Source: an uncultured Gammaproteobacteria bacterium
GTDB taxonomy: Bacteria > Patescibacteriota > Microgenomatia > UBA8517
Reading direction: 5' to 3'
Assembly (NCBI GenBank): GCA_964502815.1
Contig: CAZCXV010000002.1
Span: forward strand, 22,802-86,801
DNA length: 64,000 bases
Shown: positions 1 to 64,000 of the stretch, in pieces
Layout of the letters: the number at the start of each line of letters is the position of its first letter
How positions within the stretch are numbered: the stretch's first letter is position 1
The notes under the pieces: model-generated
What the model was told of the DNA's origin: nothing
What the model saw: the letters and a program-made list of their open reading frames with translations, nothing else
The model's database searches: none
Position numbers and translations under genes: made by a program

Positions 1-354
1 AAAAACATTTAGAGTCCTGGTGATGCCGCCCTCAGCAATTATTTCATAAGTAACATCGGCTCTAGAAATACCCGACTGAGGGCGGGAATCTTTGTGATTT
101 TCAATAACCGCTAGAAGGGGCCTTCTTTTCTCCCAGATTTCTCTTTCTGGCTTGGTAAATTTCTCACCATTTATTGGACATTCTTCAGTTTTTGGCAGAT
201 TTAGATTAATTTTTGAACGACCAGTGCCAACATCCCCGCCACCATCTGTTCCTTTAGACAAGTAACTAAAAGCTGCCCAAGAAATTCCCGAGGAAATCAA
301 AAAAAGCCCTAAAAAACCAAAGACTAATGTTAAGTTTTTACTTGATAATTTCAT
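1..354 (-). CDS. DUF3048-like lipoprotein (YerB family), N-terminal part; gene runs off the window start
   Basis: Minus-strand ORF from ATG at 352-354 (MKLSSKNLTLVFGFLGLFLISSGISWAAF..., signal-peptide-like) with no stop before position 1; motif PLLAVIENHKDSRPQSGISRADVTYEIIAEGGITR resembles the DUF3048 N-domain. Absent from the ORF track because it is truncated. Confidence 0.35.
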   Translation of the reverse strand, partial: MKLSSKNLTLVFGFLGLFLISSGISWAAFSYLSKGTDGGGDVGTGRSKINLNLPKTEECPINGEKFTKPEREIWEKRRPLLAVIENHKDSRPQSGISRADVTYEIIAEGGITRTLNVF

Positions 355-378
355 GGCCAACTTTAAATTTATCATATT

Positions 379-837
379 TTAGGACTTGGAAGCTAGCTCC
401 ACAGACCTTGCTTCTTCTTGAGACAGTTCTTTACTGGCAGACCCATCCTTAATTGATTTTAAATAAAATCTAGTTCGATCGCGGGTATGCAAACCCGTTA
501 AGACAAACCCGTTTCCATTGCCATCTAAAACTGATAATGAAAAACTGTGATCTCCTCCAGTATCCTTGAATGGATTATATCTGACAAGACCCAGTTTCTG
601 GATGTGCCTCAAGCCTTCTTTTTGTATTATAGCAATTTCATTTAAAATTCTTTTTATTTCTTTTTTGTTCTGATCTTCAGACCGAAACACGTCATCTAAG
701 AGTTTTTTCAAATCAGCCTCTTTAGCACGACTAATAAGCTTTTTGTAGTGGTTGACGCTTTTGAAAAGAAAAAAACTCAGGAAAAATAGCCAGATCACAA
801 TCAACATAGAGAGACCAAATAAGATAGTTGTAAGCAT
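379..837 (-). CDS. DUF4446-like membrane protein
   Basis: Track ORF 379..921; likely start at internal Met (MLTTILFGLSMLIVIWLFF, N-terminal TM helix); motif YNPFKDTGGDHSFSLSVLDGNGNGFVLTGLH recalled as DUF4446-like. Alternative start at 921. Confidence 0.4.
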   Translation of the reverse strand: MLTTILFGLSMLIVIWLFFLSFFLFKSVNHYKKLISRAKEADLKKLLDDVFRSEDQNKKEIKRILNEIAIIQKEGLRHIQKLGLVRYNPFKDTGGDHSFSLSVLDGNGNGFVLTGLHTRDRTRFYLKSIKDGSASKELSQEEARSVELASKS

Positions 838-1130
838 ATATTTAAAGTTCTTACATTGTATAAACTTACAAGGTTTCAAGTCAATTGCAATAAGGCTGTC
901 AAGAGGGAAAAATGCTGTCACAAAAAGAAGGTCAACTTGTCAAAGCTGTTTATTAAAAACGCCAATAATCAGGCATAACAGTGTTATATGAATAGTTTTT
1001 CAAGCCTAGCTTCCAACGAAGCTTTAGTTTGCCTGAGGCTAGCTTACCCACGCCCAATGATATACTGTTTCATAAATTTGATTTTGGAATATAAATCAAA
1101 TGCATGAACTTAAAAGGAGGTGATTTATAT

Positions 1131-1271
1131 ATGATGTACTGCGTAAAGTGTAGAGCAAAAAGAGAAGGCAAAGATCTTCAAGAAGTTACCATGAAGAATG
1201 GTAAGAAAGCTATGAAGGGTGCCTGCGAAGTTTGCGGCACAACAATGTTCAAGATTGGTGGAAACAAGTAA
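1131..1271 (+). CDS. small zinc-ribbon protein (DUF5679-like), 46 aa
   Basis: ATGATG start preceded by strong SD aaaggaggtga (1113-1123); MMYCVKCRAKRE...ACEVCGTTMFK has two CxxC pairs; weak hairpin (tcccc/gggga) follows at ~1290-1315. Too short for the ORF track. Confidence 0.5.
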   Translation: MMYCVKCRAKREGKDLQEVTMKNGKKAMKGACEVCGTTMFKIGGNK

Positions 1272-1341
1272 TCACTTCTTGAAACTAAAGCAAAAGGATC
1301 CCCTTTAAGGGGACTTTTGCGTATCAGAAAACTTTCTGCCA

Positions 1342-1959
1342 ATGGTAAAACTAAAAGAAATTAAAAAAGTCTATACAGTTTTTAAAAAAAATTACACCCT
1401 TGTTCCTTTGGAAGTATTTGGCAAAGACTCCTACAAAACTCTAATTTCAACCCTCCTGTCGGCAAGAACAAACGACGACACCACTTTAAAAGTCTGCCAA
1501 GAAAAACTCTTTGTCAAAGCACCAGACATAAAAACACTAAATAAACTAACTCAAGACGAAATCCAGAAACTGATTTACCCGGTAGGCTTTTACAAAACCA
1601 AAGCCAAACATTTAATAAAGTTAACAGAAAAATTATTGAAAGATTTCAATGGGGAAATTCCAGGCACTAGAAAGGATTTAACCTCTCTGTCAGGAGTTGG
1701 CAGAAAAACAGCAAACTTAGTCCTTAATAGAGCTTTTGGAATTCCTGCAATTGCCGTAGATACCCATGTACATAGAATTAGTAATTTACTTGGCTGGGTA
1801 AAAACAGACAAGCCTGAAGAAACTGAAACCGAGCTGATGAAAAATCTGCCCAAACACTACTGGACAGAAATAAATAAACTATTTGTATCAATTGGTAGAA
1901 AATACAGGTCAAAAAGACAACTGGAAGCGTTTTTGAGAGAAAATAAGTTGATTATTTGA
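1342..1959 (+). CDS. endonuclease III-like HhH-GPD DNA glycosylase (no 4Fe-4S cysteine cluster)
   Basis: HhH-GPD motifs LSGVGRKTANLVLNRAFGIPAIAVDTHVHRISNLLGW; only one Cys in 205 aa, so the C-terminal Cys4 FeS loop of canonical Nth is absent. Confidence 0.7.
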   Translation: MVKLKEIKKVYTVFKKNYTLVPLEVFGKDSYKTLISTLLSARTNDDTTLKVCQEKLFVKAPDIKTLNKLTQDEIQKLIYPVGFYKTKAKHLIKLTEKLLKDFNGEIPGTRKDLTSLSGVGRKTANLVLNRAFGIPAIAVDTHVHRISNLLGWVKTDKPEETETELMKNLPKHYWTEINKLFVSIGRKYRSKRQLEAFLRENKLII

Positions 1960-1966
1960 TCAATAA

Positions 1967-2455
1967 TTAAATAAGTCCTAAATTTTTCCTTGTTTCTTCA
2001 TCTGCTTCTGTTATTTCATATGCAGTCCAACCATTTTTCTGAAGAAGGATAAATTCTTTCAATTTCATACCTTTTTTGTTCCTACCTACTCGAACCATAT
2101 ATCCTGTACAGTCTTCACACCGTAAATCTCCAGAAACCTGCACATGATTGTCCTCACCAATCCTTACATGGACAACAGAAGCTCCTGATAAATCATGTCG
2201 ACTCTCTAAAGCCTTTATAATAGACAATCTCTCTGCATGCATTGCATATATTCCACAAACATTTCCACACTTTTCAATATCACACTCATATGGAGAAAGT
2301 GGTCCATTGGAAGCAGATCCTAGTATTTCATTGTCGCGGAAAACAACCGCTCCTCTGTGATCTCTCATACAAGTCGAGGTTTTTGCCACATCTATGGCAG
2401 CATTAACGATGCCTTGAAGTTCTTCTAGTTCAATACCCTCTATTCTTCGGCTCAT
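1967..2455 (-). CDS. CMP/dCMP deaminase family zinc enzyme (ComEB-like)
   Basis: Deaminase zinc motifs HAE (CGIYAMHAERLSII) and downstream CEDC (LRCEDCTGYM) in the expected spacing; N-terminal RGAVVFRDNEILGSASNG resembles dCMP deaminase. Confidence 0.55.
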   Translation of the reverse strand: MSRRIEGIELEELQGIVNAAIDVAKTSTCMRDHRGAVVFRDNEILGSASNGPLSPYECDIEKCGNVCGIYAMHAERLSIIKALESRHDLSGASVVHVRIGEDNHVQVSGDLRCEDCTGYMVRVGRNKKGMKLKEFILLQKNGWTAYEITEADEETRKNLGLI

Positions 2456-2475
2456 AGCTGAAGTATACCAAAATA

Positions 2476-2913
2476 CTAACTTTCTAGAACAATAGTTACT
2501 GGTCCATCCAAGACTGGATCAATAAACATATATGCGCCAAACTTGCCTGTTTCAACCTGTATACCCTCATTTTTCAACACCTCAACAAAATGCTCATATA
2601 TTTGCCTTGCTTTTTCTGGCTCCTCTGCTTTTACAAAAGATGGCCTGTTACCAGCCGATGTGTCTGCATAGAGGGTAAACTGGGAAACTGCCAGTATTTC
2701 TCCACTCACATCCTTTACTGACAGATTCATTTTATCGTTTTCATCAGACATAATTCTTAATTTGGCCACTTTTTTAGCTAGGTCTTCTGCCTTTTTTACA
2801 GTATCCCCAATTCCTACTCCAACCAAGATAAATAAGCCCTTGTCGATTTGTCCCACAACTTTCCCATCGGTCTTAACCGAGGCAGTTTTTACTCTTTGAA
2901 CCACTAATTTCAT
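2476..2913 (-). CDS. dtd: D-aminoacyl-tRNA deacylase
   Basis: MKLVVQRV...SQFTLYADTSAGNRPSF...GPVTIVL are hallmark DTD motifs; 145 aa. Confidence 0.85.
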   Translation of the reverse strand: MKLVVQRVKTASVKTDGKVVGQIDKGLFILVGVGIGDTVKKAEDLAKKVAKLRIMSDENDKMNLSVKDVSGEILAVSQFTLYADTSAGNRPSFVKAEEPEKARQIYEHFVEVLKNEGIQVETGKFGAYMFIDPVLDGPVTIVLES

Positions 2914-2989
2914 AGCCTTGATTCTACTACAAAATCCTTTTGTGCCAAGCTTTGCTTACCATACTTTGCTTCCAGAGCTTGCTTTAGCC

Positions 2990-2998
2990 TGGTATAAT
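2990..2998 (+). promoter_or_regulatory. extended -10 promoter element (TGgTATAAT) for rnpB
   Basis: TG at 2990-2991, one spacer base, TATAAT at 2993-2998, immediately upstream of the RNase P RNA P1 helix. Confidence 0.45.
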
Positions 2999-3000
2999 AG

Positions 3001-3291
3001 AGTTACTCTGGATGGAGGGTGATTACTCGCCTTAAAAAGCGAGAGGAAAGTCCAGGCAGCCGAAGACAAGCTGGTAGTCGTAAGGCTACACGCGTAAGCG
3101 CTAGTCAGAGCAACAGAGACTATGTCGGTCAAAAAACCCTAAAGGTTTGGCGATACGAGTGAAAAGGGCAATCCTCGCTGCTGCAACCTCCGACTAGGAG
3201 AGGGGGTCTTCCCCGTTAATATCCTGAAGTGAGGGCTAAGATAGATTATCACCGAGAAACAAAACCTGGCTTACTACCATCCAGAGTAAAT
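3001..3291 (+). ncRNA. rnpB: RNase P RNA (bacterial type A-like, compact ~290 nt)
   Basis: GAGGAAAGTCCAGGC (P4 5' strand) near the 5' end, ACAAAACCTGGCTTAC (P4 3' strand) near the 3' end, P1 pairing AGAGTTACTCTGGATGG / CCATCCAGAGTAA; matches the E. coli rnpB consensus blocks GGAAAGUCCGGGC and ACAGAACCCGGCUUA. Confidence 0.8.
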
Positions 3292-3293
3292 TC

Positions 3294-4271
3294 TTATTTC
3301 TGACTTTTTAGTCTTGCCTGAAGAAGTGACTCAATAGAAATCACCACCGGAACAGAAAGAATTGCACCGGAAATCCCTGCCAGCTTAAAGCCAATAATAA
3401 TTGACAAAAGGGTCACAACCGGGCTTAAGCCAACTGACTTTTTCATAATGTTTGGCACAAAGACATAATTTTCCACTTGCTGAACTAGAAATGCTAAAGC
3501 AGCCACTGCGACCCCACTCCAGGGAGAGACACTAAAACCAACGATGACTGCAGGAACAGCAGCTACAATTGGTCCAAGCATTGGAATAAGCTCCAGAAAG
3601 CCCGCTAGGATAGCTAAAGGCAGGGCATAAGGAACACCAATAAGAAGCAATCCCACATACACAGATAGACCTACTATAAACATTAGAATCAATTCTCCTC
3701 TAGCCCAACCTCCCAACCTGTTTTCTAGCTCCCTAAGAATGGTTTTTAAGCTGTTTGCTTTAGATTCGCCAAAAAAATGTTCCAATTCATTTTCCAAAGT
3801 AGCCCATTCAATAACGAGATAAAGAGAAACGATTAAGGTAGAAAGAATTGTTAGGGTATTTGAGAAAATCGACACAACAAAGCCACCAATTTGCTGCGGC
3901 AACTTACCCAATTGGGCGCTTAATTCTTGAGCAAAAGTCTGATTTAAACCAAAAGGCAGCTGAAAATTTGAGATGTAGCTTGGAAGGATACCCACAAAAG
4001 CAGTCGTCTGATCAATAACAGCAGGAACAAGTCCAGAAAGACTTACTCCCAATATACCAATCAAAATAAGATAAATTACAATTGCCGAAATCCCCCTGGG
4101 AACTTTGTATTTTGACAACTTGGTAACTAAGGGGTTTAGAATTATGGCAATCAAAAGAGCAACAAAGACCTGCAAAATTACATCTCTAACTAAATAGAGA
4201 AACCATAAAAGCATTAAAAAAAGAACGGTAAAAATAATTGTTCGGTGAGAGATCTCAATTTTCCTTAGCAT
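3294..4271 (-). CDS. AI-2E family transporter (UPF0118/PerM-like permease)
   Basis: Multi-TM protein with C-terminal LPLAILAGFLELIPMLGPIVAAVPAVIVGF typical of AI-2E transporters. Start taken at internal Met (MLRKIEISHRT) to avoid an 89-nt overlap with miaA; track ORF 3294..4343. Confidence 0.65.
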   Translation of the reverse strand: MLRKIEISHRTIIFTVLFLMLLWFLYLVRDVILQVFVALLIAIILNPLVTKLSKYKVPRGISAIVIYLILIGILGVSLSGLVPAVIDQTTAFVGILPSYISNFQLPFGLNQTFAQELSAQLGKLPQQIGGFVVSIFSNTLTILSTLIVSLYLVIEWATLENELEHFFGESKANSLKTILRELENRLGGWARGELILMFIVGLSVYVGLLLIGVPYALPLAILAGFLELIPMLGPIVAAVPAVIVGFSVSPWSGVAVAALAFLVQQVENYVFVPNIMKKSVGLSPVVTLLSIIIGFKLAGISGAILSVPVVISIESLLQARLKSQK

Positions 4272-5175
4272 TTGTACCCCTAGGATACCATTTTTTGACC
4301 AAGTTCTCCACATTTTTACGGTATAGCGGGTCAGAGATATCAAACCAATTTATCCTCTTATCCTTTTTAAACCATACAAGCTGCCTTTTTACATATTGCA
4401 TCTCTCCTTTTTGCCAGTCAGACAAAACTTCCTCCAAATTCTTTTTTCCGGCAAAAAAACCTTGCCACTCCTTATAACCCAGAGAGGTCATAGCTTGATC
4501 ATTCCAAGTGACGCCCATTGTAAATAAGTCACATATCTCAGCCTCAATTCCGGCTACAATTCTTGCCTGAATTCTTTCTTTGATTCTTTTTTCAAAAAAA
4601 CTTAAGTTAGTTGTCAGACCAACTTGACAAACATTCATTCGTTTTTTGAGTTTCTTGACAGAAAGTCCTGTTTGCCTTGCCTGGGCAATTTCTATAGCCC
4701 GCACCAGTCTTCTGGGGTTACTCCTATCAGATTGATTTAGACTGGCAGCTTTTGTGGGATCAAATTGGGCCAAGATGTCAAATAATTTTCCAGGAGTTTT
4801 TTCGGATAGGGTTTTCCTCAAATCTTCATTTCTGGCAATCAGAGCCGTGGGGATACCATCAATCAAACCTTTTATATAAAGGCCCGTTCCACCGACAACA
4901 ATTGGCAACTTGCCCTGTTTTTGAATTTCGGTGATCTTTTTATTGGCTAGCTTAAGATACTGGCCCAGACTAAATCTATCTTTGGCTTCAACCAAATCAT
5001 AGCCATAAATATTACCAACTAAATTCTTGTCTTTACCAGTGCCAATATCTAAATCTTTAAAAACCTGCCTGGAATCAGCAGAAATTAGCTGTCCATTAAA
5101 TCTTTTTGCCAAATAAACTCCCAAATTAGTTTTTCCAGTTGCGGTTGGACCACAAATAACCAGGAGTTTGTTCAT
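4255..5175 (-). CDS. miaA: tRNA dimethylallyltransferase
   Basis: P-loop ICGPTATGKT, DSRQVFKDLDIGTGK, and an overall MiaA-like sequence; start at MNKLLVICGPTATGKT (track ORF starts 6 codons earlier at 5193). Confidence 0.85.
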   Translation of the reverse strand: MNKLLVICGPTATGKTNLGVYLAKRFNGQLISADSRQVFKDLDIGTGKDKNLVGNIYGYDLVEAKDRFSLGQYLKLANKKITEIQKQGKLPIVVGGTGLYIKGLIDGIPTALIARNEDLRKTLSEKTPGKLFDILAQFDPTKAASLNQSDRSNPRRLVRAIEIAQARQTGLSVKKLKKRMNVCQVGLTTNLSFFEKRIKERIQARIVAGIEAEICDLFTMGVTWNDQAMTSLGYKEWQGFFAGKKNLEEVLSDWQKGEMQYVKRQLVWFKKDKRINWFDISDPLYRKNVENLVKKWYPRGTNAKEN

Positions 5176-5179
5176 ATAG

Positions 5180-5965
5180 TTAGCTTGAAGCACTAGTATA
5201 GTACTTCAGAGAGAATTTCCAAAACTGAAGTGCGACGAATATTGCAATTAAGCCAATTGCAAAAGAGCCAACAATCCCCTGCCAACTTAGTAGACCCATT
5301 AAGGCTTTAGCCGGAAAGGTAAACATTATTCCTATGGGTATTAAATAGGTAATTATCCCTTGCAGTGGTTGTCTATATATATCAACAGGAAACCTACCCA
5401 AGGATGTGAGATCTCTATAAATCCAAACTACATGATCTGCCTCTAGTGTTAGAATTGCAAAACATAAAACAGCAATATGAAATGCCGCAGCTATCACTAA
5501 GCCATTTATCATTAATAGTATATAGACCGCTATACTTTGAGGGCTATAAAGCACCTGACCAGCAAAATAAATACTCAATAGTAAAAGTGGTGGAATCGTA
5601 ACAAAGTCAATTAGATCAGCTCCACCCAGTAACGATCTAAATAGTGCATTAACGGGCTTGGATAAAACTAAATCAAACTCGCCATTTATAATCATTGGCC
5701 TAAATCTATACACTTCCCGAAAAAGAAATTGGCTTATTACATCAATCAAATTAAAGGATAGAAAAAAGAAACTAGCCTGTCCTACACCCAAACCCGCCAC
5801 ATTTCCCGCGCCTTTGATTAAAAAGGTCAAAAAGGCGAGGAAAAATGCAAACCTCACTATTTTGCCAAACAAAAAAATAAAAAATGCAAGTTTAGAGTGA
5901 AATCCACTCAAAAACGAATTTCTACTCATCAGTAACCAAAATTTGAAATATTTCTTTAGTTTCAT
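5180..5965 (-). CDS. ABC-2 family transporter permease (COG3694/COG4587-type)
   Basis: 6-TM hydrophobic protein, translationally coupled in a three-gene unit with another permease and an ABC ATPase. Confidence 0.45.
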   Translation of the reverse strand: MKLKKYFKFWLLMSRNSFLSGFHSKLAFFIFLFGKIVRFAFFLAFLTFLIKGAGNVAGLGVGQASFFFLSFNLIDVISQFLFREVYRFRPMIINGEFDLVLSKPVNALFRSLLGGADLIDFVTIPPLLLLSIYFAGQVLYSPQSIAVYILLMINGLVIAAAFHIAVLCFAILTLEADHVVWIYRDLTSLGRFPVDIYRQPLQGIITYLIPIGIMFTFPAKALMGLLSWQGIVGSFAIGLIAIFVALQFWKFSLKYYTSASS

Positions 5966-6765
5966 TATCGTCCTTCGGATTTATACGATTTTAAACCCTT
6001 GCTCCAAATTGACATCAACAAGAGGTACAGTAAAACACACCACCAAAAGCCAACAACAATCCAGAATAATATTTGACTCGTGCTTACTTTGTCCAAATAA
6101 ACTTGAGAGGGGACAAATACTAAATAGGGAAACGGTGTCAGATAAATAGCCGTTTGCCAAAATTTGGGTAGAATGTCTAATGGAAAAAATGCCCCTGACA
6201 AAAATTCAGTTATTGTGTAAAACAAAAACACAGGCGCCCAACTTTGCTCTGGAATCCAAAGTGGTACAGAACTAAATAGGAATATTAGTAGAAAAAATAA
6301 GACAACCGCAATTAACAAGCAAAACAAAAATACGAGCCAAGTCCCTACTCCAAAAGGGAAGTAAAAAATTGGCTTAAAGAGAAAATATAAAACAAAAACT
6401 TCAACTATTGCAAACAACAAATTCAAAACTTTACTGGCCAGATCTCTTGTAAACCAGTAACGAAAAAGGTTGATTGGCTTTAATAAGTAGTTTGCCAGTT
6501 TGCCATCTGATATTTCTCCTGCAATGTTTACTGTTTTTGCAGAAACAACGATTGCCCGCAAGAAAATAACCAAAAACACATAAGTTATTATTTTGGCCCT
6601 ATTGTAACCGAATACTTCTGTACTTGGATTTCTAAATATCGTATCCCAAAGAAAAAAGGTAAGAAAAAAGGTCAAGACATTTCTGACCCGCCACATAACA
6701 AAGTTAACTGGATAAATAAATTCCTGCTGAAAGGAGATTTTAAAAAGTGTCAAGTATTTTTTCAC
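5965..6765 (-). CDS. ABC-2 family transporter permease
   Basis: Multi-TM hydrophobic protein; stop/start overlaps with flanking permease and ATPase genes (ATGA-type coupling). Confidence 0.45.
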   Translation of the reverse strand: MKKYLTLFKISFQQEFIYPVNFVMWRVRNVLTFFLTFFLWDTIFRNPSTEVFGYNRAKIITYVFLVIFLRAIVVSAKTVNIAGEISDGKLANYLLKPINLFRYWFTRDLASKVLNLLFAIVEVFVLYFLFKPIFYFPFGVGTWLVFLFCLLIAVVLFFLLIFLFSSVPLWIPEQSWAPVFLFYTITEFLSGAFFPLDILPKFWQTAIYLTPFPYLVFVPSQVYLDKVSTSQILFWIVVGFWWCVLLYLLLMSIWSKGLKSYKSEGR

Positions 6766-7748
6766 TTCTTTAATCCACCTTTAAATACTTTTCTAATAAT
6801 ATCTTCTACTGGTACTTCTTCAATTGTCAGATCATCAACTGGAAAAGACTGCAGGATTTGGGAGGCAGCCAAAGCCACAGTTTCCCTCGGCACAACGACA
6901 GTAACACTAGGCAAATTAATTTCCCTTATCTCCCCGATTGATTCCAGTTTTTTGTAGTCTACTTCTTTAGAAAGAGACAGTCTAATTATTTTTTCTTTGG
7001 CAAAGTGGCTTACAAGATCTGACAAGTTGCCGTCAAAAATAATTTCTCCGTCAGCAATCACAATCACTCTTTTACAGATATTAACCAAATCATCCATATT
7101 GTGAGAAGTTAAAATTATTGTTGCTTCAAATCTTTTGTTGTAGTCAACAATAAAATCCCTCATTTTTTGCTGGGCAACTAGGTCAAGTCCGATAGTTGGC
7201 TCATCCAAAAAAACCACACTGGGATTATGAAGAAGTGCTGCAATTAACTCCATCTTCATTCTTTGTCCCAAAGAAAGTTTGCGAACAGGTGTTGCCAGTA
7301 AATCTTCAACTCCTAAAAGTTTTACCAACTTTGTGGTTACCTTTTGATACTCACGGTCAGAAATTTCATATATTGCTTTATTTAATTCAAATGTTTCAAT
7401 CGCTGGCAAATCCCACCACAATTGATTTTTTTGACCCATTATTAAAGATATCTTTTTAAGATAATCGTTCTTTCTTTCCCAGGGAATGTAGCCCAGGACA
7501 TTTACAAAGCCAGAAGTTGGATGCAGTATGCCAGACAATATTTTTAAAGTAGTGGTCTTTCCGGCTCCATTTGGACCAATAAAGCCAACCAGTTCTCCTG
7601 ACTTAATTGAAAAACTAATTCCTTTAAGGGCTTTAACTAGCTTCTTTTTTGGCTTAACTAAAGAAGAGATGGTTCCAGATAAACCTTTACCTTTTTGATT
7701 GACTTCAAAGTTTTTAACCAAATTTTCAACAATAATTGCCCTGTCCAT
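6762..7748 (-). CDS. ABC transporter ATP-binding protein (COG4586-like)
   Basis: Walker A GPNGAGKTT, signature LSLGQRMK, Walker B VVFLDEPT, H-loop TSH. Confidence 0.85.
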   Translation of the reverse strand: MDRAIIVENLVKNFEVNQKGKGLSGTISSLVKPKKKLVKALKGISFSIKSGELVGFIGPNGAGKTTTLKILSGILHPTSGFVNVLGYIPWERKNDYLKKISLIMGQKNQLWWDLPAIETFELNKAIYEISDREYQKVTTKLVKLLGVEDLLATPVRKLSLGQRMKMELIAALLHNPSVVFLDEPTIGLDLVAQQKMRDFIVDYNKRFEATIILTSHNMDDLVNICKRVIVIADGEIIFDGNLSDLVSHFAKEKIIRLSLSKEVDYKKLESIGEIREINLPSVTVVVPRETVALAASQILQSFPVDDLTIEEVPVEDIIRKVFKGGLKK

Positions 7749-7769
7749 GATGTAATTATACTATTTAAG

Positions 7770-8045
7770 TTAGCGAGATACTTGTTTTCGAAGTTTTTTG
7801 CCTGGAGTAAATCTTGGAGATCGGTGGGATTTAATTGTCACAAATTTTTCGGTGTTAGGAATTTTTACAGTTTTGCCTTTCATAGTAATTACGCGAAATG
7901 TGCCAAAACCAGAAAGAACCACTTTTTCACCTTTGGCTAAGACCCTACCAATTTCACTTAGGAAAACATCAATTGCCTCTGTTGCACCTTTTTTGGTTAA
8001 ATGTGCTTTTCTTGCTAAAAGTTCTACTAAATCTTTTTTAGTCAT
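7770..8045 (-). CDS. hup: HU family DNA-binding protein
   Basis: MTKKDLVELLA...GFGTFRV...R.PRF.PGK. is the classic HU/IHF fold signature; 91 aa. Confidence 0.85.
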   Translation of the reverse strand: MTKKDLVELLARKAHLTKKGATEAIDVFLSEIGRVLAKGEKVVLSGFGTFRVITMKGKTVKIPNTEKFVTIKSHRSPRFTPGKKLRKQVSR

Positions 8046-8119
8046 GACTGTATCTAGATTTGAATGTTAGTCTAAAACACTAATTATGTCAAGTATGTGG
8101 GCTTTTTATAAGACTTATC

Positions 8120-9376
8120 TTAGTGGGCGGCAGTGGTGTCGCTTACTCTTCGCTCCCTTATCACAGTTACTTTAATTTGTCCTGCATACTCTGCTTCTTT
8201 TTCAAGTCTTTGGGCAATATCATGAGCTAGAACTGTCATTTTGTCATCGTCTACTTCATCAGGGTTTACAATTACCCTGACATCTCTGCCTGCCTGAAAG
8301 GCATAGCCTTCAGAAACTCCAGAAAAAGAGTTGACTATTTCTTCAATCTTACTCATTCTTTTGACATATTCTGTGTGGGGCTCATATCTTGCTCCCGGCC
8401 TGGAGCCAGAAATGGCATCGGCTATCCAAACAATGACAGATTCGATTGAGGAAAATGGTTTGTCTTCATGATGCTCGGCGACCGTGGCAATTGCTTCTTT
8501 GGGAATGGCAAATCTTTTACACGTATTTACACCTACTTCAACATGGGTTCCTTCTTCATCTGTCACAACTTTTCCAATGTCATGCAGCAGGCATCCTAGC
8601 CTAACTATGTCAACATCGGCTCTAATTTCTTGAGCAATCGCAATACCCATTTTGGTTTCTTCAATCGTATGAACTGCCAAGTTTTGACCATATGAAGTTC
8701 TAAACTTATATCTACCAATAAGCTTAATCAGATCCATAGGCAAATTAAAAACTCCGCACTCTTCAACTATTCTTTTGCCTTCTTCCAAAAGGACATCATC
8801 CATAGTTCTTCTAGTAAGTCTAACCACTTCTTCAATTCTTGAGGGTTGGATTCTAGTATCCCTAATCAGTTCTTCCAGGGCACGTCTTGCAATTTCTCTT
8901 CTGATGGAATCAAAAGAAGAGATCTTGATAATATTGGATTCATCCATTTCAAGCTCAACGCCTGCTTCTTTTTCAAAAGTACGGATATTTCTACCCCCAG
9001 CTCCGATTATTCTGCCTTTCACTTCTTCACTGTCTACAGAAATAGTTGAGACAGTGATATCAGCGGTTAGTTTTGGAACTCCAACTCTCATGGCATCTAT
9101 CAAGATCTCTCGTCCTTTTTCTGAAGCTTCAAGTTTAATTCTTTCTTCAGCCCGCCTAATCTTTTCAGCAATTTCGCGGGTGATAGTCTTTTGAACTTCG
9201 TCAAGAAGGATTTTTTTGGCTTCATCTGAGGTCATTGAGGAAGACTTTTCCAGCCTAATTAAAAGCTCTTGTTCTCTTTTTTTCAAAGCTTCTTTTTGTT
9301 TTTCTACTAAAGCTCTGTCTTTCCTGATTTCTTCAATTAATATTTTTAGATCGTCACCGTTTGACATGTTTTTCAA
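8120..9376 (-). CDS. rny: ribonuclease Y (KH + HD domains), no N-terminal membrane anchor
   Basis: KH region GRIIGAGGRNIRTFE, HD motif LLHDIGK, C-terminal RNase Y-like tail; 418 aa, lacks the usual N-terminal TM helix. Confidence 0.85.
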   Translation of the reverse strand: MKNMSNGDDLKILIEEIRKDRALVEKQKEALKKREQELLIRLEKSSSMTSDEAKKILLDEVQKTITREIAEKIRRAEERIKLEASEKGREILIDAMRVGVPKLTADITVSTISVDSEEVKGRIIGAGGRNIRTFEKEAGVELEMDESNIIKISSFDSIRREIARRALEELIRDTRIQPSRIEEVVRLTRRTMDDVLLEEGKRIVEECGVFNLPMDLIKLIGRYKFRTSYGQNLAVHTIEETKMGIAIAQEIRADVDIVRLGCLLHDIGKVVTDEEGTHVEVGVNTCKRFAIPKEAIATVAEHHEDKPFSSIESVIVWIADAISGSRPGARYEPHTEYVKRMSKIEEIVNSFSGVSEGYAFQAGRDVRVIVNPDEVDDDKMTVLAHDIAQRLEKEAEYAGQIKVTVIRERRVSDTTAAH

Positions 9377-9484
9377 TAATTTCTAACTAATTTAGAGTAA
9401 ACAAAAAGATAGCCCTTTTTGTTTCAGGCTTTCAAAGAAGCTTGTAGAAATATTCTAACTTCCATGCTTTCTTTAACTCCAGGG

Positions 9485-10105
9485 CTATTTTACCATTTTT
9501 TTAAAAACGGCGTCAATTGTCTCCCAACTAAAGCCTTTCCTGGCCAAGAAGCCAGCTAGCTTAGCCTTAGCATTTTCATCGGGCAGCTTTTCTATTAAAG
9601 ACTTTTTCTTGAGTGCTAGTTGGTAGGCAACTTCAACTTCATCTAAAATAGTGTCTTCCAGAACTACGTCAATTATTTGTCTGTTAATGCCTTTTTGTTG
9701 AAGTTCAATTTTTAGAAGCCTTTTGCTTCTTGGTCTGAAACTATTTCTTTCTTGAACCCACCATCTGGCAAATTTTTCATCACCAATCAGTTCATACTTG
9801 GCTAGCTTGTTAAAAAGTTCCTCATGCAAAGATGTATGCACTTCTTTTCTTCTTAGGTAGTCTCTGAGTTCTTTTTCGCTTCTAGGCCTGGTCATTGCAA
9901 ACTTCAAAAGCTTTTCCAAGGTCTTTTGAAACTCCGCCTTTTTGATAATATTTTCTATTTCCTCTTCTGACAGTTCTTGATCTACTTTTAAACCCAAAAT
10001 TACAAAATTATCTAAATCAATTCCGAAACCAAATTTATTATCTAAGTAGACATTAACCCTATCGGTCTTTTTCTTTTGTTGTTTTATGAAAGTAATTCTT
10101 GGCAT
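9485..10105 (-). CDS. recX: RecX family regulatory protein
   Basis: Three-repeat helical RecX-like sequence (ELRDYLRRK..., FARWWVQER..., LAGFLARKGFSWETI); downstream of recA in the same orientation; start overlaps the stop of the preceding ORF. Confidence 0.65.
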   Translation of the reverse strand: MPRITFIKQQKKKTDRVNVYLDNKFGFGIDLDNFVILGLKVDQELSEEEIENIIKKAEFQKTLEKLLKFAMTRPRSEKELRDYLRRKEVHTSLHEELFNKLAKYELIGDEKFARWWVQERNSFRPRSKRLLKIELQQKGINRQIIDVVLEDTILDEVEVAYQLALKKKSLIEKLPDENAKAKLAGFLARKGFSWETIDAVFKKMVK

Positions 10106-10854
10106 TATTGTTCCAGAAGGAACTCTAGCATTGGGACGACATACGACAACCTTTTGCCCACATCATCTTTTTCTACTTTGTTTTTCAATTCTTCCAAATC
10201 GATGTCTAATATGAACGGGTCTTCCCACGACAGCCAATCAACATTTTTTGTCTGAATTTTGTCTTTTAGTCGAAGTATCATTTCCGATAAAATCGTTAAG
10301 TCTTTCTGTTTAACAGTCGGCATTATTTCTACCAAATCACCAGCAGGAGCGGCCAAGTGACACCAGGCAAAATCGAGAGTTTTCTCAAAAAGAATTTCAC
10401 CAACTTTAGTTAAAGCTGACTCAGCTGCATAATATTTTAAGGGGTGACTTGCCCAGGCTTTCTTGCTTCTCATGTATAAAACCGGGTTTTTAAAATTAAC
10501 ACTCTCTTTAATATCCGCTACAAATTCTTCTTTATGTTCTCCCAATAAGACAAATAGTAGCCTATCTGCAGAAGTCAAATGAATAATCTCATTGTTTGAT
10601 ACAATCTCAGCTCCTCTTTTATATACTGATACAAAATGGTCTCCAATTTGAGAATCTTTAGGATTTGAGACAATTTCAAAAAAACTGTCTTTAGCTAATG
10701 CTTCAATATATTCCTGCTGTAATTCAAAAGTGGCAGGGGAAAAACCAACGACACATTTAGAGAAAAGTAATTTCAGATCGGGAATTGCTTTTTCTAATAA
10801 TGAAATTATTCTGCCATTTTTGTCATGAAGAGGAAAAGCTATTATTGGAGGCAT
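10105..10854 (-). CDS. hypothetical protein between recA and recX
   Basis: Track ORF 10105..11025 (306 aa) overlaps recA by 143 nt; start at internal Met (MPPIIAFPLHDKNGR) leaves a 30-nt overlap. No recognised motifs; translationally coupled to recX (shared base at 10105). Confidence 0.4.
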   Translation of the reverse strand: MPPIIAFPLHDKNGRIISLLEKAIPDLKLLFSKCVVGFSPATFELQQEYIEALAKDSFFEIVSNPKDSQIGDHFVSVYKRGAEIVSNNEIIHLTSADRLLFVLLGEHKEEFVADIKESVNFKNPVLYMRSKKAWASHPLKYYAAESALTKVGEILFEKTLDFAWCHLAAPAGDLVEIMPTVKQKDLTILSEMILRLKDKIQTKNVDWLSWEDPFILDIDLEELKNKVEKDDVGKRLSYVVPMLEFLLEQ

Positions 10855-10882
10855 AGGTATATTATAGCAACTAATCTCTAAG

Positions 10883-11992
10883 TTATTCTTCTTTTGTTTC
10901 GCCAATTTCATTTGGAAGTGGCTTTTTACTTGCAGAAACTGATTCCCTAATTTTCTTGTCCAAATCTTCTGCAAACTTTGAATTATCTTTAATATAAGTT
11001 TTGGCTCCTTCTCTACCTTGGGCAATTATTTTTCCTTCATAGCTGAAAAAAGATCCAGCTTTGGTAATTATTCCCAGTTCTGTCCCAACATCTAGAAGTC
11101 CACCTGACTTGGAAATGCCTTCGTCATTCATAATGTCAAACTCGGCGACCTTTAGAGGGGGGGCGACTTTATTTTTGACAACTCTAACTCTGGCTCGCAT
11201 ACCAATTGCATTATCTCCATCCTTAATGGTTTCGATTCTTCTAATATCAAGCCTGATTGAAGAGTAAAACTTCAGAGCCAACCCTCCTGGCGTTGTTTCT
11301 GGATTGCCAAACATCACTCCAATCTTTTGTCTTAGTTGGTTGGTAAAGAGTAGAATCGTTTTTGATTTGCTGATTGCTCCAGTTAATTTTCTTAAGGCCT
11401 GGCTCATAAGCCTGGCCTGCATACCCATAACCGAGTCGCCCATTTCGCCTTCTAACTCTGCTCTTGGCACTAAGGCTGCAACAGAATCCACAACTATTAC
11501 ATCTACCGCTCCAGAACGAATTAAGGTTTCAGTAATTTCCAAAGCTTGTTCACCAGTGTCTGGCTGGGACAATAGCAAATCATCTAAGTTAACTCCAAGT
11601 ATTTGGGCTCTCACAGGATCCAAGGCGTGTTCCGCATCAACAAAAGCTACTTGCCCACCTTTCTTTTGCGCTTCAGCAATGATATGCAAACAAACTGTGG
11701 TTTTGCCACTTGCCTCCGGACCATAGATCTCTATAATTCTTCCTCTAGGAACTCCACCAACGCCGAGGGCCAAATCCAGTGCGATAGAACCGGTTGGAAT
11801 AACATCTATTTTTGAATCCGGAGCTTTCTGACCAAGTCTCATAATAGAGCCCTTTCCATACTGCTTTTCAATTTGTTCCATCGCTAACTTAATAGCTTGG
11901 AGCTTTTCTGAGCCTTGAGTTTGGGGTTTTGTTGTTGGTGTTTCTTTTTTTACTTTTGCCACTTGTGCTAAGGTTATAAGCAAAACTTGCAA
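10883..11992 (-). CDS. recA: recombinase RecA
   Basis: [12 protein letters not shown] (Walker A), IVVDSVAAL, and an overall RecA-like sequence; ~25-aa N-terminal extension before the conserved [22 protein letters not shown] block. Confidence 0.9.
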
Positions 11993-12007
11993 CTATTACA
12001 GGCTTCG

Positions 12008-12021
12008 CTGTAACGTTATAG
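12008..12021. promoter_or_regulatory. palindromic element CTGTAACGTTATAG in recA upstream region (candidate operator)
   Basis: Core perfect palindrome TAACGTTA flanked by CTGT...(A)TAG, 16-29 nt upstream of the recA start on the minus strand; resembles but does not match the CTGT-N8-ACAG SOS-box logic. Confidence 0.2.
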
Positions 12022-12079
12022 CAAGTCCTGTAGTTAAATGCAATAGGTTATTTGCAAATCAATTTGTTAAAATGGAAAC

Positions 12080-12658
12080 ATAGATATCGATTTAACTGAA
12101 AGCCTAAAATTATTAAAGCAAGGTTACATTGGCGTTCTCCCTACCGACACTGTTTATGGTATTCATGCACAAGCGTTAGATAAAAATGCAGTTGAGAAAG
12201 TATATGACATAAGAGATAGAAATCCCAAAAAGCCTTTTATTATTTTAATTTCCCAAATAGGAAACTTGAAGCTTTTTAATATCGATATAGATTCTAAAAC
12301 TCAAAAATTCTTGAAGAATCACTGGCCAGACAGATTAAGTGTAATTCTTGATTGCAACCAGGAAAAATTTAAATATCTTCATAGAGGAACAAACACCCTT
12401 GCATTCAGGCTACCCAAAAAACCCGACTTGATTGATATCTTGAAAGAAACAGGGCCATTAATTTCAACCAGCGTTAATCCAGAAGGATTAGAACCGGCAA
12501 AAAACATCCAGGAAGCAAAAAACTATTTTGGAAACAAACTAGACTTCTACGTAGAGGATGCCTCTGTCAACCTTATTTCATCCCCATCAACAGTAATTAA
12601 GATAGATAGTGAAGGAAAAGTTGAAATAGTTAGACAGGGAATAGTAAAAATCACTTAA
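12080..12658 (+). CDS. tsaC: L-threonylcarbamoyladenylate synthase (TsaC/YrdC family); start codon unresolved
   Basis: In-frame upstream of track ORF 12266..12658 lies the conserved YrdC N-terminus DIDLTESLKLLKQGYIGVLPTDTVYGIHAQAL...NPKKPFIILIS. In-frame stop at 12068-12070; no ATG/GTG/TTG before the motif; only ATA (12080) or ATC (12086) are available. Confidence 0.55.
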   Translation: MDIDLTESLKLLKQGYIGVLPTDTVYGIHAQALDKNAVEKVYDIRDRNPKKPFIILISQIGNLKLFNIDIDSKTQKFLKNHWPDRLSVILDCNQEKFKYLHRGTNTLAFRLPKKPDLIDILKETGPLISTSVNPEGLEPAKNIQEAKNYFGNKLDFYVEDASVNLISSPSTVIKIDSEGKVEIVRQGIVKIT

Positions 12659-12666
12659 TTCTAAAT

Positions 12667-12737
12667 TCGGGGAAAGAAGAATTGAACTTCTACCGGACCG
12701 ACCCCATCGGCCCATTCTACCGTTAAACTATTCCCCG
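12667..12737 (-). tRNA. tRNA-Pro (anticodon GGG)
   Basis: Minus-strand cloverleaf CGGGGAA-TA-GTTTAACGGTAGAAT-G-GGCCG ATGGGGT CGGTC-CGGT-AGAAG TTCAATT CTTCT-TTCCCCG-A. 7-bp acceptor, T-loop TTCAATT, U33, anticodon GGG, G37; 71 nt, CCA not encoded. Confidence 0.6.
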
Positions 12738-12810
12738 TTCTGAAAAGTTCCAGAACAGTTGTATTTTAGCATCCATAAGACATTAATTGAAGAATTGAAG
12801 CCAAAAAAAA

Positions 12811-13947
12811 TTATTTTTTTGCAGAAAGAAAGTAAGCAGTCAAGGTAGTAACAGGAACCGCAAGAACAATAGTTCCCATAGTTGAAATAAGCCTAATAAT
12901 CTCACCCATCATAAACTCACTGTTAAAGGTAACCCAGAAAGGAACAGTTTTATTTATCCCAAAAAGCATGATTAAAGGGAGGCTGGTACCTACAATTACC
13001 AAAAAAACTACCGCTAGATAATGTGAAATATTATTGTCCGAATTAATTAATATCTTCGTCACAAGCTTGCCACCTTTTAATTGTTTGTTGTCCACTTTAA
13101 TCATATCAACAAACTCTATCTGCTTTTTAGCAACAAAGGCAACTATTCCCAAGACACCCACACTAATGCCTGCAATAAGCAAGTTTTTGAGTCCCAAGGC
13201 ATCAACTGCACCAGTCTGCAGAAAAATTGCTTCCTGACTGCCTGATCCAGTCAAGGCAGTTTTACTGACCAAAAGGTAAGTCATACCAAAACCAAGAAGG
13301 GCAGTTATTAGAGATGATATAAAAATAAGGGTATTTTTCCTACTGACTCCAAAGCCGATAAAGACAATAAGACCCAATATTAAAAGCAGTGAAACAATGG
13401 TTACTGGCATAGCAGTTGGAGAGGCAATAAGTCTTGGAACCAGGTATTTGTAGGCAACAACCAAGCTGCCAAGAAGCGCCACCAGCATACCCATATTTTT
13501 ACCCCGACCAAGAATTGCCCAAAGAGCTAGAATAACCATGAAAACCATAGCGATATTTATTAGCCTAAATCTATCAGCAATGTAGTAAATCTCTCCTTCT
13601 GGCTGAAAAGCTTTAGTCACAACAACTAATTCTCCAGATTTTACTTTTTGCTCGGCGGTTATCGAAAATAGACTTCCGTGATCTATTTCAATCTCTTTGC
13701 CTTTTTCTGTCCCACTCAATATACTCAGTTTTACTTTCTGAAAAGGTTGAATTACTCCTTGGCCTAAATCCTTGTCTCCCTCTTCAACCATCTGAGATAC
13801 TTTTGCAAGGTAGAACTCGCTTGACTTGGGAGTGAACTCCTGGTTAACAGCCTCTTCTGGAGAAGGGCTTTGTTCTTGAGCCAGGGAAAAACCAGAAACG
13901 CCAAAGAAAATTGCTAATGAAAGTAGAAGTACTAGTATCTTTTTCAT
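12811..13947 (-). CDS. membrane protein with signal peptide, extracytoplasmic N-domain and multi-TM C-domain (YibE/F-like?)
   Basis: N-terminal MKKILVLLLSLAIFFGVSGFSLA signal, ~120-aa soluble region, then ~7 hydrophobic helices; family assignment from recall only. Confidence 0.35.
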   Translation of the reverse strand: MKKILVLLLSLAIFFGVSGFSLAQEQSPSPEEAVNQEFTPKSSEFYLAKVSQMVEEGDKDLGQGVIQPFQKVKLSILSGTEKGKEIEIDHGSLFSITAEQKVKSGELVVVTKAFQPEGEIYYIADRFRLINIAMVFMVILALWAILGRGKNMGMLVALLGSLVVAYKYLVPRLIASPTAMPVTIVSLLLILGLIVFIGFGVSRKNTLIFISSLITALLGFGMTYLLVSKTALTGSGSQEAIFLQTGAVDALGLKNLLIAGISVGVLGIVAFVAKKQIEFVDMIKVDNKQLKGGKLVTKILINSDNNISHYLAVVFLVIVGTSLPLIMLFGINKTVPFWVTFNSEFMMGEIIRLISTMGTIVLAVPVTTLTAYFLSAKK

Positions 13948-13997
13948 TTTCCTAAACCGACAGATTCGATTATATAATATAATGAATTAACTACACA

Positions 13998-14495
13998 ATG
14001 ACAAAAACCAATTTAGGATTATATGTTAGAAACTTTACCTTCGGAGTTGAAGATAGTTTAGTTTCAACTGTGGGGCTATTATCAGGAGTGGCAGTCGCAG
14101 GTCTTTCAGAAAAAGATATTTTTACAACCGGCGTAATCTTAATTTTTGTCGAAGCTCTGTCAATGGGATCGGGAAGTTTTCTTTCAGAACACGCGACTGA
14201 AGAAATTGAAGAAAAAAGAAAATCCTCGTTAACAAAGCCAATCACTGGAGCTATCATTATGTTTTTCTCCTATATCATAGCCGGGCTTATCCCTCTTCTT
14301 CCTTATATCCTTTTTGAAACCAACAAAGCCGTTATCTATTCAATAGTTGCTTCTCTTATTGGTCTTATAGTTCTGGGAGTCATAAATGCACAAACAGTCA
14401 AAAAGGGAATACTCAGACACGCTTTGGAAATGGTTTTTATTGGTGGAACCTCAATTCTTGTTGGGATAATTGTCGGTAAATTTTTAGGCAGGTAA
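13998..14495 (+). CDS. VIT1/CCC1 family (vacuolar iron transporter-like) membrane protein
   Basis: FGVEDSLVSTVGLLSGVAVAG motif and TM topology typical of the VIT family; 165 aa. Confidence 0.55.
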   Translation: MTKTNLGLYVRNFTFGVEDSLVSTVGLLSGVAVAGLSEKDIFTTGVILIFVEALSMGSGSFLSEHATEEIEEKRKSSLTKPITGAIIMFFSYIIAGLIPLLPYILFETNKAVIYSIVASLIGLIVLGVINAQTVKKGILRHALEMVFIGGTSILVGIIVGKFLGR

Positions 14496-14497
14496 GA

Positions 14498-14908
14498 TTA
14501 CCTCTTTGGAGACTGTTTCTTTCTTCGGGCTTTCCCACCCATACCAACTTTTCTTCTTTCACGAGTTCTGTCATCTCTAGTCAAAAGTCCAGCTTTTTTG
14601 AGTGGAGACCTATATTTTTCTGAATTTAGTTTCTCAATTGTCCTTGCAATACCTAAAACTACTGCCCCAAGTTGGCCAATGTTTCCTCCACCAATTACTT
14701 TGATGGTTGCATAATGTTTGCCAGTCAGTTGGGATATTTCAAAAGGTTTCATCCATTTGGCTCTATTAATAACTCCCGAAAAATATTGACCAATTGGCTG
14801 ATCATTAACCATAGTTTGACCATCACCCTTGTAAAGTCTCACTCTAGCGGAAGATGATCTCCTTCTTCCTACTGCATAAATGTAATCTTTTTTTGCTTTA
14901 GTTGTCAT
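14498..14908 (-). CDS. rpsI: 30S ribosomal protein S9
   Basis: GGG..GQ..A...G.ARA core and basic C-terminal tail GGKARRKKQSPKR. Confidence 0.9.
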   Translation of the reverse strand: MTTKAKKDYIYAVGRRRSSSARVRLYKGDGQTMVNDQPIGQYFSGVINRAKWMKPFEISQLTGKHYATIKVIGGGNIGQLGAVVLGIARTIEKLNSEKYRSPLKKAGLLTRDDRTRERRKVGMGGKARRKKQSPKR

Positions 14909-14910
14909 AG

Positions 14911-15330
14911 TTATTTGTTTTCAAATTTGCTTGTAAATTTATGTGTCTCTCCAGAAAAAACCTTTAGTCGAGCCATTCTTTTGTCCCGAAGCCTATTATC
15001 GGCTAGCATTCTTTTGACTGCAAGCTCAATAATTCTAGCTGGTCTTTCCAGTCTTAATTTTGATAGCTTTACCTCCTTAAAGCCTCCAGGGTAACCCGAG
15101 TGGCTGTAGTAAGTTTTTTGCTTTTCTTTACCACCTGTTACTTTTACTTCTTTGGCGTTAATTACTACTACATAGTCCCCGCTGTCCATGTGAGCCGAAT
15201 AGCCAGGTTTATATTTACCGGTAAGATAGATGGCAATTTTGGTTGCCATCCTTCCCAATATTTGATCTTTGACATCTACTAAATGCCAAACCCGTTTTAC
15301 TTCAGCTTGTTTTGGTTGATATGTTTTCAT
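14911..15330 (-). CDS. rplM: 50S ribosomal protein L13
   Basis: MKTYQPK..VKR.WHLVDVKDQILGRMATKIA is a canonical L13 N-terminus. Confidence 0.9.
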   Translation of the reverse strand: MKTYQPKQAEVKRVWHLVDVKDQILGRMATKIAIYLTGKYKPGYSAHMDSGDYVVVINAKEVKVTGGKEKQKTYYSHSGYPGGFKEVKLSKLRLERPARIIELAVKRMLADNRLRDKRMARLKVFSGETHKFTSKFENK

Positions 15331-15334
15331 GTCT

Positions 15335-15844
15335 TTATTTCTTTCCTTTCTTGGCAGATGCTGCCTTCTTGGCCACAGTCTTTTTTGCAGGTGCAGCTTT
15401 TTTAATAGTCTTAATAGCTGGTTTTACAGCTACTTTGTTAACTGGCTTAGTTTTTTTGGTCTTGGTTTCTTTTTTTACTTCACTAGCTTTATCAACAAGC
15501 TCCAATCTAACAATCTCTGCACGGTCACCCTTTCGTGGCCCAAAGTTAATAATTCTGGTAAAGCCCGAGTTTCTCTGATTAGCTGCAACACTATACTTAA
15601 CCCACAGATCTTCTAAGGTCTGTCGATCATTTCCGATAATCTCAGCTGCTCTTCTTTTAGAAGCCAAAGAGTTAATTCTCACTAGTTTCATTAAGTGGTC
15701 TATCTCGACTTGTACCGACTTTGCTTTGGCAATAGTAGTTTTAATTCCTCCACCAAAAACCAAAGATCTAACTTGAGATCTAAACAAAGCCTTCCTGGCA
15801 CCTGAACCGCGAGAAAGATGTCTGCCAAATACTTTTTTACGCAT
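15335..15844 (-). CDS. rplQ: 50S ribosomal protein L17 with K/A-rich C-terminal extension
   Basis: MRKKVFGRHLSR...RSLVFGGGIKTT..KAK L17 core; ~50-aa lysine/alanine-rich tail. Confidence 0.9.
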   Translation of the reverse strand: MRKKVFGRHLSRGSGARKALFRSQVRSLVFGGGIKTTIAKAKSVQVEIDHLMKLVRINSLASKRRAAEIIGNDRQTLEDLWVKYSVAANQRNSGFTRIINFGPRKGDRAEIVRLELVDKASEVKKETKTKKTKPVNKVAVKPAIKTIKKAAPAKKTVAKKAASAKKGKK

Positions 15845-16787
15845 TGGTTAACTCCACTCCCTTCTCAGCAAGTGCTGCTTTAACTATCTTTAAAGACTTA
15901 TCTCCCAAGTTTCTGACTTTTAGTAAATCCTCTTTTTTAGCATTGGCCAATCTTTCAACTGTGTCAAAACCAGCTTTAATTAAAGCATTGGCGACACGAG
16001 TTGGAACTCCAACTTCTTCTAAAGAAAGCTTACCAACAGATCCATAAGCCCCACCTTGAGCAGTGGATTCTTCTTGCTGTTCTTTTTCTTCAGAAACTGG
16101 CGTAATAATCTGATTAAAATAAGAAACCAGAATTTGGGCTGCTTTTAAAATTGCGTCCTTTGGACTAGTGGTTCCATCAGTCCAAACTTCTAGGGTTAAT
16201 TTGTCATAGTTAGTCAGTCGTCCAACACGAGTTTCTTCAACTTTGTAGTCGACTCTTTCTACTGGAGAGAAGCTGGCATCAAGTGCGATTACTCCCACTT
16301 TTTCAACACTTCTTTCTTCAGAAGGAAGGTAGCCAACACCAGTTTCAACATCCATTTCAACCTCAAGCTTGGCACCTTTGGCAAGGTTAGCCAAAATAAG
16401 TTCAGGATTTGTAATAGTCACATTGCCGGGAGCTTTAATATCACCTGCTTTAACTGGTCCATCAGTTTTGACCGACAGAGTCAATTTAACAGGCTGGTCA
16501 TCTATGACAGCGATTCTAACTTTTTTCAGATTCAACAGTAAGTCTAAAACATCTTCCTTCATCCCTTTAAGGGTTGAGAATTGATGTTTCACTCCTTGGA
16601 TTCTGACAGTTGTAATAGCTGCGCCAGGAAGAGATGACAAAAGAACTCTCCTTAAGGCTGTTCCTAAAGTATTTCCATAACCATTTGCAAGCGGTGTTAT
16701 CGTAAACTTTGCGTAATTGTTTCCGCTTTTTTCTTCTTTTGTGTCGTTTGATTGTATTATTTCAAAATTAGGTTGCAAACTAATCAC
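15837..16787 (-). CDS. rpoA: DNA-directed RNA polymerase subunit alpha
   Basis: N-terminal domain ITPLANGYGNTLGTALRRVLLSSLPGAAIT and C-terminal HhH domain (LEEVGVPTRVANALIKAGFDTV). Confidence 0.9.
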   Translation of the reverse strand: MISLQPNFEIIQSNDTKEEKSGNNYAKFTITPLANGYGNTLGTALRRVLLSSLPGAAITTVRIQGVKHQFSTLKGMKEDVLDLLLNLKKVRIAVIDDQPVKLTLSVKTDGPVKAGDIKAPGNVTITNPELILANLAKGAKLEVEMDVETGVGYLPSEERSVEKVGVIALDASFSPVERVDYKVEETRVGRLTNYDKLTLEVWTDGTTSPKDAILKAAQILVSYFNQIITPVSEEKEQQEESTAQGGAYGSVGKLSLEEVGVPTRVANALIKAGFDTVERLANAKKEDLLKVRNLGDKSLKIVKAALAEKGVELTNA

Positions 16788-16803
16788 CTCCTTAATTACT
16801 TCG

Positions 16804-17406
16804 CTATCGCGAGTAGTACTCGATTATATCTTGTTCAGAAATAGGTTCAAGTACGTCTTCTCTTGCAGGCAGTCTAGTAATCTTCCCCGCTGGCCCTTTT
16901 CTTTCAAGCCAGCCAGGTATTTTAATGTCTTCCACCCCTAAAAGCAATTTAACGGTTGGAATTTCCATTGCTTTGGAAGTTAAGGTAATCATGTCCCCAA
17001 TTTTCACCTGATAGGAAGGAATATTTAATTTTTGACCATTAACTAAAACATGTCTATGAGAAACAAGCTGGCGGGATTGAAATCTGGTTTTTGCAAGTCC
17101 TAATCTAAAAACGACATTGTCCAGTCTTGATTCTAAAAGGGTGAAAAACCTATCGGCCGTATTACCCTTGGATTTTAAGGCTTCTGTCATATATCTTCTG
17201 AATTGCTTTTCAGACATGCCGTACAGTCTTTTGGCTTTTTGCTTCTCTCGAAGCTGTTTGCCATATTGGCTCTGGGCTTTCATCTGTCCCTTTGGTCCAT
17301 GAACACCAGGTGTAACAGCTAATCGAGTTAGCTTCAAACCTTTTCCAAAAAGGTCAAAGCCTTCTCGTCTAGATAATCTATCTTTTGGTCCGATATATTT
17401 TGCCAT
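16804..17406 (-). CDS. rpsD: 30S ribosomal protein S4
   Basis: MAKYIGPK.RLSRREG....LFGK and an S4 RNA-binding domain. Confidence 0.9.
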   Translation of the reverse strand: MAKYIGPKDRLSRREGFDLFGKGLKLTRLAVTPGVHGPKGQMKAQSQYGKQLREKQKAKRLYGMSEKQFRRYMTEALKSKGNTADRFFTLLESRLDNVVFRLGLAKTRFQSRQLVSHRHVLVNGQKLNIPSYQVKIGDMITLTSKAMEIPTVKLLLGVEDIKIPGWLERKGPAGKITRLPAREDVLEPISEQDIIEYYSR

Positions 17407-17409
17407 ACC

Positions 17410-17775
17410 TTAAACTCTCCTTTTCTTTTTACTCCTAGGGCCATCGTGCGGCATGGGAGTAACATCTGCAATTTTTGAAATTCTTACCCCTGCTGCCCTA
17501 ATAGCTCTTAAGGCCGAGTCTCGGCCTGCTCCAGGTCCTTTAATATACACTTCTACTTCTTTGACGCCGTTTTCATCTTTGGCCTTTTTGACGACTGCAT
17601 CAACCGCAGTTGTAGCTGCGTATGGAGTGGCTTTTCTGGCACCCTTAAAGCCAGAAGCTCCAGAAGAGCCCCAGGAAAGGGTTCTACCCTCGTCATCAGT
17701 AACTGTTACCAAGGTATTATTGAAACTTGTGGAAACAAATACTTTGCCGGTTTCTGATTGTATTTTTTTTGCCAT
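17410..17775 (-). CDS. rpsK: 30S ribosomal protein S11
   Basis: FNNTLVTVTD..G..LSW.S.G..GFKG.RK.TPYAA signature. Confidence 0.9.
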   Translation of the reverse strand: MAKKIQSETGKVFVSTSFNNTLVTVTDDEGRTLSWGSSGASGFKGARKATPYAATTAVDAVVKKAKDENGVKEVEVYIKGPGAGRDSALRAIRAAGVRISKIADVTPMPHDGPRSKKKRRV

Positions 17776-17779
17776 ATCT

Positions 17780-18184
17780 TTACTTCTTCACTTGTGTTGC
17801 CTGCATCTTCGCCAACACTTCTTTCTTAAAGGCTCCAACCGTCTTTCTCTTACCTTTTTTGGTTCTAGCATTTGACTTGGTCCTTTGGCCTTTAGATGGA
17901 AGACCTTTTGAATGCCTCATTCCTCTATAGCTTCCAATTGATTGAAGTCTGACTATATCAGTTCTAACTTTTCTTGCCAAATCGCCTTCAGTAAGATATT
18001 TTTCCAGTTCAGAGGTAATTTTTGCTTGTTCTTCAGGGGATAAATCTTTAATTCTTTTGGTGGTATCTAGTTTAGCAGAAGAAAGAACTCTTTTTGCCAA
18101 AGTCCAACCAATACCCTCAATACGAGTTAAAGCGAAATCAACTTTCCAGTTATCATTTAATTCTACTCCTGCGATTCTAGCCAT
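17780..18184 (-). CDS. rpsM: 30S ribosomal protein S13
   Basis: MARIAGV.L......ALT.I.GIG...A and a basic C-terminus. Confidence 0.9.
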   Translation of the reverse strand: MARIAGVELNDNWKVDFALTRIEGIGWTLAKRVLSSAKLDTTKRIKDLSPEEQAKITSELEKYLTEGDLARKVRTDIVRLQSIGSYRGMRHSKGLPSKGQRTKSNARTKKGKRKTVGAFKKEVLAKMQATQVKK

Positions 18185-18245
18185 ATTTTTATTTGTCCTT
18201 TCGATATAAACGTTGGCTTTGTTTACATCGTTAGATGAAACAGTG

Positions 18246-18359
18246 TCATCCTTGACGCTGTTTATGTTTTGGATTTACGCAAATAACGTAAAGTACGCCC
18301 TTTCTGCGTACCAATTTACAATCTTTACAAATAGTTTTAATAGAACTTTGAACTTTCAC
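18246..18359 (-). CDS. rpmJ: 50S ribosomal protein L36 (37 aa, GTG start)
   Basis: Minus-strand translation [37 protein letters not shown] matches the L36 consensus ([37 protein letters not shown]). Lies between infA and rpsM as expected; below the ORF-track size cutoff. Confidence 0.8.
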
Positions 18360-18364
18360 CGTAA

Positions 18365-18580
18365 TTAAATTTTATAGACAATTCTGCCTCTTTTGTCATC
18401 GTAGGGCGTCATTTCCACCCGGACTTTGTCCCCTGGAAAGACTCTAACATAGTTTTTTCTCATTCTGCCCGAAAGAGTGGTTAAAATCTCCCTGCCGTCT
18501 GTTAGAACTACCTTAAACATAGTATTTGGCAGAGCTTCTCTAATTTCCCCTTCGACTATAGTATTTTTCTTATCGTCCAT
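18365..18580 (-). CDS. infA: translation initiation factor IF-1
   Basis: S1-like fold sequence [45 protein letters not shown]. Confidence 0.9.
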
Positions 18581-19332
18581 TATGTCAAAACCAAAGAACC
18601 GTCTGCAGTAACTGCTACGGTCTCTTCGAAAAGCCCTGACATTTTACCATCTTGCGTGCGTATTGTCCAACCATCAGAATCGGTAACCAGCTCAGGGTCA
18701 CCGGCTGTGTACATAACCTCAATGGCAAACACAAACCCAGACTTAATAGTGATGTCTTCTGAGGCTGCGCCAGTTACCAAACAGGGAATGGGTGGATACT
18801 CGTGCAGGGCTCTGCCAATTCCATGGCCAACCAGGGATTCTACTGGGTTAAAATTTCCCGCTTTTAGGGCTTTTGCCATAGCAAGAGAGATGTCTACCAG
18901 TTTGTTACCCTCTCTGGCCTCATTAATGGCCATTTTAAGAGCCTTTTTGCCTACAGCCATCATTTCTACCAGTTTGGGGTCACTGCCCAGGTAAACACTT
19001 ATAGAAGTGTCTGTATGGAAACCCTTGTAATACATGCCAAGGTCGACACTAACAAGGTCGTTTTTCCCAAATACTAAATCTTTTCGGGGGATGCCATGGA
19101 CAATGCCGTCATTTACATTAATGCAGGTTGTCCAAAAGTATTCCGGAACCATTTTAAAAGAAGGCGAACCACCTTGGGAAATTATCCCTTCAGTGGCCAA
19201 CTTTTCGATCTCGGCTGCATTTACTCCCGGCTTAATGGCAGCAAGTATTTGCTTTTTGACCTTTGCAAGCTTGGCTCCACCCTCCCACATGAGGGTAATT
19301 TCTGCAGGAGTTTTGATACTAACCTGTGGCAT
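18580..19332 (-). CDS. map: type I methionine aminopeptidase
   Basis: Metal ligands in DLVSVDLG, GHGIGR.LHE and EVMYT contexts; 250 aa. Confidence 0.9.
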   Translation of the reverse strand: MPQVSIKTPAEITLMWEGGAKLAKVKKQILAAIKPGVNAAEIEKLATEGIISQGGSPSFKMVPEYFWTTCINVNDGIVHGIPRKDLVFGKNDLVSVDLGMYYKGFHTDTSISVYLGSDPKLVEMMAVGKKALKMAINEAREGNKLVDISLAMAKALKAGNFNPVESLVGHGIGRALHEYPPIPCLVTGAASEDITIKSGFVFAIEVMYTAGDPELVTDSDGWTIRTQDGKMSGLFEETVAVTADGSLVLT

Positions 19333-19966
19333 TTTTTATTCCTTCCACCAGCTTTGCCAAGTCAATCTGAATATCGTCAATTGGCCTGGCTCCATCCACT
19401 CTAATGAGTTTTCCTTGTTTGTCCAGATAATCTATCAGTTCTTTAGTGTTGTCATTGTAGTATTGAAGCCTAACCTTGACTGACTGGGGACTGTCATCCT
19501 TCCTCTGAATTAACTCTCCACCACATTCGCATTTTTCTCCTGGAGCAGGATTGGTGATAATGTTGTATACCTTGCCACATTTAACACAGATTCTCCTGGA
19601 GGAAATTCTTTTTATAGCTTCTTCTTCACTGATATCAAGAGAAATTATGGCATCAATATCGTCTCCTTTGGTTTTTAAGAACTTATCCAAGGCTTCATAT
19701 TGGGAAATAAATCTGGGGAAGCCTTCAAAAAGAATGTCTTTAAATTCAGAAATATGATCACGTAAAAAATCCAAAACATACATAGTCATTTCTTCCTGAG
19801 GAATAAGTTTTCCGGATTCCATAATTTCTTTTATTCTTGGGTTCTTCTGAGCCAACTCTCGGGAGAGATTACCTGTTTGCAAAAGATATAAGTTAAATCT
19901 TTTAGCCAACATTTCAGACTGAGTCCCTTTGCCAGAAGCTGGAGCGCCTAAAAGAATAATATTCAT
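19319..19966 (-). CDS. adk: adenylate kinase (zinc-lid type)
   Basis: P-loop GAPASGKGTQ, LID domain with CVKCGKVY...CECGG zinc site. Confidence 0.9.
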   Translation of the reverse strand: MNIILLGAPASGKGTQSEMLAKRFNLYLLQTGNLSRELAQKNPRIKEIMESGKLIPQEEMTMYVLDFLRDHISEFKDILFEGFPRFISQYEALDKFLKTKGDDIDAIISLDISEEEAIKRISSRRICVKCGKVYNIITNPAPGEKCECGGELIQRKDDSPQSVKVRLQYYNDNTKELIDYLDKQGKLIRVDGARPIDDIQIDLAKLVEGIKNATG

Positions 19967-20047
19967 GTTATAAGGCTATTATAATCCAAATTGAAGGCTA
20001 AAAATAGACTGTCAATTTCCAAAAACAAATTTTTTGAAACTGAAATA

Positions 20048-21019
20048 TTAAGTAACTCTGTTCTGAGGTTTTCCTTTTGCAAGAGAAGTCAAATTATCAA
20101 CCCAGATTGCATACAGATTCTCTAAAGCCTCTTTTGTATAGTAGCCAAATCCTTTTATCCCAATTGAGTTTTCGAGTTTGGCAAGAGGAGTATTGATTAG
20201 ATCTTCGCCTTCATATGCATATGAATCTACTTTTCCTGATTTTAAAGCTTGAGCCATTGCTTTTTCGTCAACCAACTCCCTATCAACAGTGTTTACAACA
20301 ATTACTCCCTTTTTCATTTTTGTAATTTCTTTTTTGCCAATCATATTGTTGTTTGCTTCCTCGTGGGTCGTGTGAAGCGAAATCGCATCTGCTTGTTTAA
20401 ACAATTCGTTGAGAGAGACCATTCTCACACCTTTCATTTTCTTTGGAGTTCTGTTGTAAGCAATCACTTTCATATCAATTCCTAATGCTAGCTGTGCAGT
20501 AGCCATACCGATACTCCCAAGTCCAATAATTCCCAATGTTTTGCCTTTGAGTTCAAATCCTTGTGTTAATCTATACTTTCCTTTTTGAGTTGCTCTATCT
20601 GAAACAAATATTCTTTTTGCAAGTCCTAAAAGCATTGCAATGGAATGCTCTGCAACTGACTGTCTTGAGTAACCGGGAACGTTGCTTATTGGGAGTTTTC
20701 TTTTCTTCGCGTATTCAAGATCTACCCAGCCAAAAGATGTTGTTGAAAGACAAACTCCTTTAAGATTTGGGAGTGATTCCATAATTTTGGTTAACTTTTC
20801 TTTTGCCTTTTCAAAACCTCCAAGAGGTTCTGGACTGGCGCCAACAATTTCAGCCCCTTTAGCCATTCCAAGCAATTTTTCCATTGAGAGAGCTTCTCTT
20901 GTTTTGGTATATACAACTTGACCCAAGGAAGATAACTGTTTTTGTTGGTCAGGAGTAAAACTATTTTTGGGATCAAAAATCACAATTTTCATTAAGTTGA
21001 ATATATCACTTTTTTTCAC
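20048..21019 (-). CDS. D-isomer-specific 2-hydroxyacid dehydrogenase family (NAD-binding)
   Basis: Rossmann GIIGLGSIGMATAQLA, catalytic R/E/H arrangement (NR..V.., HTTHEEAN); lies between adk and secY. Confidence 0.65.
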   Translation of the reverse strand: MKKSDIFNLMKIVIFDPKNSFTPDQQKQLSSLGQVVYTKTREALSMEKLLGMAKGAEIVGASPEPLGGFEKAKEKLTKIMESLPNLKGVCLSTTSFGWVDLEYAKKRKLPISNVPGYSRQSVAEHSIAMLLGLAKRIFVSDRATQKGKYRLTQGFELKGKTLGIIGLGSIGMATAQLALGIDMKVIAYNRTPKKMKGVRMVSLNELFKQADAISLHTTHEEANNNMIGKKEITKMKKGVIVVNTVDRELVDEKAMAQALKSGKVDSYAYEGEDLINTPLAKLENSIGIKGFGYYTKEALENLYAIWVDNLTSLAKGKPQNRVT

Positions 21020-21107
21020 ATAGTCAATTTTTGTAATTTAAACAAAAAATAGATTCTACTTTAGACTACATGTCTAGTTTATAAAGTACCTACCACTCGC
21101 GATGAAA

Positions 21108-21713
21108 TCAAATCTTTCTTTTTACTTCACCTGGTTCTCTGCCTGTAGTTACCAACTTTCCTTGTTTACTTGGCAAGTCTGATCTTTCTGTAATTTGTAG
21201 TAAAACACCAACCACTCTTTGCATTCCATGTATGTATTGTCTTTGAGCCTGTTCATTGTCGGGACCCCTGAGAGGAAAAAAAATACCTTCACGTTCACCT
21301 TCAGCATCATAAACTTGCATAAGAAAACTATTTAAATTATCAACAGACAGCCTGTCTAGTTTTTGACTTTCAGGAGGAAGGGTAACACTTAGTATAGTTC
21401 TCTCGCCTTCATCGGCTCTAACGGCAACTGCAAAATATAAACTGCCTTCATTAGACAGTGTACATTTAAAAGTTCTATTGCCAGAAAGATTTTCGTTTAA
21501 CATGTGAAAGGAATTGGTGCCTTCGAATTTTTCTCCTTCTTTTACAATTACTTTTTTAAGATTGGCTCTGACATCATTGATAATTGGAGCGATATCTTCT
21601 AGTGTGTTAACACTATCTGCTTCCAAAGAAGTAAAATCTTTCAGATTTTGCCTACAATCTTGATATTCTTTATACCTTTGTGCCAATTTTTCCTGAGTGG
21701 ATACTTCCGCCAT
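21108..21713 (-). CDS. hypothetical protein (201 aa)
   Basis: Clean minus-strand ORF between the dehydrogenase and secY; no recognised motifs; acidic, non-membrane. Confidence 0.4.
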   Translation of the reverse strand: MAEVSTQEKLAQRYKEYQDCRQNLKDFTSLEADSVNTLEDIAPIINDVRANLKKVIVKEGEKFEGTNSFHMLNENLSGNRTFKCTLSNEGSLYFAVAVRADEGERTILSVTLPPESQKLDRLSVDNLNSFLMQVYDAEGEREGIFFPLRGPDNEQAQRQYIHGMQRVVGVLLQITERSDLPSKQGKLVTTGREPGEVKRKI

Positions 21714-21778
21714 AAGATTTTATTTTAAAAAAAAGTTTGCAAATCTACGATTTTATAGCAATTCTAAGAATTGATACA

Positions 21779-23071
21779 TCAAGCTTTGCTTGTTATAAAA
21801 TGCTCATACCTTCTCATAATAAGCTGGGATTCTAAGTCTTTGGTCAGTTCAATTACCACTGACACTACAATTAAAAGTCCTGTTCCTCCAACTACCAAGT
21901 TTGGTATGGCGACAAAGTTTTGCACAATTGAAGGCAAAATTGCAATAATACCCAAAAAAAGTGCTCCTACTAAAGTAATTTTACTCAAAACCGATCCTAA
22001 ATATTTTGCGGTTTGTGGTCCTGGCCTAGTTCCTGGAATAAAGCCGCCGTTTTTTTGCAAACTTTCGGCAATTTTTTCCGGATTAAAGACCACTGTCGTG
22101 TAAAAATAGGTAAAGGCTACTACAAGCGCAAAATATAAAACATTATACAAAAGAGATTGAGGATTTAAGGCTGCTGAAATATCTTGGGCAATTTTGGCTA
22201 CCTGGGCATTTCCTGTCGAGCCCACAAAGTTAGACACCAAGGATGGCATCAAGATTAAAGATATGGCAAAAATAATTGGGATTACCCCTGCTTGATTTAA
22301 TTTTAGTGGCATATAGGAAGTGGCGCCTGCCACCTCTCCTCTAGAACGTCTTGCATAGTGGACTGGAATTCTTCTGACTGCTTCAGAAATCAAAACCACC
22401 AAGCCCATGACAATCACAGCCAATACTACAAAGAAGGCTACTTTGGCAAAATTTTCAGTTGTAACAAGTCCTTTTGTTTGGACAATAGAAGCCGGAAGTC
22501 TTGAGATTATGCCTGCAAAAATCAAAAAGGATACGCCATTGCCTACTCCATATTGAGTAATCAGTTCGCCAAACCAAATTGACAACATAGTGCCAGTTAT
22601 CATCGTAATAACTAGTGCCAATAACGCCCCAGGAGAAAGGGTAGCAATAATGCCTTGACCACGCAGCAGTAAGTACATGCCAAAAGCTTGCATAGCAGCC
22701 AGTGGAACAGTTAGAAATCTTGTGTATTGGTTAATTTTTTCCTGACCATACTCGCCCTCTTTCTGAAGTTCCTCCAGAGAAGGAATAACAAAACCTAAAA
22801 GCTGGACAATAATTGAAGCATTGATATAAGGCCCCAACCCCAGTGCCATAATAGAAAAGTTTCCCAAAGTTCCCCCTGAAAAAATATCAACCAAAGAAAA
22901 AAGGGCACTACCTTCAAACAAAGCCTTAAGAAGAGGTAAGTTGATGCCAGCTACAGGGACGTGAGCCACTAACCTAAAGATAACTACAATAGCAGCCGTG
23001 ATTAAAAGTTTTTTTCTAATTGCAGGCGTTTTCCCAAGCCTGACAAAAAATTTAGCAATTGAGGCAAACAT
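21779..23071 (-). CDS. secY: preprotein translocase subunit SecY
   Basis: 10-TM SecY-like sequence (N-terminal [25 protein letters not shown], plug and C-terminal YEHFITSK-like tail). Confidence 0.9.
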
Positions 23072-23086
23072 TATGCTTATTTTATC

Positions 23087-23102
23087 ACATTACTTAAAAT
23101 GT
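23087..23102. promoter_or_regulatory. palindromic operator candidate ACATT-N6-AATGT upstream of the HTH-methyltransferase
   Basis: 16-bp inverted repeat 22 nt upstream of the MTase ATG, in the divergent secY/MTase intergenic region. N-terminal HTH-containing C5-MTases (M.SsoII/M.EcoRII/M.MspI type) autorepress via such operators. Confidence 0.35.
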
Positions 23103-23123
23103 TAATATAGTAACCCTTGCATT

Positions 23124-24395
23124 ATGCAGTGGTTACTTTATACTGGTGTTATGCAAACCCTCTTAACCGTCAATGAAGCAGCAAAAAAACTCGATATATC
23201 TGTAGATACAATAAGAAGATGGGATAAAAAAGGTCTTATTAAATCTCATCGGTCAAGTAACAATTATAGATTGTTCAATCTAGAAGAAATTGGTAGAATA
23301 CACAACAAAATCTCTAACGGAGTTGGAAAGTTTCAAATCTTGAAATCACTTACAAAGACTAACTACACAGTCATCGATCTTTTTTCTGGAGCAGGAGGTA
23401 CATCCCTTGGATTTGAAAATGCAGGACTAAAACACAAATTACTTGTTGAAATTGATAAAAATGCCGTCAACACTTTAAGAAAAAACCGACCTAATTGGAA
23501 TGTAATAGAAAGCGATATATCTAAAGTTGATTTCAGGGGTTTAGAAGCCGACATTGTTGAGGGTGGTTTTCCCTGCCAAGCTTTTAGTTTCGCTGGTAAA
23601 AAAATGGGGTTTGAAGACATTAGAGGAACTTTATTTTTTGAATTTGCCAGATGCATAAAGGAAGTACGTCCAAAAATCGCGATTGGAGAAAATGTTCGAG
23701 GACTACTTCAACATGACAAAGGTAAAACTTTAAATACCATGGTTAACACATTGAAAGAGTTAGGCTATAAAGTTGGATATAAAGTGTTGAGAGCTCAATA
23801 TTTTGATGTACCTCAAAAAAGAGAACGCTTAATTATAATCGCGGTAAGAAATGATATGAATGTACCAATTATGTTTCCCAAAGAAAAAGATTACATAATA
23901 ACATTACGTGAAGCGTTAAAAAATGTCCCAATCTCCGAAGGACAATCCTACCCTAAAAAAAAGGAAAATATGATGAAACTTATATCTCCTGGTGGCTACT
24001 GGAAAGATTTACCAGTTGAAGAACAAAAAGAATATATGGGAGCTAGTTTTTATATGGGAGGAGGAAAAACCGGCATGGCTCGTAGATTATCATGGGATGA
24101 ACCATCATTGACTTTGACTACTAGTCCAGCACAAAAACAAACAGAAAGATGTCATCCCGAAGAAACGAGACCTCTCACAGTTAAAGAATATGCACGTATA
24201 CAAAGCTTTCCCGATGAATGGATTTTTGAAGGCTCAATTGGTTCACAATATAAACAAATAGGTAATGCTGTGCCTGTTAATCTTGGTTATTATATGGGCA
24301 TGACTGCAGCAGATATACTCAATAAGAATGTTGACCTTAAAAAATATGATCTTTATAAGCAAGAAGAAATCATTTTCCAAGCTGCTCTTTTGTAA
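23124..24395 (+). CDS. DNA (cytosine-5)-methyltransferase with N-terminal MerR/excisionase-like HTH domain
   Basis: HTH LTVNEAAKKLDISVDTIRRWDKKGLI; motif I DLFSGAGGTSLGF, motif IV GGFPCQAFSFAGK, motif VI ENV, C-terminal QIGNAV (motif X). Confidence 0.85.
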   Translation: MQWLLYTGVMQTLLTVNEAAKKLDISVDTIRRWDKKGLIKSHRSSNNYRLFNLEEIGRIHNKISNGVGKFQILKSLTKTNYTVIDLFSGAGGTSLGFENAGLKHKLLVEIDKNAVNTLRKNRPNWNVIESDISKVDFRGLEADIVEGGFPCQAFSFAGKKMGFEDIRGTLFFEFARCIKEVRPKIAIGENVRGLLQHDKGKTLNTMVNTLKELGYKVGYKVLRAQYFDVPQKRERLIIIAVRNDMNVPIMFPKEKDYIITLREALKNVPISEGQSYPKKKENMMKLISPGGYWKDLPVEEQKEYMGASFYMGGGKTGMARRLSWDEPSLTLTTSPAQKQTERCHPEETRPLTVKEYARIQSFPDEWIFEGSIGSQYKQIGNAVPVNLGYYMGMTAADILNKNVDLKKYDLYKQEEIIFQAALL

Positions 24396-25119
24396 AATGT
24401 ACTTTTATATCTTCTGTTAAATCCAAAAGTACCTTTTTTATTAAAGTTTTCCCCTTTACTTTTAAAGCATTAGTGCCAAATAATTCGATTAGATCAGCAT
24501 AGAAATTTTCATCTCCAGTTAAGTGATGCCAAAATTCTTTTCCAACTATCACTGAATATTCTTTGTTAATATTTTTATAATTTCCACTAAGTTCATCTTC
24601 AGTTCCATAAAGTACTCCCACAATTAAATCTTCAAGTGAAATTGATAAATTATTCGTCCTTGCGAGATTTTTGACTGCGACAAAATGCCTAGATATAGTT
24701 TCAACATCATCTTTGTTCACTGTTTGTGGACCAGCTTTAATTTGACAATACTTTTTTCTCCCATCAAGTTTATCTTCAAATTCTATATCAATTCCAGAGG
24801 TCGTCGAAGCAAAACCTGAAAGAACCTGACTACAAAACTTTTGTAGATTATTACCAAAACTTGTATTTATTGAAGTACCCAATATACGTGGATATAAGAG
24901 TACTTTTGCAAGTGTTTCTGGTTTTGTATTACCGTCCATAAAAATTCCCAAATAATTTAATAAAAAAGGATTGTATTTAAACGAGGATAGTTTTCGCAAT
25001 TTCTTTAAGTTACTAACGTGATTTGGAATTATCGTTTCTCCAAAAAACTTTTTTGCGTTTTCTAAAATTTGTATTTTAAGCTTTTCGTCCATTCTCCCGG
25101 TAATATTAACACAAATCAA
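24370..25119 (-). CDS. putative type II restriction endonuclease (partner of the C5-MTase)
   Basis: Convergent with the MTase and overlapping it by 26 nt at the 3' ends. ~240-250 aa with no transporter or enzyme motifs; possible degenerate PD-(D/E)xK-like region GIDIEFEDK...CQIKAG. Assigned from context only. Confidence 0.4.
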   Translation of the reverse strand: MICVNITGRMDEKLKIQILENAKKFFGETIIPNHVSNLKKLRKLSSFKYNPFLLNYLGIFMDGNTKPETLAKVLLYPRILGTSINTSFGNNLQKFCSQVLSGFASTTSGIDIEFEDKLDGRKKYCQIKAGPQTVNKDDVETISRHFVAVKNLARTNNLSISLEDLIVGVLYGTEDELSGNYKNINKEYSVIVGKEFWHHLTGDENFYADLIELFGTNALKVKGKTLIKKVLLDLTEDIKVHFTKEQLGK

Positions 25120-25139
25120 TATTTACAAAAAAATGTAAC

Positions 25140-25571
25140 TTACTTTAAAGAGTTTTCAACAGATTTAGACATAGGAAGATTTATTTCAAGCTTCTTTTCC
25201 AGTTTTCCCTTGCCAAGAATTTTTACACCGTATTTTAAAGCTTTTTTGCCAACAATTTTCTTGTCGATTAAAAGATCAATGGTTACCTTTGTTCCTACCG
25301 GAAGTATATTTAATTTTTCTATGTTTACTGGCAGTGCCTTTGGATGGGTTTTGTTTTTTAATTTTCCTCTCAGAAAGGGAAGCCTATGAATTAAGGATTT
25401 TTTCACTTTCATGCCTTCAAACAAAATTCCAATCGAGCCTCTAGCCTTTTGACCTTTTTGTCCACGGCTTGAAGTGTGTCCACCTTTACCCGAACCATAG
25501 CCTTGGCCTTTTCTTTTGTCTTTCTTGGTTACAATCCTTTGTAATTTCATACTATTTTGTTTTCCTTTCAT
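25140..25571 (-). CDS. rplO: 50S ribosomal protein L15
   Basis: Gly/Lys-rich N-terminus KRKGQGYGSGKGGHTSSRGQKGQKARGS, typical of L15. Confidence 0.85.
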   Translation of the reverse strand: MKGKQNSMKLQRIVTKKDKRKGQGYGSGKGGHTSSRGQKGQKARGSIGILFEGMKVKKSLIHRLPFLRGKLKNKTHPKALPVNIEKLNILPVGTKVTIDLLIDKKIVGKKALKYGVKILGKGKLEKKLEINLPMSKSVENSLK

Positions 25572-26028
25572 GCATTTTATTTAATGTCTTTAAAGCTTCA
25601 AAAGTGGCATAGACATTTGAGATTTTATTGGAAGTTCCAAGGATTTTTCCAACTGCATCTCTGACTCCTGCAGCTTCTAAAACTACTCTCATGGTGCCCC
25701 CGGCAATTATTCCCGTACCCTTTGGGGCAGGTTTCAAAAGTACTTTAGCTGCTGAGAATTTTTCCCTTACTTCATAGGCCACAGTTGTTCCTCTCATAGA
25801 AACGGTAATCATATTCTTTTTGGCGGCAACGACCGCTTTTTGAATTGCTGTTCTCACATCTCCTGCCTTAGCAACACCCAAGCCAACTCTACCTTTTTTA
25901 TCACCAATAACTAAAAGTGCTGAAAATCTAATAGTGTTTCCTCCTTTAGTCTTTTTGCTGACACGTCTTATTTGAACTACTTGCTCATCAAATTCTTTTG
26001 GTTGCGGTACATAATTTGGGTTATACAT
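25552..26028 (-). CDS. rpsE: 30S ribosomal protein S5
   Basis: dsRBD VVQIRRVSKKTKGGNTIRFSALLVIGDKKGRVGLGVAKA and C-terminal S5 domain; overlaps rplO with no L30 gene in between. Confidence 0.9.
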   Translation of the reverse strand: MYNPNYVPQPKEFDEQVVQIRRVSKKTKGGNTIRFSALLVIGDKKGRVGLGVAKAGDVRTAIQKAVVAAKKNMITVSMRGTTVAYEVREKFSAAKVLLKPAPKGTGIIAGGTMRVVLEAAGVRDAVGKILGTSNKISNVYATFEALKTLNKMHERKTK

Positions 26029-26031
26029 AGT

Positions 26032-26370
26032 TTAGAATTTTAATCCTCCCTTTCTGGCGCCTTCGGCAACTGCTTTAATTCTGCCATGATAGGCAAAACC
26101 ATTTCGGTCAAAAACAACAGCCTTGATTTTTTTGCCTAATGCTTTCTTGGCAATTTCTTCTCCAATAAAAGTTGCCTTTTGCATTTTGGTCATTTTCTGA
26201 TCATTTTTGAGATCCGAAGCCTCGAGCAAAGTTATGGCTTTTTGGTCATCAATCAGTTGGGCATAGATATATCTGTCAGATCTGAAAACTGAAAGTCTTG
26301 GCAATTTGCCAGTTCCAGAAATCTTGGCTCTGATTCTTTTTTTTCTTGTTTGTCTGTCTTTAGTTACCAT
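26032..26370 (-). CDS. rplR: 50S ribosomal protein L18
   Basis: RKKRIRAKISGT..PRLSVFRS.R.IYAQ.ID and C-terminal FDRNGFAYHGR. Confidence 0.9.
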   Translation of the reverse strand: MVTKDRQTRKKRIRAKISGTGKLPRLSVFRSDRYIYAQLIDDQKAITLLEASDLKNDQKMTKMQKATFIGEEIAKKALGKKIKAVVFDRNGFAYHGRIKAVAEGARKGGLKF

Positions 26371-26376
26371 AGGTTT

Positions 26377-26916
26377 TTAAGCAGCCTTAGCAGCTTGCTT
26401 TCCCGCCTTTCTTCTGATCACTTCATCTGTATATTTAATACCTTTTCCCTTGTAAGGTTCGGGCTTTCTGACTGCCCGCACATTAGCTGCAACCTGGCCG
26501 ACTATGTCTTTGTCTGCTCCCTCAACTGTAATGATTGATTTCTCCAACTTAAAAGAAATTCCTAGCGGTGCTTCTACAATTACCGGGTGAGAGTAACCAA
26601 TATTTAGTATTAATTGGTTACCCTTAACTTCTCCTCTGTAGCCTGCGCCAACTATTTCCAAAGTCTTGCTCCAGCCTTCAGTTACTCCTTTAACCATATT
26701 GGCAATATGGGATCTAGTTGTCCCTTGCAACGAAAGTGACTTTTTATCGGTTCCTTTTCTTTTTACCTCAATTAAATTATCTTTTTCCAAAACACTAACT
26801 CCAGGGGTAGCTTTTTCCAAAGATCCCTTGGGTCCAGTAATCTTAACTTGTCCAGGGTTAATCTCGACTGTTACTCCACTTATTATTTGTATTGGTAGTT
26901 TTCCAAATCTTGCCAT
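26377..26916 (-). CDS. rplF: 50S ribosomal protein L6
   Basis: Two-domain L6 signature (MARFGKLPIQI..GV.V.I; GYSHPV.V..P.GI). Confidence 0.9.
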   Translation of the reverse strand: MARFGKLPIQIISGVTVEINPGQVKITGPKGSLEKATPGVSVLEKDNLIEVKRKGTDKKSLSLQGTTRSHIANMVKGVTEGWSKTLEIVGAGYRGEVKGNQLILNIGYSHPVIVEAPLGISFKLEKSIITVEGADKDIVGQVAANVRAVRKPEPYKGKGIKYTDEVIRRKAGKQAAKAA

Positions 26917-26948
26917 AATTGTGTTTACTTATTGATTCCTTTTAGTCA

Positions 26949-27326
26949 TCACCAAATCTCAGCTATTACCTCTCCTCCCATTCCCAGTTTCAAAGCCTGT
27001 TTAGTAGAAACTACACCTTTTGGGGTAGAAATTATAAATATCGATCCACCCTTGTGCTTGGCTAGTTCATCTACAGTGACATAAATCCTCAAACCCGGCT
27101 TGGAAACTAGTTTCAAATCCAAAATTACTGGCTCTCGGTGGTCGTAAGAGAGTTTAACTGATAATTCTCTGTCTTTTTCTTCAACTTCAGACAAAAAACC
27201 TTCCCTCTTCAAAACTTGGGCAACCGCTTTTTTAAGCGTAGATGTTTCAACTACCACATCTTTCCTGGTAGCCTTAGCCGCATTTTTTATTTGTATTAAA
27301 AAATCTCCTACTTGATAGTTTGTCAT
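26949..27326 (-). CDS. rpsH: 30S ribosomal protein S8
   Basis: Start at internal Met (MTNYQVGDFLIQIKNAAKA, matching the S8 N-terminus). The track ORF's 47-aa N-terminal extension overlaps rpsZ and is rejected. Confidence 0.85.
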   Translation of the reverse strand: MTNYQVGDFLIQIKNAAKATRKDVVVETSTLKKAVAQVLKREGFLSEVEEKDRELSVKLSYDHREPVILDLKLVSKPGLRIYVTVDELAKHKGGSIFIISTPKGVVSTKQALKLGMGGEVIAEIW

Positions 27327-27327
27327 C

Positions 27328-27513
27328 TTACCAACTTGCCTTCCTAACCCCTGGAATTTCTCCTCTAGAGGCATACTCCCTAAAACAAAGCCTGCAAATT
27401 CCAAATTTGCGCATATAACCACGTTGCCGGCTACACAACCTGCAACGGTTTCTATATCTAATTGCATATTTCAATTTTTTTGTTTCTCTAACTATGTTAC
27501 TTGTTTTTGCCAT
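27328..27513 (-). CDS. rpsZ: 30S ribosomal protein S14 type Z (zinc-binding, 61 aa)
   Basis: [23 protein letters not shown] is a Cys4 zinc-ribbon S14 of the short (type Z) form. Confidence 0.85.
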
Positions 27514-27518
27514 CTGTC

Positions 27519-28067
27519 TTAATTATTTTCCTCTTTTGCAAAAGGCATACCCAGGTATTCTAGCAACTTTCTTGATTGCTGCCTGTCTTTGGTTGAGGTA
27601 ACAATAGTTATCTCAAGACCTTTATTCTTGTCCATTTTTGAAATGTCAATTTCGGGAAACATAGTCATTTCAGAAAAACCTATTGAATAGTTGCCTGCCA
27701 TGTCAAAACCCTTGGTGGGAATCCCTCTAAAATCCCTGATCCTTGGTAAAACTATTGAAATAAGCTTGTCCAAAAAGTTATACATTCTAACGCCTCTGAG
27801 GGTTACTCGCAAGCCAACCGGCATTCCAGCTCTAATCGAAAAACCAGCAACTGAAAGCTTGGCGGGTCTAATCTGCGGCTTTTGCCCGGTAATCATACCT
27901 AACTCTTCGGCTGTTTTTTCCTGCAACCCCTTATCTTTTATTAAATTTCCAATGCCCATATTGACGACAATCTTGGTAATCTTTGGCAATGCATTTGGAT
28001 TTTTAATCCCAAATTCTTCAGCCAATTTCGGTCTCACGTCTTTGGTATATTTTTCTTTTACCGACAT
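27519..28067 (-). CDS. rplE: 50S ribosomal protein L5
   Basis: Start at [40 protein letters not shown] (L5 consensus N-terminus). Track ORF extends to 28202 overlapping rplX; alternative start at 28106. Confidence 0.85.
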
Positions 28068-28105
28068 GTGTGTCGGAACTTTTGCTGTGTGTTTATTTTC
28101 GGCCA

Positions 28106-28420
28106 TTACTTCATTTCCTTCCTGCATTTTTTGCAAATTCTTAACTTTTTGTCGTCTTTCAATGTAAACCCAGCCCGAGTCAGCTTTTTGCAATTGGGAC
28201 AAACCAAGGCAAATTTTGAAAAAGCCATTGGTCTGGGAATATCAAAAACCCCACCTTTTTTATCCTGAGTCATGCTAGCCTTAACGTGCTTTTTATAGAT
28301 ATTAATCTCAGGAATCAATGCCAGCTTCTTTTTAGGAAAAATTTTTTCAATCTTTCCCTCTCTGCCTTTATCTTTTCCTAAAGTTATTTTTACTTGATCT
28401 CCCACTCTAAATTTAATCAT
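28106..28420 (-). CDS. rplX: 50S ribosomal protein L24 with C-terminal Cys4 zinc-ribbon extension
   Basis: KOW motif MIKFRVGDQVKITLGKDKGREGKIEKI; C-terminal CPNCKK...CKKCRKEM (CxxC...CxxC). Confidence 0.85.
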   Translation of the reverse strand: MIKFRVGDQVKITLGKDKGREGKIEKIFPKKKLALIPEINIYKKHVKASMTQDKKGGVFDIPRPMAFSKFALVCPNCKKLTRAGFTLKDDKKLRICKKCRKEMK

Positions 28421-28463
28421 GATTTATCATGAGAAGTCGTAAGACTTCATCATCTCCTTGTCT

Positions 28464-28832
28464 TTAAACTACCTCTCTAGCCAATGAGGCAATTTTTGCG
28501 TAACCCGCCTCCTTAACTTCTCTGGCAATTGGCCCTAATATTCTAGTTCCTCTAGGTAATCCTTGCTTATCTATCACAACTCCGGCGTTATCATCAAATC
28601 GAACATAAGTTCCATCCCTGCGCTTTATTTCTTTTTTGGCTCGTACAATAACTACCGTTACCGGTTCAGAGTCTTTCACCGCTCCGACTGGGTCGGCACC
28701 ATCAACAACACATCTGACAACCTGGCCAAGAGAGGCTTTTTTACCAACCCTGCCCGAGATACCAATAACCATTAGTCTTTTGGCTCCCGAATTGTCAGCT
28801 GGCTTTAAAATTGATCTTAACTGTACGCTCAT
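28464..28832 (-). CDS. rplN: 50S ribosomal protein L14
   Basis: ADNSGAKRLMVIGISG and DGTYVRFDDNAGVVID core. Confidence 0.9.
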   Translation of the reverse strand: MSVQLRSILKPADNSGAKRLMVIGISGRVGKKASLGQVVRCVVDGADPVGAVKDSEPVTVVIVRAKKEIKRRDGTYVRFDDNAGVVIDKQGLPRGTRILGPIAREVKEAGYAKIASLAREVV

Positions 28833-28839
28833 ATGCTCA

Positions 28840-29157
28840 TTATTTTCTTTTCTTTGGTTTTGATTTAGTCTTGACTTTAGATGGCAAGGATTTTTCTTTG
28901 TCAGCCTTTGTTTTTATAACTCCAGTTGAGGCTTCAATTGAAACTAAATGCCACCTTTTAAGCTTACTTATTGGCCTTCCTGCCGCAAACTTTACGATAT
29001 CTCCCAGCTTTGCTTTGCTTTCCTCATCATGGATGTGAAAATTTCTAGTCTTTTTCATTCTTTTCTTGTAAATTGGGTGAGCCACCAAGCGCTCTACCTC
29101 TACAGTTGCTGTTTTGGCCATCTTGATTGAAATTACTCTACCAATTAACACTTTCAT
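28840..29157 (-). CDS. rpsQ: 30S ribosomal protein S17 with K-rich C-terminal tail
   Basis: GRVISIKMAKTATVEVERLVAHPIYKK OB-fold N-terminus; KVKTKSKPKKRK tail. Confidence 0.85.
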   Translation of the reverse strand: MKVLIGRVISIKMAKTATVEVERLVAHPIYKKRMKKTRNFHIHDEESKAKLGDIVKFAAGRPISKLKRWHLVSIEASTGVIKTKADKEKSLPSKVKTKSKPKKRK

Positions 29158-29366
29158 GACTTTATTATTTCCTTTTCTTTTTGTCCCAAAATTGTCAAAA
29201 TCTGGGCTACTTCTTTTTTAGCATTTCTAACCATTTTTAGATTTTTCTCTTGTCCAACCCTAATCTTCATATAGTCTAAAGCTATTTTTTTCTTGAGATC
29301 TAAAACCTTTTGATTTAGGTCTTTAACATTTTTTTCTTTTAATTGGTTTAATTCTTTAGTTTTCAT
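29154..29366 (-). CDS. rpmC: 50S ribosomal protein L29
   Basis: MKTKELNQLKEKNVKDLNQKVLDLKKKIALDYMKIRVGQ helical L29 pattern; 4-nt overlap with rpsQ. Confidence 0.8.
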   Translation of the reverse strand: MKTKELNQLKEKNVKDLNQKVLDLKKKIALDYMKIRVGQEKNLKMVRNAKKEVAQILTILGQKEKEIIKS

Positions 29367-29377
29367 AGTATTGTATC

Positions 29378-29791
29378 TTACTCTCCTTTTTTAACAACTC
29401 TAGTCTTGAAAGGCATCTTACTGGCTGCTTTTTCAAAAGCTCTGGTCACTGCCTCTTCAGGAACACCAGCTACTTCAAAGAGAATTCTACCCGGCTTAAC
29501 TACAGCTACATATCTGTCGACGTCACCTTTTCCTCCACCCATTCTTTGTCCCGCAGCCCGACCTGACACTGGTTTGTCTGGGAAAACTCTAATCCAGAGT
29601 CTGCCTTTTCTTTTTAGGGAATTAGTTATCGCACGACGTCCAGCCTCAATTTGAGCCGAAGTCATCCACTTGACTTCCAAGGCCTTTAAGCCATATTCTC
29701 CAAATGAGACATCCGAGCCTCTAAGGGCCAATCCTCTCCTTCTACCTCTAAAATCTTTTCTAAATTTCCTTCTTGCTGGCTGTAACATCAC
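29378..29791 (-). CDS. rplP: 50S ribosomal protein L16
   Basis: MLQPARRKFRK..RGR..G.A..G..V.FGEYGLKA and RMGGGKG signature. Confidence 0.9.
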   Translation of the reverse strand: MMLQPARRKFRKDFRGRRRGLALRGSDVSFGEYGLKALEVKWMTSAQIEAGRRAITNSLKRKGRLWIRVFPDKPVSGRAAGQRMGGGKGDVDRYVAVVKPGRILFEVAGVPEEAVTRAFEKAASKMPFKTRVVKKGE

Positions 29792-30444
29792 TCACTTTCT
29801 CCTTCTTTGTATATCCACACCTTTACGCCAACATAGCCCCTTTTTAAAAGTGCTGCGATTTTGGCGTAATCAATGTTTTCTCTTAAGGTTTGGGTTGGAA
29901 CTGACCCTTGATGAAATTTTTCTCTTCTGGCAATTTCAGCTCCAGCAATACGTCCTCCTAAAACTACTTTAACCCCCTTAGCTCCAGATTGCATTACTTT
30001 TTCCATGGCTTTGGTGACAACACGCCTTTGTGGCATTCTTCTTTCCAACTCGCCTGCAATTCTCATCGCCACCAAATGGGCCGAAAGATCTGGATTTTTG
30101 ACTTCTTTTACTTGGAGGTCGATTTTGACGTCTTTGGCAGTTTTTCCTCTAACACCCAAAATAATACTGCCTATGTAATTTCTAGTTTCTTCAATTCCCG
30201 ATCCGCCTCTGCCAATAACTACCCCCGGTCTAGCAACTGAAACGGTAATTACCATTGACTTGGGCAGCCTCTCGATTTCAACTTTATTAATGCCTGCCAA
30301 TTTAAATTTTTCCATTAAGGCGGCTCTAATTTTAATATCTTCAATCAAAAAATCTTTAAACTTAGAGTCATCAGAAAACCATCTTGACTTCCAAGGCAAG
30401 AATGTTCCCGTTCTAAAGCTTATTGGATTAACTTTCTGACCCAT
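29788..30444 (-). CDS. rpsC: 30S ribosomal protein S3
   Basis: MGQKVNPISFR N-terminus, KH domain, GVKV.LGGR..GAEIAR.E. Confidence 0.9.
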   Translation of the reverse strand: MGQKVNPISFRTGTFLPWKSRWFSDDSKFKDFLIEDIKIRAALMEKFKLAGINKVEIERLPKSMVITVSVARPGVVIGRGGSGIEETRNYIGSIILGVRGKTAKDVKIDLQVKEVKNPDLSAHLVAMRIAGELERRMPQRRVVTKAMEKVMQSGAKGVKVVLGGRIAGAEIARREKFHQGSVPTQTLRENIDYAKIAALLKRGYVGVKVWIYKEGESE

Positions 30445-30807
30445 TTACTTTTTCTCCTCCTCTTTGGTCACTTCTTTTTTCTTTTCTTCTAAAACTACCT
30501 TAATGTGGCTCATTCTTCTCTTGTAAGGCTTCAGTCTTCCTCTTGAAGCGGCTCTGCCTCTTTTCAACCTTGGTCCTTCGCCAATCTGAATTTCCTTAAA
30601 GATTAAATCACTATCTACCACTCCCACCTGTTTAGCATTGGCAATGGCTGTCTTAATCACCTTTAGTAAAGGTTCACTAGCCACTTTGCCAATAAAAGGT
30701 AAGACTTTAATGGCTTCTAAAGGAAGCATTTTTTTAATCAAAAACACAACCGGCCTAACTTTAGTAGGCGAGATACGTAAAAATTTTTGTGTTGCTGAGT
30801 ATTCCAT
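30445..30807 (-). CDS. rplV: 50S ribosomal protein L22
   Basis: L22 fold; SPTKVRPV..LIKKM..EAI..L N-terminus. Confidence 0.85.
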   Translation of the reverse strand: MEYSATQKFLRISPTKVRPVVFLIKKMLPLEAIKVLPFIGKVASEPLLKVIKTAIANAKQVGVVDSDLIFKEIQIGEGPRLKRGRAASRGRLKPYKRRMSHIKVVLEEKKKEVTKEEEKK

Positions 30808-30812
30808 ATTTG

Positions 30813-31094
30813 TTAGGTCTTGTCTGCTGTCCTTTTGACCACTTGACCATGACCTCTAAAGGTTCTGGTTGGGGAAAACTCCCCTAGTCTATGACCAACC
30901 ATGTCTTCCGTTACAAATACTTCAATGAAAAGCTTGCCATTGTGGACTTGGAAATATTTACCAACAAATTCTGGGGCAATTTGACTTGATCTAAACCAAG
31001 TCTTAATTGCCTTGCCTTTATCACCCATGCCAGCATTAACCTTCTTGACAAGGCGTGGATCTACATATGGTCCTTTTTTAGCTGATCTAGACAT
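30813..31094 (-). CDS. rpsS: 30S ribosomal protein S19
   Basis: [16 protein letters not shown] and [17 protein letters not shown]. Confidence 0.9.
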
Positions 31095-31876
31095 TACTTA
31101 GTTCCTCCTCTGGTTTGACCTTTGCCGCCGGCGTGTTTACCCCGCTTTCGGCCGGCAACGATTAGTTTATCAGAATATTTGCGTTTAGCACGGGTTTTAC
31201 CCACTGCAGGTCTGCCCCAAGGCGTCTTTGGCGCCTTCATCCCAACACCACTCCTACCTTCTCCGCCTCCATGAGGGTGGGAGTTGGGGTGCTGAGCCAC
31301 ACCACGAACACTTGGTCTTATACCCATATGTCTTTTGGTACCTGCTTTTCGCAAATTTCTGGCTTTGTGGGTAACATTTCCGACCTGGCCAACAGTAGCC
31401 TTTGCTTTTGGATCAAACCTTCTTATTTCTGCCGAAGGCATTTTAATCAAAACCCAGTTTTCTTCTCTTCCTTGAACCATAGCTACACTACCTGCGCCTT
31501 TAACCATTTGAGCACCCTTGCCCGGCATAATTTCGAGATTGTGTACAGGAGTACCAACTGCTATTTTTCCCAATGGCAGAGTATTGCCAGTTTCCATTGG
31601 AGCCAGCTCGCCACTGGTTATCTTTTGGCCAACTTTCAAGCCAACAGGAGCGAGAATATATCTTTTATCTCCATCTTCATAGACGACAAGTGCAATTTTT
31701 GAGTTTCTGTTTGGATCGTATTCAATAGTGGTAATAATTCCCCAAACGCCATCTTTTTCTCTTTTCCAGTCAATAGTTCTCAAATATCTTTTCTCACGAC
31801 CTCCTTGGTGTCTAACGGTTACCTTACCTTTTGATCTACCCGATTTTTTTCTAAGAATGGTTTTTAAGTTTTTCAT
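31094..31876 (-). CDS. rplB: 50S ribosomal protein L2
   Basis: GGG..Q.YR.IDFKR and C-terminal SHPHGGGEG motifs. Confidence 0.9.
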
Positions 31877-31878
31877 GC

Positions 31879-32178
31879 TTATTTTTTAACCTTTCCTTTT
31901 TTTTCTTTCTTTTCTTCAAAAAGATCAATCTTTTGGCCTTCTTTAGCTTCAATAATTGCCTTCTTCTTGGCTTTGGTTCTAGTTGCCACACCCCTCAAAG
32001 TTTTTTTGAATTCTGGCTTTATTTTTAAAGTTTTTACTGAAACCACGTCAATGTCAAAAAGCTTTTTAGCTTCTTTTTTAATTTCCATTTTATCCATATC
32101 CAAGCTCACGAAAAAAGTATATTTGCCTTTTTTGGCCTCTGCCAGGCTTTTTTCTGTTAATACTGGTTTAATGATCAT
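31879..32178 (-). CDS. rplW: 50S ribosomal protein L23
   Basis: MIIKPVLTEKS...KYTF.VS..MDK.EIK.E; 99 aa. Confidence 0.85.
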   Translation of the reverse strand: MIIKPVLTEKSLAEAKKGKYTFFVSLDMDKMEIKKEAKKLFDIDVVSVKTLKIKPEFKKTLRGVATRTKAKKKAIIEAKEGQKIDLFEEKKEKKGKVKK

Positions 32179-32834
32179 TTTGTTTTCTTCCCCTGAGCTT
32201 TCGCCATTGTTTTTACTTTAACTTCTGGCTTTTTGGTTTTTTCTTTGACAACTTCAAAAATTGCTGCATCTAAAACTAGCTTTCCGCCGAAGACAACATC
32301 GTAGGCATTAAGATCTTTAAAGCTAATAATCTTAGTATCTTTTAAGTTTTTGAGCGTTTTTGTTTTTTTAATGTTTACTTCTGTAAGAGCAATTATCATT
32401 CTGCCAAAATCAGTTAATTTTCTAGCATCTTTAGTTTTCTTGACAGTAGATAGTCCTTCAATGGCAATAACTTCACCCATCTTTGCTTTCATGGAAAGAG
32501 CAACATTTAAAGCTTTTCTTTTCATTTTTGTTGAAAGAGTCAAAACCTTTTGCTCAAGCTTTGGTCCATGGGCAATTCCCCCGCCAACATAAATTGGGGC
32601 TCTTCTTGATCCATGTCTTGCGCCACCCGTTCCCTTTTGTTTGTAAACCTTTTTAGTGGTTCTATTTATTTCAGCTCTAGTTTTGGTTTTAGAACTACCA
32701 ATATGGACTCTATCTTGGTAGATATGTACAGCCTGAGAGACAAGACTCAAATTCTCTTTTTCTTCCATATATTTTGGAAGTATAACTTGACCAGTTTTCA
32801 TTGCTTTTAAGTTAAATTTATCTATCTTAAGCAT
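32175..32834 (-). CDS. rplD: 50S ribosomal protein L4
   Basis: KQKGTGGARHGSRRAPIYVGGG.AHGPK core. Confidence 0.85.
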   Translation of the reverse strand: MLKIDKFNLKAMKTGQVILPKYMEEKENLSLVSQAVHIYQDRVHIGSSKTKTRAEINRTTKKVYKQKGTGGARHGSRRAPIYVGGGIAHGPKLEQKVLTLSTKMKRKALNVALSMKAKMGEVIAIEGLSTVKKTKDARKLTDFGRMIIALTEVNIKKTKTLKNLKDTKIISFKDLNAYDVVFGGKLVLDAAIFEVVKEKTKKPEVKVKTMAKAQGKKTK

Positions 32835-33558
32835 TTTCTTCCTCCTTGGCTTCTACTTTTTCTTCTACTTGTGGTTCCTGGACTACGACTGGGTTTTTCA
32901 CAACCAAAGGGTGCCAAGCTTTGCTTGTTTCTCCGACTCTGGTAATTCTAATTAAGCTTCCAACTGTCCCTGGAATTGCGCCTTTGAGCATTATTTCATC
33001 GGTTTGCGGATCTACTTGTATTACTTCTAAGTTTTTAATTGTTTTAGTGTCTGATCCCATTCTTCCGGCCATGTGTTTTCCTTTATAGACTCTTCCTGGA
33101 GTTGTTCCCTGACCGATTGATCCTGGAGCACGGTGTCTATCTGACTGACCATGAGTTTTTGGCCCGCCGGCAAAGCCCCACCTTTTCACTCCTCCGGCAA
33201 AGCCTTTACCTTTGGAAATACCAGTGACATTAACCGTGTCTCCTTGAGACAATACATCTGTCAAGGATATTTTGTCGCCTGACTTGAGGTCGGTGTCAGC
33301 CACTTTTACTTCACGCAAAAAATTAGGAGCTGTCTTTCCATTTACAGCTCCTTTAAGGTGTCCCAATAGGGGTTTGGTAATATTTTTGGTTTTCTTGGCT
33401 CCTGTGCCAATTTGGACGGCTAAATAACCATCTTTGTCTTGAGATTTGACTTGGGTAACTATGTTTGGGGTAACTTTGACTACAGTTACAGAAACCCTCT
33501 CGTCGCCGACGAAGGTTTGGGTCATTTTTGACTTGGTTCCCAGTATTGTATTAAACAT
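32827..33558 (-). CDS. rplC: 50S ribosomal protein L3
   Basis: Start at MFNTILGTKSKMTQTF (matches L3 N-terminus M.GILGKK.GMTQ.F); GKGFAGGVKRWGF.GGP.THG.S..HR.PGSIG core. Track start (GTG 33573) abuts a terminator T-tract. Confidence 0.85.
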   Translation of the reverse strand: MFNTILGTKSKMTQTFVGDERVSVTVVKVTPNIVTQVKSQDKDGYLAVQIGTGAKKTKNITKPLLGHLKGAVNGKTAPNFLREVKVADTDLKSGDKISLTDVLSQGDTVNVTGISKGKGFAGGVKRWGFAGGPKTHGQSDRHRAPGSIGQGTTPGRVYKGKHMAGRMGSDTKTIKNLEVIQVDPQTDEIMLKGAIPGTVGSLIRITRVGETSKAWHPLVVKNPVVVQEPQVEEKVEAKEEENA

Positions 33559-33573
33559 AAATTTATAAACCAC

Positions 33574-33596
33574 AAAAAAAGGTGCCCTAAGGCACC
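33574..33596 (-). terminator. intrinsic terminator-like hairpin + U7 in the rplC leader (candidate attenuator)
   Basis: Minus-strand GGTGCC-TTAG-GGCACC (6-bp GC-rich stem, 4-nt loop, plus 33581-33596) followed by TTTTTTT (plus 33574-33580), 16 nt upstream of the rplC ATG. Confidence 0.5.
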
Positions 33597-33670
33597 ATAT
33601 ATGAAAAATACGGCCTTTTGGGGGCTACCCGTGATCAAAAGTGACGAACTAATATAACCACGCAAGAAGG

Positions 33671-33699
33671 ATTATATCAAAGAAGGACTGAGCCTGCAA
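33671..33699 (-). promoter_or_regulatory. sigma70-like promoter TTGCAG-17-TATAAT upstream of the rplC leader
   Basis: Minus-strand -35 TTGCAG (plus 33694-33699), 17-nt spacer, -10 TATAAT (plus 33671-33676). Lies between the 141-aa ORF stop and the leader hairpin. Confidence 0.4.
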
Positions 33700-33708
33700 C
33701 TTACGAAG

Positions 33709-34134
33709 TTAAGTTAGACCTAATCTTAAATTAACTGGACCATCTGTTAACATACCCCTATATTCACGACCAATTTCCCCAATCACATCTTTTGAAGACA
33801 AACTCATTTTTGGTGCATATTTCTCAACTAGGGCTCTTGCGGCTGGTACCCCAGCCAAAGCCGCGCCCAATATACCGCCAACCAGATATCTAATCGCATT
33901 TTTCTGAGTCCCAACACTATCAAGTGCAATCTGGAAACCTGAATCAAAAACATTAGCCTCTGCTTGAGGGGGAGATGATCCCAGGATTGCATTAGACACT
34001 CCTCTTACAAACCAGTTATCATACCCATCAGGATATTCCATAGATAAATAATTCATCACTTCCACTAACTTTTGTGGCATGACTTGTGTATCCACAATAT
34101 CACCAGCTCTAATTTGTTTAAAAATCTCTGACAT
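33709..34134 (-). CDS. hypothetical protein (141 aa) between rpsJ and rplC
   Basis: Clean ORF in the operon orientation; no recognised motifs (Gly/Ala-rich GGILGAALAGVPAARAL segment). Its AUG lies within a 7-bp hairpin (34133-34150). Confidence 0.4.
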   Translation of the reverse strand: MSEIFKQIRAGDIVDTQVMPQKLVEVMNYLSMEYPDGYDNWFVRGVSNAILGSSPPQAEANVFDSGFQIALDSVGTQKNAIRYLVGGILGAALAGVPAARALVEKYAPKMSLSSKDVIGEIGREYRGMLTDGPVNLRLGLT

Positions 34135-34150
34135 AGGCTGTGTAGCCTAT
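34133..34150 (-). promoter_or_regulatory. perfect 7-bp hairpin ATAGGCT-GTGT-AGCCTAT overlapping the start codon of the 141-aa ORF
   Basis: Inverted repeat seen directly in the sequence; the AUG of the 141-aa ORF (34132-34134) is formed by the last two bases of the 3' arm plus one base. Confidence 0.35.
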
Positions 34151-34194
34151 CAAATAGATAAGCGTAGGTGTCAACCCTCAAATATCCTATAAGA

Positions 34195-34506
34195 TTACAT
34201 CTTTACCTCAATGGAGACACCTGCTGGAAGATCAAGATTAGAAAGATTATCAATAGTTCTCGGAGACGGATCCACTATATCAATAAGGCGCTTGTGGACC
34301 AAAATTTCAAAGTGTTCCTGGGCATTTTTAATACCTCTAGAGGTGGATGGGGTAACTGCCATCATAGTTCTTTTGGTAGGTAAAGGAAGAGGACCAATTA
34401 CTTTGGCACCAGTTGCAATTGCAGTTTCAATAATTTTTGCAGCAGCCTCATCGATTACACGGTAATCGTAGCTTTTCAATTTGACTCGTAGTCTTCCACT
34501 AGGCAT
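34195..34506 (-). CDS. rpsJ: 30S ribosomal protein S10
   Basis: RLRVKLKSYDYRVIDEAAAKIIETAIATGAKVIGPLPLPT...RLIDIV is canonical S10. Confidence 0.9.
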   Translation of the reverse strand: MPSGRLRVKLKSYDYRVIDEAAAKIIETAIATGAKVIGPLPLPTKRTMMAVTPSTSRGIKNAQEHFEILVHKRLIDIVDPSPRTIDNLSNLDLPAGVSIEVKM

Positions 34507-34538
34507 ATATGTGCAAAAATTTAAAGTGCGGGCAAGAT

Positions 34539-35717
34539 TTAAGCTATAATCTTGGTAATAACTCCAGCTCCAACTGTTCTGCCACCTTCTCGGATGGCAA
34601 ATCTCATCCCTTCTTCAAGGGCTACTGGAACTATTAATTTTACTTTCATTTTAGCATTGTCTCCTGGCATAACCATTTCAATGCCTTCAGGTAGAGTTGC
34701 CTCTCCTGTAACGTCCGCTGTCCTTATAAAAAACTGTGGCTTGTAGCCTGTGAAAAATGGTGTATGTCTTCCACCTTCTTCTTTAGAAAGAATGTAAACT
34801 TCGGCTTCAAACTCGGTGTGGGGAGTAATCGATCCCGGCTTTGCCAAAACTTGGCCTCTTTCAATGTCGTCTTTTTCAATACCTCGAAGCAAAAGTCCGG
34901 CATTGTCTCCAGCTTGAGCATCATCAAGGCTCTTTCTAAACATTTCAATACCAGTTACAACGGTTTTCTTGGTTGGTTTTATTCCAACAATTTCAATTTC
35001 TCCGTTTAATTTCAAAGCTCCTCTTTCAACCCTGCCAGTTACAACAGTTCCACGTCCTTTAATAGAAAAGACATCTTCAACAGGCATTAAGAAAGGCTTA
35101 TCAGTATCACGAACTGGATCCGGGATATAGGTGTCAACCGCATCCATAAGAGCCTGGATTTGTTTTTCTGCTTCCCCGTCGCCTTCTGTAGCTTTAAGAG
35201 CTGATCCTTTAATTACTGGTACATCGTCTCCTGGGTATTCATATTTTTTGAGAAGATCCCTAACATCTGCTTCAACCAAGTCAATAATTTCTGGGTCATC
35301 AACCATGTCGCATTTATTCAAAAAAACTACCAAAGCTGGTACGTTAACCTGGCGAGCTAAGATTACGTGCTCTCTGGTTTGTGGCATAGGACCATCTACT
35401 GCAGAAACTACCAAGATTGCTCCATCCATCTGAGCAGCACCAGTGATCATATTCTTGATGTAATCTGCGTGACCTGGAGCATCGATGTGGGCATAGTGCC
35501 TTTTTTCAGTTTCATATTCTTGGTGAGAAAGATTAATAGTAACTCCTCGCTGTCTTTCTTCTGGCGCTGAATCAATGTCGCCATAAGTTTTTGCAGTCGC
35601 AAGACCCTTTTTGGCCAAAACCATAGTAATAGCTGAGGTTAAAGTAGTTTTTCCATGATCAACGTGACCGATGGTTCCGATATTTACGTGTGGTTTAGTT
35701 CTTGAAAATGCTGCCAT
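34539..35717 (-). CDS. tuf: elongation factor Tu
   Basis: [26 protein letters not shown]-motifs and an EF-Tu-like sequence over its full length; a TATAAT-like hexamer (minus, plus 35728-35733) sits only 10 nt upstream of the ATG. Confidence 0.95.
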
Positions 35718-35851
35718 TGTTACTTGTATTATATTTTCTTTGCCTTTAAAAATCTAGGGGCAAATAAAAAAGGCCTAATTTAGCCTGGTGATGGTATTAT
35801 ATTCGAGCCTATTTATTCGTGTCAACTGGCAAATCAGACCTAACTTTCTAA

Positions 35852-37066
35852 TTATTCCACCACTTTTGCAGACAATGCATTCTTGCGCATGTGAGTCTGT
35901 TTGCACAGCCATTCATACTCTTTTTTACTTAATACATCTTGGTAGTCCGAAAGCGCCTGATCTATCTCGTCTGTTGTCATCTTCCATAATCTTTCTCGAC
36001 GCAGTTCATTTTTAATTTTATTCTTTCTACCATCATCTTTTACAAACATTCCCGATAAACCACTGGGTTTATCGAGTTTACCTACTAAGTGATCCGCCAA
36101 TCGATCCTCGACTTCAACTAATCTATCCATGTTTAAAATTTTCCCATTGATTGCGAATTCGACATATTTATAAAACTCCCCAGCCAAACTCTTAAATTTC
36201 TGAGAACCAATATCAAGGCTGCCAATCTCACTTCTAGCTATTAGATTCTCTATATCTCCCAGTAAGTCAAAGTAAATTGTAAGATTGACGTACTCTAACA
36301 TTTGCTTTGTTTCATAAGCATTTAATAGATAATTATTTTGAATGTCTTCTATTTTTTTAGATAATAATTCCATAAGCCTCATGCCATCTTCATCATAGAT
36401 GTATATTTTCTTTAACTTCTCAGAGTTTTGAGGGTGAATGCTTTTAAAAACTTCCAATGTGTCTGGAGTAGAACTTGTTCTAGGTCCAAGACGGTTGTAA
36501 TCAAAAACAAAGTTAGATGGTAATAATCCTTGCTGTTGATATGATGCAATCACTTTGGCGACTGAAGAATTTCCATCGGCAATTGAACTATTAATATCTG
36601 TACGTAATTGTCTTAATACTTGTTTTTCCAAGTCGTTTCTCAACTTTTCGAAGTCATCTTTCATGTTCGGAAACAACAATTCCTTTTCTCTGATTCGCTT
36701 AAATCGTTGACTTACTGCAACTAAATCCCCGGCACCTTCTGATCTGTGCATGTGACGAGAGATAGACCGAGGTATAGCATCTTTTATGCGTCCAGAAAAT
36801 CTATCAACTGTCTGCCTTAAGCCTTCGGGCAATTCATCTCTAAATATCAAAAAATCCTCAACCGGAGCATCCAAACCCCAACCTTGCGTTTTCCCATCAA
36901 CTATTTCATGAGCCAATTGCTGCTCACTTTTTAGAGGATAATGTTGTTTTGTTACTTCCCACTCAAGAATTACGTTGGCTATAAATTCCCCATCCAATAT
37001 CTGTAATGGTTGATTGGCTTTTGCCTCAGGCTGACTTGGAGTAATTACATCTGATACTTCACTCAT
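35852..37066 (-). CDS. hypothetical protein (404 aa, acidic, no TM)
   Basis: Long clean ORF between tuf and the CoA-transferase; no recognised motifs; followed by a weak hairpin + T6 (plus 35766-35786). Confidence 0.45.
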   Translation of the reverse strand: MSEVSDVITPSQPEAKANQPLQILDGEFIANVILEWEVTKQHYPLKSEQQLAHEIVDGKTQGWGLDAPVEDFLIFRDELPEGLRQTVDRFSGRIKDAIPRSISRHMHRSEGAGDLVAVSQRFKRIREKELLFPNMKDDFEKLRNDLEKQVLRQLRTDINSSIADGNSSVAKVIASYQQQGLLPSNFVFDYNRLGPRTSSTPDTLEVFKSIHPQNSEKLKKIYIYDEDGMRLMELLSKKIEDIQNNYLLNAYETKQMLEYVNLTIYFDLLGDIENLIARSEIGSLDIGSQKFKSLAGEFYKYVEFAINGKILNMDRLVEVEDRLADHLVGKLDKPSGLSGMFVKDDGRKNKIKNELRRERLWKMTTDEIDQALSDYQDVLSKKEYEWLCKQTHMRKNALSAKVVE

Positions 37067-37130
37067 GAGTTAAGTATAACTTATAGAGTTGTATTTGGTG
37101 GTTTCTACAAAATTAGATATACTCCAGAGT

Positions 37131-38255
37131 ATGAATAAAATATTTTCTGGAGTCAGAGTTTTAGATCTAACCAAAGTTTTCAGTGGTCCTTTTGCAACCA
37201 GAATGTTGGCTGATTATGGAGCAGAAGTAATAAAAGTTGAAAACAGCCTTTCTCCAGATGACACTAGAAACTTTCCTCCCTTAAAAAATAACTGGAGCGG
37301 TTATTTTGAAATTTTAAATCGCAACAAAAAAGGGGTAAGTTTAAATCTTAAAAATGAAATTGATTTGCAAAAACTTTACAGCTTAGTCAAAAACTGCGAC
37401 GTCTTTGTAGAAAACTTTGCACCAAAAACCAAATTTAGCCTCAAAATCGACTATCAAACTCTAAGGAAGATAAACCCAGAAATTATCTATGCCTCACTTT
37501 CTGGACGTGGACAAACTTCCAGTGAAAAGTATTATGACATCATTGCCCAAACCCAGTCCGGTCTTCTTTCTTTAACTGGAGAAGAAAGAAAACCAATAAA
37601 AATTGGTCCTGCGGTAGTTGATGCTTTTTCTGGAATGACTCTGGCGTTTGCAATTTCTTCAGCACTTTTTTACAAACAAAAAACAGGACAAGGACAATAT
37701 ATTGATGTCTCCATGCTTGCCTCTTCCTATAACTTATTGGAAAGCAGCTTAATCCAGTCTTCAGTAACAAAAACAAATCCCAAAAGAACAGGAAACCAAG
37801 ATGGCTTAATTGCTCCTTTTGGAATCTATAAAACTAAAGATGGTTTTATAGCGATTGCCATTGGCAACCAGCTCTTTTGGAAAACTTTTGCTGGTTTCCT
37901 GCAAAAGGAATCCTCTATCTCTATTCCCTGGGATAAATTTTCCAGCAATGAAGCAAGAATTCAAAATCAAACAAAGTTAACCCAGATAATTGAAACTGTT
38001 TTTAGCAGATTTGAAACAGAATATCTAGTTTTTGCTTTAAAAGCTTTAAATCTCCCTGTTTCCAAAGTAAACACCATGCAGGATGTTTTGAAAAATGAAT
38101 TTAACTACCAAGAAAACTTTCTCTTAAGGGGAAAAAATGAGAAGGCCGGTGAATTTGTAACTACTGGTTTTTCAGTAAGATTTTCTGAACAAAAAGATTA
38201 CCAGATAGTAAACGCTCCCCAAATAGGAGAAAATAATAAGGATTATGGGATTTGA
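37131..38255 (+). CDS. CoA-transferase family III (CaiB/BaiF/formyl-CoA transferase family)
   Basis: N-terminal GVRVLDLTKVFSGPFATRMLADYGAEVIKVE is the family III CoA-transferase signature. Start at internal Met (MNKIFSG); track ORF starts at 37089. Confidence 0.75.
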   Translation: MNKIFSGVRVLDLTKVFSGPFATRMLADYGAEVIKVENSLSPDDTRNFPPLKNNWSGYFEILNRNKKGVSLNLKNEIDLQKLYSLVKNCDVFVENFAPKTKFSLKIDYQTLRKINPEIIYASLSGRGQTSSEKYYDIIAQTQSGLLSLTGEERKPIKIGPAVVDAFSGMTLAFAISSALFYKQKTGQGQYIDVSMLASSYNLLESSLIQSSVTKTNPKRTGNQDGLIAPFGIYKTKDGFIAIAIGNQLFWKTFAGFLQKESSISIPWDKFSSNEARIQNQTKLTQIIETVFSRFETEYLVFALKALNLPVSKVNTMQDVLKNEFNYQENFLLRGKNEKAGEFVTTGFSVRFSEQKDYQIVNAPQIGENNKDYGI

Positions 38256-39174
38256 CCTCCTGCCCTATAAAGATGGTTATTTCCAAAAATTAGTTGACCT
38301 ACTTAGTCTATCCTTTGAGATGAAAGCACAAGACAAACAAGAACTCATAAGGTGGAAACTACTTAATAGAATCTGGGGTGAGCCAATAATTTATACTGCT
38401 TTTAGTGAAGATAGATTAATAGGTGTCTACACCAGTATTCCCCATCCAATCTCCTACGAAAACGAAACTATTTTGGCGACTGGCTGCATTGATATGGTTA
38501 CCCACCCTGATTACAGAAGACAAGGAATAATTAAAAAATTAGCAGAAAAAACCTATCAAGAAGTAAAAAATCAAAATTACGAATTATCTTTTGGCTTTTC
38601 AAACGAAGAGGGAGTAAAAGTAGACCTGAATGCCAATGGTTACGGCTACTTTGTCCTCGGCAAGTTTCAAAAATATTACAAATTAGTTGTCAGAAAGAAA
38701 AGTTGCAGCCTTTCTTTAAAAGAAACGGGTGATATAAATGTTCCAGCTTTCATTAATCCTTACTTGCAAATAAAGAAAGACAAAAAATACCTAGACTGGA
38801 GATATATCACAAAGCCTGGTGTAGATTGCCAACTGTTTGAGATACAAGGAGACACTACTGGCTTAGTAGTATTGAAATTCGAACACAACTCCTGCTATGT
38901 CTATGATATTGTTTCAGATTACTCAGACCAAAAAAACATTTTTGAAATTGTGAGAGCAATAGAAAATTACTGTTTTGATAAACACATCCATATGGTTGTC
39001 TACAACTGTTTAAAAAATAAATTTTGGGAGAAAATATTTGCCAGTTTCAAATTCTTGAAACTACCAGATGTTGGCAAGAAATACTATTTCACGGTAAAAG
39101 TCCACAACGATCAAAATAAAAATCTTTACCTAAACAAAAACAATTGGTTACTTCTTTCTGGAGATATTATTTAG
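38245..39174 (+). CDS. GNAT-superfamily acyltransferase (FemAB/BioF2-like size)
   Basis: Acyl-CoA binding motif MVTHPDYRRQGIIKKLAE (R/Q-x-x-G-x-G/A); 11-nt overlap with the upstream CoA-transferase suggests an operon. Confidence 0.5.
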   Translation: MGFDLLPYKDGYFQKLVDLLSLSFEMKAQDKQELIRWKLLNRIWGEPIIYTAFSEDRLIGVYTSIPHPISYENETILATGCIDMVTHPDYRRQGIIKKLAEKTYQEVKNQNYELSFGFSNEEGVKVDLNANGYGYFVLGKFQKYYKLVVRKKSCSLSLKETGDINVPAFINPYLQIKKDKKYLDWRYITKPGVDCQLFEIQGDTTGLVVLKFEHNSCYVYDIVSDYSDQKNIFEIVRAIENYCFDKHIHMVVYNCLKNKFWEKIFASFKFLKLPDVGKKYYFTVKVHNDQNKNLYLNKNNWLLLSGDII

Positions 39175-39748
39175 CTAACTTTTTTCCCGATCTGACAACT
39201 TCCTCAATAGAATGTGCATGAATTTTTATGCACTGCATTTTGTTTGCTGGGTTTTCAACAATGATTGTCGTATTGTCTAGTTGTTCACTTTTGACTGTCG
39301 GTCTACTCATTTTATATCTACCCATAAAGTTGGGAAATCTTTTCAAAAAAGCACTTTCAATATTTTCTCCCTCTTCCAAAGGTAAAACAAATTCCGCGTG
39401 TTCAAGTCCATCTTCTGGAAAATCGTGATTCACACTTGGATATGGAACTTCAACACAAGGAGTTTCTAATCCCTTCACTTTGAAATTTAGAATTCTTCTT
39501 CTATTTACTAAAGCTCTTGAAATTCTTTTGCTTCCACTTTCAGCTTCAATTTCTTTCCTCAACCTGTCAGTTGTCGCAATACCTGCGATTCTTAATCCTA
39601 CATGATCTATCACCAAATCCTCAATTCCATCAAGACCAACACTGTGCCCAAACTGAATTAAATTGTCAATAAAGTCAGGAATTTGTTCCTTAACACTAAA
39701 CCAGTTCAGACCTGAAGATTCTGTTTTTCTATCTTTGAAATCTACCAT
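39167..39748 (-). CDS. YecM-like protein (VOC-fold, DUF991-type)
   Basis: DHVGLRIAG, EDGLEHAEFVLPLEEGE and IKIHAHSIEEVV mirror the E. coli YecM motifs DHISLRCH, HEGWEHIEIVLPG, IKFHPWSIEEIV. Start at internal Met (MVDFKDRK); track ORF overlaps fusA. Confidence 0.5.
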   Translation of the reverse strand: MVDFKDRKTESSGLNWFSVKEQIPDFIDNLIQFGHSVGLDGIEDLVIDHVGLRIAGIATTDRLRKEIEAESGSKRISRALVNRRRILNFKVKGLETPCVEVPYPSVNHDFPEDGLEHAEFVLPLEEGENIESAFLKRFPNFMGRYKMSRPTVKSEQLDNTTIIVENPANKMQCIKIHAHSIEEVVRSGKKLAK

Positions 39749-39752
39749 TTTT

Positions 39753-41924
39753 TTAGTTTCTAGTAGCAGGGCCAGCCATTTTTTTAGCAACTAACATGGC
39801 TTGGATATTTGCAGGAACTTCTTCATAATGGGATGGCTCAATATAGGGAACTGCTCTTCCTTGAGTCATTGACCGAAGTTGGGTGGTAAAACCAGACAGT
39901 TCTCCCAAAGGTGCCATGCCATTTACCACAGTCATCATTCCTCTTTCCTCTGTTCCTTGAATTTGGGCTCTTTTACTGGAAAGAGAGCCAATAACATCTC
40001 CCATATATTCTGCAGGAGTAGTTACTTCAATTTTTACAATTGGCTCAAGTATTACTATATCGGCATTTTTGGCAGCTGCCTCAACTGCCATAGAGCCTGC
40101 AATCTTAAAAGACATTTCAGAAGAATCCACATCGTGGAAAGAGCCATCATAAACTGCTACCAAAACATCAGTTAGTGTAAATCCCGCAAGTATCCCTCCT
40201 TCAAGTTTTTCTTTAATGCCTTTTTCAATTGCCGGAATGAAAGACTGGGGAATTGCACCACCTTTAATCTCAGAAACAAATTTAAAACCTTCTCCCCGAG
40301 GCCGTGGTTCAATCCTAACGAAACAGTGGCCATATTGACCTCTGCCTCCAGTTTGCCTAATGTATTTGCCTTCGCCAGTTGCAGCCTTTTTAACCGTTTC
40401 TTTGTAGGCAACTTGGGGAGCTCCTGTGTTTGCAACTACATTAAATTCTCTGCGCATTCGGTCAACCAAAATTTCTAGCTGCAATTCTCCCATGCCGGAA
40501 ATAATTGTCTGGCCGGTTTCAAGGTTTGACTTGATTCTAAAAGTTGGATCCTCATCAGATAATTTATTTAAAGCCAATCCCATTCTTTCCTGATCAGTTT
40601 TTGTTGCGGGCTCAATGGCCAGAGAAATAACTGGCTCAGGAAAAGTAATTGCTTCCAAATGAATCGGATTTTTTTGCTGACAAAGGGTATCTCCAGTGGT
40701 AGTCTCTTTAAAGCCTACAACAGCCACAATTTCCCCAGAATAAGCTTCATCAACCAGTTCCCTCTGATCTGCATGCATCAAAACTAATTTGCCAACCCGC
40801 TCAGAAGTTTGCCTAACGGTGTTATAAATACTTTCCCCAGCTTTTATGGTTCCAGAATAAACTCGCACAAATACTAGTCTTCCTACATGCGGATCAGTCA
40901 TTACTTTAAATGCCAAGGCTGATAGGGGAGCCTCATTGTTTCTCTCCATGAGAACTTTCTGACCATTTCTAGGATCTGTTCCTTCAACCATCGGAAGGTC
41001 AATGGGGGAGGGAAGATATTCAACCACTGCGTCAAGAAGGGTTCTAACGGTTACCATTCTGTTGTCGCCTCCTAGGATTGGGAAGAATTTGCCCGAAATT
41101 ACGCCTTTTCTAATTGCTCTTTTAATATCTGCTTCCGTTAATTCCTGACCCTCAAGATATTTATTCAAAGCTTCATCATCATACTCGGCAACTTTTTCAA
41201 TAAGTTCCTCCCGATACTGCTTTGCCTTGTCTAGCATATCTGTAGGGATTTCTTCTTCAGCCAGTTGATTATCTTCAATGTCTTTGTAGGTATAGGCCTT
41301 CATCTTTACCAGATCAACAATTCCATGCAGCTCGTGTTCAAAACCAATTGGTAGCTGAATAGCCACCGCATTTGCCCCAAGTCTTTCATGAATAGACTTT
41401 AAAGAGCCTTCAAAGTCAGCCCCAATTAAATTAAGTTTATTTAAGACACAGATTCTTGGCACATTGTATTTATTCGCTTGCCTCCAGACAGTTTCTGACT
41501 GGCTTTCTACTCCTGTTCGGCCGTCAAACACCATGACCGCACCATCAAGAACCCGCAGGGAACGCTCAACTTCAGCCGTGAAGTCAATGTGGCCTGGAGT
41601 ATCGATAATATTTACTCTATAGTGGCCATTTTCAACTGAAGACGAACTTTGCAAATCCCAGAAAGTGGTGATAGCTGCAGAAACAATAGTAATTCCTCGT
41701 TCTCTTTCCTGATCCATCCAATCAGTGACGGTTGTTCCTTCGTCAACCGATCCATGCTTGTAAGTCTTGCCAGTTTCAAAAAGAATACGTTCTGTAGTAG
41801 TGGTTTTTCCGGCATCAATATGGGCAATAATACCGATATTTCGGATTTTTTCATACGACACCAAACGATCCTTGGTGACCGTTGAAGCAATAGCTGATTT
41901 TTTCTTTGCAACTTGTCCTGCCAT
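39753..41924 (-). CDS. fusA: elongation factor G
   Basis: AHIDAGKTTTTERILF, DTPGHIDF, NKLN G-motifs and EF-G domains II-V; 723 aa. Confidence 0.95.
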   Translation of the reverse strand: MAGQVAKKKSAIASTVTKDRLVSYEKIRNIGIIAHIDAGKTTTTERILFETGKTYKHGSVDEGTTVTDWMDQERERGITIVSAAITTFWDLQSSSSVENGHYRVNIIDTPGHIDFTAEVERSLRVLDGAVMVFDGRTGVESQSETVWRQANKYNVPRICVLNKLNLIGADFEGSLKSIHERLGANAVAIQLPIGFEHELHGIVDLVKMKAYTYKDIEDNQLAEEEIPTDMLDKAKQYREELIEKVAEYDDEALNKYLEGQELTEADIKRAIRKGVISGKFFPILGGDNRMVTVRTLLDAVVEYLPSPIDLPMVEGTDPRNGQKVLMERNNEAPLSALAFKVMTDPHVGRLVFVRVYSGTIKAGESIYNTVRQTSERVGKLVLMHADQRELVDEAYSGEIVAVVGFKETTTGDTLCQQKNPIHLEAITFPEPVISLAIEPATKTDQERMGLALNKLSDEDPTFRIKSNLETGQTIISGMGELQLEILVDRMRREFNVVANTGAPQVAYKETVKKAATGEGKYIRQTGGRGQYGHCFVRIEPRPRGEGFKFVSEIKGGAIPQSFIPAIEKGIKEKLEGGILAGFTLTDVLVAVYDGSFHDVDSSEMSFKIAGSMAVEAAAKNADIVILEPIVKIEVTTPAEYMGDVIGSLSSKRAQIQGTEERGMMTVVNGMAPLGELSGFTTQLRSMTQGRAVPYIEPSHYEEVPANIQAMLVAKKMAGPATRN

Positions 41925-41937
41925 ATACTTATATTAC

Positions 41938-41965
41938 AAAAAAGATCCCGATTCCATATCGGGAT
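41938..41965 (-). terminator. intrinsic terminator (perfect 8-bp hairpin ATCCCGAT-N5-ATCGGGAT + U6) 12 nt upstream of the fusA start
   Basis: Inverted repeat at plus 41945-41965 followed on the minus strand by TTTTTT (plus 41938-41943); ends the small-peptide operon and sits in the fusA 5' region. Confidence 0.5.
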
Positions 41966-41972
41966 ACTTGTG

Positions 41973-42001
41973 ATTATATCTATTTCTTGAAAAATTAGCA
42001 A
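41973..42001 (-). promoter_or_regulatory. promoter-like TTGCTA-17-TATAAT immediately upstream of the fusA hairpin
   Basis: Minus-strand -35 TTGCTA (plus 41996-42001), 17-nt spacer, -10 TATAAT (plus 41973-41978); the predicted TSS coincides with the hairpin start. Confidence 0.3.
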
Positions 42002-42166
42002 TTGAGGTATACAATCCTTCCAAATGACAGAAGGTGATCTGGGTAAAGGAATTTCGCCTCAAATTCATCACGAGTTAAACAGTGGACTGAATTTGACCAG
42101 GTTTCAGAAGAACTGAAGTTACAATATCCACTAACAAGAGAAGATGATGGGCTAACTATAAAGTAG

Positions 42167-42259
42167 TTATTTTTTATCCACCACAAAAAAAATTATATAA
42201 CTACCAACGAGCGTAAGTGTTGCCCCAATTATCATTACTATTTGATATGCTTGAATCAT
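42167..42259 (-). CDS. small hydrophobic peptide B (30 aa, single TM)
   Basis: MIQAYQIVMIIGATLTLVGSYIIFFVVDKK; start overlaps the stop of peptide A (ATGA). Confidence 0.3.
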   Translation of the reverse strand: MIQAYQIVMIIGATLTLVGSYIIFFVVDKK

Positions 42260-42381
42260 TTTATTTTAGCCTTCCTATTTTTATTTCTTTTCAAATTCAA
42301 TAATAACACAGCACCCCAAATAAGAGCCAAACCTTGAATCAGCCAAAATACGCCAATACCAAAATTGAAATCAAATTGCAT
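42256..42381 (-). CDS. small hydrophobic peptide A (41 aa, single TM, basic tail)
   Basis: MQFDFNFGIGVFWLIQGLALIWGAVLLLNLKRNKNRKAKIK; overlaps the 3' end of the upstream 67-aa ORF in another frame. Confidence 0.3.
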   Translation of the reverse strand: MQFDFNFGIGVFWLIQGLALIWGAVLLLNLKRNKNRKAKIK

Positions 42382-42574
42382 TTATTTCCCTTTCTTCTTG
42401 TAATTTGAGTCCAATCCTAATACATCCATATACTGCTAAAGTACTTAATACAATGTTAATAATTTTAATAATAAATGTCGTGTTTGTGGGAATATTTGAA
42501 AATCCAAAAATACCAAGAGTGATCCCTTTTGCTAAATCATAGAAAAAGCTTGCTAGAGAATCGGCTTGTTTCAT
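42371..42574 (-). CDS. small membrane protein (67 aa)
   Basis: Start at internal Met (MKQADSLASFFYDLAKGITLGIFGF...). The track ORF's longer N-terminus would cover the consensus promoter, so the shorter form is preferred. Confidence 0.35.
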   Translation of the reverse strand: MKQADSLASFFYDLAKGITLGIFGFSNIPTNTTFIIKIINIVLSTLAVYGCIRIGLKLQEEREINAI

Positions 42575-42599
42575 ATTAAATAACGAATACATTAAATCC

Positions 42600-42628
42600 A
42601 TACTAAAACAAATTTTTAACTTTGTCAA
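42600..42628 (-). promoter_or_regulatory. consensus sigma70-type promoter TTGACA-17-TAGTAT for the small-peptide operon
   Basis: Minus-strand -35 TTGACA (plus 42623-42628), 17-nt spacer, -10 TAGTAT (plus 42600-42605), ~25 nt upstream of the 67-aa ORF start. Confidence 0.4.
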
Positions 42629-42712
42629 GTATCTATAGAATAATATCTATAAGAGGAATTTATGTTGAAGTAAATTTATATTTTAAATCTTTAAAAAAAC
42701 CGAGGATACGAC

Positions 42713-43195
42713 CTAATTCCACTTAAAATGACTGAAGGCACGATTGGCTTCTGCACTTCGCTCCATATCTTGTCTTTTCTTGACTGATGCGCCTTCTTCT
42801 TTGGCGGCATCAAGTATTTCTGCTGCTAATTTTAGGGCAAAAGTGTGAAATTCAGAATTTGACCTTTTTCTGGAAAATTCTATAAGCCATCTTATTGCCA
42901 AGGAATCTTTTCTTACTCCTCTGACTGGCATTGGAACTTGGTAGGCAGCTCCTCCAACGCGCCTTGATCTTACTTCCATTGAAGGCCTGATATTGTCCAG
43001 GGCTTGGCCAAAGATAACCATAGGGTCTTCCTTGGTTTTTTCTTTAATAATGTCAAAAGCATGATAAATTTGTTTTTGCGAAACTGTCTTTTTGCCATCC
43101 ATCATGGCTCTATTTACTAGTTTTGTTACCAGAGTATTGCCATACACTGGATCTGGCGTGATTACTTTTGCTGGTGGCGCTCCTCTTCTTGGCAT
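42713..43195 (-). CDS. rpsG: 30S ribosomal protein S7
   Basis: Start at MPRRGAPPAKVITPDPVYGN (S7 consensus N-terminus), directly after the rpsL stop. The track ORF's 32-aa extension overlaps rpsL and is rejected. Confidence 0.9.
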   Translation of the reverse strand: MPRRGAPPAKVITPDPVYGNTLVTKLVNRAMMDGKKTVSQKQIYHAFDIIKEKTKEDPMVIFGQALDNIRPSMEVRSRRVGGAAYQVPMPVRGVRKDSLAIRWLIEFSRKRSNSEFHTFALKLAAEILDAAKEEGASVKKRQDMERSAEANRAFSHFKWN

Positions 43196-43196
43196 A

Positions 43197-43619
43197 TTAA
43201 ACCGCTCCTCCTTGCACAGCTTTGGTTCCATATCTACTTCTTCCAGTTTTTCTGCCAACAACACCATCTGCTCCAAATTTGCCTCTAACAATTTTGTATC
43301 TTACGCCTGATAAATCTTTTACTTTTCCGCTTCTGACCATGACAACTGCGTGCTCGGCAATATTGTGACCTTCACCCGGAATATAGGCAGTGATTTCTTG
43401 TTTATTAGAAAGTCTTACTCTAGCAACTTTACGGAGAGCCGAGTTTGGCTTTCTAGGCGTCATTGTTCTGACAGCCAAAACTACCCCTCTTTTGAAGGGT
43501 GCTGATAAGGATTTAAACTTTCTGTCTTTGGCATTAAACCACCGCTTTAGAGCTGTGGCTTTTGCTTTGGCGACTTTTGGCTTTCTACCTTTTCGAACTA
43601 GTTGTGCAGCTGTTGGCAT
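43197..43619 (-). CDS. rpsL: 30S ribosomal protein S12
   Basis: [31 protein letters not shown]; ~15-aa C-terminal extension. Confidence 0.9.
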
Positions 43620-43622
43620 ATT

Positions 43623-46600
43623 TTAAGTTGTGATTCTATCAGGTGTGACCGGTATAAGTCTACCAATAATAACATTTTCCTTAAGTCCCAAAAGTCTGTC
43701 CACTCTTCCTCTTAAAGAAGCATCTGTTAAAATATCGGTTGTTTGCTCAAATGAAGCTGCCGAAAGCCAGCTGTCGGTATGTAAAGCTCTTCTGGTAACT
43801 CCAGAGACTATTTGCTTAAATGAGGCCAACTTCTTACCTTCTTCATTCATCTTGATGTTTTCTTCCTCAATCTTGGCCTTTTCGATGATATCTCCAGGAA
43901 GATACTGTGTCTCACCGGCGTTTGAAATCTTGACTTCATCAGTCATCTTTCTGACAATAACTTCAAAGTGTCTGTCGTTTATTGGTATACCTTGGGATTC
44001 ATAGACTGCTTGGAGCTCGTTTACTAGGTATTCCTGGGTAGCTTTAAGCCCACTTACATTCAAGATTTCTTTCAGATCTAGTGATCCAGATGCCAGCTGA
44101 ACACCTGGTGCGACCAATTGACCATTTTCAACAACTAATTTAGAAGCCTTTGGAATAATATATTCTCTTTCGTCTTTTTGTTTACCAGTGCCTTTGATGG
44201 TTACTTTCCAGCCAGATTCAGTCTCATCAACTTTTATTTTTCCGGTAATTTCGGCAATTGGGGAAAGAATCTTTGGAATTCTGGCTTCAAACAATTCTTC
44301 AACTCTTGGAAGTCCTTGAGTAACATCAACTCCAATGACACCTCCCGAGTGTTTAGTACGAAGCGTCAACTGCGTTCCAGGTTCGCCAATGGATTGGGCG
44401 GCAACAACGCCTACTGGAACTCCAATTTGAACTATTTTTTTGTCAGCCAAGTTCCAGCCATAGCACTTTTGGCAAACTCCATATTTAGTCAAACAGGTAA
44501 GTGGAGATCTGATAATTGCTGTTCCCACTTCTGATTCGCTAAGTTTCTTAGCTACTTCCTCATCAATAAATACTCCCTTTTTAACAATTACCTTACCCTT
44601 GGGAGTCTTAATGTCACTTGCGGCAAATCTGCCAAAAATTCTCTTGGCAAAAACATTGCCACGAACGCTCTTTTTGATTTCAATGCCTTCTTTGCTACCG
44701 CAATCCTCAACCCTAACCAGCATATCGTGGGTCACGTCCACCAGTCTTCTGGTCAAATATCCTGCATCGGCTGTTTTAATAGCTGTATCTGTCAAACCCT
44801 TTCTTGATCCACGGCCAGAGGCAACGTATTCAAAAACCGACAAACCTTCTCTAAAATTAGACTTAATTGGAAGTTCAACAATTTTTCCCGTCGGGTCAGT
44901 AACCAAGCCTCTCATACCCGCAAGTTGCTTGATTTGGTCTCTGGAGGTACGACCGACTTTGGCGTCAATAACCACTCTGATTGCGCCGGTTGGTTCAATT
45001 ATCTCCCAAGTCCGATCGGCAATTTCTTCAGTAGTTTCAATCCAAACTTCTTGTGTAAGTCTACGCTTTTCTTCAGCCGTAATAAGCCCCTGGGCAAAGT
45101 TTTCCTCAATTTCCGATACTCTAATATTGGCTTCTTCTATAATTTTGTTCTTTTCCGGCAAGATCTGGGCATCGACAACACCAAACGACAATCCACTGAC
45201 GGTTCCACCCACAAAACCAAGGTCTTTAATGTCATCTATTAGTTTGACAACCTGATCTTCACCAACCATGGCAAAGGATTTAGTCAAGATTTCCTTAATT
45301 AAAGAAGAGTTGACTGATTCATTGATAAACCCAAACTCAGAAGGCAAAACTTCATTAAATAAAATTCTCCCGGCGGTAGTATCAATTATTTTGCCTTCTA
45401 CTCTAACCGAAATAGTTTGTCTTAATTCAACATGTCCTCCTTGATAGGCCGTTAAAGCCTCTCCGGAATCTGCAAAAACTGTCCCATAAACTTTAATTCT
45501 AGGATCATCACTGGTCAAATAATAAACTCCCAAAGCCATTTCTTTAGAAGATGGGGAAGTAGAAGGAGAACCGTCAGATACTCTTAGTAAATTTTTGTCG
45601 CTCATGATTAAAGTTTTTGCTTCCTCAATTGCTTTGGCCGAAAGTGGAATGTGAACTGCCATTTGGTCACCGTCAAAGTCGGCATTAAAACCCGAGCAAA
45701 CCGCAGGGTGTACTCGAATTGCATTACCCTCAATTAAGATCGGGTAAAATGCTTGAATTCCAAGCTTGTGCAAAGTTGGTGCACGGTTTAAAAGTACTGG
45801 GTGGTTTTTAGTAATCTCTTCCAAGATGTCAAAAACTTCTGGAGGCCTTCTTTCTAGCATGTTTTTGGCAGACTTGACATTGGGAGCAACACCTCTGACT
45901 ATCATTTCCCTGAGGACAAAGGGTTTAAACATCTCAAGGGCCATTTCTTTTGGCAAACCACATTCGGTAAGTCTAAGTTCAGGTCCAACAATAATAACCG
46001 ACCTTCCAGAATAATCTACGCGTTTTCCAAGCAAGTTTTGTCTAAATCTTCCTTGTTTTCCCCGAAGCATATCGGAAAGAGACCTCAAAGTCTGTTTACC
46101 CCGGCCCCTCCTGGTCGCCTTCCTTTGGCTGGCATCAATAAGAGAGTCAACTGCCTCTTGAAGCATTCTTTTTTCATTTCTAAGGATTATCTCGGGAGCA
46201 CCAAGAGTAATTAAGTGTTTCAAACGATTGTTTCTATTTATCACTCTTCGATAAAGATCGTTTAAATCTGAAGTTGCAAATCTTCCGCCAGACAACTGAA
46301 CCATTGGCCTTAGGTCAGGAGGCAAAACTGGCAAGACTCTCATTATTGTCCAACCTGGGTGGACTTTGGCAGTCCGCATACCGTCAATAATTTTAAGTCT
46401 TTTGGTAAGCTTGATAAACTTAGCACCTCTAATATCGGTGTCTTCGAGCTCTTTCCTAATTTCAACTGCAATTTCTTCCAAGTTTAGTTTTTCAATAACG
46501 TTTAAAATAGCTTCTGCACCCATTTTGACTTCAATAAAATCACCTGCGTCATAGGAGGAAAGTTCATCGTATTCTTCTTCTGACAAGAAACCTAATTTTC

Positions 46601-47372
46601 TAATACCTTTTGCAAGACCAATAAGCTTGTCAAACAACTCTTCTGTTCGCTCTAGGGTCATCTTCTCTTCTTCTCCTAAAGCGGTTGTTTTTTTTCTTGA
46701 ATCAAGATCAATTTCAGAAACAGCAAGGCCAGCCTGTTCCTTGTCTTTTATTTTTTCCTTAGTCTTTTCTCTCCTGGTTTGGGCATCTTTTTCAAGAAGT
46801 TCCCTTCTTTCGCCGTAAGCTTCTTTAATTTCTGCTAGTTTTGCTTCCTTTGCGGTGACCAGTTTTTTTATTGCATCAAACCTTTTGTCTTCATCAGTTG
46901 CAATAACCAAATATCTGGCAAAGTAAACTACCTGCTCAATTGCTCTTGGTGGAAGATCAAGAAGAAGAGATATCTTTGATGGTGCCCCTTTAAAAAACCA
47001 AACGTGAACAACGGGAGCTGCAAGAGAAATATGACCCATTCTTTCCCGTCTCACCCTAGCTTCAGTCACTTCAACTCCACATTTGTCGCAAATGACTCCC
47101 TTGTATCTAATTCTTTTGTACTTTCCGCAGTAACACTCCCAATCTTTAGTAGGGCCAAAAATTCTCTCATCAAAAAGGCCATCTTTTTCGGGTTTTAAAG
47201 TTCGATAGTTAATCGTCTCAGGCTTTGTTACCTCGCCATGCGACCAAATTCTAATCTCCTCAGGCGACGCCAGCCTGATCTTTAGTGCTTTAAAGTCTTC
47301 TAAGTTTCTTAAATCAAGCAATGTGTCTGTAGTGGTGTTGCTCATATATTTATTTTTTAGTCTCCTCGACAA
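43623..47372 (-). CDS. rpoC: DNA-directed RNA polymerase subunit beta'
   Basis: Zinc site CYCGKYKRIRYKGVICDKCGVEV and catalytic NADFDGDQMAVH loop; 1249 aa. Confidence 0.95.
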   Translation of the reverse strand: MSRRLKNKYMSNTTTDTLLDLRNLEDFKALKIRLASPEEIRIWSHGEVTKPETINYRTLKPEKDGLFDERIFGPTKDWECYCGKYKRIRYKGVICDKCGVEVTEARVRRERMGHISLAAPVVHVWFFKGAPSKISLLLDLPPRAIEQVVYFARYLVIATDEDKRFDAIKKLVTAKEAKLAEIKEAYGERRELLEKDAQTRREKTKEKIKDKEQAGLAVSEIDLDSRKKTTALGEEEKMTLERTEELFDKLIGLAKGIRKLGFLSEEEYDELSSYDAGDFIEVKMGAEAILNVIEKLNLEEIAVEIRKELEDTDIRGAKFIKLTKRLKIIDGMRTAKVHPGWTIMRVLPVLPPDLRPMVQLSGGRFATSDLNDLYRRVINRNNRLKHLITLGAPEIILRNEKRMLQEAVDSLIDASQRKATRRGRGKQTLRSLSDMLRGKQGRFRQNLLGKRVDYSGRSVIIVGPELRLTECGLPKEMALEMFKPFVLREMIVRGVAPNVKSAKNMLERRPPEVFDILEEITKNHPVLLNRAPTLHKLGIQAFYPILIEGNAIRVHPAVCSGFNADFDGDQMAVHIPLSAKAIEEAKTLIMSDKNLLRVSDGSPSTSPSSKEMALGVYYLTSDDPRIKVYGTVFADSGEALTAYQGGHVELRQTISVRVEGKIIDTTAGRILFNEVLPSEFGFINESVNSSLIKEILTKSFAMVGEDQVVKLIDDIKDLGFVGGTVSGLSFGVVDAQILPEKNKIIEEANIRVSEIEENFAQGLITAEEKRRLTQEVWIETTEEIADRTWEIIEPTGAIRVVIDAKVGRTSRDQIKQLAGMRGLVTDPTGKIVELPIKSNFREGLSVFEYVASGRGSRKGLTDTAIKTADAGYLTRRLVDVTHDMLVRVEDCGSKEGIEIKKSVRGNVFAKRIFGRFAASDIKTPKGKVIVKKGVFIDEEVAKKLSESEVGTAIIRSPLTCLTKYGVCQKCYGWNLADKKIVQIGVPVGVVAAQSIGEPGTQLTLRTKHSGGVIGVDVTQGLPRVEELFEARIPKILSPIAEITGKIKVDETESGWKVTIKGTGKQKDEREYIIPKASKLVVENGQLVAPGVQLASGSLDLKEILNVSGLKATQEYLVNELQAVYESQGIPINDRHFEVIVRKMTDEVKISNAGETQYLPGDIIEKAKIEEENIKMNEEGKKLASFKQIVSGVTRRALHTDSWLSAASFEQTTDILTDASLRGRVDRLLGLKENVIIGRLIPVTPDRITT

Positions 47373-50300
47373 TTATTTCCTCCATAGCCTCCGGCCCGTC
47401 TTTGATAAGTTCTATCAATGCCATTTCCTCGGCCAACACGTCTTCTTTCTTCTCAATTTTTTCATTTGCTGATTCTACCTGAGTTTCTTGCCCATCGCTA
47501 ACTTTCTTAATTACACCTTCGGCATAAATTCCCAAACCTAGAGAGTTTAGTTCCCTAACCAAAACCTTAAAAGATTCTGGAACTTTTGCTTCTGGAATTG
47601 GCTCACCTTTGACGATTGCTCCAAAAGCCTGGGCACGACCTACAATATCGTCAGATTTGATAGTCAACATTTCCTGCAAGGTGTGTGCAGCTCGGTGAGA
47701 TTCAAGCGCCCAAACTTCCATTTCTCCAAGTCTTTGCCCTCCCATTTGGGCCTTGCCGCCCAAAGGCTGCTGAGTAACAAGCGAGTATGGCCCAGTACTT
47801 CTTGCGTGCGTCTTGTCCTCAACCATGTGTTTCAATTTCATGATGTAGCTGATGCCTACTACCGTATCTTCCTTAAACGGTTCTCCAGTTCTGCCATCAA
47901 TAAGTCTGGCTTTTCCAGTTTTTGGCAAACCAGCGCTTTCGAGTTCTTCAAAAACGGTTGTCTCTTTTATCGGGTCAAAAACCGGCAGAGCCCCGGTCTC
48001 GCCTTTTTTCTTTAAGGCCCAACCCAAATGACATTCCAAAAGCTGCCCCAAGTTCATTCGAGCAAGAACTGAAAGAGGAGAAATGATGATGTCAACTGGT
48101 GTTCCGTCTTCAAGATAAGGCATATCAGCTGCCGGCATCATCTTAGCAATAACTCCTTTGTTTCCATGTCTACCGGCAATTTTATCTCCAACCATTACTT
48201 TTCTAATTTGGGCAACTTTAACGACTATTGATTTTATTACTCCAGGTCCTAAGTCATCACCTTTTACTCTATCTAAAATATTGACTTCAGTTATAATTCC
48301 ACCCTCTCCATGAGGAATCCGAAGAGAAGTATCTCTCACTTCTCTAGCCTTCTCGCCAAAAATGGCTCTCAAGAGTCTTTCTTCGCTCGTTAATTCAGTC
48401 TCCCCTTTTGGAGCAATTTTTCCAACCAAAATATCATTTGGTCCAACTTCTGCACCTAAAACAACAACCCCTTCTTCATCCAAGTTGGCAAGTTCATCTT
48501 CGCCAACGTTTGGAATGTCTGCGGTCACTTCCTCAGGTCCTAATTTTGTTTCAACAACGTCTGCCTGATATTCCTTAATATGAATAGAGGTTAAAAGATC
48601 GTCTTTAACCAATCTCTCTGAGATTAAGATAGCGTCTTCAAAACCATAACCCATAAAAGAGGTGTAGGCCACTACCATATTCTGGCCAAGTGCCAATTCG
48701 CCCTCTTCAGACGCTGGTCCGTCGATAATCAAGTCACCTTTTTTAACCTTTTGACCGGAAATCACTTTCACTTTTTGGTTGTAGGCGGTTGATTGGGCAG
48801 TTCGTAAAAATTTGGTGACGTGATAGATTGCCTTTTTGCCGCCATCTACCATTTCACAATCTCCCTGCGGTTCACCTGCGAATTTTTTGTCCAATTTAAT
48901 CTCAATCGTCTGAGCGTCTGCATATTCAACTACACCGTCAAATTCACTTCTGACAACCCGACCCATGGCGGAAGCAATCCCACTCTCCATGCCAGTTCCA
49001 ACAACTGGAGCCGCAGGATTTACTAAAGGCACAGCCTGACATTGCATATTTGAGCCCATTAAAGCACGGTTACCTTCGTCATGAGCAAGAAAAGGAATTA
49101 GAGAAGCCGATGCGCCAAAAACTTGTCTTGGGGTAATATCTATTAAATCAATAAGTTCGGGTGAGCCTTCCAAGAAAGAGCCTTTAAATCTTAAAGGTAC
49201 GCGTGTAGAAGTAATAAAACCGTCTTTGTCTACTTCTATCCCTGAGTGGGTGATATGCATTTCTTCTTCATCATCTGCCGTCAAATAAACTGTTTGCTCG
49301 GTAATCTTGGCCTTAAACTCTTTTCCCGACTTCACTTTTTCGACCACTCGGTAAGGAGTTTCCAAGAAACCATATTCGTTGACCCGAGCGTACAAAGCCA
49401 AGTACGTCACCAGTCCAATATTTGGTCCCTCCGGGCTTCTAACTGGATCAATTCTGCCATATTGAGAAGAATTGACATCGCGGATGGAAAAAGATGCCCG
49501 CTCTCTGTTTATACCTCCTGGCCCCAAAACTGTAACACGCCTTAAGTTGTCAATTTCACTTAAAGGATTGGTGTCATCTAAAATTTGGGACAACTGTGAG
49601 GTTCTATAAAACTCATTTAAAGCCGCAATTAAAGGCCTAGCATTAATTAGGATTGACGGCTGTGGTTTGTCGTCTGGAGAAATCAAACTCATTTTTTCTT
49701 TAACTGACCGCTCTAATCTTAGTAGCCCTACTCTAAAGGCGTGAGTTGCCACTAATTCTCCAACTCTTCTCAATCGTCTATTGGAGAGGTGATCAATATC
49801 GTCTACTCTGCCTGTTCCGTTTTGAAGTCCGATTAAATATTTCAGAGTGGCAACAACGTCATCCCGAGTCAAAACCCAGTTTTGTGGGGAATTTTCAATC
49901 TCAAGGCTCAGTCTTTTATTAATTTTATATCTACCGACTTTTCCCAAGTCATATCTTCTGGCGTCCGTAAATAGGGAATTGAAAAGTCCTTGAGCGTTAT
50001 CCAAAAGAGCCGGCTCTCCAGGCCTCATCTTTTTGTAAATTTCAATTAGAGCCTCCTCCTTAGTCTTCGTTGGATCTTTGGCAATAGTTTTTGAAATATA
50101 TTGGTGATCCTTGTGGATATCAACAACTCCAAAGACTTCCTTAATTTCCCTATCAGAATCCATGCCAAATGCCCGAAGAAAAGTTATGGCATTTACTTTT
50201 CTGCGTTTGTCAATACGAGCTGAGATAACGTCATTTTTTGATACTTCAAATTCCAACCAGGAGCCATGCATTGGCCTAACCTCCGCCATATAAAGCATGC

Positions 50301-50739
50301 GGCCGGTAGAATTATCCAAGTCGCCCGCAAAATAAACTCCAGGAGATCTAACTAACTGGTTGATAACTGCTCTTTCAATGCCTGAGATAATAAATGTTCC
50401 AGATTTGGTCATTTGAGGAATATCGCCAAGATAAACTTCCTGAGAGACCTCTTCACCGGTCTTTTTGTTTATTAAGGTTGCAATAATTTTAAAAGGGGAA
50501 GAAAAAGTAAGCCCTTTTTCGCGAGCAAATTTTGGCGTAATAGATGGTTCTTCGAGTGCTGGCTCGGAAAGAACTAATTGCCAATTTTTTCCAGTGAAGT
50601 CGTCTATTGGGGAGATTTCCTTGAGTTCTTGGGCGATGCCTTCTTCTAGAAACCATTTCCATGATTCCCTTTGGACCTGAGAAAGATCCATTGTTGGCAG
50701 ATTCTTTTCAATTTTTCCAAAATTTCGCCTTTGAGCCAT
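47350..50739 (-). CDS. rpoB: DNA-directed RNA polymerase subunit beta
   Basis: Start at MAQRRNFGKIE (track ORF extends to 50808 across a terminator hairpin); rifampicin-cluster region FFGSSQLSQFMDQ-like LSQILDDTNPLSE and C-terminal GGQRLGEMEVWALE. Confidence 0.95.
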   Translation of the reverse strand: MAQRRNFGKIEKNLPTMDLSQVQRESWKWFLEEGIAQELKEISPIDDFTGKNWQLVLSEPALEEPSITPKFAREKGLTFSSPFKIIATLINKKTGEEVSQEVYLGDIPQMTKSGTFIISGIERAVINQLVRSPGVYFAGDLDNSTGRMLYMAEVRPMHGSWLEFEVSKNDVISARIDKRRKVNAITFLRAFGMDSDREIKEVFGVVDIHKDHQYISKTIAKDPTKTKEEALIEIYKKMRPGEPALLDNAQGLFNSLFTDARRYDLGKVGRYKINKRLSLEIENSPQNWVLTRDDVVATLKYLIGLQNGTGRVDDIDHLSNRRLRRVGELVATHAFRVGLLRLERSVKEKMSLISPDDKPQPSILINARPLIAALNEFYRTSQLSQILDDTNPLSEIDNLRRVTVLGPGGINRERASFSIRDVNSSQYGRIDPVRSPEGPNIGLVTYLALYARVNEYGFLETPYRVVEKVKSGKEFKAKITEQTVYLTADDEEEMHITHSGIEVDKDGFITSTRVPLRFKGSFLEGSPELIDLIDITPRQVFGASASLIPFLAHDEGNRALMGSNMQCQAVPLVNPAAPVVGTGMESGIASAMGRVVRSEFDGVVEYADAQTIEIKLDKKFAGEPQGDCEMVDGGKKAIYHVTKFLRTAQSTAYNQKVKVISGQKVKKGDLIIDGPASEEGELALGQNMVVAYTSFMGYGFEDAILISERLVKDDLLTSIHIKEYQADVVETKLGPEEVTADIPNVGEDELANLDEEGVVVLGAEVGPNDILVGKIAPKGETELTSEERLLRAIFGEKAREVRDTSLRIPHGEGGIITEVNILDRVKGDDLGPGVIKSIVVKVAQIRKVMVGDKIAGRHGNKGVIAKMMPAADMPYLEDGTPVDIIISPLSVLARMNLGQLLECHLGWALKKKGETGALPVFDPIKETTVFEELESAGLPKTGKARLIDGRTGEPFKEDTVVGISYIMKLKHMVEDKTHARSTGPYSLVTQQPLGGKAQMGGQRLGEMEVWALESHRAAHTLQEMLTIKSDDIVGRAQAFGAIVKGEPIPEAKVPESFKVLVRELNSLGLGIYAEGVIKKVSDGQETQVESANEKIEKKEDVLAEEMALIELIKDGPEAMEEIIVEETKK

Positions 50740-50783
50740 GAGGGTAATTTTATTAGTCCCTGGGTAAATACCCAGTGACATGC

Positions 50784-50804
50784 AAAAACCCGTCCGAAGA
50801 CGGG
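50784..50804 (-). terminator. terminator-like hairpin CCCGTC-UUCG-GACGGG + U5 in the rpoB leader (candidate attenuator)
   Basis: Plus 50789-50804 inverted repeat with a UUCG tetraloop on the minus-strand RNA, followed by TTTTT (plus 50784-50788); ~45 nt upstream of the rpoB ATG; a second hairpin CTGGGT-ATTT-ACCCAG follows. Confidence 0.5.
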
Positions 50805-50831
50805 ACAACCTAAAAATTAGGCTTAAGGGTA

Positions 50832-50859
50832 ATTATAGCTACAAATCAAAGAGTGTCAA
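50832..50859 (-). promoter_or_regulatory. consensus promoter TTGACA-16-TATAAT upstream of the rpoB leader
   Basis: Minus-strand -35 TTGACA (plus 50854-50859), 16-nt spacer, -10 TATAAT (plus 50832-50837), directly after the mltG stop. Confidence 0.45.
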
Positions 50860-50870
50860 CTATCAAAATT

Positions 50871-51845
50871 TCAAAGATATTTTCTAATGTTCTCGTTGTG
50901 TTCTTCAAGAGTCCTTGCAAAGTGAATTTTTCCTTTGCTGTCATGAATGTAATACCAATATTCTGACTCTTCGGGGCTTATCGCAGCTTTTATGGAAGAT
51001 AGGCCAGGGGAGGCAATAGGGGAAGGGGGAAGCCCAGGGTGGGCATAGGTATTAAAAGGAGAATTGATGTCTATATCTGCCTTGGTTAACTTCTCCCAAT
51101 AATTATCCAGCTTTACAGTACTTTTCAATTTTGAACTGGCAACAGCGTACTGAACAGAAGCGTCAATTTGTAGTGGCCAACCTGTTTTCAGTCTTTTCAA
51201 AATTATGCCCGCAACAACTGGTTTTTCTTCCTCGCTACTTGTTTCTCTTTCCAAGAGGGAAGCGATAATCACTTGTTTTTGGGAAGGAGAAAAATCTTTA
51301 GTTTTCAAGTCAAAAGTTGAGGAAAGTTTAGTCACGACTTTTTGAGCAGAAGTGGTTTTTTCAAAAAGATAGGTATCTGGAAATAAATAGCCTTCTTTGT
51401 CTTTAGTCAAACTCAAAAATTCAACTTTAAAATCAAGTGCTTTTTGATCCTTTAGAGAAAAGGAAGTTACAAACTTATCTGCAATCTCTTCTCTTCTTAG
51501 TCCTTCAGGAATAGTCACCCATACTTGCCTAGGTCCTCTTAAAAGCTCAGAAATTACCTTAATCATCGACAGGGAAGGGGAGAGTTCATATTGACCTGGC
51601 TGGATCCTACCCTCAGTACCAGTTATTTTGGTATAAATTTTAAAAACCAGTGCATTTTGAATAAGTCCTTCCCTTTCCAGATTATTTGCAATCTTCATTG
51701 CCCCACTCCCCTTGGTTATTAAAAATTGTTTATTTTCAAGAGATTTTGAAACAGGTAGGATGTTTTGGTTAAACCAAAGATAACCGCCAAGTCCTGCGAA
51801 TACTAGCAAAATAAAAACAATTGGAATAAGTAGCCTTTTGATCAT
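50871..51845 (-). CDS. mltG: endolytic murein transglycosylase MltG (YceG family)
   Basis: N-terminal TM (MIKRLLIPIVFILLVFAGLGGYLWF), YceG-like body (ITKGSGAMKIANNLEREGLI, IPEGLRREEIADKF, DTYLF, conserved E in LLERETSSEEE). Start at internal Met; track ORF 50871..52016. Confidence 0.75.
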   Translation of the reverse strand: MIKRLLIPIVFILLVFAGLGGYLWFNQNILPVSKSLENKQFLITKGSGAMKIANNLEREGLIQNALVFKIYTKITGTEGRIQPGQYELSPSLSMIKVISELLRGPRQVWVTIPEGLRREEIADKFVTSFSLKDQKALDFKVEFLSLTKDKEGYLFPDTYLFEKTTSAQKVVTKLSSTFDLKTKDFSPSQKQVIIASLLERETSSEEEKPVVAGIILKRLKTGWPLQIDASVQYAVASSKLKSTVKLDNYWEKLTKADIDINSPFNTYAHPGLPPSPIASPGLSSIKAAISPEESEYWYYIHDSKGKIHFARTLEEHNENIRKYL

Positions 51846-51879
51846 ATCTCTTAGAGTATAACTTAAACAAAGAAGGAAA

Positions 51880-52080
51880 TTAAACTTCCTCAAGGAGGGC
51901 TCTTCTGTAGGTCTTTTTGGTAGTGTCGTAAATATAGATACGCCTGCATTTGCAGTGAATCTTTTCAAAGCCTTTTTTGAAGTTTTCCTTTTTGCCTTTT
52001 GCAAGAGGCATTCCACAACCTACACACTGTCCCTGGGACAGAAGCCAAGCCTGGATTGGTGCGATTACATTTTTAAACAT
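51880..52080 (-). CDS. small zinc-ribbon protein (66 aa)
   Basis: CVGCG...HCKC cysteine pairs; sits between ruvX and mltG, where Bacillus has the small yrzB gene. Confidence 0.3.
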   Translation of the reverse strand: MFKNVIAPIQAWLLSQGQCVGCGMPLAKGKKENFKKGFEKIHCKCRRIYIYDTTKKTYRRALLEEV

Positions 52081-52090
52081 TTATTTATAC

Positions 52091-52483
52091 TTATTTGTAT
52101 TGTACCTGATCCAAATAACTTTGCAAGATAATGGCAGCTGCATAAGCGTCTTCCATATCTTTTCTCTTCTTTCTTTTGATGCCAGCCTCACGAGCCAGAA
52201 ATTGGGCGTCTAAGGAAGATAAAGTTTCATCGTGGAAAACTACCTCAATATTAAGTTTCTCTTTTAATTTCTTACCAAACTCAAGTGCATCTTTTTTTGA
52301 ATCTCTTTCACTCTTCCCCACCACTATTCTCTCAATATTGTGCGACTTAATTATTTTTGTCAGTTTTTCAATTAGTTTTTCTTCACTTGAATACCTGATA
52401 ACTTCCAAAGGTTCAGAAATTTTGGTCTCGGCAAGAGCCACCCCTACTTTGGCTTGCCCGAAGTCAATTCCTAATAGCCGCAT
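52091..52483 (-). CDS. ruvX: Holliday junction resolvase-like RuvX/YqgF
   Basis: MRLLGIDFGQAKVGVALAE (RNase H-like first strand with catalytic D), ...KDMEDAYAAAIILQSYLD C-terminus. Confidence 0.8.
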   Translation of the reverse strand: MRLLGIDFGQAKVGVALAETKISEPLEVIRYSSEEKLIEKLTKIIKSHNIERIVVGKSERDSKKDALEFGKKLKEKLNIEVVFHDETLSSLDAQFLAREAGIKRKKRKDMEDAYAAAIILQSYLDQVQYK

Positions 52484-53120
52484 TTGCCTCCTCTGGTGGA
52501 ACAATCCTAGCTTTTACTACAAGTCTTTTTGGTCTGGTTGGATCTCCTGGTGGGGTACAGGTAACAAGGGTTAAAAATGAATCGCTCAAGTTTTGTTCCA
52601 ATACTTGGGCATCAGTTGGAACTACTTCGGTCATACTTTCGATTCGATATTTATAGCTCACGCCGTCATATGCCACAAACACTTCATCATTCATTTTTAG
52701 CCTATCCAAAGTTGAAAAAATGGTAATGTAGCTTTTGGGGTCAAAAAAAGCCGGTAAAACTGAATGGCCAAAAACCACCGCATTGCCTCTCTTTCCTGGA
52801 ACTGCAGTTCCAGGGTATTGAATTAAATGTTCTGCCAAATCTTCTCCACCAATTGCTACAGCTGCATTTTCAATTTTTAACTTTGGGATAGAAATAGTAT
52901 AAAAAACAACATTATTCGAACCAAAATCACCTGGTTTGGATTCTGGCAACCAGTTTGACAATTTCGAATAATCAATACCGTTAGTTTTCGTAAAAGTCGC
53001 AAACTTCTGGTCTTTGGTTAAATTGTAGCTAACTATTGGATAAAACACCCAGACAATAATTCCTAGGCCAACTAGACCACTGGTAATTGCAATTAATCTT
53101 AGTATTAGTTTTGTCTTCAT
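52464..53120 (-). CDS. sortase family transpeptidase
   Basis: N-terminal TM, catalytic GHSV (His) and TLVTCTPPG (TLxTC Cys) motifs, conserved Arg in RLVVKARIV. Confidence 0.7.
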   Translation of the reverse strand: MKTKLILRLIAITSGLVGLGIIVWVFYPIVSYNLTKDQKFATFTKTNGIDYSKLSNWLPESKPGDFGSNNVVFYTISIPKLKIENAAVAIGGEDLAEHLIQYPGTAVPGKRGNAVVFGHSVLPAFFDPKSYITIFSTLDRLKMNDEVFVAYDGVSYKYRIESMTEVVPTDAQVLEQNLSDSFLTLVTCTPPGDPTRPKRLVVKARIVPPEEANAAIRN

Positions 53121-53187
53121 ATTTCTAAGTCTCTCACAATTTAGCAAATCTACAACACACTCCACAAGAGATATCCTTTAAAGAAGT

Positions 53188-56100
53188 TTAAGAGCTTGTG
53201 TTTTTCTCCCACAAAACATCCATATCGTCAATCATGTATGGCGGGTTGTAAGAAAATCTTTTAGTCGTTTGGAATTTATATGATTTTCCAACTTCAGATA
53301 TTCTTTTTTCTATAGCTTTTTCAAATCCCCCACCTGTTCTATTAGTTCTAATAGCTGTATTTTTTGAAACTAATATCTTATCAAAATCATTGTTATTGGC
53401 AAATTGCTCTACTTTTTTTATTATTCCCACAAATAATGCTTCTTCATCTACGGAATATAGGTATGTACTTGAAGGATTGAAGGAGACTGACAACAGTTTT
53501 TGACCGTTTTCTTCGTATGCATGCATCAATACCAAACCCTGACAGATTGCTGTTTCTGGGTCTTTAAACACCAACTGCAAATACTCGGGCATATTCCACA
53601 TCTCTTCATCACCTGAAACACACACTCCTCCTACCATTCTTGCATTTGCTGTTTCTTTTGTCTTTGAGATATAGCCATACAAAACTTCTCTTTGCTTTCC
53701 AGAAAGTGATTCAAACTTTTCAAGTTCATCTTGTATTGCAAGTCTTTCCAATTCAAAGATATCTATAAACCTCTGGGCAGTGTATGAAGCAAACTGTTCA
53801 TCATCATATTTTCCACTTCTAATATTTGCTTCTACATTTAATGCCTCTTGCAAATTTATTTCCCCCAAATGTGTCCCTGAATCTATTTCACCATTAGTTA
53901 TTAACTTATATGCAGCTAGTGTTTTTTCTCTTTGTGACCTTAACTGAGCATAAAAAGCTTTAGTGCGCGCCTTGGGAGATTCTGTTTTATCATTAGACAA
54001 GTAATCCACAAAACTCTCGTAGCGATCAACGATTCTATCGATAGATGGTCTCATTTCTTGCCATTGTATTTCCAATTCCTCCTTTTTCTTCCTTAAGCCA
54101 TTCCTATCTTCTTCAAGTTGTTTTATCTTTTCTTTTCTTTCATCAACAATCTTAATTGCACCTGCCTTACCTATATTCTTTTGAACTCGTGATATTTCAT
54201 TATCTATATTTGCAATATCATCTAATACCTGAGCTGCTGGAATTATTACATTAAAAAATGGAATTCTATTAGGAACTACTTCCATATTTTTCTTTATTTT
54301 TTCGGCGCTACTCAAAATTTTAACAACTTGTCGAGCGAAGCTATCTGATAATCCCAGCCTGTCAATTTGCAATCTATTGATTTCATCTTGTCTTTCAGAA
54401 CTGGATGCTTCTTCAGATAATTTCTTAAAATATTCCGGCATTGCATCTGCAATAGTTTTGTTTTCCCACGCAAATTGAACGATTCTCCTGTGTACCTCTT
54501 TTATCCTGTCTGCATAGAATGTTTCCAATTCACATAAAAGTGCATATTGAGGATTATTTGCAATTCCTACTCTATCTCTTGTTCCAGCAATATAATCTGC
54601 TATATCTTCAAACTCTGCAAACTCATACTTGATTATCAAACTCTTAATTACTTCTGGATCTAAACTTTTTGTTCCATATATTGAATCAGATAGAACTAAA
54701 AATAACTTTTCTTCAGCTGTTTTAACTTCCGCTAAATTAACACTTTGCAATCCACCGATTTCTACAATTTGAGCTAATGTTTCATCAAGGTTAACAATTA
54801 GTAATTCCATTGCTTTTTGTTTGTCATAATTAAAATCTTTCATTTGGTCAGCCACAGCATATATTGGAGTTTGAATATTTTCATGAACTTGCAAATTCAA
54901 TTGTTGTCCATCTTTAACCCTAATTTCTGCTTGAGATAGTAAATCTATTTCATATCTGGGATCAATTTTATATTTTGCCAAATCTTGTGATCTGTCTTCA
55001 CATTTTTCGTTTTCCGTGTAAGATGACCAACCACTAGCATTCTCTGCATAAACATGCCTGAGTAAGTCTTTATAAAACGGCTTTTTCCGTTCTTCTTCAG
55101 AGATTATTTCTTCACCAGTCATTTTCTCGGCCAAACCTTTAAGTTGAACCATAAACATCTTCTCACTTCCATTTTGTTTGGCTTGCTTGTAAGCTTCAAC
55201 AATACCAGGAGTTATAACCCTAAATTGTTTTGCAAATTCTATAATTAGACTTCGTTCGCTTTGATCTATTACTCCTGCATCTAAACATTCTTTATATCCT
55301 CTAATAATAGAGTCTGACTTTTGTCCAAACTCTCCAATTAACCTACCAAGAAATTTGACATCCTCAGTAGTTTCCATCAGTTCTCCATGGTTAGAAAAAA
55401 CGAAATTCCAAATCTCGGACATTTTTTCACCAAGTAATGATTTTGCGTATTTCGGTATCGAGAAAATTCCTTCTAGCTCGATTTCCGTATTTCTTATCGC
55501 ATTGGTAACTTCTTGAGAAGTCAAGTATCTCAATATTTCCAACTTCTGTTGGTTTTCGTAAATTTCAGCGGACAAAGATATTACTCTTTGTAGACGTATG
55601 AGCGCATCTTTTTGTCCAATGCGGTCTCCTATTTCACTTTCAACAACCATAAAAAGCAATTTGTCTCTGAGCAGTTTTTGAAAATAGAAGCTTTTAATAT
55701 CAACCCAACCTTTTAGTTTAGGTCTACCATCTCGCATAGCATCCATGGTTTTTTCAATTTCCAATAATTTATTGTCGGTCTCAAACAAAGAAGCCGCCTC
55801 TTGCTGCGAAATTGTTCCCCTTGAAATTAAGAGATCTGCAAGTGTCTGAGTCCTTAAAGTTTCTGCAGCCAAGGATAATAATTCAGGATTTCTGTCCTCT
55901 ACATTAGTTAATATTGATATTGCAAATTCTTCTGCTTTTCTTGAACCAAGTGATACTATTCTATCGCTACCCCCAAGTATCCAACCTTCCAACACCTTTC
56001 TGTTGTTTTCAAGTCCTGGATATTTTGTGATAGCAGCGTCAATAATTTGCTGCCAGTCTGATCGTTTTGAGAGTTCATTTAAGGCGGTATTGACTGCTGA

Positions 56101-57510
56101 AACATTATATTTATGTGAACTTTCATATTCGCCATAAGAAGCTATCAAGACCAAATTTCTTATTGTCTCTGGAGTTGGATATTTAGCTAGCAATTTTATT
56201 TCTCCACCAACAGTAGAACCTGCATGTAGTGAAGACTTTAGTGCATCTTGGTATATTTTTTCGTCAATTTTTTCCAATTGATCATCTCCAAATATAGCAT
56301 TTACTTCAGAGTTTGCCTGCAAAATTTCCCAAAAACTCAAATTTGCAGGACTTTTAACAATATGTTCTGCAGATATTTCCTCTATTTTTACCGTTTCGGG
56401 ATTACTACTTACTCTCGACCCCGGCCTACCCAGTCTTTTATATTTAGTTCCAGTTGCTGTTGCTATTATTTGTTCCCGGTCAAAATCTGAAAGTATAAGG
56501 TTTATGCCCTCCGATTCATAGGCTATTTTTTTGATGTCTTCGACAAACAAACTTCCCACCATTCTTCTTAATACCGAGATATCAGATTTTTTAGTAACAA
56601 GGGTTGTCCATTCCAAGACTAAATAGCCGTTCCACAATAACGAATTTTCTCCCAAACTTTGTCTTAATTCATTAAGTTCCCTCTCTGCTTCCAAATCATT
56701 TCTCAATACTATCTGGCTAGCCATTTTTAGGGAACTAACTATTTCTTCTTCACGGCCTTGATAGATTTTATATTCTTTACACCACTTAGACAATAAAGGT
56801 ACAACACATTTGTCTATATATTCCTCCCTAACTTGAGGGATAATATTAGGACTATTTTCTAGTTCTGTCATATATTGTAAATATTGACCCCGAACTTGTT
56901 GCACTTCTCTAACAACTTCATTTTCAATGACTTCTTCTTGAAATCTCCTAATTGGAGTGCCTATATTTTGATATCTAGCAGCTTCTTCACGCAATTTTTT
57001 CCTCTCAATTCTCAAAGCATCAATTTGATTTTCCAAAACCAAAGCTCCAGGCTGTCCTTCTAGTCCCTTTTCCCATATTTCTTCGTTCAAAGAATTTATT
57101 TTTTCCGATATTCGGTTTGCTTGATAATTTCTCTTTGCCTCCCAGGCTTCAACCAATTCAGCTGTTTTAGAACCTGTCTCTAGTGCCTTTTCCACTGCAT
57201 CTCCTCTAAGATTATTTTTATCGATTTTCAATAAATACTCTGCTGACTGCTGCAACAGGTTGATTGAAGGTAAATCCATTGTTTCCACTTCTTCTAAATC
57301 TAATCTTGATTGAGACAAAGCAACTAATCTTCCTATCCTATCTTGGCTGGGAAACACCTTTGACCTTATCTCTGCGAGTCTTTGTCTTAATGGATGCTCT
57401 TCTGAAAAAGTTTTCAATTCGTTCTCGGGCTTAAGAACAGAGTCGGTGTTATTCTCTGACATGTTTAATTTTACAATACATTTGAAGCTATCTCTCAGCA
57501 GTGACCTCAA
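53188..57510 (-). CDS. giant hypothetical protein (1440 aa, cytoplasmic, coiled-coil/alpha-helical repeat-like)
   Basis: Uninterrupted 4.3-kb ORF, no signal peptide/TM, no Walker motifs found by eye. E/K-rich predicted coiled-coil stretches and HEAT-like helical repeats. Start overlaps the upstream 760-aa gene stop by 23 nt. Confidence 0.5.
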   Translation of the reverse strand: MRSLLRDSFKCIVKLNMSENNTDSVLKPENELKTFSEEHPLRQRLAEIRSKVFPSQDRIGRLVALSQSRLDLEEVETMDLPSINLLQQSAEYLLKIDKNNLRGDAVEKALETGSKTAELVEAWEAKRNYQANRISEKINSLNEEIWEKGLEGQPGALVLENQIDALRIERKKLREEAARYQNIGTPIRRFQEEVIENEVVREVQQVRGQYLQYMTELENSPNIIPQVREEYIDKCVVPLLSKWCKEYKIYQGREEEIVSSLKMASQIVLRNDLEAERELNELRQSLGENSLLWNGYLVLEWTTLVTKKSDISVLRRMVGSLFVEDIKKIAYESEGINLILSDFDREQIIATATGTKYKRLGRPGSRVSSNPETVKIEEISAEHIVKSPANLSFWEILQANSEVNAIFGDDQLEKIDEKIYQDALKSSLHAGSTVGGEIKLLAKYPTPETIRNLVLIASYGEYESSHKYNVSAVNTALNELSKRSDWQQIIDAAITKYPGLENNRKVLEGWILGGSDRIVSLGSRKAEEFAISILTNVEDRNPELLSLAAETLRTQTLADLLISRGTISQQEAASLFETDNKLLEIEKTMDAMRDGRPKLKGWVDIKSFYFQKLLRDKLLFMVVESEIGDRIGQKDALIRLQRVISLSAEIYENQQKLEILRYLTSQEVTNAIRNTEIELEGIFSIPKYAKSLLGEKMSEIWNFVFSNHGELMETTEDVKFLGRLIGEFGQKSDSIIRGYKECLDAGVIDQSERSLIIEFAKQFRVITPGIVEAYKQAKQNGSEKMFMVQLKGLAEKMTGEEIISEEERKKPFYKDLLRHVYAENASGWSSYTENEKCEDRSQDLAKYKIDPRYEIDLLSQAEIRVKDGQQLNLQVHENIQTPIYAVADQMKDFNYDKQKAMELLIVNLDETLAQIVEIGGLQSVNLAEVKTAEEKLFLVLSDSIYGTKSLDPEVIKSLIIKYEFAEFEDIADYIAGTRDRVGIANNPQYALLCELETFYADRIKEVHRRIVQFAWENKTIADAMPEYFKKLSEEASSSERQDEINRLQIDRLGLSDSFARQVVKILSSAEKIKKNMEVVPNRIPFFNVIIPAAQVLDDIANIDNEISRVQKNIGKAGAIKIVDERKEKIKQLEEDRNGLRKKKEELEIQWQEMRPSIDRIVDRYESFVDYLSNDKTESPKARTKAFYAQLRSQREKTLAAYKLITNGEIDSGTHLGEINLQEALNVEANIRSGKYDDEQFASYTAQRFIDIFELERLAIQDELEKFESLSGKQREVLYGYISKTKETANARMVGGVCVSGDEEMWNMPEYLQLVFKDPETAICQGLVLMHAYEENGQKLLSVSFNPSSTYLYSVDEEALFVGIIKKVEQFANNNDFDKILVSKNTAIRTNRTGGGFEKAIEKRISEVGKSYKFQTTKRFSYNPPYMIDDMDVLWEKNTSS

Positions 57511-59719
57511 TATTAATATTTTTGGTCACTCTAGGTAAGGCTCCAAGACGTCCAGGAAGTTTAGGAGTTGGCTTAATGACTACTCTCGAGAAGCTGGCAA
57601 TAGAACTTAAGTAATCTTGGGTGAACTTTGGCGACTTGCCAGTAATCTTTTTGGCAACTTCATCAGGGTTAATTGAAGGCAGTAAATTTGCAGAAACTTT
57701 CATTTCAACTTCAATTATTCCACCTTTGTTACTTTTGACTGTAAATTCGTTTTCAATTTGTTCATCCCGTAAGACAAAGCCATCTGGCACACTTTCCGCA
57801 AGTAAAGACTTTGATAGCTTAAGCAAATCCTCTTTGGACACTACTGGGGCAGAAGCGTTGCCTTTTAGGGTTAATTTTAAATCCTTAGCTTCATCCCCAA
57901 CTTTGTGGTTGAAGTCCTTTTGGTCAGTGGCGACAGAAGTTGCATCACCAATAATAATTTGACTGTCTTCCAAAGTTTCGTTTATGGCTGATTTACCTTT
58001 TTCTTCCAGCTCCTTGGTTACTTTTTCTTCCAAGCTTTCCCTGTCATCAGCAGAAACTGCCTGAATGTCTCTACTTGAGCCCCCACTAAAGGCACTGTCG
58101 GCAACACCGTCCACTTCGCTCTTTGGGTAATTTCCCACCTTAAATGATTCTCCTTTTGCCAAATTTGATTCCGATCCAATTGCTTCGGCAATAGCTTCAA
58201 CAGTTGTCATCCCGGGGCTGGTAGGCGAAGTTGCCGCCGATATAGACGCGGATTGGAGAGGGATAAATTTCAAGTTACTACTACTCAAAAGAACTGTTGT
58301 TGCAGTTAATTTTACAGGAGTTGCAGTCCCGTTTCTAACTTGGACCTTTCCTTTGGCTTTTTCACCAACAGTTTTGGTACCAGTAGCTATTACCTCGCCT
58401 TGGGCAGACACTTCTTTAGTAACCATTTTTCCAGTTAAAGTGTTTGAACCAGTTGCAGACCCAGATCCAGTATTAATAAAAACGTTTTGTGTCTTTGAAA
58501 TCTCTTTTGGTGAAACATAGATAATAACCTCGGCCTTTGGCAAAAACCACCAGGCGGCAAATAGGCCAACAAATAAAATAACTAAGGCAAGAGCTCCAAA
58601 TTTAAAAGGTTTGTCATTAGCCATTAAACTATCCAAATGAGTTGGCCCACTCATGGCTTTAAGAGCCACTTTCGGTAATTTTAATTCAGACTTATTTTTA
58701 AGCTTTCTCAATAATCTTCCTAGAAAAACCAGGGGGGTAAACTTTTTTACTTGGTGAACAGATTCTTCTTTGTGAATGGCAAACTCTGAAGGTTGATTAT
58801 GACTATATAAATCTTTGGTTTGTGGTCTATCCTCAAAATTATCTCCAATATCTTGACCAAGAGAAAAACCCAGCTCACGAGGATCCACTGTTTGGCTTTC
58901 AAGATTGGCTGCCTCTTTAGGAATACTTTCAGTTTCCTTAAATGTTGGCAAACTTTGACCAATCTGTTTTTTAACCAATCCTTGTACGCTTTGAGCTCCG
59001 GCAATTTCAGATGCTCCTGCAAGACTGACCGCAACTATTTTTTCTTCTGGATCAATCATTTCAATTTTTGGCGTATGCAGAAACTTCACTTTTTCATTAC
59101 CTGTCCAATCTGCTTGCGAAAGCGCATCTCTACCAAACTCCAATTCACTAATTTTTCCATCGTAGACAATAAATCTTGACGGATAATGCTCTTCAACCGG
59201 AAATCTGGTTAATCCTTCGGTTACATCTTCGACCAAAGACAAACTTCTGGCAACACTGACATTGCCGACTAAATTCCCAAGCTTAAACAAAGAGACATCT
59301 AAATATTCCTTTCCAAAACCAATTAATATTCCAGTTAAAGGCGAGCCCTCTTGACTTTTGATATAGTAGGCAAGGGCTTCGGGCAAAACTACAAAACCTG
59401 AAGGTTCGAGAGAAAGTTTGGAACAAACAACTCTAATCTTTTCTAGGTATTCAGGCTTAATGTTGCCCTCTGCCACCCAGGAAGAAGGTATGCCAAAAAC
59501 AACTTTAGACGGTTCTTCTTCGCTTTCAGGAAAATCATTGATTGCGTCAGACAAGGAAGTGTCAACTGACGTAACTAAGTCTTCATCACTTTCCCAATAA
59601 ACAGGTGTTGAGGCAGCAATTATCTTGGCAATTTTTCCATCCTCGCCCTCTTGGGTTGTCCAAATTGAAGCTTGCACCCAGCCTGTTTCAATTGTTAGTG
59701 TCCAGTAATATTCGGGCAT
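57488..59719 (-). CDS. bitopic membrane protein: degenerate actin-like (FtsA/PilM-like) cytoplasmic N-domain, 1 TM, long Ser/Thr/Gly-rich extracytoplasmic C-domain
   Basis: N-terminal LTIETGWVQASIW (phosphate-1-like) and TGILIGFGKEYLDVSLFKLGNLVGNV (phosphate-2-like, DxGxG degenerated) suggest an ASKHA fold. TM at FGALALVILFVGLFAAWWFL; C-terminal 370 aa low-complexity S/T/G-rich, no LPXTG. Confidence 0.5.
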   Translation of the reverse strand: MPEYYWTLTIETGWVQASIWTTQEGEDGKIAKIIAASTPVYWESDEDLVTSVDTSLSDAINDFPESEEEPSKVVFGIPSSWVAEGNIKPEYLEKIRVVCSKLSLEPSGFVVLPEALAYYIKSQEGSPLTGILIGFGKEYLDVSLFKLGNLVGNVSVARSLSLVEDVTEGLTRFPVEEHYPSRFIVYDGKISELEFGRDALSQADWTGNEKVKFLHTPKIEMIDPEEKIVAVSLAGASEIAGAQSVQGLVKKQIGQSLPTFKETESIPKEAANLESQTVDPRELGFSLGQDIGDNFEDRPQTKDLYSHNQPSEFAIHKEESVHQVKKFTPLVFLGRLLRKLKNKSELKLPKVALKAMSGPTHLDSLMANDKPFKFGALALVILFVGLFAAWWFLPKAEVIIYVSPKEISKTQNVFINTGSGSATGSNTLTGKMVTKEVSAQGEVIATGTKTVGEKAKGKVQVRNGTATPVKLTATTVLLSSSNLKFIPLQSASISAATSPTSPGMTTVEAIAEAIGSESNLAKGESFKVGNYPKSEVDGVADSAFSGGSSRDIQAVSADDRESLEEKVTKELEEKGKSAINETLEDSQIIIGDATSVATDQKDFNHKVGDEAKDLKLTLKGNASAPVVSKEDLLKLSKSLLAESVPDGFVLRDEQIENEFTVKSNKGGIIEVEMKVSANLLPSINPDEVAKKITGKSPKFTQDYLSSIASFSRVVIKPTPKLPGRLGALPRVTKNINIEVTAER

Positions 59720-61463
59720 ATATTCTTCTGATGCCAGCCGAGGCTGACTCTTCTTTATATATCTTAACACGCCCGTTAATTTCTTTCAGGTTAGTGACAT
59801 GCGGACCACCACAGACTTCTTTTGAAAAAAATTCACCTCGAGGGTCACCTATTGTATAGACTTTTACTTTTTCTCCATACCTTTCACCAAAAAAGGCTAC
59901 TGCACCCTCTTTAATTGCTTCAGCTAAGGTTTTTACTTCGTAAGACACAGGTAGTTCTCTTTTGATTTCTTGGTTAACTAAATCCTCAATTTCTTTTAGC
60001 TGTTCAAGCGTTAACTTTTCAGAGTGGGTAAAATCAAACCTTAACCTTTCAGCTGTGATATTACTGCCTTTTTGAGAAACATGATTTCCAAGTACCCTTC
60101 TTAAAGCTGCATGAATCAGATGTGTTGCAGTATGAAGACTTGTTGTTTCTTTGGAGTGATCTGCAAGTCCCCCTTTAAAAGTTCCGCTAGATGCAGTCCT
60201 AGATATATCTTGGTGTTTGGAAAATTCCTTTTTAAATTCTTCAACATCAACTTCCTGGCCTTTCTCTTGGAAAAGTTCTATCGTTAATTCCAAAGGAAAA
60301 CCATAAGTTTGATATAGATCAAAAGCGATCTTGCCATCAATCTTGGCAATTTTTTCTACCTCTTTCAGGCCTTTTGAAAGCGTGACTAAGAACTTTTTCT
60401 CTTCACTTTTGATGGTATTTATAATCTCAGCTTGCTTCTCAATGAGTTGTTTATAATCCTGGCCGTAAATAGAAATGACTGCCTTGGCTATTGGGCTTAA
60501 AAACTCCTCATGAACTCCAAGTTTTTTTCCAAACCTAGCAGCTCGTCTTATTAATCTTCTTAAGATATAACCTCTTTCTTTGTTTGAAGGAAAAATACCC
60601 TCAGAAATTACAAAAACGGATGCTCTAACGTGATCGGCAACAATCCGGTGCTCTTTTTTGTTGTCCACATATGTCGTATTTGTAACTTCAGCAACCTTTT
60701 TTAGAATATCTCCCCAAACAGAATCAACTTGATAATTGTCGTCAAAACCAGAAAAAACTGCGCAAGTTCTTTCAACTCCCATGCCGGTATCAACATTTTT
60801 TTGCTTTAAAGGTTCAAATTTTCCTTCTGTAGTTTTGTTGTATTGCATAAAAACATTATTCCAAATTTCAAAAAACCTTCCACAGCCGTCTCCAGGTTTG
60901 CAACCTGATCCATGGGGAACTCCAGTTGCATCGTAAAAGATTTCTGAGTCCGGGCCACAAGGCCCGGTGTGGCCTGCAGGTCCCCACCAGTTGTCTTTTT
61001 TTGGAAAAAAGTAGATTCTTTCATCAGGGATACCCAATTTCTTCCAAATATTTGCTGATTCTTCATCTTTAGGGGCATCATTATCCCCTTCAAAACAAGT
61101 CACCCAAAGCTTATTTGGATCTGCACCTAATTCACCAACCAAAAACTCATATGACCAAGTTAGAGACTCTTTTTTCCAATAGTCTCCCAAAGACCAATTA
61201 CCTAGCATTTCAAAGAAAGTGTTGTGACTGGTGTCGCCCACCTCATCAATATCGTCAGTCCTGAGGCAAAGTTGGTTATCAACAATCCTTTTTCCCCCAG
61301 GATGAACTTCTCCTAAAAGATATGGAACCAGGGGATGCATGCCTGCAGTAGTAAACAAGACTGTAGGGTCATTTTCTGGCACCAAAGAAGCAGAAGGGAT
61401 AATGGTGTGTCCCTTTTTTTTAAAATAATTAAGATATTTTTCAATTAATTCACGTCTATTCAT
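59688..61463 (-). CDS. alaS: alanine--tRNA ligase, short form lacking the C-Ala domain
   Basis: Class II core FTTAGMHPLVPY (motif 2 region), FFEMLGNWS, editing-domain HTATHLIHAAL...CGGPHV; 591 aa ending right after the editing domain. Confidence 0.9.
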   Translation of the reverse strand: MNRRELIEKYLNYFKKKGHTIIPSASLVPENDPTVLFTTAGMHPLVPYLLGEVHPGGKRIVDNQLCLRTDDIDEVGDTSHNTFFEMLGNWSLGDYWKKESLTWSYEFLVGELGADPNKLWVTCFEGDNDAPKDEESANIWKKLGIPDERIYFFPKKDNWWGPAGHTGPCGPDSEIFYDATGVPHGSGCKPGDGCGRFFEIWNNVFMQYNKTTEGKFEPLKQKNVDTGMGVERTCAVFSGFDDNYQVDSVWGDILKKVAEVTNTTYVDNKKEHRIVADHVRASVFVISEGIFPSNKERGYILRRLIRRAARFGKKLGVHEEFLSPIAKAVISIYGQDYKQLIEKQAEIINTIKSEEKKFLVTLSKGLKEVEKIAKIDGKIAFDLYQTYGFPLELTIELFQEKGQEVDVEEFKKEFSKHQDISRTASSGTFKGGLADHSKETTSLHTATHLIHAALRRVLGNHVSQKGSNITAERLRFDFTHSEKLTLEQLKEIEDLVNQEIKRELPVSYEVKTLAEAIKEGAVAFFGERYGEKVKVYTIGDPRGEFFSKEVCGGPHVTNLKEINGRVKIYKEESASAGIRRIYARILLDTNN

Positions 61464-61519
61464 GCCTTGAATTATACCTCACCTTGTTTTTTTGTGCATT
61501 TTTGGTATTATCTACATCA

Positions 61520-61771
61520 ATGAAAGAAACAGATATTAGGGATATCTCCAAAGATAGATTCGATGTATGTAGTCGTTGTACTCTTAAAAAGAGTACAATA
61601 TCCCTTGCACTTAACGAAATCCCAAATCTAAGTGAAACACATGCAGTCTCAAATAGTTGTAAACTCAATGGAGAAGGACAATCAATGGCAACTGTAATTG
61701 TTTATTCCAATTTGGGCAAGAAGCAAGTCATTGTAGACACTTCTGGTAATTGCGAAAACTTTAATTCCTAG
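61520..61771 (+). CDS. possible leaderless small protein (83 aa, Cys-containing); alternatively non-coding alaS upstream region
   Basis: Extended -10 TGgTATTAT (61503-61511) 8 nt before the ATG at 61520; ORF contains a perfect 19-nt palindrome (61578-61596), which is unusual for coding sequence. Confidence 0.2.
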   Translation: MKETDIRDISKDRFDVCSRCTLKKSTISLALNEIPNLSETHAVSNSCKLNGEGQSMATVIVYSNLGKKQVIVDTSGNCENFNS

Positions 61772-62010
61772 ATTCTATTCTCTCCATGGGAGCTGACATC
61801 TTTGCCTTTTCTAAACATTGAAAGAATCCCGGTTAGTTTTTCTGGCCTAATAAGTCCTCCACCAAGGATTGCGTCCTCAAGGATTGAGTTTAGTCTTTTT
61901 ATTGATTTTCTTAGATCAATTATTACCATCACAATCTGCACTCCAACAATAGCCAGAAGCCCGGTAAGGGAGACTACTACAATTACAAGTAAAGTTTGTA
62001 TACCATCCAT
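61768..62010 (-). CDS. small membrane protein, DUF948/YtxG-like
   Basis: N-terminal TM (TLLVIVVVSLTGLLAIVGVQIVMVII) followed by a short helical region; architecture and size typical of DUF948. Confidence 0.35.
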   Translation of the reverse strand: MDGIQTLLVIVVVSLTGLLAIVGVQIVMVIIDLRKSIKRLNSILEDAILGGGLIRPEKLTGILSMFRKGKDVSSHGENRI

Positions 62011-62012
62011 AA

Positions 62013-62642
62013 TTAGTTTTTCAATTGTACGGTAATAACCCGCACAATGGTAGTTTCTTTTCCACTTCTTGACCTTGCAACTATCTCAATTTTTTGGGTG
62101 TCTTGATTTACCTCAATTTCGGTTGTAAATTTGCCGTCATCTGTCACCAATGCCTGCTGATTATTTATTTTAATTGTTGCTCCAGGATCAGTTTTTCCCT
62201 CCACCTGCAAATTACCAATATTAACAACCTGAGCTTCACCAGGTTTTATTACTTCTAACTTTGGAGAACTTGTAAAGCCAATATATTGCATTACCAAATA
62301 GCCTAGAATTGCCAGTAAAATAATTGTTGTCCCGGTTATAAAAGTCAATCTTGGCGTCCAAACAAATTTATTTTCTACATCGGGCTTTGGGGTAAGTGAA
62401 AGTTTCGTTGGTGGATAATCTCTTCTCAAAAAAGCCAGAGCTTGGTCAGAACTTAACTCCAGAGAATCGGCAACTGATCTTACAAAACCCCTGACTACAG
62501 GGTACTCGGGCAGAGTTTGCCAATCTTCACTTTCCAAGGCCTGCAAAAAATCTTTTTTAATTTTTGTCAATCCTTCCAAATGCGCTTTGGAATATGATTT
62601 TTTCATTCTTGCCTCTTTAAGAAGCTGACCTATTGTTACCAT
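62013..62642 (-). CDS. rodZ: RodZ-like protein (N-terminal HTH, TM, C-terminal beta domain)
   Basis: HTH MVTIGQLLKEARMKKSYSKAHLEGLTKIKKDFLQALE, TM LTFITGTTIILLAILGYLVM, C-terminal extracytoplasmic domain. Confidence 0.5.
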   Translation of the reverse strand: MVTIGQLLKEARMKKSYSKAHLEGLTKIKKDFLQALESEDWQTLPEYPVVRGFVRSVADSLELSSDQALAFLRRDYPPTKLSLTPKPDVENKFVWTPRLTFITGTTIILLAILGYLVMQYIGFTSSPKLEVIKPGEAQVVNIGNLQVEGKTDPGATIKINNQQALVTDDGKFTTEIEVNQDTQKIEIVARSRSGKETTIVRVITVQLKN

Positions 62643-62650
62643 AATTCTTT

Positions 62651-64000
62651 TTAACCAGAAGACTGACCAACCAGATAGTTCTGAGCATTTTCCATAATTA
62701 CATCTCTTGGCTTAGCGCCATCTGATGGCCCAACAATCCCCGCCGCTTCCAGTTGATCAATAAGTCTGGCGGCTCTAGCGTAACCAACAGAAAGTCTTCT
62801 TTGAAGGAGGGATGCCGAGGCCTTGCCGCTTTGGGCAACGATTCTGACTGCCTCACCAAAACTTTCGTCGGCATTACCTTCCACGCCAGTTACCGGATTA
62901 CTGCCAGGTTTTGGCATAGAAACCACCTCTTCGGTGTATTGTGGATTTACCCCCTGGTTTTTAATAAACGAGATCAAATTAATAACATCACGATCTGAGA
63001 TATATGCTCCCTGAATACGCGTTGGCTTGGCAGCTTCTGGAGGAAGATATAACATATCCCCTTTACCCAAGAGTTTTTCGGCTCCTTGGGTATCAAGAAT
63101 AACTCTTGAGTCAATTAAAGATGCAACCGCAAAAGCAATACGCGAGGGGATATTTGCCTTAATGAGACCCGTAATTACATTAACCGAAGGCCTTTGAGTA
63201 GCAAGAACCATATGAATTCCCGTTGCCCGAGACATCTGGGCAATTCTAGTTATCGCATCTTCCACTTCAACTGGAGAAAGCAGCATTATATCTGCAAGTT
63301 CGTCTATAACAACCACTATATAGGGCATTGCCTGAAAGCCACTCATCTCATTATAAGAGGCTATATTTCTTGCCCCCACTTGAGCAAACAACTTATATCT
63401 TCTGTCCATTTCGGCCATTACCCAACGAAGAGCTGAAATAACTTTCTCGGCTTCAACAATGACGGGGGTCAAAAGGTGAGGAATGTTATTGTAGCCAGTT
63501 AGCTCCACCCTTTTTGGATCCACCAAAATTAACTTTACCTCAGAAGGCGAGGCTCGAAATAGTAGAGATGACAGGAAAGTATTTATGGCAACCGACTTAC
63601 CAGATCCAGTTTGGCCGGCAATAAGGACATGTGGCATTTTAGCAAGGTCGCCCACAACCGGCTTGCCACCAACATCAAGCCCTAAAGCAACAGATAATTT
63701 GGAAGGACTGTTGTGCATCGCTTCTGACTCCAAGATTTTCTTTAGAGGAACAAACTCTGGAGCCCGGTTGGGAAGTTCAATACCCACTAAGCTTCTGCCT
63801 GGAATTGGGGCTTCGATACGAATCGTTCCCGTAGAAGCCGCCAAGGCAAGCGCCATATCCCGGTCGAGACCGGTAATTTTTGAGAGTTTGGTTCCTAAAG
63901 CTACTTCCAAGGCGTATTGGGTAACTGCAGGACCAAGATTTACTTCAACTACGCGGGCTGTAACGCCAAAAGATTCCAAGGTCTGCTCAATAATAGCCGC
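62651..64000 (-). CDS. ftsK: DNA translocase FtsK/SpoIIIE (C-terminal motor and gamma domains; N-terminus beyond window end)
   Basis: Walker A AGQTGSGKSV, Walker B VVVIDELAD, and a C-terminal winged-helix gamma-like region (ESFGEAVRIVAQSGKASASLLQRRLSVGYARAARLIDQLE); ORF continues past position 64000. Confidence 0.85.
   Translation of the reverse strand, partial: AAIIEQTLESFGVTARVVEVNLGPAVTQYALEVALGTKLSKITGLDRDMALALAASTGTIRIEAPIPGRSLVGIELPNRAPEFVPLKKILESEAMHNSPSKLSVALGLDVGGKPVVGDLAKMPHVLIAGQTGSGKSVAINTFLSSLLFRASPSEVKLILVDPKRVELTGYNNIPHLLTPVIVEAEKVISALRWVMAEMDRRYKLFAQVGARNIASYNEMSGFQAMPYIVVVIDELADIMLLSPVEVEDAITRIAQMSRATGIHMVLATQRPSVNVITGLIKANIPSRIAFAVASLIDSRVILDTQGAEKLLGKGDMLYLPPEAAKPTRIQGAYISDRDVINLISFIKNQGVNPQYTEEVVSMPKPGSNPVTGVEGNADESFGEAVRIVAQSGKASASLLQRRLSVGYARAARLIDQLEAAGIVGPSDGAKPRDVIMENAQNYLVGQSSG

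Follow-up and report, generated by a model that had tools for sequence, protein, structure and literature searches.

INTRODUCTION

The actin-like ASKHA fold is shared by PilM, FtsA, and PPX/GppA, of which PilM and FtsA work at the cytoplasmic side of the membrane in division or envelope processes, and proteins of the Baseplate J family are known from the phages P2 (gpJ), Mu (gp47), and T4 (gp6). The sortases of Gram-positive bacteria (classes A to F) have a Sortase domain, an N-terminal membrane anchor, the histidine of a GHS motif, and the cysteine of a TLxTC motif; they go with LPXTG-type substrates and with pilins or surface adhesins as partners. Among GNAT acetyltransferases, large helical partners are found in the eukaryotic NatA and NatB, where the helical scaffolds Naa15 and Naa25 accompany Naa10 and Naa20, and these complexes, with NatD (Naa40), are the closest known to the giant protein described below. 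Large bacterial GNAT fusions are represented by Pat/PatZ and TmcA, and many GNAT-fold domains are noncatalytic.

Here, we analyze a locus between alaS and ruvX in a 64-kb stretch of DNA, referred to as the window, in which an actin-like membrane protein, a giant cytoplasmic protein, and a sortase are encoded. A preliminary description had taken these genes for a three-gene insertion of 7.3 kb forming one functional unit. We consider it likely that two unrelated components make up the locus, namely, a resident pair encoding the membrane protein and the sortase and a single-gene insertion, the giant gene, found only in the lineage of the window. The literature yielded no paper on either the Baseplate_J-like/sortase pair or the giant family.

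RESULTS

Gene calls and flanking genes

Between alaS and ruvX, three codirectional ORFs were called on the minus strand, as are all features discussed here, in agreement with the preliminary description. Their longest forms comprise 760 aa (57488-59770), 1,440 aa (53188-57510), and 233 aa (52464-53165), flanked by the longest forms of alaS (59688-61463) and ruvX (52091-52504). The 760- and 1,440-aa forms thus do exist as ORFs, but these lengths, as well as the 23-nt overlap of the first two ORFs that had been taken as a sign of tight coupling, are a product of admitting GTG and TTG starts. ATG starts, derived from public gene calls and alignment with relatives, yield a membrane protein of 743 aa (ATG at 59719) and a giant protein of 1,424 aa (ATG at 57462), separated by a gap of 25 nt instead of an overlap. 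The sortase probably has 218 aa (ATG at 53120) and follows the giant gene after 67 nt.

The upstream anchor of the block is a short, 591-aa form of alaS (59688..61463) with class II catalytic and tRNA_SAD domains (Pfam tRNA-synt_2c, 4.9e-136; tRNA_SAD, 1.5e-13), the position of which is unchanged in all related loci. There is a 32-nt overlap between its 3' end and the start of the membrane protein gene at the ATG. The downstream anchor is ruvX, encoding a YqgF-type resolvase/nuclease (52091..52483) identified by Pfam RuvX (2.4e-31) and synteny, which is overlapped by the 3' end of the sortase gene over 20 nt. It is followed by a conserved 66-aa ORF (51880-52080) without a Pfam family and by mltG, encoding a YceG-like endolytic transglycosylase (50871..51845; Pfam YceG, 1.2e-75; gene calls in L001, L003, and L004). 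A scan for promoters and terminators gave counts not above shuffled expectation, with no terminators between the genes.

The bitopic membrane protein

The first gene (57488..59719) encodes a 743-aa protein. Its family is Woesebacteria wide, accounts for 536 homologues in the set of scored candidates, and is annotated in some sources as "baseplate J/gp47 family protein." The AlphaFold model of the protein (pLDDT 81) starts with a cytoplasmic domain (residues 1 to 246; 58982..59719) that is modeled at a pLDDT of ~90 or higher and adopts the two-lobed RNase-H-like ASKHA fold, matching many ASKHA structures in Foldseek with a probability of 1.00 and E values of 1e-7 to 1e-5. The PDB matches include PPX/GppA (6pc0, 1.1e-7), FtsA (7q6i, 2.9e-7), and PilM (5eoy, 8.5e-7), which together with the single transmembrane (TM) helix bears out the bitopic, actin-like character proposed earlier. 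The domain lies on the cytoplasmic membrane face in a division/envelope setting, as do PilM and FtsA, but it differs from the known proteins in being only ~246 residues long, in lacking a Pfam match to FtsA or PilM_2 at E<=0.1 (with the same tool, a true PilM in locus L099 scores 3.4e-25), and in its covalent connection, through a TM helix within the same protein, to a domain outside the cell. Furthermore, the strands that would carry the phosphate motifs look diverged, reading I-E-x-[GDN]-W and L-G-x-G-x-E in a family alignment (A2), i.e., IE-x-G and LG-x-G instead of D-x-G and D-x-G-G-G. As judged by eye and without structural superposition, the Asp residues of the phosphate-1 (DxG[ST]) and phosphate-2 (DxGGGT) motifs thus appear to be replaced, which makes ATP hydrolysis doubtful.

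A disordered linker (residues 249 to 366) leads to the TM helix (residues 369 to 392; 58544..58615), recognized both in a hydropathy scan and as a helix in the model, and on to an extracellular beta-rich domain (residues 395 to 743; 57491..58537). The latter appears Baseplate_J-like from family matches and structural comparison. Pfam Baseplate_J (PF04865) is below threshold on the window protein itself (13.9 bits versus a cutoff of 21.1). Of 30 members of the family, 28 match it at E<=0.01, the best at 9.2e-8, and Foldseek aligns the ectodomain with a baseplate chain of the myophage XM1 (7kh1_A5, 1.6e-5). A profile search of the PDB with the family gave no matches. In contrast to the Baseplate J proteins of phages, the domain is extracellular and membrane tethered, and its gene is a chromosomal resident that is kept vertically across a bacterial class, invariably with a sortase gene after it. 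No genes of a phage or contractile system lie nearby: in ~75 genomes, its neighbors are alaS, the sortase gene, ruvX, and mltG, without baseplate, tail, or sheath genes. A PHROG search gave no match. Near the C terminus, the sequence LPGRLG..LPR is conserved. It was considered as a sorting signal and rejected, as it is not LPXTG, is not followed by a TM segment or basic tail, and is folded into the modeled domain.

The sortase

The third gene (52464..53120) encodes a membrane-anchored sortase with an N-terminal TM helix, identified earlier as such and confirmed by Pfam Sortase (PF04203; 88.6 bits versus a cutoff of 26.6) and NCBIfam TIGR01076 sortase_fam (51.5 versus 39.35). It shares with the Gram-positive enzymes the Sortase domain, the membrane anchor, the GHS histidine (His119, invariant in 79 Woesebacteria sortases), and the TLVTC cysteine (residues 184 to 188; Cys188), and the Arg residues downstream of TLVTC, in PTRPKRLVVKAR, are candidates for the catalytic Arg. 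A sequence search of the PDB retrieved class C sortases among others, with E values no better than 4.5e-10. However, none of the NCBIfam class cutoffs was reached, and the scores remain far below them for class C (52.2 versus 160), E (52.1 versus 160), D (43.9 versus 165), and F (25.4 versus 166).

The enzyme also differs from Gram-positive sortases in its surroundings. In the place of pilins or surface adhesins, it has the Baseplate_J-like membrane protein as its fixed partner, and no LPXTG-type signal (motif, hydrophobic segment, and basic tail) was detected by regular expression and hydropathy on ORFs of >=80 aa in the 64-kb window. The sole LPxTG in a real gene of the window is an internal chance match in rpoB, and neither large protein of the locus carries the motif, as had been observed before. 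Since a substrate was not found in the window, it is the adjacency of the two genes that suggests a functional link of the sortase to the membrane protein.

The giant protein and its family

The giant ORF (53188..57462) is certainly coding, with 1,424 codons in 35% GC DNA and homologues at E = 1e-276. Consistent with the preliminary description, neither a TM segment nor a signal peptide was detected in the protein, and neither large protein of the locus had an assigned function. For both of them, searches of Pfam, NCBIfam, PHROGs, PADLOC, and PDB sequences gave nothing significant, the subthreshold Baseplate_J match of the membrane protein being the sole exception. A word-indexed search with the 1,440-aa ORF returned 0 matches, which was a false negative, and even a profile query gave only short fragments. 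In an exhaustive HMMER scan, by contrast, 438 homologous clusters were retrieved at E<=1e-3, of which 135 reached E<=1e-30. The top homologues are 44 to 55% identical and 1,100 to 1,800 aa long, some being collinear over their full length, and the named members of this uncharacterized family come from Patescibacteria plus one Chlamydiae-labeled MAG. The 90% cluster to which the window protein itself belongs has an 80-aa fragment as its representative.

In the predicted structure (pLDDT 82.8; pTM 0.70), more than 85% of the protein is a helical body that structurally matches only generic helical repeats (designed repeats and HEAT-like proteins), not TPR scaffolds. The stretch best conserved in the top homologues is a central helical module (residues ~650 to 1053; 54304..55515) without a Pfam match, in which an alignment (A5) shows the invariant polar patterns C..DR..D, PRY..D, GTxDR, NxxYALLCE, and DRIKE. 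Next to it, the window copy has a helical/coiled-coil insert of its own of ~86 aa (54046..54303). In the phmmer alignments the query jumps from 1053 to 1140 there while the targets advance by ~10 residues, and the insert, modeled as long helices, is the block of lowest conservation (0.09).

The C-terminal domain (model residues 1026 to 1195, corresponding to 1250 to 1419 of the 1,424-aa form; 53206..53715) is predicted to have the GNAT topology β1-α1-α2-β2-β3-β4-α3-β5-α4-β6-β7. The earlier statement that the protein has no recognizable enzymatic motif holds at the sequence level, where no Pfam or NCBIfam GNAT family matched the window protein, any of 5 homologues, or any of 22 C-terminal domains, but not at the level of predicted structure. 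Foldseek matches of this domain to GNATs are weak (E of 1.5e-2 or worse), and a PDB profile search with it found nothing significant. The Q/R-x-x-G-x-G/A loop that binds the pyrophosphate of acetyl-CoA in GNATs (motif A, between β4 and α3) is absent. Instead, the β4-α3 loop reads NPSSTYLYSVDEE, is nearly invariant in the family, and contains no Gly, and the domain may therefore depend on a different donor or lack catalytic activity. Compared with known GNATs, the family lacks sequence similarity to any Pfam GNAT family, has a conserved NPSSTY loop in place of the CoA loop, and carries an invariant Cys in the α1-α2 loop. Compared with NatA and NatB, it would join scaffold and GNAT fold in a single polypeptide of 1,424 aa, with a body that resembles generic repeats instead of a TPR scaffold.

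The predicted GNAT fold at the C terminus suggests an acyltransferase-type enzyme or a pseudoenzyme rather than a cytoskeletal scaffold. We regard the second option, in which the protein serves only as a structural or regulatory scaffold and its GNAT-like domain binds without catalysis, as the less probable. It would account for the missing CoA motif, the lack of a GNAT match at the sequence level, and the preponderance of the helical body, in a fold for which noncatalytic examples abound. On the other hand, the GNAT-fold domain is the most conserved part across the whole giant family, and the invariant polar residues of the family cluster here and in the central module. Those of the GNAT-fold domain (K, R, C, D, N, R-x-NR, and the NPSST loop) are located at the loops that form the donor and acceptor sites in GNATs, a pattern that fits an active site better than a binding surface.

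Synteny in relatives

A contig scan with the membrane protein as a single query gave no matches, and an alignment-based query did recover the relatives. About 75 Woesebacteria/Microgenomates genomes have in common a block of ftsK, a rodZ-like gene, alaS, the membrane protein gene, the sortase gene, ruvX, mltG, and rpoB, with the sortase start usually 0 to 150 nt after the membrane gene. Each of the Woesebacteria genomes examined has the membrane protein and the sortase in the alaS-ruvX interval, and hence 2.9 kb of the supposed 7.3-kb insertion is resident sequence. The pair is essentially universal in Woesebacteria, both genes being class-wide residents. In the two closest relatives, which have membrane proteins 59 to 60% and sortases 79 to 80% identical to those of the window, the sortase gene directly follows the membrane gene after a spacer of 15 to 68 nt, and the giant gene is absent. 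The giant gene is missing from this junction in ~75 related genomes and is confined there to the genome of the window itself (L001 and L002, with DNA identical to the window). At other junctions of the block, other lineages carry unrelated insertions of their own, such as an SDR-like gene in L077, a 333-aa gene in L051, and inserts of 2 to 3.5 kb in L038, L078, and L064.

The homologues of the giant gene tell the same story, as their 438 clusters represent stand-alone genes in housekeeping contexts. In 38 metagenome and 2 genome loci, they are surrounded by varied housekeeping genes (SecA, CTP synthase, BipA, and RF), often on the opposite strand, and they never adjoin a sortase or the membrane protein in the 38 metagenome loci. 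Over 493 kb of such loci, no Baseplate_J-like protein was found, and a single sortase was encoded, at a distance of 6.7 kb and on the opposite strand. A ruvX near the homologue in L099 was considered as shared context and judged coincidental, the rest of that neighborhood (Na/Ca exchanger, DsbA, and PilM/PilN) being unrelated.

These data speak to the proposal that the three genes form one envelope or cytoskeletal system, in which the membrane protein binds a giant cytoplasmic scaffold through its actin-like domain and works with the sortase. The genes are codirectional and closely spaced without a terminator-like site between them, the giant protein, largely helical and in places resembling coiled coils, could be a scaffold, and recruitment might explain why the insertion lies precisely between two functionally linked genes. 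Yet the absence of the giant gene from the junction even in the closest genomes, the separate lives of its homologues, and the unrelated insertions in the same block of other lineages make this proposal very unlikely, and synteny largely refutes it. Of the single functional unit, only the tightly linked and conserved membrane protein and sortase survive, plausibly as one envelope unit. Likewise, an envelope scaffold associated with a sortase is plausible for this pair but does not extend to the giant protein with its predicted GNAT fold. More generally, tight spacing is weak evidence for shared function in compact CPR genomes. Having landed inside an operon, the giant gene is probably cotranscribed with its neighbors; this would follow from the insertion site and is not evidence of shared function.

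As to its source, the giant gene is mildly atypical in composition (GC, 0.349 versus a window mean of 0.385 [SD, 0.032]; GC3, 0.263 versus 0.316 [SD, 0.041]), a deviation of ~1.1 to 1.3 SD that is not diagnostic, and it may have been translocated from elsewhere in the same genome. That a mobile element or phage carried it in as cargo, or that it encodes a toxin/effector ending in a GNAT toxin domain of the TacT, AtaT, or GmvT type, seems very unlikely, since its lineage-specific insertion, slightly lower GC, a Foldseek match to GmvT (9ils) at rank 45, and a single 38-residue match on a 2-kb viral contig are set against the absence of an integrase, transposase, or other mobility gene and of flanking repeats or target site duplications beyond short chance matches, of any match in 50,697 phage and 72,556 plasmid records, of a signal peptide or TM segment, and of a PADLOC match or conserved small neighbor as an antitoxin or immunity candidate, as well as against a C-terminal domain that is conserved rather than polymorphic and homologues located among housekeeping genes.

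DISCUSSION

The composite reading that we favor separates two proposals. The resident pair lies within a compact division and cell wall neighborhood (ftsK, rodZ-like, alaS, the pair, ruvX, and mltG). Its first gene is predicted to encode a cytoplasmic ASKHA domain, a disordered linker, one TM helix, and an extracellular Baseplate_J-like domain, and its second, a membrane-anchored sortase. Plausibly, the two act together at the envelope, where the bitopic protein would span the membrane as a scaffold or help to position the attachment of surface proteins by the sortase.

The giant gene, in turn, appears to be a single-gene insertion confined to the lineage of the window, from a widespread unnamed family that occurs mostly in Patescibacteria. 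Its product is modeled as a very large alpha-helical body, in part solenoid-like, which bears the conserved central module and the C-terminal GNAT-fold domain. The body might bind a macromolecular partner or substrate onto which the GNAT-fold domain transfers an acyl group, a scheme reminiscent of the helical auxiliary subunits that present substrates to GNAT catalytic subunits, albeit with a noncanonical donor site.

A bolder version seems rather unlikely to us. It would posit a Woesebacteria-specific trans-envelope machine, in which cytoplasmic actin-like control governs the placing or timing of a non-LPXTG sortase, and separately a giant, Patescibacteria-type fused "scaffold plus GNAT" enzyme with a non-CoA donor site that acts on a large substrate, e.g., ribosomes or nascent chains. 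If true, the machine, made up of the ASKHA-TM-Baseplate_J protein and its obligate sortase partner, could put surface structures in place, for instance, organelles with which an epibiont attaches.

In summary, our analysis keeps a spurious "three-gene system" from being catalogued and reveals that the conserved gene block tolerates unrelated insertions at several junctions. The giant family, with members of 1,100 to 1,800 aa, mostly from Patescibacteria and without a Pfam model, may now be described, on the basis of the predicted structure, as a helical scaffold with a divergent GNAT fold, and its unusual conserved donor-site loop offers experimenters a defined domain and specific residues. 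Finally, the ASKHA-TM-Baseplate_J protein and the unclassified sortase next to it are candidates for the organization of surface attachment in the ultrasmall, wall-bearing Woesebacteria.

Organization and conservation of the alaS-mltG region

Read in minus-strand order, the region begins within the window with ftsK (62651-63979), followed by a "RodZ-like" gene (62013-62642) encoding HTH_25, one transmembrane (TM) segment, and a Glucodextran_B/Big_6 Ig-like ectodomain, by an 80-aa ORF, and by alaS (59688-61463; 591 aa, catalytic domain plus tRNA_SAD). Downstream of alaS, on the same strand, lie the 760-aa ORF of the membrane protein, the 1440-aa ORF of the giant protein (53188-57510), the sortase gene, and ruvX, and then a 66-aa ORF (51880-52080) without any Pfam family, mltG, and rpoB. 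The window sequence matches a stretch of a 107-kb contig from a groundwater metagenome (L001) without differences, and a locus from a second sample (L002) has the same DNA over 9.2 kb. A gene is called at the position of the 66-aa ORF in L001 and in the loci of the two closest relatives (L003 and L004). The alaS product looks short compared with a full-length bacterial AlaRS; called alaS genes are 591 to 602 aa in these three loci, and tblastn matches at other Woesebacteria loci are of similar extent.

Public gene calls and alignment with relatives place the start of the membrane protein at the ATG at 59719 (743 aa), that of the giant protein at the ATG at 57462 (1,424 aa), and probably that of the sortase at the ATG at 53120 (218 aa). 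With these starts, 25 nt separate the membrane protein gene from the giant gene, and 67 nt separate the latter from the sortase gene. The 23-nt overlap previously noted between the first two ORFs therefore stems from the choice of the longest possible ORFs and is not real.

In the two closest relatives, the order is alaS, membrane protein, sortase, ruvX, 66-aa ORF, and mltG, with the membrane protein gene followed directly by the sortase gene; the encoded proteins are 59 to 60% (membrane protein) and 79 to 80% (sortase) identical to those of the window. An alignment-based scan with one genome per species yielded 75 further loci, all from Woesebacteria or Microgenomates. By tblastn with the window proteins, the order ftsK, rodZ-like, alaS, membrane protein, sortase, ruvX, mltG, rpoB recurs in essentially all 75, and the sortase gene starts 0 to 150 nt past the membrane protein gene in all but one. 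Hence, the two genes are an ancestral, class-wide pair. The giant gene is found at their junction only in L001 and L002, both from the window's own genome, and is missing there from the two closest relatives and the 75 further loci. Since the pair is class-wide, the lineage-specific gain is limited to the 4.3-kb giant gene. The preliminary description, which saw a 7.3-kb insertion of three genes, thus made a real observation but mis-scoped it, as 2.9 kb of that stretch is the ancestral pair. Its proposal of one functional unit does not hold for the giant gene, which is absent from the junction in relatives, but remains plausible for the membrane protein and the sortase, whose conserved adjacency suggests that they are functionally linked. 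This strict adjacency gives the sortase a fixed partner, adding to the work of Méheust et al. With ftsK and the RodZ-like gene upstream and mltG downstream, the conserved block resembles a division or cell wall neighborhood.

The giant gene shows only a mild compositional shift, its GC and GC3 lying about 1.1 to 1.3 standard deviations under the window mean. No flanking repeats were seen around it, and searches of phage and plasmid collections gave no matches to its product. Other Woesebacteria lineages carry genes of their own at junctions of the block: an SDR-like gene lies at the junction of the giant gene, between the membrane protein and sortase genes, in L077 (12140-12850), a 333-aa gene sits between the sortase gene and ruvX in L051 (4591-5589), and 2 to 3.5 kb of extra genes separate ruvX from mltG in L038 (13322-16906), L078 (10656-14159), and L064 (13270-15537). 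The block tolerates unrelated lineage-specific gene gains at other junctions too.

Membrane protein and sortase

An AlphaFold model built from the family alignment of the membrane protein has a pLDDT of 81. Residues 1 to 246 adopt an ASKHA, actin-like fold (Foldseek matches to PPX/GppA, FtsA, and PilM at 1e-7 to 1e-6), bearing out the actin-like domain proposed earlier; in a by-eye reading of the alignment, the nucleotide-binding motifs look diverged. Residues 249 to 366 are disordered, the TM helix spans residues 369 to 392, and residues 395 to 743 form a beta-rich ectodomain, for which 28 of 30 family members match Pfam Baseplate_J and which in Foldseek also resembles a myophage baseplate chain. 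A hydropathy scan agrees with the TM content first described, one segment in the membrane protein and none in the giant protein.

The sortase has its His motif, its TLVTC motif, and an N-terminal anchor, and fits none of the NCBIfam classes. As previously reported, both large proteins lack LPXTG; likewise, no LPXTG-type signal, and no sortase substrate, was identified on any window ORF of 80 aa or more. At a locus of another Patescibacteria genome (L124:1-3300), a sortase adjoins a different large protein, unannotated and 1,713 aa long, the C terminus of which is missing from the locus.

The giant protein family

Sequence libraries returned nothing for the giant protein, and a word-indexed homologue search gave zero matches or, with a profile query, only short fragments of less than 451 aa. 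For a protein of this length, such a negative is not valid evidence of orphan status, and it proved false: an exhaustive HMMER scan with residues 241 to 1440 recovered 438 clusters at E<=1e-3, of which 275 reach E<=1e-10 and 135 reach E<=1e-30. The best matches are 1,100 to 1,800 aa long and 44 to 55% identical; the 90% cluster to which the protein belongs has an 80-aa fragment as its representative. Where source names are given, members are "hypothetical protein" of Patescibacteria or Taylorbacteria. One distant member, a 1,819-aa protein of the P0224 cluster, was deposited with a 'Chlamydiae bacterium' MAG as its source, which may reflect either mis-binning or presence of the family outside Patescibacteria.

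Full-length relatives are collinear, with two highly conserved modules at about residues 650 to 1053 and 1140 to 1424, the central one carrying many invariant polar residues. Between these modules, a helical stretch of about 86 aa (54046-54303) is inserted in the window copy alone; homologues have some 10 residues there. The window copy is also missing about 100 residues, common in homologues, just before the central module (around residue 650 of the 1,424-aa form). Genomic contexts are mixed across 40 loci, 38 from metagenomes and two from genomes; the neighbors include SecA, CTP synthase, BipA, and release factors, among others, and the giant gene is often the sole gene on its strand. Profile searches of 493 kb of these loci detected a single sortase, which lies 6.7 kb off on the opposite strand; they yielded no Baseplate_J-like protein. 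Two homologues are split, one into no fewer than two pieces, with lengths of 642 and 297 aa (L082:6988-10894, a Taylorbacteria MAG), and one into seven consecutive ORFs (L083:1648-5425, an ENA contig); such splits mark either pseudogenes or sequencing errors that shift the frame.

An AlphaFold2 model from a 53-sequence alignment (pLDDT 82.8, pTM 0.70) is all-helical over residues 1 to 1023, with only generic helical-repeat matches. Model residues 1026 to 1195 form an alpha/beta domain of topology b1-a1-a2-b2-b3-b4-a3-b5-a4-b6-b7, for which 49 of the top 50 Foldseek hits in the PDB are GNAT acetyltransferases. Their E values are weak (1.5e-2 or worse), yet the probability of the top hits is about 1, so that the predicted fold can be regarded as solid. 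Sequence-level membership is not, and the protein sequence gave no GNAT matches in Pfam, NCBIfam, or PDB. At the b4-a3 junction, an almost invariant NPSSTYLYSVDEE stands in place of the acetyl-CoA loop Q/R-x-x-G-x-G/A. Other invariant residues (K, R, the Cys of GGVCV, W, F..N, and IRTNRTGG at b5-a4) are placed where GNATs form their donor and acceptor sites. We tentatively view the protein as a divergent predicted acyltransferase carried by a very large helical scaffold, giving catalysis slightly less than an even chance; a noncatalytic pseudoenzyme is the less likely alternative.

In conclusion, nothing here is a described system; the sortase, the ASKHA and Baseplate_J domains, and the GNAT fold each diverge from known examples of their kind. 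Two leads are left: a class-universal, uncharacterized envelope gene pair, and a large unnamed protein family, found mainly in Patescibacteria, for which a structural model now offers a starting point.

Follow-up and report, generated by a model that had tools for sequence, protein, structure and literature searches.

In eukaryotic NAT complexes, a large helical TPR subunit, for example Naa15, forms a cradle around the catalytic GNAT subunit. A GNAT fold does not always come with the standard cofactor site: the C-terminal HAT-like domain of O-GlcNAcase is a pseudo-acetyltransferase that lacks the canonical acyl-CoA P-loop, and other donors are used by some GNAT-fold acyltransferases, among them the N-acyl amino acid synthase FeeM and aminoacyl-tRNA transferases, for example FemX and L/F-transferase. 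GNAT enzymes hold acyl-CoA by means of a beta-bulge in b4 and a V-shaped splay between b4 and b5. The GNAT core has the topology b(0)-b1-a1-a2-b2-b3-b4-a3-b5-a4-b6(-b7), and its pyrophosphate-binding P-loop, Q/R-x-x-G-x-G/A, is the loop before a3 (PMC4964394). Inactive GNAT domains are known that lack the P-loop or the conserved Q/R, the canonical acyl-CoA P-loop is missing from the central GNAT domain of the multidomain protein Eis, and some active GNATs, e.g. AAC(2')-Ic and PseH, have atypical P-loops (PMC4964394).

The giant protein described here resembles NatD/Naa40, Naa50, HAT1 and Gcn5/PCAF in the predicted fold and element order of its last ~160 residues. With moderate confidence, the structural models suggest that it represents a divergent GNAT-fold family built on a novel helical scaffold, with a three-part architecture in which the GNAT-like domain would be the working end. 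A variable ~700-aa HEAT/ARM-like N-terminus is followed by a ~450-aa helical module with a ~100-aa insertion, and by a ~160-aa GNAT-like domain. The long helical scaffold would position a macromolecular target, with a protein or protein complex as the likeliest candidate, and the GNAT-like domain would carry out acyl transfer or bind an acyl- or nucleotide-bearing ligand; as regards catalysis, donor and target, this is what we infer for the giant protein. By analogy, the logic of eukaryotic NAT complexes may be shared, with a small GNAT domain on a very large helical scaffold that positions a macromolecule; the giant protein, however, is one polypeptide, and its helical part has no significant TPR, HEAT or ARM structural match.

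The gene lies on the minus strand of the window, the whole 64-kb stretch of DNA that was analysed.

53188..57462, minus strand: giant-protein CDS, 1424 codons and the stop codon; at its longest the ORF reaches the TTG at 57510 (ORF list and translation)

The ORF list and translation confirmed the single uninterrupted 4.3-kb ORF of 1440 aa reported in the initial annotation (53188-57510, 1440 codons counted from the TTG at 57510). The likely start is nevertheless the first in-frame ATG, at 57462, which gives a product of 1424 aa: it was chosen by the gene callers on two public contigs (ENA and Logan, identical DNA), and the N-termini of homologues agree with it. A frameshift or an assembly join of several ordinary genes had been named as a possible source of so long an ORF, and none was found. 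A 107-kb groundwater contig from ENA and a Logan contig independently assembled from another run carry the gene with no difference in its DNA; since two independent assemblies carry the same DNA, the ORF is not an artefact of either kind, and the gene is real and intact. A signal peptide is lacking, hydropathy gives no reason to expect a TM segment (Kyte-Doolittle maximum of 1.25 over 19 residues), and a motif scan for Walker A, GxGxxG, HExxH, CxxC and LPxTG was empty, in agreement with the initial annotation, which had seen no TM segment, signal peptide or Walker motif. The giant protein is a single soluble cytoplasmic, mostly helical polypeptide of ~1424 aa. Its lack of any known domain signature was borne out by searches against Pfam, NCBIfam, PHROG, PADLOC and PDB sequences, none of which gave a significant match, and sequence and profile searches found no strong homology to a characterised family.

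The giant protein is not an orphan. An exhaustive HMMER search returned 438 related clusters (50% identity) at E<=1e-3, of which 135 reach E<=1e-30; the best matches are 1000-2100 aa long, and every member that has a source name is called 'hypothetical protein'. By sequence, therefore, it belongs to a family of at least 438 50%-identity clusters that had no annotation and whose distribution is patchy. Most genome-derived members carry Patescibacteria labels, from many Patescibacteria classes, and Bdellovibrionales, Pseudomonadota and Chlamydiota MAGs contribute a few; these taxonomic labels are MAG-level and partly unreliable. Giant proteins had been presented as a hallmark of reduced episymbionts, a view that does not hold for this family: it is not restricted to them, as it also occurs in a Bdellovibrionales MAG and a Pseudomonadota MAG. 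Large 'hypothetical' proteins make up a sizeable share of the tiny CPR/Patescibacteria genomes and usually go uninterpreted; one of them has now become a bounded family with a variable N-terminus, a novel helical module, a cryptic GNAT-like domain and a short list of invariant residues as targets for mutation.

Structure prediction in segments, which had been proposed as a check, gave AF2 models with pLDDT 88 and 85 and helices through aa 1-1250. The parts upstream of the C-terminal domain are the following.

55393..57462, minus strand: variable N-terminal helical region, aa 1-690; all-alpha, HEAT/ARM-like; AF2 model m888693eb3155, pLDDT 85, pTM 0.80
56857..57201, minus strand: aa 88-131 and 138-202 each form a very long helix in the AF2 model (DSSP); E+K 24%; the first coiled-coil stretch of the initial annotation
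55963..56280, minus strand: best-conserved N-terminal block, aa ~395-500, '...YPTPExIRNLVL...DW...YP.L' (consensus of alignment A4)
54313..55365, minus strand: central module, helical and conserved, aa ~700-1050; aa 750-1050 are covered by 124 of the 150 best homologues (112-125 per 50-aa block)
54013..54312, minus strand: charged helical insertion at aa ~1051-1150, aligned in only 8-18 of 150 homologues; pLDDT 41-80; E+K 24%, charged residues 39%
53686..54012, minus strand: conserved helical linker ahead of the alpha/beta domain, aa 1151-1259 (alignments A2, A3 and A5; AF2 helices at core positions 476-558)

Among the best 150 homologues, conservation concentrates at aa 700-1050 and 1150-1424, and just 35 align ahead of aa 400; the C-terminal module of ~720 aa is family-wide and the N-terminal ~700 aa vary. 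The block at aa ~395-500 is also found in proteins in which a terminal HAD hydrolase replaces the GNAT-like module: in P0134 and P0141, which carry Hydrolase_3, the match is limited to aa 144-741. Of the HEAT-like helical repeats proposed from the sequence, the helical character was confirmed, the AF2 models being helical throughout this region, but BLASTP detected no internal sequence repeats, the query has no Pfam HEAT match, and the HEAT/ARM matches of the N-terminal model in Foldseek (SA2, beta-catenin, karyopherins) were insignificant (E>0.3, probability <0.2). Two other members have Pfam HEAT_2 or HEAT_PBS in their own N-termini. Similarly, the E/K-rich heptad-like stretches received weak support from composition, E+K being 23-24% in the long-helix (first stretch) and insert regions vs 19% overall, but it is about 18.5% in the second stretch, and heptad periodicity was not significant (best 3.5-residue hydrophobic score 1.89, below 1.96, the 95th percentile of shuffle maxima). 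In the AF2 models of the giant protein, the long helices span 44-65 residues.

Residues 690-1250 are helical in the AF2 core model (pLDDT 88.3 overall, mostly >90 in the central module). The central module contains the motifs 'C-x-D-R-S-x-D-L' and 'GTxDRV..A.N.DYALL.E...FY.DRIKE', and D823, R824, D827, Y837 and Y973 are near-invariant in alignments A2 and A3. Foldseek found no structural match for it in the PDB; the conserved helical module of ~450 aa is novel. The charged insertion of ~100 aa, which overlaps the second heptad-like stretch, is largely specific to this protein.

The helices give way to an alpha/beta domain at the C-terminus.

53206..53685, minus strand: GNAT-like alpha/beta domain, aa 1260-1419; b1-a1-a2-b2-b3-b4-a3-b5-a4-b6-b7; AF2 pLDDT about 93

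DSSP places strands at AF2 core positions 571-576, 605-611, 618-629, 632-641, 673-677, 705-713 and 721-730, and helices at 581-589, 597-600, 651-668 and 689-702; the predicted order of elements is exactly that of the GNAT core, and the b6-b7 hairpin resembles that of Naa50. In the Foldseek comparison with the PDB, nearly all of the top 50 matches were GNATs (NatD/Naa40, Naa50, HAT1, Gcn5/PCAF, GNA1, RimJ, FeeM). The best was NatD (probability 1.0, with a marginal E-value of 2.5e-3); Naa50 and a T. brucei acetyltransferase had a Foldseek TM of 0.60, the target-normalised maximum, the rmsd of the PDB matches was 5-8 A, and FeeM (2g0b) ranked 28th. GNATs were again the sole high-probability matches in the independent BFVD library, where E-values were likewise marginal. 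None of this similarity is detectable between GNAT N-acetyltransferases and the giant-protein domain at the level of sequence or profile: no acetyltransferase family was found in Pfam by hmmscan of the query (E<=1) or by scans of 71 full-length members, there was no GNAT signal with 29 isolated C-terminal domains, even at E<=10, nor with the family profile against PDB sequences, and hhalign against a low-diversity RimI alignment gave a probability of 0.2%. The last ~160 residues are therefore predicted, with high confidence, to take a divergent GNAT acyltransferase fold that is invisible to sequence searches. The initial annotation had found no recognisable catalytic motif, which remains correct for the sequence itself, but the AF2 and Foldseek results reveal this GNAT-like domain, a candidate catalytic module in the giant protein that may be active in catalysis.

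Three segments of the domain stand out in the alignments.

53608..53643, minus strand: 'ARMVGGVCVSGD', aa 1274-1285, a1-a2 loop; C1281 invariant, R1275 and D1285 near-invariant (coordinates checked by translation)
53455..53478, minus strand: 'NPSSTYLY', aa 1329-1336, end of b4 through the pre-a3 loop, the position of the GNAT P-loop; P1330 invariant
53320..53352, minus strand: 'IRTNRTGGGFE', aa 1371-1381, b5-a4 loop and start of a4 (alignments A2, A3 and A5)

C1281 is invariant in alignments of 115, 66, 39 and 29 sequences. N1374 and R1375 are invariant in all alignments and T1373 in A5, with R1372, F1380 and E1381 near-invariant; further invariant residues are W1289 (with C1281, in the a1-a2 region), N1329 (end of b4) and Y1409 (b6-b7 hairpin). 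This pattern holds across sequences as low as ~23-30% identical. In the model, the invariant residues map to the loops that form the cofactor/acceptor site in GNAT enzymes, and the presence of invariant polar and aromatic residues in active-site loops argues for a domain under constraint rather than a decaying one. The P-loop consensus Q/R-x-x-G-x-G/A was not found in the C-terminal domain by a regex search, whose sole match in the whole protein was at aa 773, outside the domain; the pre-a3 loop reads NPSSTYLYSVD, a conserved family motif. Compared with GNAT N-acetyltransferases, the giant protein thus has 'NPSSTYLY' in place of the P-loop, an invariant Cys in the a1-a2 loop and ~1250 fused helical residues.

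These features can also be read in another way, which we consider rather improbable: the protein would be a large non-catalytic helical adaptor, and its C-terminal GNAT-like domain a pseudo-enzyme used for binding only. The absence of the canonical P-loop and of a GNAT signal in the sequence would fit this reading, as would the layout of the protein, about 88% of which is helical repeat or long helix, and the conserved Q/R is missing in inactive GNAT domains (PMC4964394). Against it, atypical P-loops occur in the active AAC(2')-Ic and PseH (PMC4964394), and invariant C, W, N, R and Y residues cluster on the GNAT active-site loops at ~23-30% identity. The pseudo-acetyltransferase domains of O-GlcNAcase and Eis are, like the domain described here, P-loop-less GNAT folds in multidomain proteins, C-terminal in O-GlcNAcase; in contrast to them, the giant-protein family retains invariant polar residues in its active-site loops. 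The N-acyl amino acid synthase FeeM, FemX and L/F-transferase likewise have a GNAT fold without the standard CoA P-loop, but the giant-protein domain has no sequence similarity to them. Neither the domains fused within the family, in Pfam scans of the 71 full-length members, nor a conserved neighbour hint at a substrate. If the GNAT-like domain is indeed the working end, an acyltransferase that is active and has a non-canonical cofactor loop, it would extend the GNAT superfamily and offer a way into protein modification in organisms whose regulation is almost uncharacterised.

The initial annotation had described the giant gene as tightly coupled to a membrane protein and a sortase. The adjacency is real here: the three genes are co-directional, the giant gene lying 25 nt past the stop codon of the membrane-protein gene (p760) and 22 nt ahead of the sortase start, and no terminator-like site above chance was found between them. 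It could be taken to mean that the giant protein works together with the membrane protein encoded upstream and the sortase encoded downstream, for instance in a cell-surface or episymbiosis apparatus; we regard this as highly improbable. The coupling does not extend to other contigs, as the order in two related ones (L051 and L052) is FtsK-HTH-orf80-AlaRS-p760-sortase-RuvX-YceG-rpoB-rpoC, with p760 directly followed by the sortase and the giant gene missing; the two genes even overlap in L051, at the stop codon of p760 and the start of the sortase. Forty-four genomic loci of the family were recovered with the aa 1371-1381 motif as the search pattern; in 43 loci other than this one, no homologue of p760, sortase, AlaRS or RuvX was found nearby, and no gene family recurs beside the giant gene; its adjacency to alaS is not conserved either. 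The giant gene is therefore a lineage-specific accessory insertion that splits a conserved membrane-protein/sortase pair, in an alaS...ruvX-yceG-rpoB housekeeping row. Because it was inserted into a conserved row, its neighbours are uninformative about the function of the giant protein, and a misleading lead is removed: the sortase and membrane-protein genes are a conserved pair, not its partners. A role as sortase substrate was also ruled out, since signal peptide, TM segment and LPxTG are all absent from the protein; its C-terminus, ...VLWEKNTSS, contains no LPxTG-like motif and no hydrophobic segment.

The insertion in a housekeeping row is one of several observations compatible with an inter-organism effector, delivered into a host or prey cell, where the GNAT-like domain would modify a host target and the variable N-terminus would set the targeting. 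The N-termini vary between members, the enzymatic end can be exchanged (for HAD in P0134 and P0141), split or frameshifted copies are present at several loci, and the patchy spread is skewed to bacteria with a life on or inside other cells (many Patescibacteria classes, a Bdellovibrionales MAG and a Chlamydiota-labelled MAG). This skew is a qualitative one, based on partly unreliable, MAG-level labels and on a GTDB genome sampling by two strict peptide patterns. Moreover, neither a secretion signal nor an immunity-like partner was found, secretion-system and chaperone genes are not conserved neighbours, and the GC and GC3 of the giant gene are no outliers within the window. We therefore find an effector role doubtful. 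The same holds for its most extended form, equally unlikely in our view: a horizontally mobile effector class of episymbiotic Patescibacteria, predatory Bdellovibrionota and intracellular Chlamydiota, in which a P-loop-less, Cys-dependent GNAT-fold enzyme with its helical module would acylate a host or prey macromolecule, and an interchangeable N-terminus would set target or delivery. Should the host-associated distribution hold, the family would be a candidate for an effector shared by widely differing parasitic lifestyles. The Bdellovibrionales MAG holds four paralogues of the family, and the neighbouring genes there encode aconitase and isopropylmalate/isocitrate dehydrogenase.

The giant ORF runs uninterrupted over 4.3 kb, as initially annotated (53188-57510, minus strand; 1440 codons counted from a TTG). 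Its first in-frame ATG, at 57462, gives a 1424-aa product, which is the call made on two public contigs and whose start aligns with the N-termini of homologues. Frameshifts and assembly joins were looked for: a 107-kb ENA groundwater-metagenome contig and a Logan contig assembled independently from another run both carry the gene with identical DNA, and therefore no frameshift or assembly join is present. With 11.4% E and 7.7% K, the protein is acidic and charged. Its 19-residue hydropathy peaks at 1.25, so that no membrane segment is expected, and a search for Walker A, GxGxxG, HExxH, CxxC and LPxTG motifs found none; these results agree with the lack of TM segments and Walker motifs noted at first. 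The E/K-rich heptads that had also been proposed fared less well. The long-helix and insert regions are rich in these residues (E+K 23-24%, 19% over the whole protein), but the second of the proposed stretches contains only about 18.5%, and 3.5-residue periodicity was not above that of shuffled controls. No internal repeats were detectable. Comparisons with Pfam, NCBIfam, PHROGs, PADLOC and PDB sequences gave nothing significant; with PHROGs and PADLOC empty, there is no evidence of a phage or defence-system origin for the gene.

The giant protein is not an orphan. When 1.84 billion cluster representatives were searched exhaustively with phmmer (query aa 225-1424), 438 proteins were recovered at E<=1e-3, of which 135 reached E<=1e-30; the closest matches are 42-55% identical and 1000-2100 aa long. 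A word-indexed search was empty, with the single protein as well as with a 32-sequence alignment, though the exhaustive search recovers the family easily; this failure results in part from the representation of the 90%-identity cluster that contains the full-length window protein by an 80-aa fragment (P0151, P0152). Among the 150 best matches, conservation is found at aa ~700-1050 and ~1150-1424 (101-138 of the matches extend over these parts), aa ~1050-1150 are aligned in only 8-18 and form an insertion largely peculiar to the window protein, and the N-terminal ~700 aa are common to a minority only, 35 matches extending before aa 400. All members with a source name are called 'hypothetical protein'. 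A Pfam scan of 71 full-length members detected HEAT repeats in two only, HAD hydrolase domains in two, and isolated DUF7507 and CorA matches; against PDB sequences, profiles of the whole family and of the C-terminal domain picked up nothing but designed helical repeats or noise, and no description of the family was found in the literature. The family is absent from Pfam and NCBIfam models, from source annotations and from the papers found. Two large proteins, P0134 and P0141, have the N-terminal region (aa ~144-741) in common with the window protein and lack its C-terminal module; the sequence that replaces it is a different one, with a HAD/Cof-type hydrolase domain at its end. The helical N-terminus thus acts like a module to which different enzymatic ends can be joined.

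The helical character suggested by the initial annotation was recovered in AlphaFold2 models of both parts of the protein. The N-terminal part (aa 1-690; pLDDT 85, pTM 0.80) is predicted to be all-alpha: two helices, of 44 and 65 residues, lie within aa 88-202 and lead into a helical-repeat-like body; its matches to PDB structures (SA2, beta-catenin, karyopherins) were insignificant. The core (aa 690-1424, modelled from a 66-sequence alignment; mean pLDDT 88.3, pTM 0.68) is helical over its first ~560 residues, with one small hairpin. A kinase-like reading of 'DRSxDL' was rejected, since apart from a two-strand hairpin this region is helical. An alpha/beta domain makes up the last ~160 residues (aa 1260-1419, pLDDT ~93); its predicted order, b1-a1-a2-b2-b3-b4-a3-b5-a4-b6-b7, is that of the core by which GNAT acyltransferases are defined (PMC4964394). 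The earlier statement that the protein has no recognizable catalytic motif thus holds for sequence methods, but not for structure prediction.

Structural comparison of the core model pointed in the same direction. Nearly all of the top 50 Foldseek matches in the PDB were GNAT enzymes, including NatD/Naa40 (E=2.5e-3, probability 1.00), Naa50 and a T. brucei acetyltransferase (both with a TM of 0.60 relative to the target), HAT1, Gcn5/PCAF, GNA1, RimJ and FeeM. In BFVD, an independent library, the only high-probability matches were GNAT acetyltransferases. Sequence comparisons were negative: 29 C-terminal domains scanned in isolation matched no acetyltransferase family, with the cut-off relaxed to E<=10, family and C-terminal-domain profiles found no GNAT among PDB sequences, and hhalign against a low-diversity RimI alignment gave a probability of 0.2%. 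The GNAT assignment is a predicted one, to which topology and structural neighbours point and sequence does not.

Conservation was read from alignments of 29 to 115 sequences, down to ~23-30% identity. The residues that are invariant or nearly so in the GNAT-like domain (numbered in the 1424-aa protein) are as follows.

Invariant or nearly invariant residues of the GNAT-like domain
C1281 and W1289: a1-a2 region
C1307, G1309 and H1314: b3
N1329 and P1330: end of b4
R1372, T1373, N1374 and R1375, then F1380 and E1381: b5-a4 loop and start of a4
Y1409: b6-b7 hairpin

Judged from the secondary-structure register, most of them (all except those of b3) would lie on elements that, in GNATs, form the site for cofactor and acceptor, and their conservation speaks for a working site. 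The invariant C1281 and H1314 could be read as those of a Cys-His hydrolase; this reading was not adopted, as all structural matches were GNATs and none had a papain-like or other thiol-hydrolase fold.

Unlike canonical GNATs, the family lacks the pyrophosphate-binding P-loop Q/R-x-x-G-x-G/A before helix a3 (the pattern matches the protein only at aa 773), and its GNAT-fold domain is fused to a novel helical module of ~450 aa. The P-loop position is occupied by NPSSTYLY, a conserved motif of the family. Atypical P-loops occur in active GNATs, for instance AAC(2')-Ic and PseH, and the conserved Q/R is missing from inactive GNAT domains, for instance the central one of Eis (PMC4964394); with precedents of both kinds, the GNAT-like domain may be either catalytic or inactive. 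The missing canonical P-loop would suit a domain that only binds its ligand, a reading that we consider unlikely given the predicted position of most conserved residues on elements of the cofactor and acceptor site. On balance, we favour a soluble accessory protein in which a novel conserved module and a variable N-terminus, both helical, carry a divergent GNAT-fold domain. The C-terminal domain would be its working end, and the protein probably acts on a macromolecular target; acyl transfer from acyl-CoA is plausible, and with so atypical a cofactor loop the donor could be a different one, or the role one of binding only. The result is a useful, testable annotation for a 'dark' and recurrent giant protein, the mechanism being only proposed.

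An iterated RimI/GNAT profile matched a separate 309-aa ORF of the window (38245-39174, plus strand; E ~3e-20 across some 30 residues), which may encode a conventional GNAT acetyltransferase, unrelated to the giant family.

The giant gene lies in a co-directional row that comprises FtsK, an HTH_25/Ig protein, an 80-aa ORF, AlaRS, p760, the giant gene, sortase, RuvX, YceG/MltG, rpoB and rpoC. Its immediate neighbours are:

57488-59770, minus strand: p760, a 743-760-aa membrane protein, 25 nt from the giant gene
52464-53165, minus strand: sortase, 22 nt from the giant gene

No terminators beyond chance expectation were found between the genes of the row. Its alaS to ruvX-mltG part resembles the arrangement in Firmicutes. 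Matches to sigma-70-type promoters are present directly upstream of rpoB (50832-50859, minus strand; perfect, 12/12) and of alaS (61471-61498, minus strand; 10/12), and possibly bracket an alaS-p760-giant-sortase-ruvX-yceG transcription unit.

The tight coupling to the membrane protein and the sortase proposed in the initial annotation was not borne out elsewhere. On four contigs with homologues, the neighbours are unrelated. A genome scan with peptides from the query alone found no loci; two strict C-terminal peptide patterns, designed from an 11-sequence alignment (the 29-sequence C-terminal alignment being too diverse for pattern design), identified 44. A sortase, p760, AlaRS or RuvX homologue was beside the giant gene at none of them, and one had a YceG homologue ~8 kb downstream. 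No gene family recurs beside the giant gene across the loci, the best case being a MetRS-like tRNA-synthetase cluster at six. Conversely, a metagenome scan with p760 recovered two relatives (~41% identity), on contigs L051 and L052, in the order FtsK, HTH, orf80, AlaRS, p760, sortase, RuvX, YceG, rpoB, rpoC (45-74% protein identity), without the giant gene. The conserved p760-sortase junction has thus received the giant gene as a lineage-specific insertion, and a functional coupling of the giant protein with p760 and the sortase, suggested by adjacency in the window, is very improbable and essentially refuted.

Neither direct or inverted repeats flanking the insertion nor a tRNA near the giant gene was found; tRNA-Pro (GGG) at 12667-12737 (minus strand) was the sole RNA gene detected by Rfam and ARAGORN in the 64-kb window. 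GC and GC3 of the giant gene are about 1.1-1.3 sd below those of the window's genes, and therefore recent transfer is not demonstrable, nor are the age and source of the insertion readable from composition.

The p760-sortase pair is the one that is truly conserved, being adjacent in both related contigs (L051, 9941-12717; L052, 876-4084). The p760 stop codon and the sortase start overlap in L051; in L052 a 400-bp spacer contains a 23-nt tandem repeat (5.5 copies, 99% matches, at 3238-3364), and in the window the 4.3-kb gene is present. This junction looks like a variable spot. The N-terminal half of p760 is cytoplasmic and followed by one TM segment, the other half being extracellular; its L052 homologue matches Pfam Baseplate_J (25.7 bits, cut-off 21.1), the window p760 remaining below threshold (14 bits). 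The two genes encode an unusual membrane protein/sortase combination in CPR.

Among the 44 loci, Patescibacteria-type labels are in the majority (Gottesman-, Roizman-, Levyi-, Uhr-, Peri-, Saccharibacteria, Kerfeld-, Taylor-, Komeili-, Berkel-, Nomura-, Dojkabacteria, as well as Paceibacterota and Parcubacteria). Ten, from TPA MAGs (L009-L013, L016, L018, L021, L024 and L027; GC 29-41%), are labelled 'uncultured Gammaproteobacteria/Pseudomonadales'. At least one of these, L013, shares synteny with the Parcubacteria MAG L022 (81-87% identity of neighbour proteins), and these labels were therefore not trusted; all ten look wrong, and the wide host range that they would imply was set aside. Credible members outside CPR are four paralogues in the Bdellovibrionales MAG HKST-UBA20 (L036, L040, L041 and L043; GC ~50%; neighbours include aconitase-family and isopropylmalate/isocitrate dehydrogenase genes), a Pseudomonadota MAG with cytochrome neighbours, and a Chlamydiota-labelled protein on a short contig. 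The skew of this distribution to host-dependent bacteria, the presence of paralogues, the modular N-terminal regions and the gene's insertion would all fit a role as inter-organism effector; no secretion signal or partner was found in support of such a role, and we regard it as rather improbable.

Two Patescibacteria MAGs contain two paralogues each (L026 and L046; L038 and L050). At five loci (L008, L024, L030, L044 and L047) the family gene is present in two pieces, as adjacent ORFs (of 579 and 973 aa or of 1319 and 277 aa, for instance); frameshifts or pseudogenes may account for them, or a genuine separation of the scaffold from the GNAT-like end.

Follow-up and report, generated by a model that had tools for sequence, protein, structure and literature searches.

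What kind of protein is encoded by a gene that sits among housekeeping genes, pairs an actin-like domain with a large domain outside the membrane and travels with a sortase gene, and what might that protein do? The gene lies in a stretch of 64,000 nucleotides of contig CAZCXV010000002.1 (hereafter the window), where its complete coding sequence occupies positions 57488..59719 on the minus strand, with the ATG at 59719, the stop codon at 57488-57490 and 743 codons before the stop. The open reading frame put forward in an earlier note on this DNA is real: in addition to its intact ATG-to-stop frame in the ORF list, an identical public protein (P0001) matches it over all 743 aa, and more than 679 relatives were recovered at E <= 0.001, with query coverage of 99-100% in all 120 relatives among the matches listed and 60% identity to the closest of them, P0002. 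The family occurs in Woesebacteria- and Daviesbacteria-type Microgenomates, as one copy per locus in all loci examined and with no paralogues in the flanks; its hosts are tiny uncultured groundwater bacteria belonging to this one group, and a literature search found no publication on any family member. We are highly confident that the product is a single-pass membrane protein with an actin-fold domain inside, a transmembrane helix and a baseplate-J homologue outside, and that its gene is linked to that of a sortase.

The cytoplasmic part begins with a compact domain (residues 1-246; 58982..59719, minus strand) that is predicted to adopt the ASKHA, or actin, fold. In the AF2 model (pLDDT 94.7, pTM 0.91), it consists of two beta-beta-beta-alpha-beta-alpha-beta-alpha halves, which form a minimal double RNaseH-like core, and Foldseek searches of the PDB returned PPX/GppA (probability 1.00, with the best E-values, 1e-8 for 6pc0), FtsA (probability 1.00; 7q6i at E 4e-8 and TMq 0.59, as well as 4a2a and 1e4f) and PilM (probability 1.00; 5eq6 at TMq 0.60, as well as 3jc8), with EutJ also among the matches at probability 1.0. 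The earlier note had called this domain FtsA/PilM-like: the actin fold stands, but the specific assignment is no better supported than one to PPX/GppA, which scores equally well, and sequence methods found no link between the domain and any ASKHA family, including Pfam PilM_2, T2SSL and Ppx-GppA. Its bounds, given there as residues ~20-330, also shift, the folded part ending at residue 246 and a poorly conserved linker following at 247-372.

The peptides quoted earlier as phosphate-1 and phosphate-2 motifs are present in the protein, LTIETGWVQASIW at residues 8-20 and TGILIGFGKEYLDVSL at residues 129-144, and column counts agree that their acidic and glycine positions are degenerate. Across the family, the phosphate-1 site, YW.L.IE.GW (more fully Y-W-[SA]-L-V-I-E-P-G-W), and the phosphate-2 site, ..[LI]G.G[KR]E ([VI][VI][LI]-G-x-G-[KR]-E, without Asp), both lack the canonical DxG and DxGG signatures, the motif positions having been assigned through predicted secondary structure rather than structural superposition; members of the Daviesbacteria type carry other, equally non-canonical residues (G/S/T/A-x-E) at the phosphate-1 positions. 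On these motif positions, the domain has probably lost nucleotide binding.

Between this domain and the membrane runs a flexible, variable cytoplasmic linker of ~125 residues (247-372; 58604..58981, minus strand) that is basic near the membrane, shows 20% identity to the query and 47% gaps across 50 relatives, and has pLDDT values <50 in the N-domain model from residue 249 onward. Within it lies a short linear motif, ELGFSLGQDI (residues 282-291; 58847..58876, minus strand), with the family pattern [DE][LVM]GF..G(x)D[IV] and the core GF..G(x)D[IV], in which G284, F285 and D290 are invariant (alignment A1). The motif was found in 114/120 relatives of the Woesebacteria type and 117/120 of the Daviesbacteria type, compared with 3/362 shuffled linkers, and is kept down to 27% overall identity.

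The one transmembrane helix proposed after the N-terminal domain (residues 373-394; 58538..58603, minus strand), with a conserved WW at its end, is likewise borne out. This segment is the sole strongly hydrophobic one in the protein (Kyte-Doolittle mean 2.36 in a 19-residue window from residue 375), 361/362 full-length-size relatives have a single hydrophobic segment at the same position, and the C-terminal AF2 model contains a helix at its residues 3-25 that corresponds to it. The 20 flanking residues carry a net charge of +3.5 N-terminal to the helix and +0.5 C-terminal to it, a bias that fits an N-in orientation. As judged by hydropathy and charge rather than by a dedicated predictor, the N-terminus thus appears to be inside and the C-terminus outside. 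The N-terminus itself carries no signal-like hydrophobic stretch.

The extracytoplasmic part departs most from expectation. It had been described as a low-complexity, S/T/G-rich tail of ~370 residues, but it measures 349 (395-743; 57491..58537, minus strand), and although its composition is mildly biased (S 11.5%, K 10.2%, T 8.4%, G 7.4%), we reject the low-complexity reading: its alignment across the family has 1% gaps and 46% identity, the AF2 model is folded into beta strands and helices (pLDDT 87.5), and it has Baseplate_J homology. Pfam Baseplate_J (PF04865) matched 49/50 relatives (best E 9e-8), with scores above the gathering cut-off in divergent family members, and PHROG 'baseplate wedge subunit' matched at E 8e-5. 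Foldseek retrieved solved baseplate chains from cyanophage A-1(L), phi812, XM1, Mu and diffocin (E 1e-5 to 1e-4), aligned over ~340 columns to 8kea_b, 9euf_I and 8v3w_0, and the matches in BFVD carry names such as Baseplate J-like. The phage baseplate wedge protein J/gp47/gp6 thus has a complete, folded homologue in the outer part, whose global TM-score against baseplate proteins is only ~0.2 in both PDB and BFVD; the arrangement of its domains may differ from theirs. Homologues with the same fusion, which the earlier note had proposed to seek, proved to be the rule, every full-length family member joining the actin-fold domain and transmembrane helix to this domain.

The conserved partner of the gene is a downstream sortase (52464..53165, minus strand; Pfam Sortase, E 3e-25), which adjoins it in 78/81 related loci. 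The median gap from stop to sortase start is 2 nt, gaps fall between -26 and +30 nt in 34/41 cases, and many pairs overlap at ATGA, showing that the two genes are tightly, often translationally, coupled. In the window, a giant ORF (53188..57510, minus strand; 1440 aa from TTG or 1424 aa from ATG at 57462) stands between them. The earlier note had pointed to its product as a cytoplasmic neighbor, but we reject it as a partner: it had no tblastn match in 81/81 related loci, including the locus of the 60%-identical P0002, no Pfam match above the gathering cut-off and no PADLOC or PDB match, and its single PHROGs match was weak (E 0.035). It is a lineage-specific insertion outside the conserved module.

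That module belongs to a larger conserved block, ordered ftsK, rodZ-like (an HTH_25 membrane protein), alaS, the target-sortase pair, ruvX, mltG and rpoB, whose synteny is common to 79 species-level loci; the rest of the window also consists of housekeeping genes. Because synteny extends over all 10 kb of the block, the position of the sortase next to the target could be due in part to an inherited gene order and not to functional coupling. The alaS–ruvX–mltG genes make up a long-established housekeeping cluster found in many bacteria, into which the pair looks to have been inserted, and the pair is retained in divergent lineages with other downstream genes (L081, L085). Neither a canonical LPXTG substrate encoded in the window nor a sorting signal in the target protein was found. 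The sortase family is reported to be present almost throughout Microgenomates but only patchily in other groups (PMC6744442), a distribution that the family described here matches.

What such a protein might do can be proposed from its parts. The actin-fold domain is probably a non-catalytic interaction or oligomerization module, as in GspL, PilM or FtsA, and may bind the linker motif of its own or of a neighboring molecule. The phage baseplate-J module dimerizes and docks peripheral fibers; by analogy, the outer domain may oligomerize as wedge proteins do and build a platform on the external side of the membrane. The two domains would most likely constitute a trans-membrane scaffold, its logic similar to that of GspL or PilM-PilN, and in concert with the co-expressed sortase this scaffold would put together or position a structure of the cell surface or cell wall. 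This scaffold function and the cooperation with the sortase, taken together, are a tentative proposal that we would sooner doubt than assert; for the whole statement, which combines architecture, linkage and a non-catalytic trans-membrane scaffold acting with the sortase, we put the chances only slightly short of even.

The foremost competing explanation, which we consider unlikely, is that the protein belongs to the divisome or elongasome, standing in for or supplementing FtsA/MreB and using its outer domain to tie the cell-cycle machinery of the cytoplasm to the wall. The ftsK, rodZ-like and mltG genes in the block and the rank of FtsA (7q6i) among the best structural matches speak for such a role. 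However, the target-sortase pair looks like an insertion into its housekeeping cluster, and the ~245-residue N-terminal core has no room for the 1C or 2B subdomains, with which FtsA binds its partners and FtsZ. MreB is also missing from the best 50 Foldseek matches in the PDB, and another Microgenomates genome is reported to encode MreBCD separately (PMC7143001). Less probable still is a variant type IV pilus alignment protein, in effect a PilM–PilN fusion, in which the linker motif would act as the N-terminal peptide of PilN and PilN/PilO would give way to the outer domain: PilM structures match the N-terminal domain, the layout resembles that of GspL or of PilM together with PilN, and type IV pili feature prominently in CPR (PMC6744442), but CPR genomes are reported to have canonical PilM, PilN and PilO beside PilB and PilC, no annotated flank contains a pilus gene, neither PilM_2 nor T2SSL matches, and the outer domain is Baseplate_J-like where a PilN/GspL-type periplasmic domain would be expected.

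It is very unlikely that the N-terminal domain functions as an active ASKHA enzyme or as a nucleotide-dependent switch (a PPX/GppA-like phosphatase or kinase-like sensor) that controls or is controlled by the outer domain. Its best Foldseek matches are PPX/GppA enzymes, likewise insertion-poor ASKHA proteins, and E11 (near the phosphate site), E114, D165, E168 and E238 are invariant, and D53 nearly so, in Woesebacteria-type members; but the canonical phosphate motifs are absent, E11 is replaced in the Daviesbacteria type and no enzyme family matches at the sequence level. A prophage, tailocin or contractile-injection remnant lying here by chance is close to refuted, for although the C-domain family is elsewhere characteristic of phage and tailocin baseplates, the gene holds the same housekeeping-operon position in 79 species-level genomes, every full-length member has its baseplate domain fused to the membrane helix and actin-fold domain, no further tail gene occurs in the annotated flanks or the ten other window ORFs scanned, and the viral contigs of IMG/VR yielded no relative.

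Among known systems, the preferred scaffold reading has its nearest precedent in GspL of type II secretion, which also has a cytoplasmic actin-fold domain, one transmembrane helix and an outer domain. The earlier note had recognized no such architecture; the general plan is familiar, but an actin-fold domain, transmembrane helix and outer baseplate-J domain paired with a sortase gene is an undescribed combination. GspL/EpsL and PilM–PilN, which share this plan with the target (as PilM structural matches also indicate), are non-enzymatic adaptors across the membrane, and the target's linker motif near the membrane recalls the N-terminus of PilN, to which PilM binds. A 'GspL domain PilM' is named in PMC6744442. 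Unlike these systems, the target has no T2SSL or PilM_2 match, no 1C-like insertion and no secretion or pilus ATPase genes nearby, its partner being a sortase, and its outer part is a 350-residue Baseplate_J homologue instead of a small ferredoxin-like domain. FtsA shares the ASKHA fold and membrane attachment but is without detected sequence-level relation to the target; it attaches through a C-terminal amphipathic helix, whereas the target has a true transmembrane helix and a large outer domain, and lacks 1C, 2B and canonical ATP motifs. The N-terminal ASKHA domains of PPX/GppA have the same compact two-lobed core, but the target does not conserve their catalytic motifs or match Pfam Ppx-GppA, and differs in context and architecture. 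With the J/gp47/gp6 wedge proteins of phages, tailocins and T6SS (PF04865), homology extends across roughly the whole of a small J-type protein, at the low global TM-score given above; in contrast to these, the target gene lies in a housekeeping operon and not in a tail module, away from any partner wedge, hub, sheath or tube genes, and its product displays the baseplate domain outside the cell, anchored by a transmembrane helix and fused to an actin-fold domain.

The minus-strand gene at 57488-59719 of the window encodes a bitopic protein that combines a minimal, motif-degenerate actin fold inside the cell with a homologue of baseplate J proteins outside. In the list of open reading frames it runs from an ATG at 59719 to a stop codon at 57488-57490 (743 residues), and a GTG at 59770 is an alternative start that would add 17 residues. 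Because public data contain an identical 743-residue protein, and because the two closest relatives (~60% identity) also open with MPE[FH]YW, the ATG is the likely start. The two peptides quoted from this protein in the earlier note map to residues 8-20 and 129-144. The window, a piece of a 107-kb contig from a groundwater metagenome (SRR2177968), has a GC content of ~38% and carries almost every gene on the minus strand. Apart from the target, the genes checked have housekeeping roles (RecA, RNase Y, SecY, MiaA and RpoB), and neither the window nor the flanks hold a paralogue of the target. One of the few genes on the other strand (23124-24395, plus), adjoining secY, encodes a C-5 cytosine DNA methyltransferase whose N-terminus carries a MerR/HTH domain, and a 404-aa ORF (35852-37066, minus strand) that Pfam does not match at E <= 0.001 has the translation-factor genes on one side and a CoA-transferase gene on the other.

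The AlphaFold2 model of residues 1-255, built from an 83-sequence alignment (pLDDT 94.7, pTM 0.91), shows the N-domain (residues 1-246) as two rounds of beta-beta-beta-alpha-beta-alpha-beta-alpha, that is, the two RNaseH-like lobes of a bare ASKHA core, with disorder beyond residue 248. A Foldseek search of this model against the PDB gave 498 matches at E <= 0.001, and the top 50 listed were all ASKHA proteins: PPX/GppA (6pc0) matched at E 1e-8, FtsA (7q6i) at E 4e-8 with a TMq of 0.59, and PilM (5eox, 5eq6) at E ~2e-7 with TMq <=0.60. EutJ and NTPDases were also among the matches, and MreB was not within the top 50. The domain had been described as an FtsA/PilM-like actin fold; the fold is borne out by the model and the structural matches, but the FtsA/PilM label is unspecific, PPX/GppA having the best E-value. 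A sequence-level link to FtsA, PilM or PPX was rejected: Pfam and NCBIfam, as well as profile searches of PDB sequences from the full-length and the N-domain-only alignment, gave nothing above noise for this domain. The two matches to PF07419 'PilM' (E 0.086) are to an unrelated plasmid PilM family.

The nucleotide-binding signatures of the fold are degenerate in the family, as had been claimed for the catalytic Asp and Gly positions of this protein. At the phosphate-1 site the target's own branch, termed here Woesebacteria-type, reads Y-W-[SA]-L-V-I-E-P-G-W, with E11 invariant and G13 variable, and at the phosphate-2 site the family reads [VI][VI][LI]-G-x-G-[KR]-E; with the register taken from predicted secondary structure rather than superposition, the canonical Asp is missing from both, there being no DxG (phosphate-1) and no DxGG[ST] (phosphate-2) at the expected strand ends. 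The divergent Daviesbacteria-type branch has different, likewise non-canonical residues at the phosphate-1 positions (e.g., NIGSEK in L081, a Daviesbacteria-type locus). Because the canonical phosphate-motif residues are absent, we infer that the N-domain is probably non-catalytic.

Between the N-domain and the membrane lies a variable linker (residues 247-372) whose sole conserved stretch is [DE][LVM]GF..G(x)D[IV], present in the target as ELGFSLGQDI at residues 282-291. The motif occurs in 114 of 120 Woesebacteria-type and 117 of 120 Daviesbacteria-type relatives, in 60/122 of a more diverse set of representatives under the strict pattern, and in 3/362 shuffled control linkers; in Woesebacteria-type members a median of 76 residues separates it from the TM helix. 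The single TM helix claimed previously corresponds to the one strongly hydrophobic segment of the target, at residues 373-394, and 361 of 362 relatives of full-length size have one hydrophobic helix at the expected place. Net charge flanking the helix is +3.5 on the N-side vs +0.5 on the C-side, and the target N-terminus carries no signal-like segment. Hydropathy, charge bias and the lack of such a segment therefore place the N-domain and linker in the cytoplasm and the C-domain outside, in agreement with the topology first proposed, a call that derives from hydropathy and charge rather than a dedicated predictor.

What did not survive was the view of the C-terminal half as a low-complexity tail rich in Ser, Thr and Gly: residues 395-743 form a conserved domain with a confident model and Baseplate_J homology. 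A disordered tail was rejected on the strength of its 1% gaps among relatives, the pLDDT of 87.5 (pTM 0.58) of the AlphaFold2 model that includes the TM helix, and Foldseek, Pfam and BFVD matches to baseplate proteins. In the model the TM helix is followed by long beta-hairpins, sheets and helices. Its best Foldseek matches in the PDB, at probability 1.0, are J-type wedge proteins of solved baseplates: those of cyanophage A-1(L) (8kea_b and 8kea_d; E 1.2e-5 over ~340 columns), phi812 (9euf_I), XM1 (7kh1, chain 7kh1_A5), Mu (9ki1_O; 99 columns, rmsd 2.9 Å, 21% identity) and diffocin (8v3w, chain 8v3w_0); in BFVD every named top match is a Baseplate J-like protein. The global TM-score to baseplate proteins is only ~0.2, so that the similarity is local or domain-wise and the arrangement of subdomains uncertain. 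Pfam Baseplate_J (PF04865) matches 49 of 50 relatives (best E 9e-8); the target itself scores 14 bits (E 0.031), under the gathering cut-off of 21.1, which divergent family members exceed at 24.3 and 22.0 bits. Because of these matches, membership in Baseplate_J holds at the level of the family, as judged from sequence profiles. The L081 protein also matches the PHROG 'baseplate wedge subunit' at E 8e-5.

The family is large and retains this layout. A word-indexed search found >679 relatives of the target; the 120 matches listed each span 99-100% of the query, with identities of 41-60%, and those with names belong to Woesebacteria, Microgenomates or Patescibacteria, some annotated as 'baseplate J/gp47 family protein'. 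For the L081 homologue, 27% identical to the target, there are 494 relatives of the same length and layout, under the name Daviesbacteria. Homologues with the same fusion, for which the earlier note had proposed a search, thus exist in both branches. A full phmmer scan of 1.84 billion cluster representatives with the N-domain alone gave 1256 matches at E <= 1e-3 (940 at E <= 1e-10). Among the best 150 of these 1256, most are 670-820 aa long with the domain at the extreme N-terminus, which indicates that the N-domain is seen mainly in one architecture; shorter entries among them may be fragments. Across 50 relatives, identity to the query and share of gaps were 55% and 8% in the N-domain, 20% and 47% in the linker, 41% and 0% in the TM helix, and 46% and 1% in the C-domain. 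A species-level scan, with one genome per species, recovered 79 target loci, and the family is kept across Microgenomates as a single gene per locus. The record titles of many TPA_asm genomes with the Microgenomates-type gene block (L004-L081) give 'uncultured Gammaproteobacteria bacterium', in one case 'Alphaproteobacteria', and look like mislabelled taxonomy.

Gene order, determined by tblastn with the window's neighbour proteins in 81 loci, is nearly everywhere FtsK, an HTH_25 RodZ-like protein, a small TM protein, AlaRS, the target, a sortase, RuvX, MltG/YceG and RpoB. The target is tightly linked to the sortase (52464-53165, minus strand, in the window): the sortase directly follows it in 78/81 loci, with a median of 2 nt from stop to start (34 of 41 measured gaps fall between -26 and +30 nt) and many ATGA overlaps. 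The pair is retained in L081 and also in L085, a divergent locus with NUDIX and other genes between sortase and ruvX. This sortase is a distinguishing feature of Microgenomates (PMC6744442). The target was rejected as a substrate of this sortase: its C-terminus (…LPGRLGALPRVTKNINIEVTAER) has no hydrophobic tail, being modelled as strands of the fold, and no ORF in the window carries an LPXTG-type sorting signal (motif, hydrophobic stretch and basic tail). In the Woesebacteria-type C-domain a near-invariant NYPK (target residues 530-533; 58123-58134, minus strand) resembles the YPKN pilin motif of pilus sortases. A role as a pilin-motif-like lysine acceptor was rejected, since some Woesebacteria-type members have Arg or Thr in place of the Lys and NYPK is missing from 120/120 Daviesbacteria-type relatives, even though L081 is still paired with a sortase; NYPK is probably not a general sortase acceptor site.

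The RodZ-like protein (62013-62642, minus strand) joins HTH_25, a TM helix and a Glucodextran_B/Big_6 Ig-like outer domain, its HTH matching only the N-terminus of the RodZ model; it and the 80-aa TM protein (61768-62010, minus strand) lie between ftsK and alaS in 69/81 and 67/81 loci, respectively. The alanyl-tRNA synthetase (59688-61463, minus strand) is short, with 591 aa and tRNA-synt_2c and tRNA_SAD domains only, and its 3' end overlaps the target start by 32 nt, as it likewise does in the related locus L084. The window's rpoB and rpoC are separate ORFs (47350-50808 and 43623-47372) overlapping by 23 nt; in L001, from a related Microgenomates genome, they are called as one fused 2355-aa product with Rpb2 and Rpb1 domains (14585-21652).

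In the window the target and sortase genes, which elsewhere normally overlap, are parted by a giant ORF inserted exactly between them (53188-57510, minus strand; 1440 aa, or 1424 aa from an ATG at 57462). A role for this neighbour as functional partner of the target was rejected: tblastn found no counterpart in 81/81 related loci, and there is none beside the closest relative, the 60%-identical P0002. The ORF has no Pfam match above the gathering cut-off, no PADLOC match and no PDB-sequence match, with a lone weak PHROGs match at E 0.035, and is a recent insertion at this junction. In another lineage the same junction holds a different insertion, of two opposite-strand genes encoding 597 and 116 aa (L078, 2625-4797) without PADLOC matches, and insertions may recur at this junction. 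For the target itself a defence-system role was rejected, with no PADLOC matches.

Given this architecture and context, we propose that the target would act as a trans-membrane scaffold, in which the N-domain would bind a partner or itself, possibly via the conserved linker motif, the C-domain would offer a platform for docking or oligomerisation, and the whole would cooperate with the sortase to assemble the surface or wall. Less support exists for three other roles: in the divisome or elongasome, to which the ftsK, rodZ-like and mltG neighbours point; as a variant of the pilus-alignment machinery, as the structural match to PilM might suggest, with no pilus genes (pilN/O/B/C) in the flanks of L001, L082, L084 and L085; and as an active enzyme of the ASKHA fold, against which the degenerate phosphate sites speak. 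A prophage remnant, the origin that a baseplate homologue brings to mind, is close to refuted by the housekeeping synteny of the 81 loci, by the lack of companion genes for a tail or baseplate (gp25/W, I, hub, sheath, tube) in the annotated flanks, by the absence of relatives among IMG/VR viral contigs and by the lack of a PHROG match for the target.

Extending the scaffold proposal, it is conceivable, if rather improbable, that a core part of the Microgenomates envelope is a domesticated baseplate wedge protein of phage origin, which, tethered through the membrane to a cytoplasmic pseudo-actin domain, would form an ordered platform on the outer face and with the near-universal sortase build or anchor a surface organelle such as a host-attachment fibre or pilus base; baseplate architecture would then be used at the cell surface without a contractile injection system. 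The CPR/Patescibacteria, an abundant and uncultured group, are believed to live attached to other cells, and a role has been assigned to only a minority of their lineage-specific membrane proteins. Here, a family found in 79 species-level Microgenomates genomes, once per locus and inside a housekeeping operon, moves from 'hypothetical protein' or partial 'baseplate J' annotation to a concrete, testable structural hypothesis, and gives a further example of core cell biology drawing on a structural module from phages; it also cautions against reading 'baseplate J' annotations in these genomes as signs of a prophage. Surprising and widespread as the architecture is, its function in these uncultured organisms is read from context only. 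The fold family of each domain is already known, as is the C-domain label in some databases; the searchable literature seems to contain no description of the actin-fold N-domain, the fusion, the core-gene status or the coupling to a sortase. We did not find the architecture there, nor is 'Baseplate' an entry in the supplement of PMC6744442.

Set beside named systems, the target shares with the ASKHA superfamily the two lobes of its N-domain and differs in its absent phosphate signatures. Unlike FtsA, its core of ~245 residues lacks subdomains 1C (SHS2) and 2B, with loops of 10-11 residues at the insertion points and no match to the SHS2_FTSA or FtsA Pfam models; and whereas FtsA is cytoplasmic with a C-terminal amphipathic helix, the target has a true TM helix and a 349-residue outer domain. 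The same N-domain has no room for the 1C and 2B of PilM, and PilM_2 of Pfam does not match the target; the family's conserved linker motif may recall the conserved N-terminal peptide of the bitopic PilN, which binds in a groove of PilM. The C-domain resembles the J-type wedge proteins in local structure, and no tail genes lie in the annotated flanks. GspL is likewise bitopic, with a cytoplasmic actin-fold domain, one TM helix and an outer domain; the target has no T2SSL or GspL_C Pfam match, and its outer domain is Baseplate_J-like, not ferredoxin-like. By analogy, GspL and PilM–PilN would be the closest functional counterparts of a family that falls outside both.
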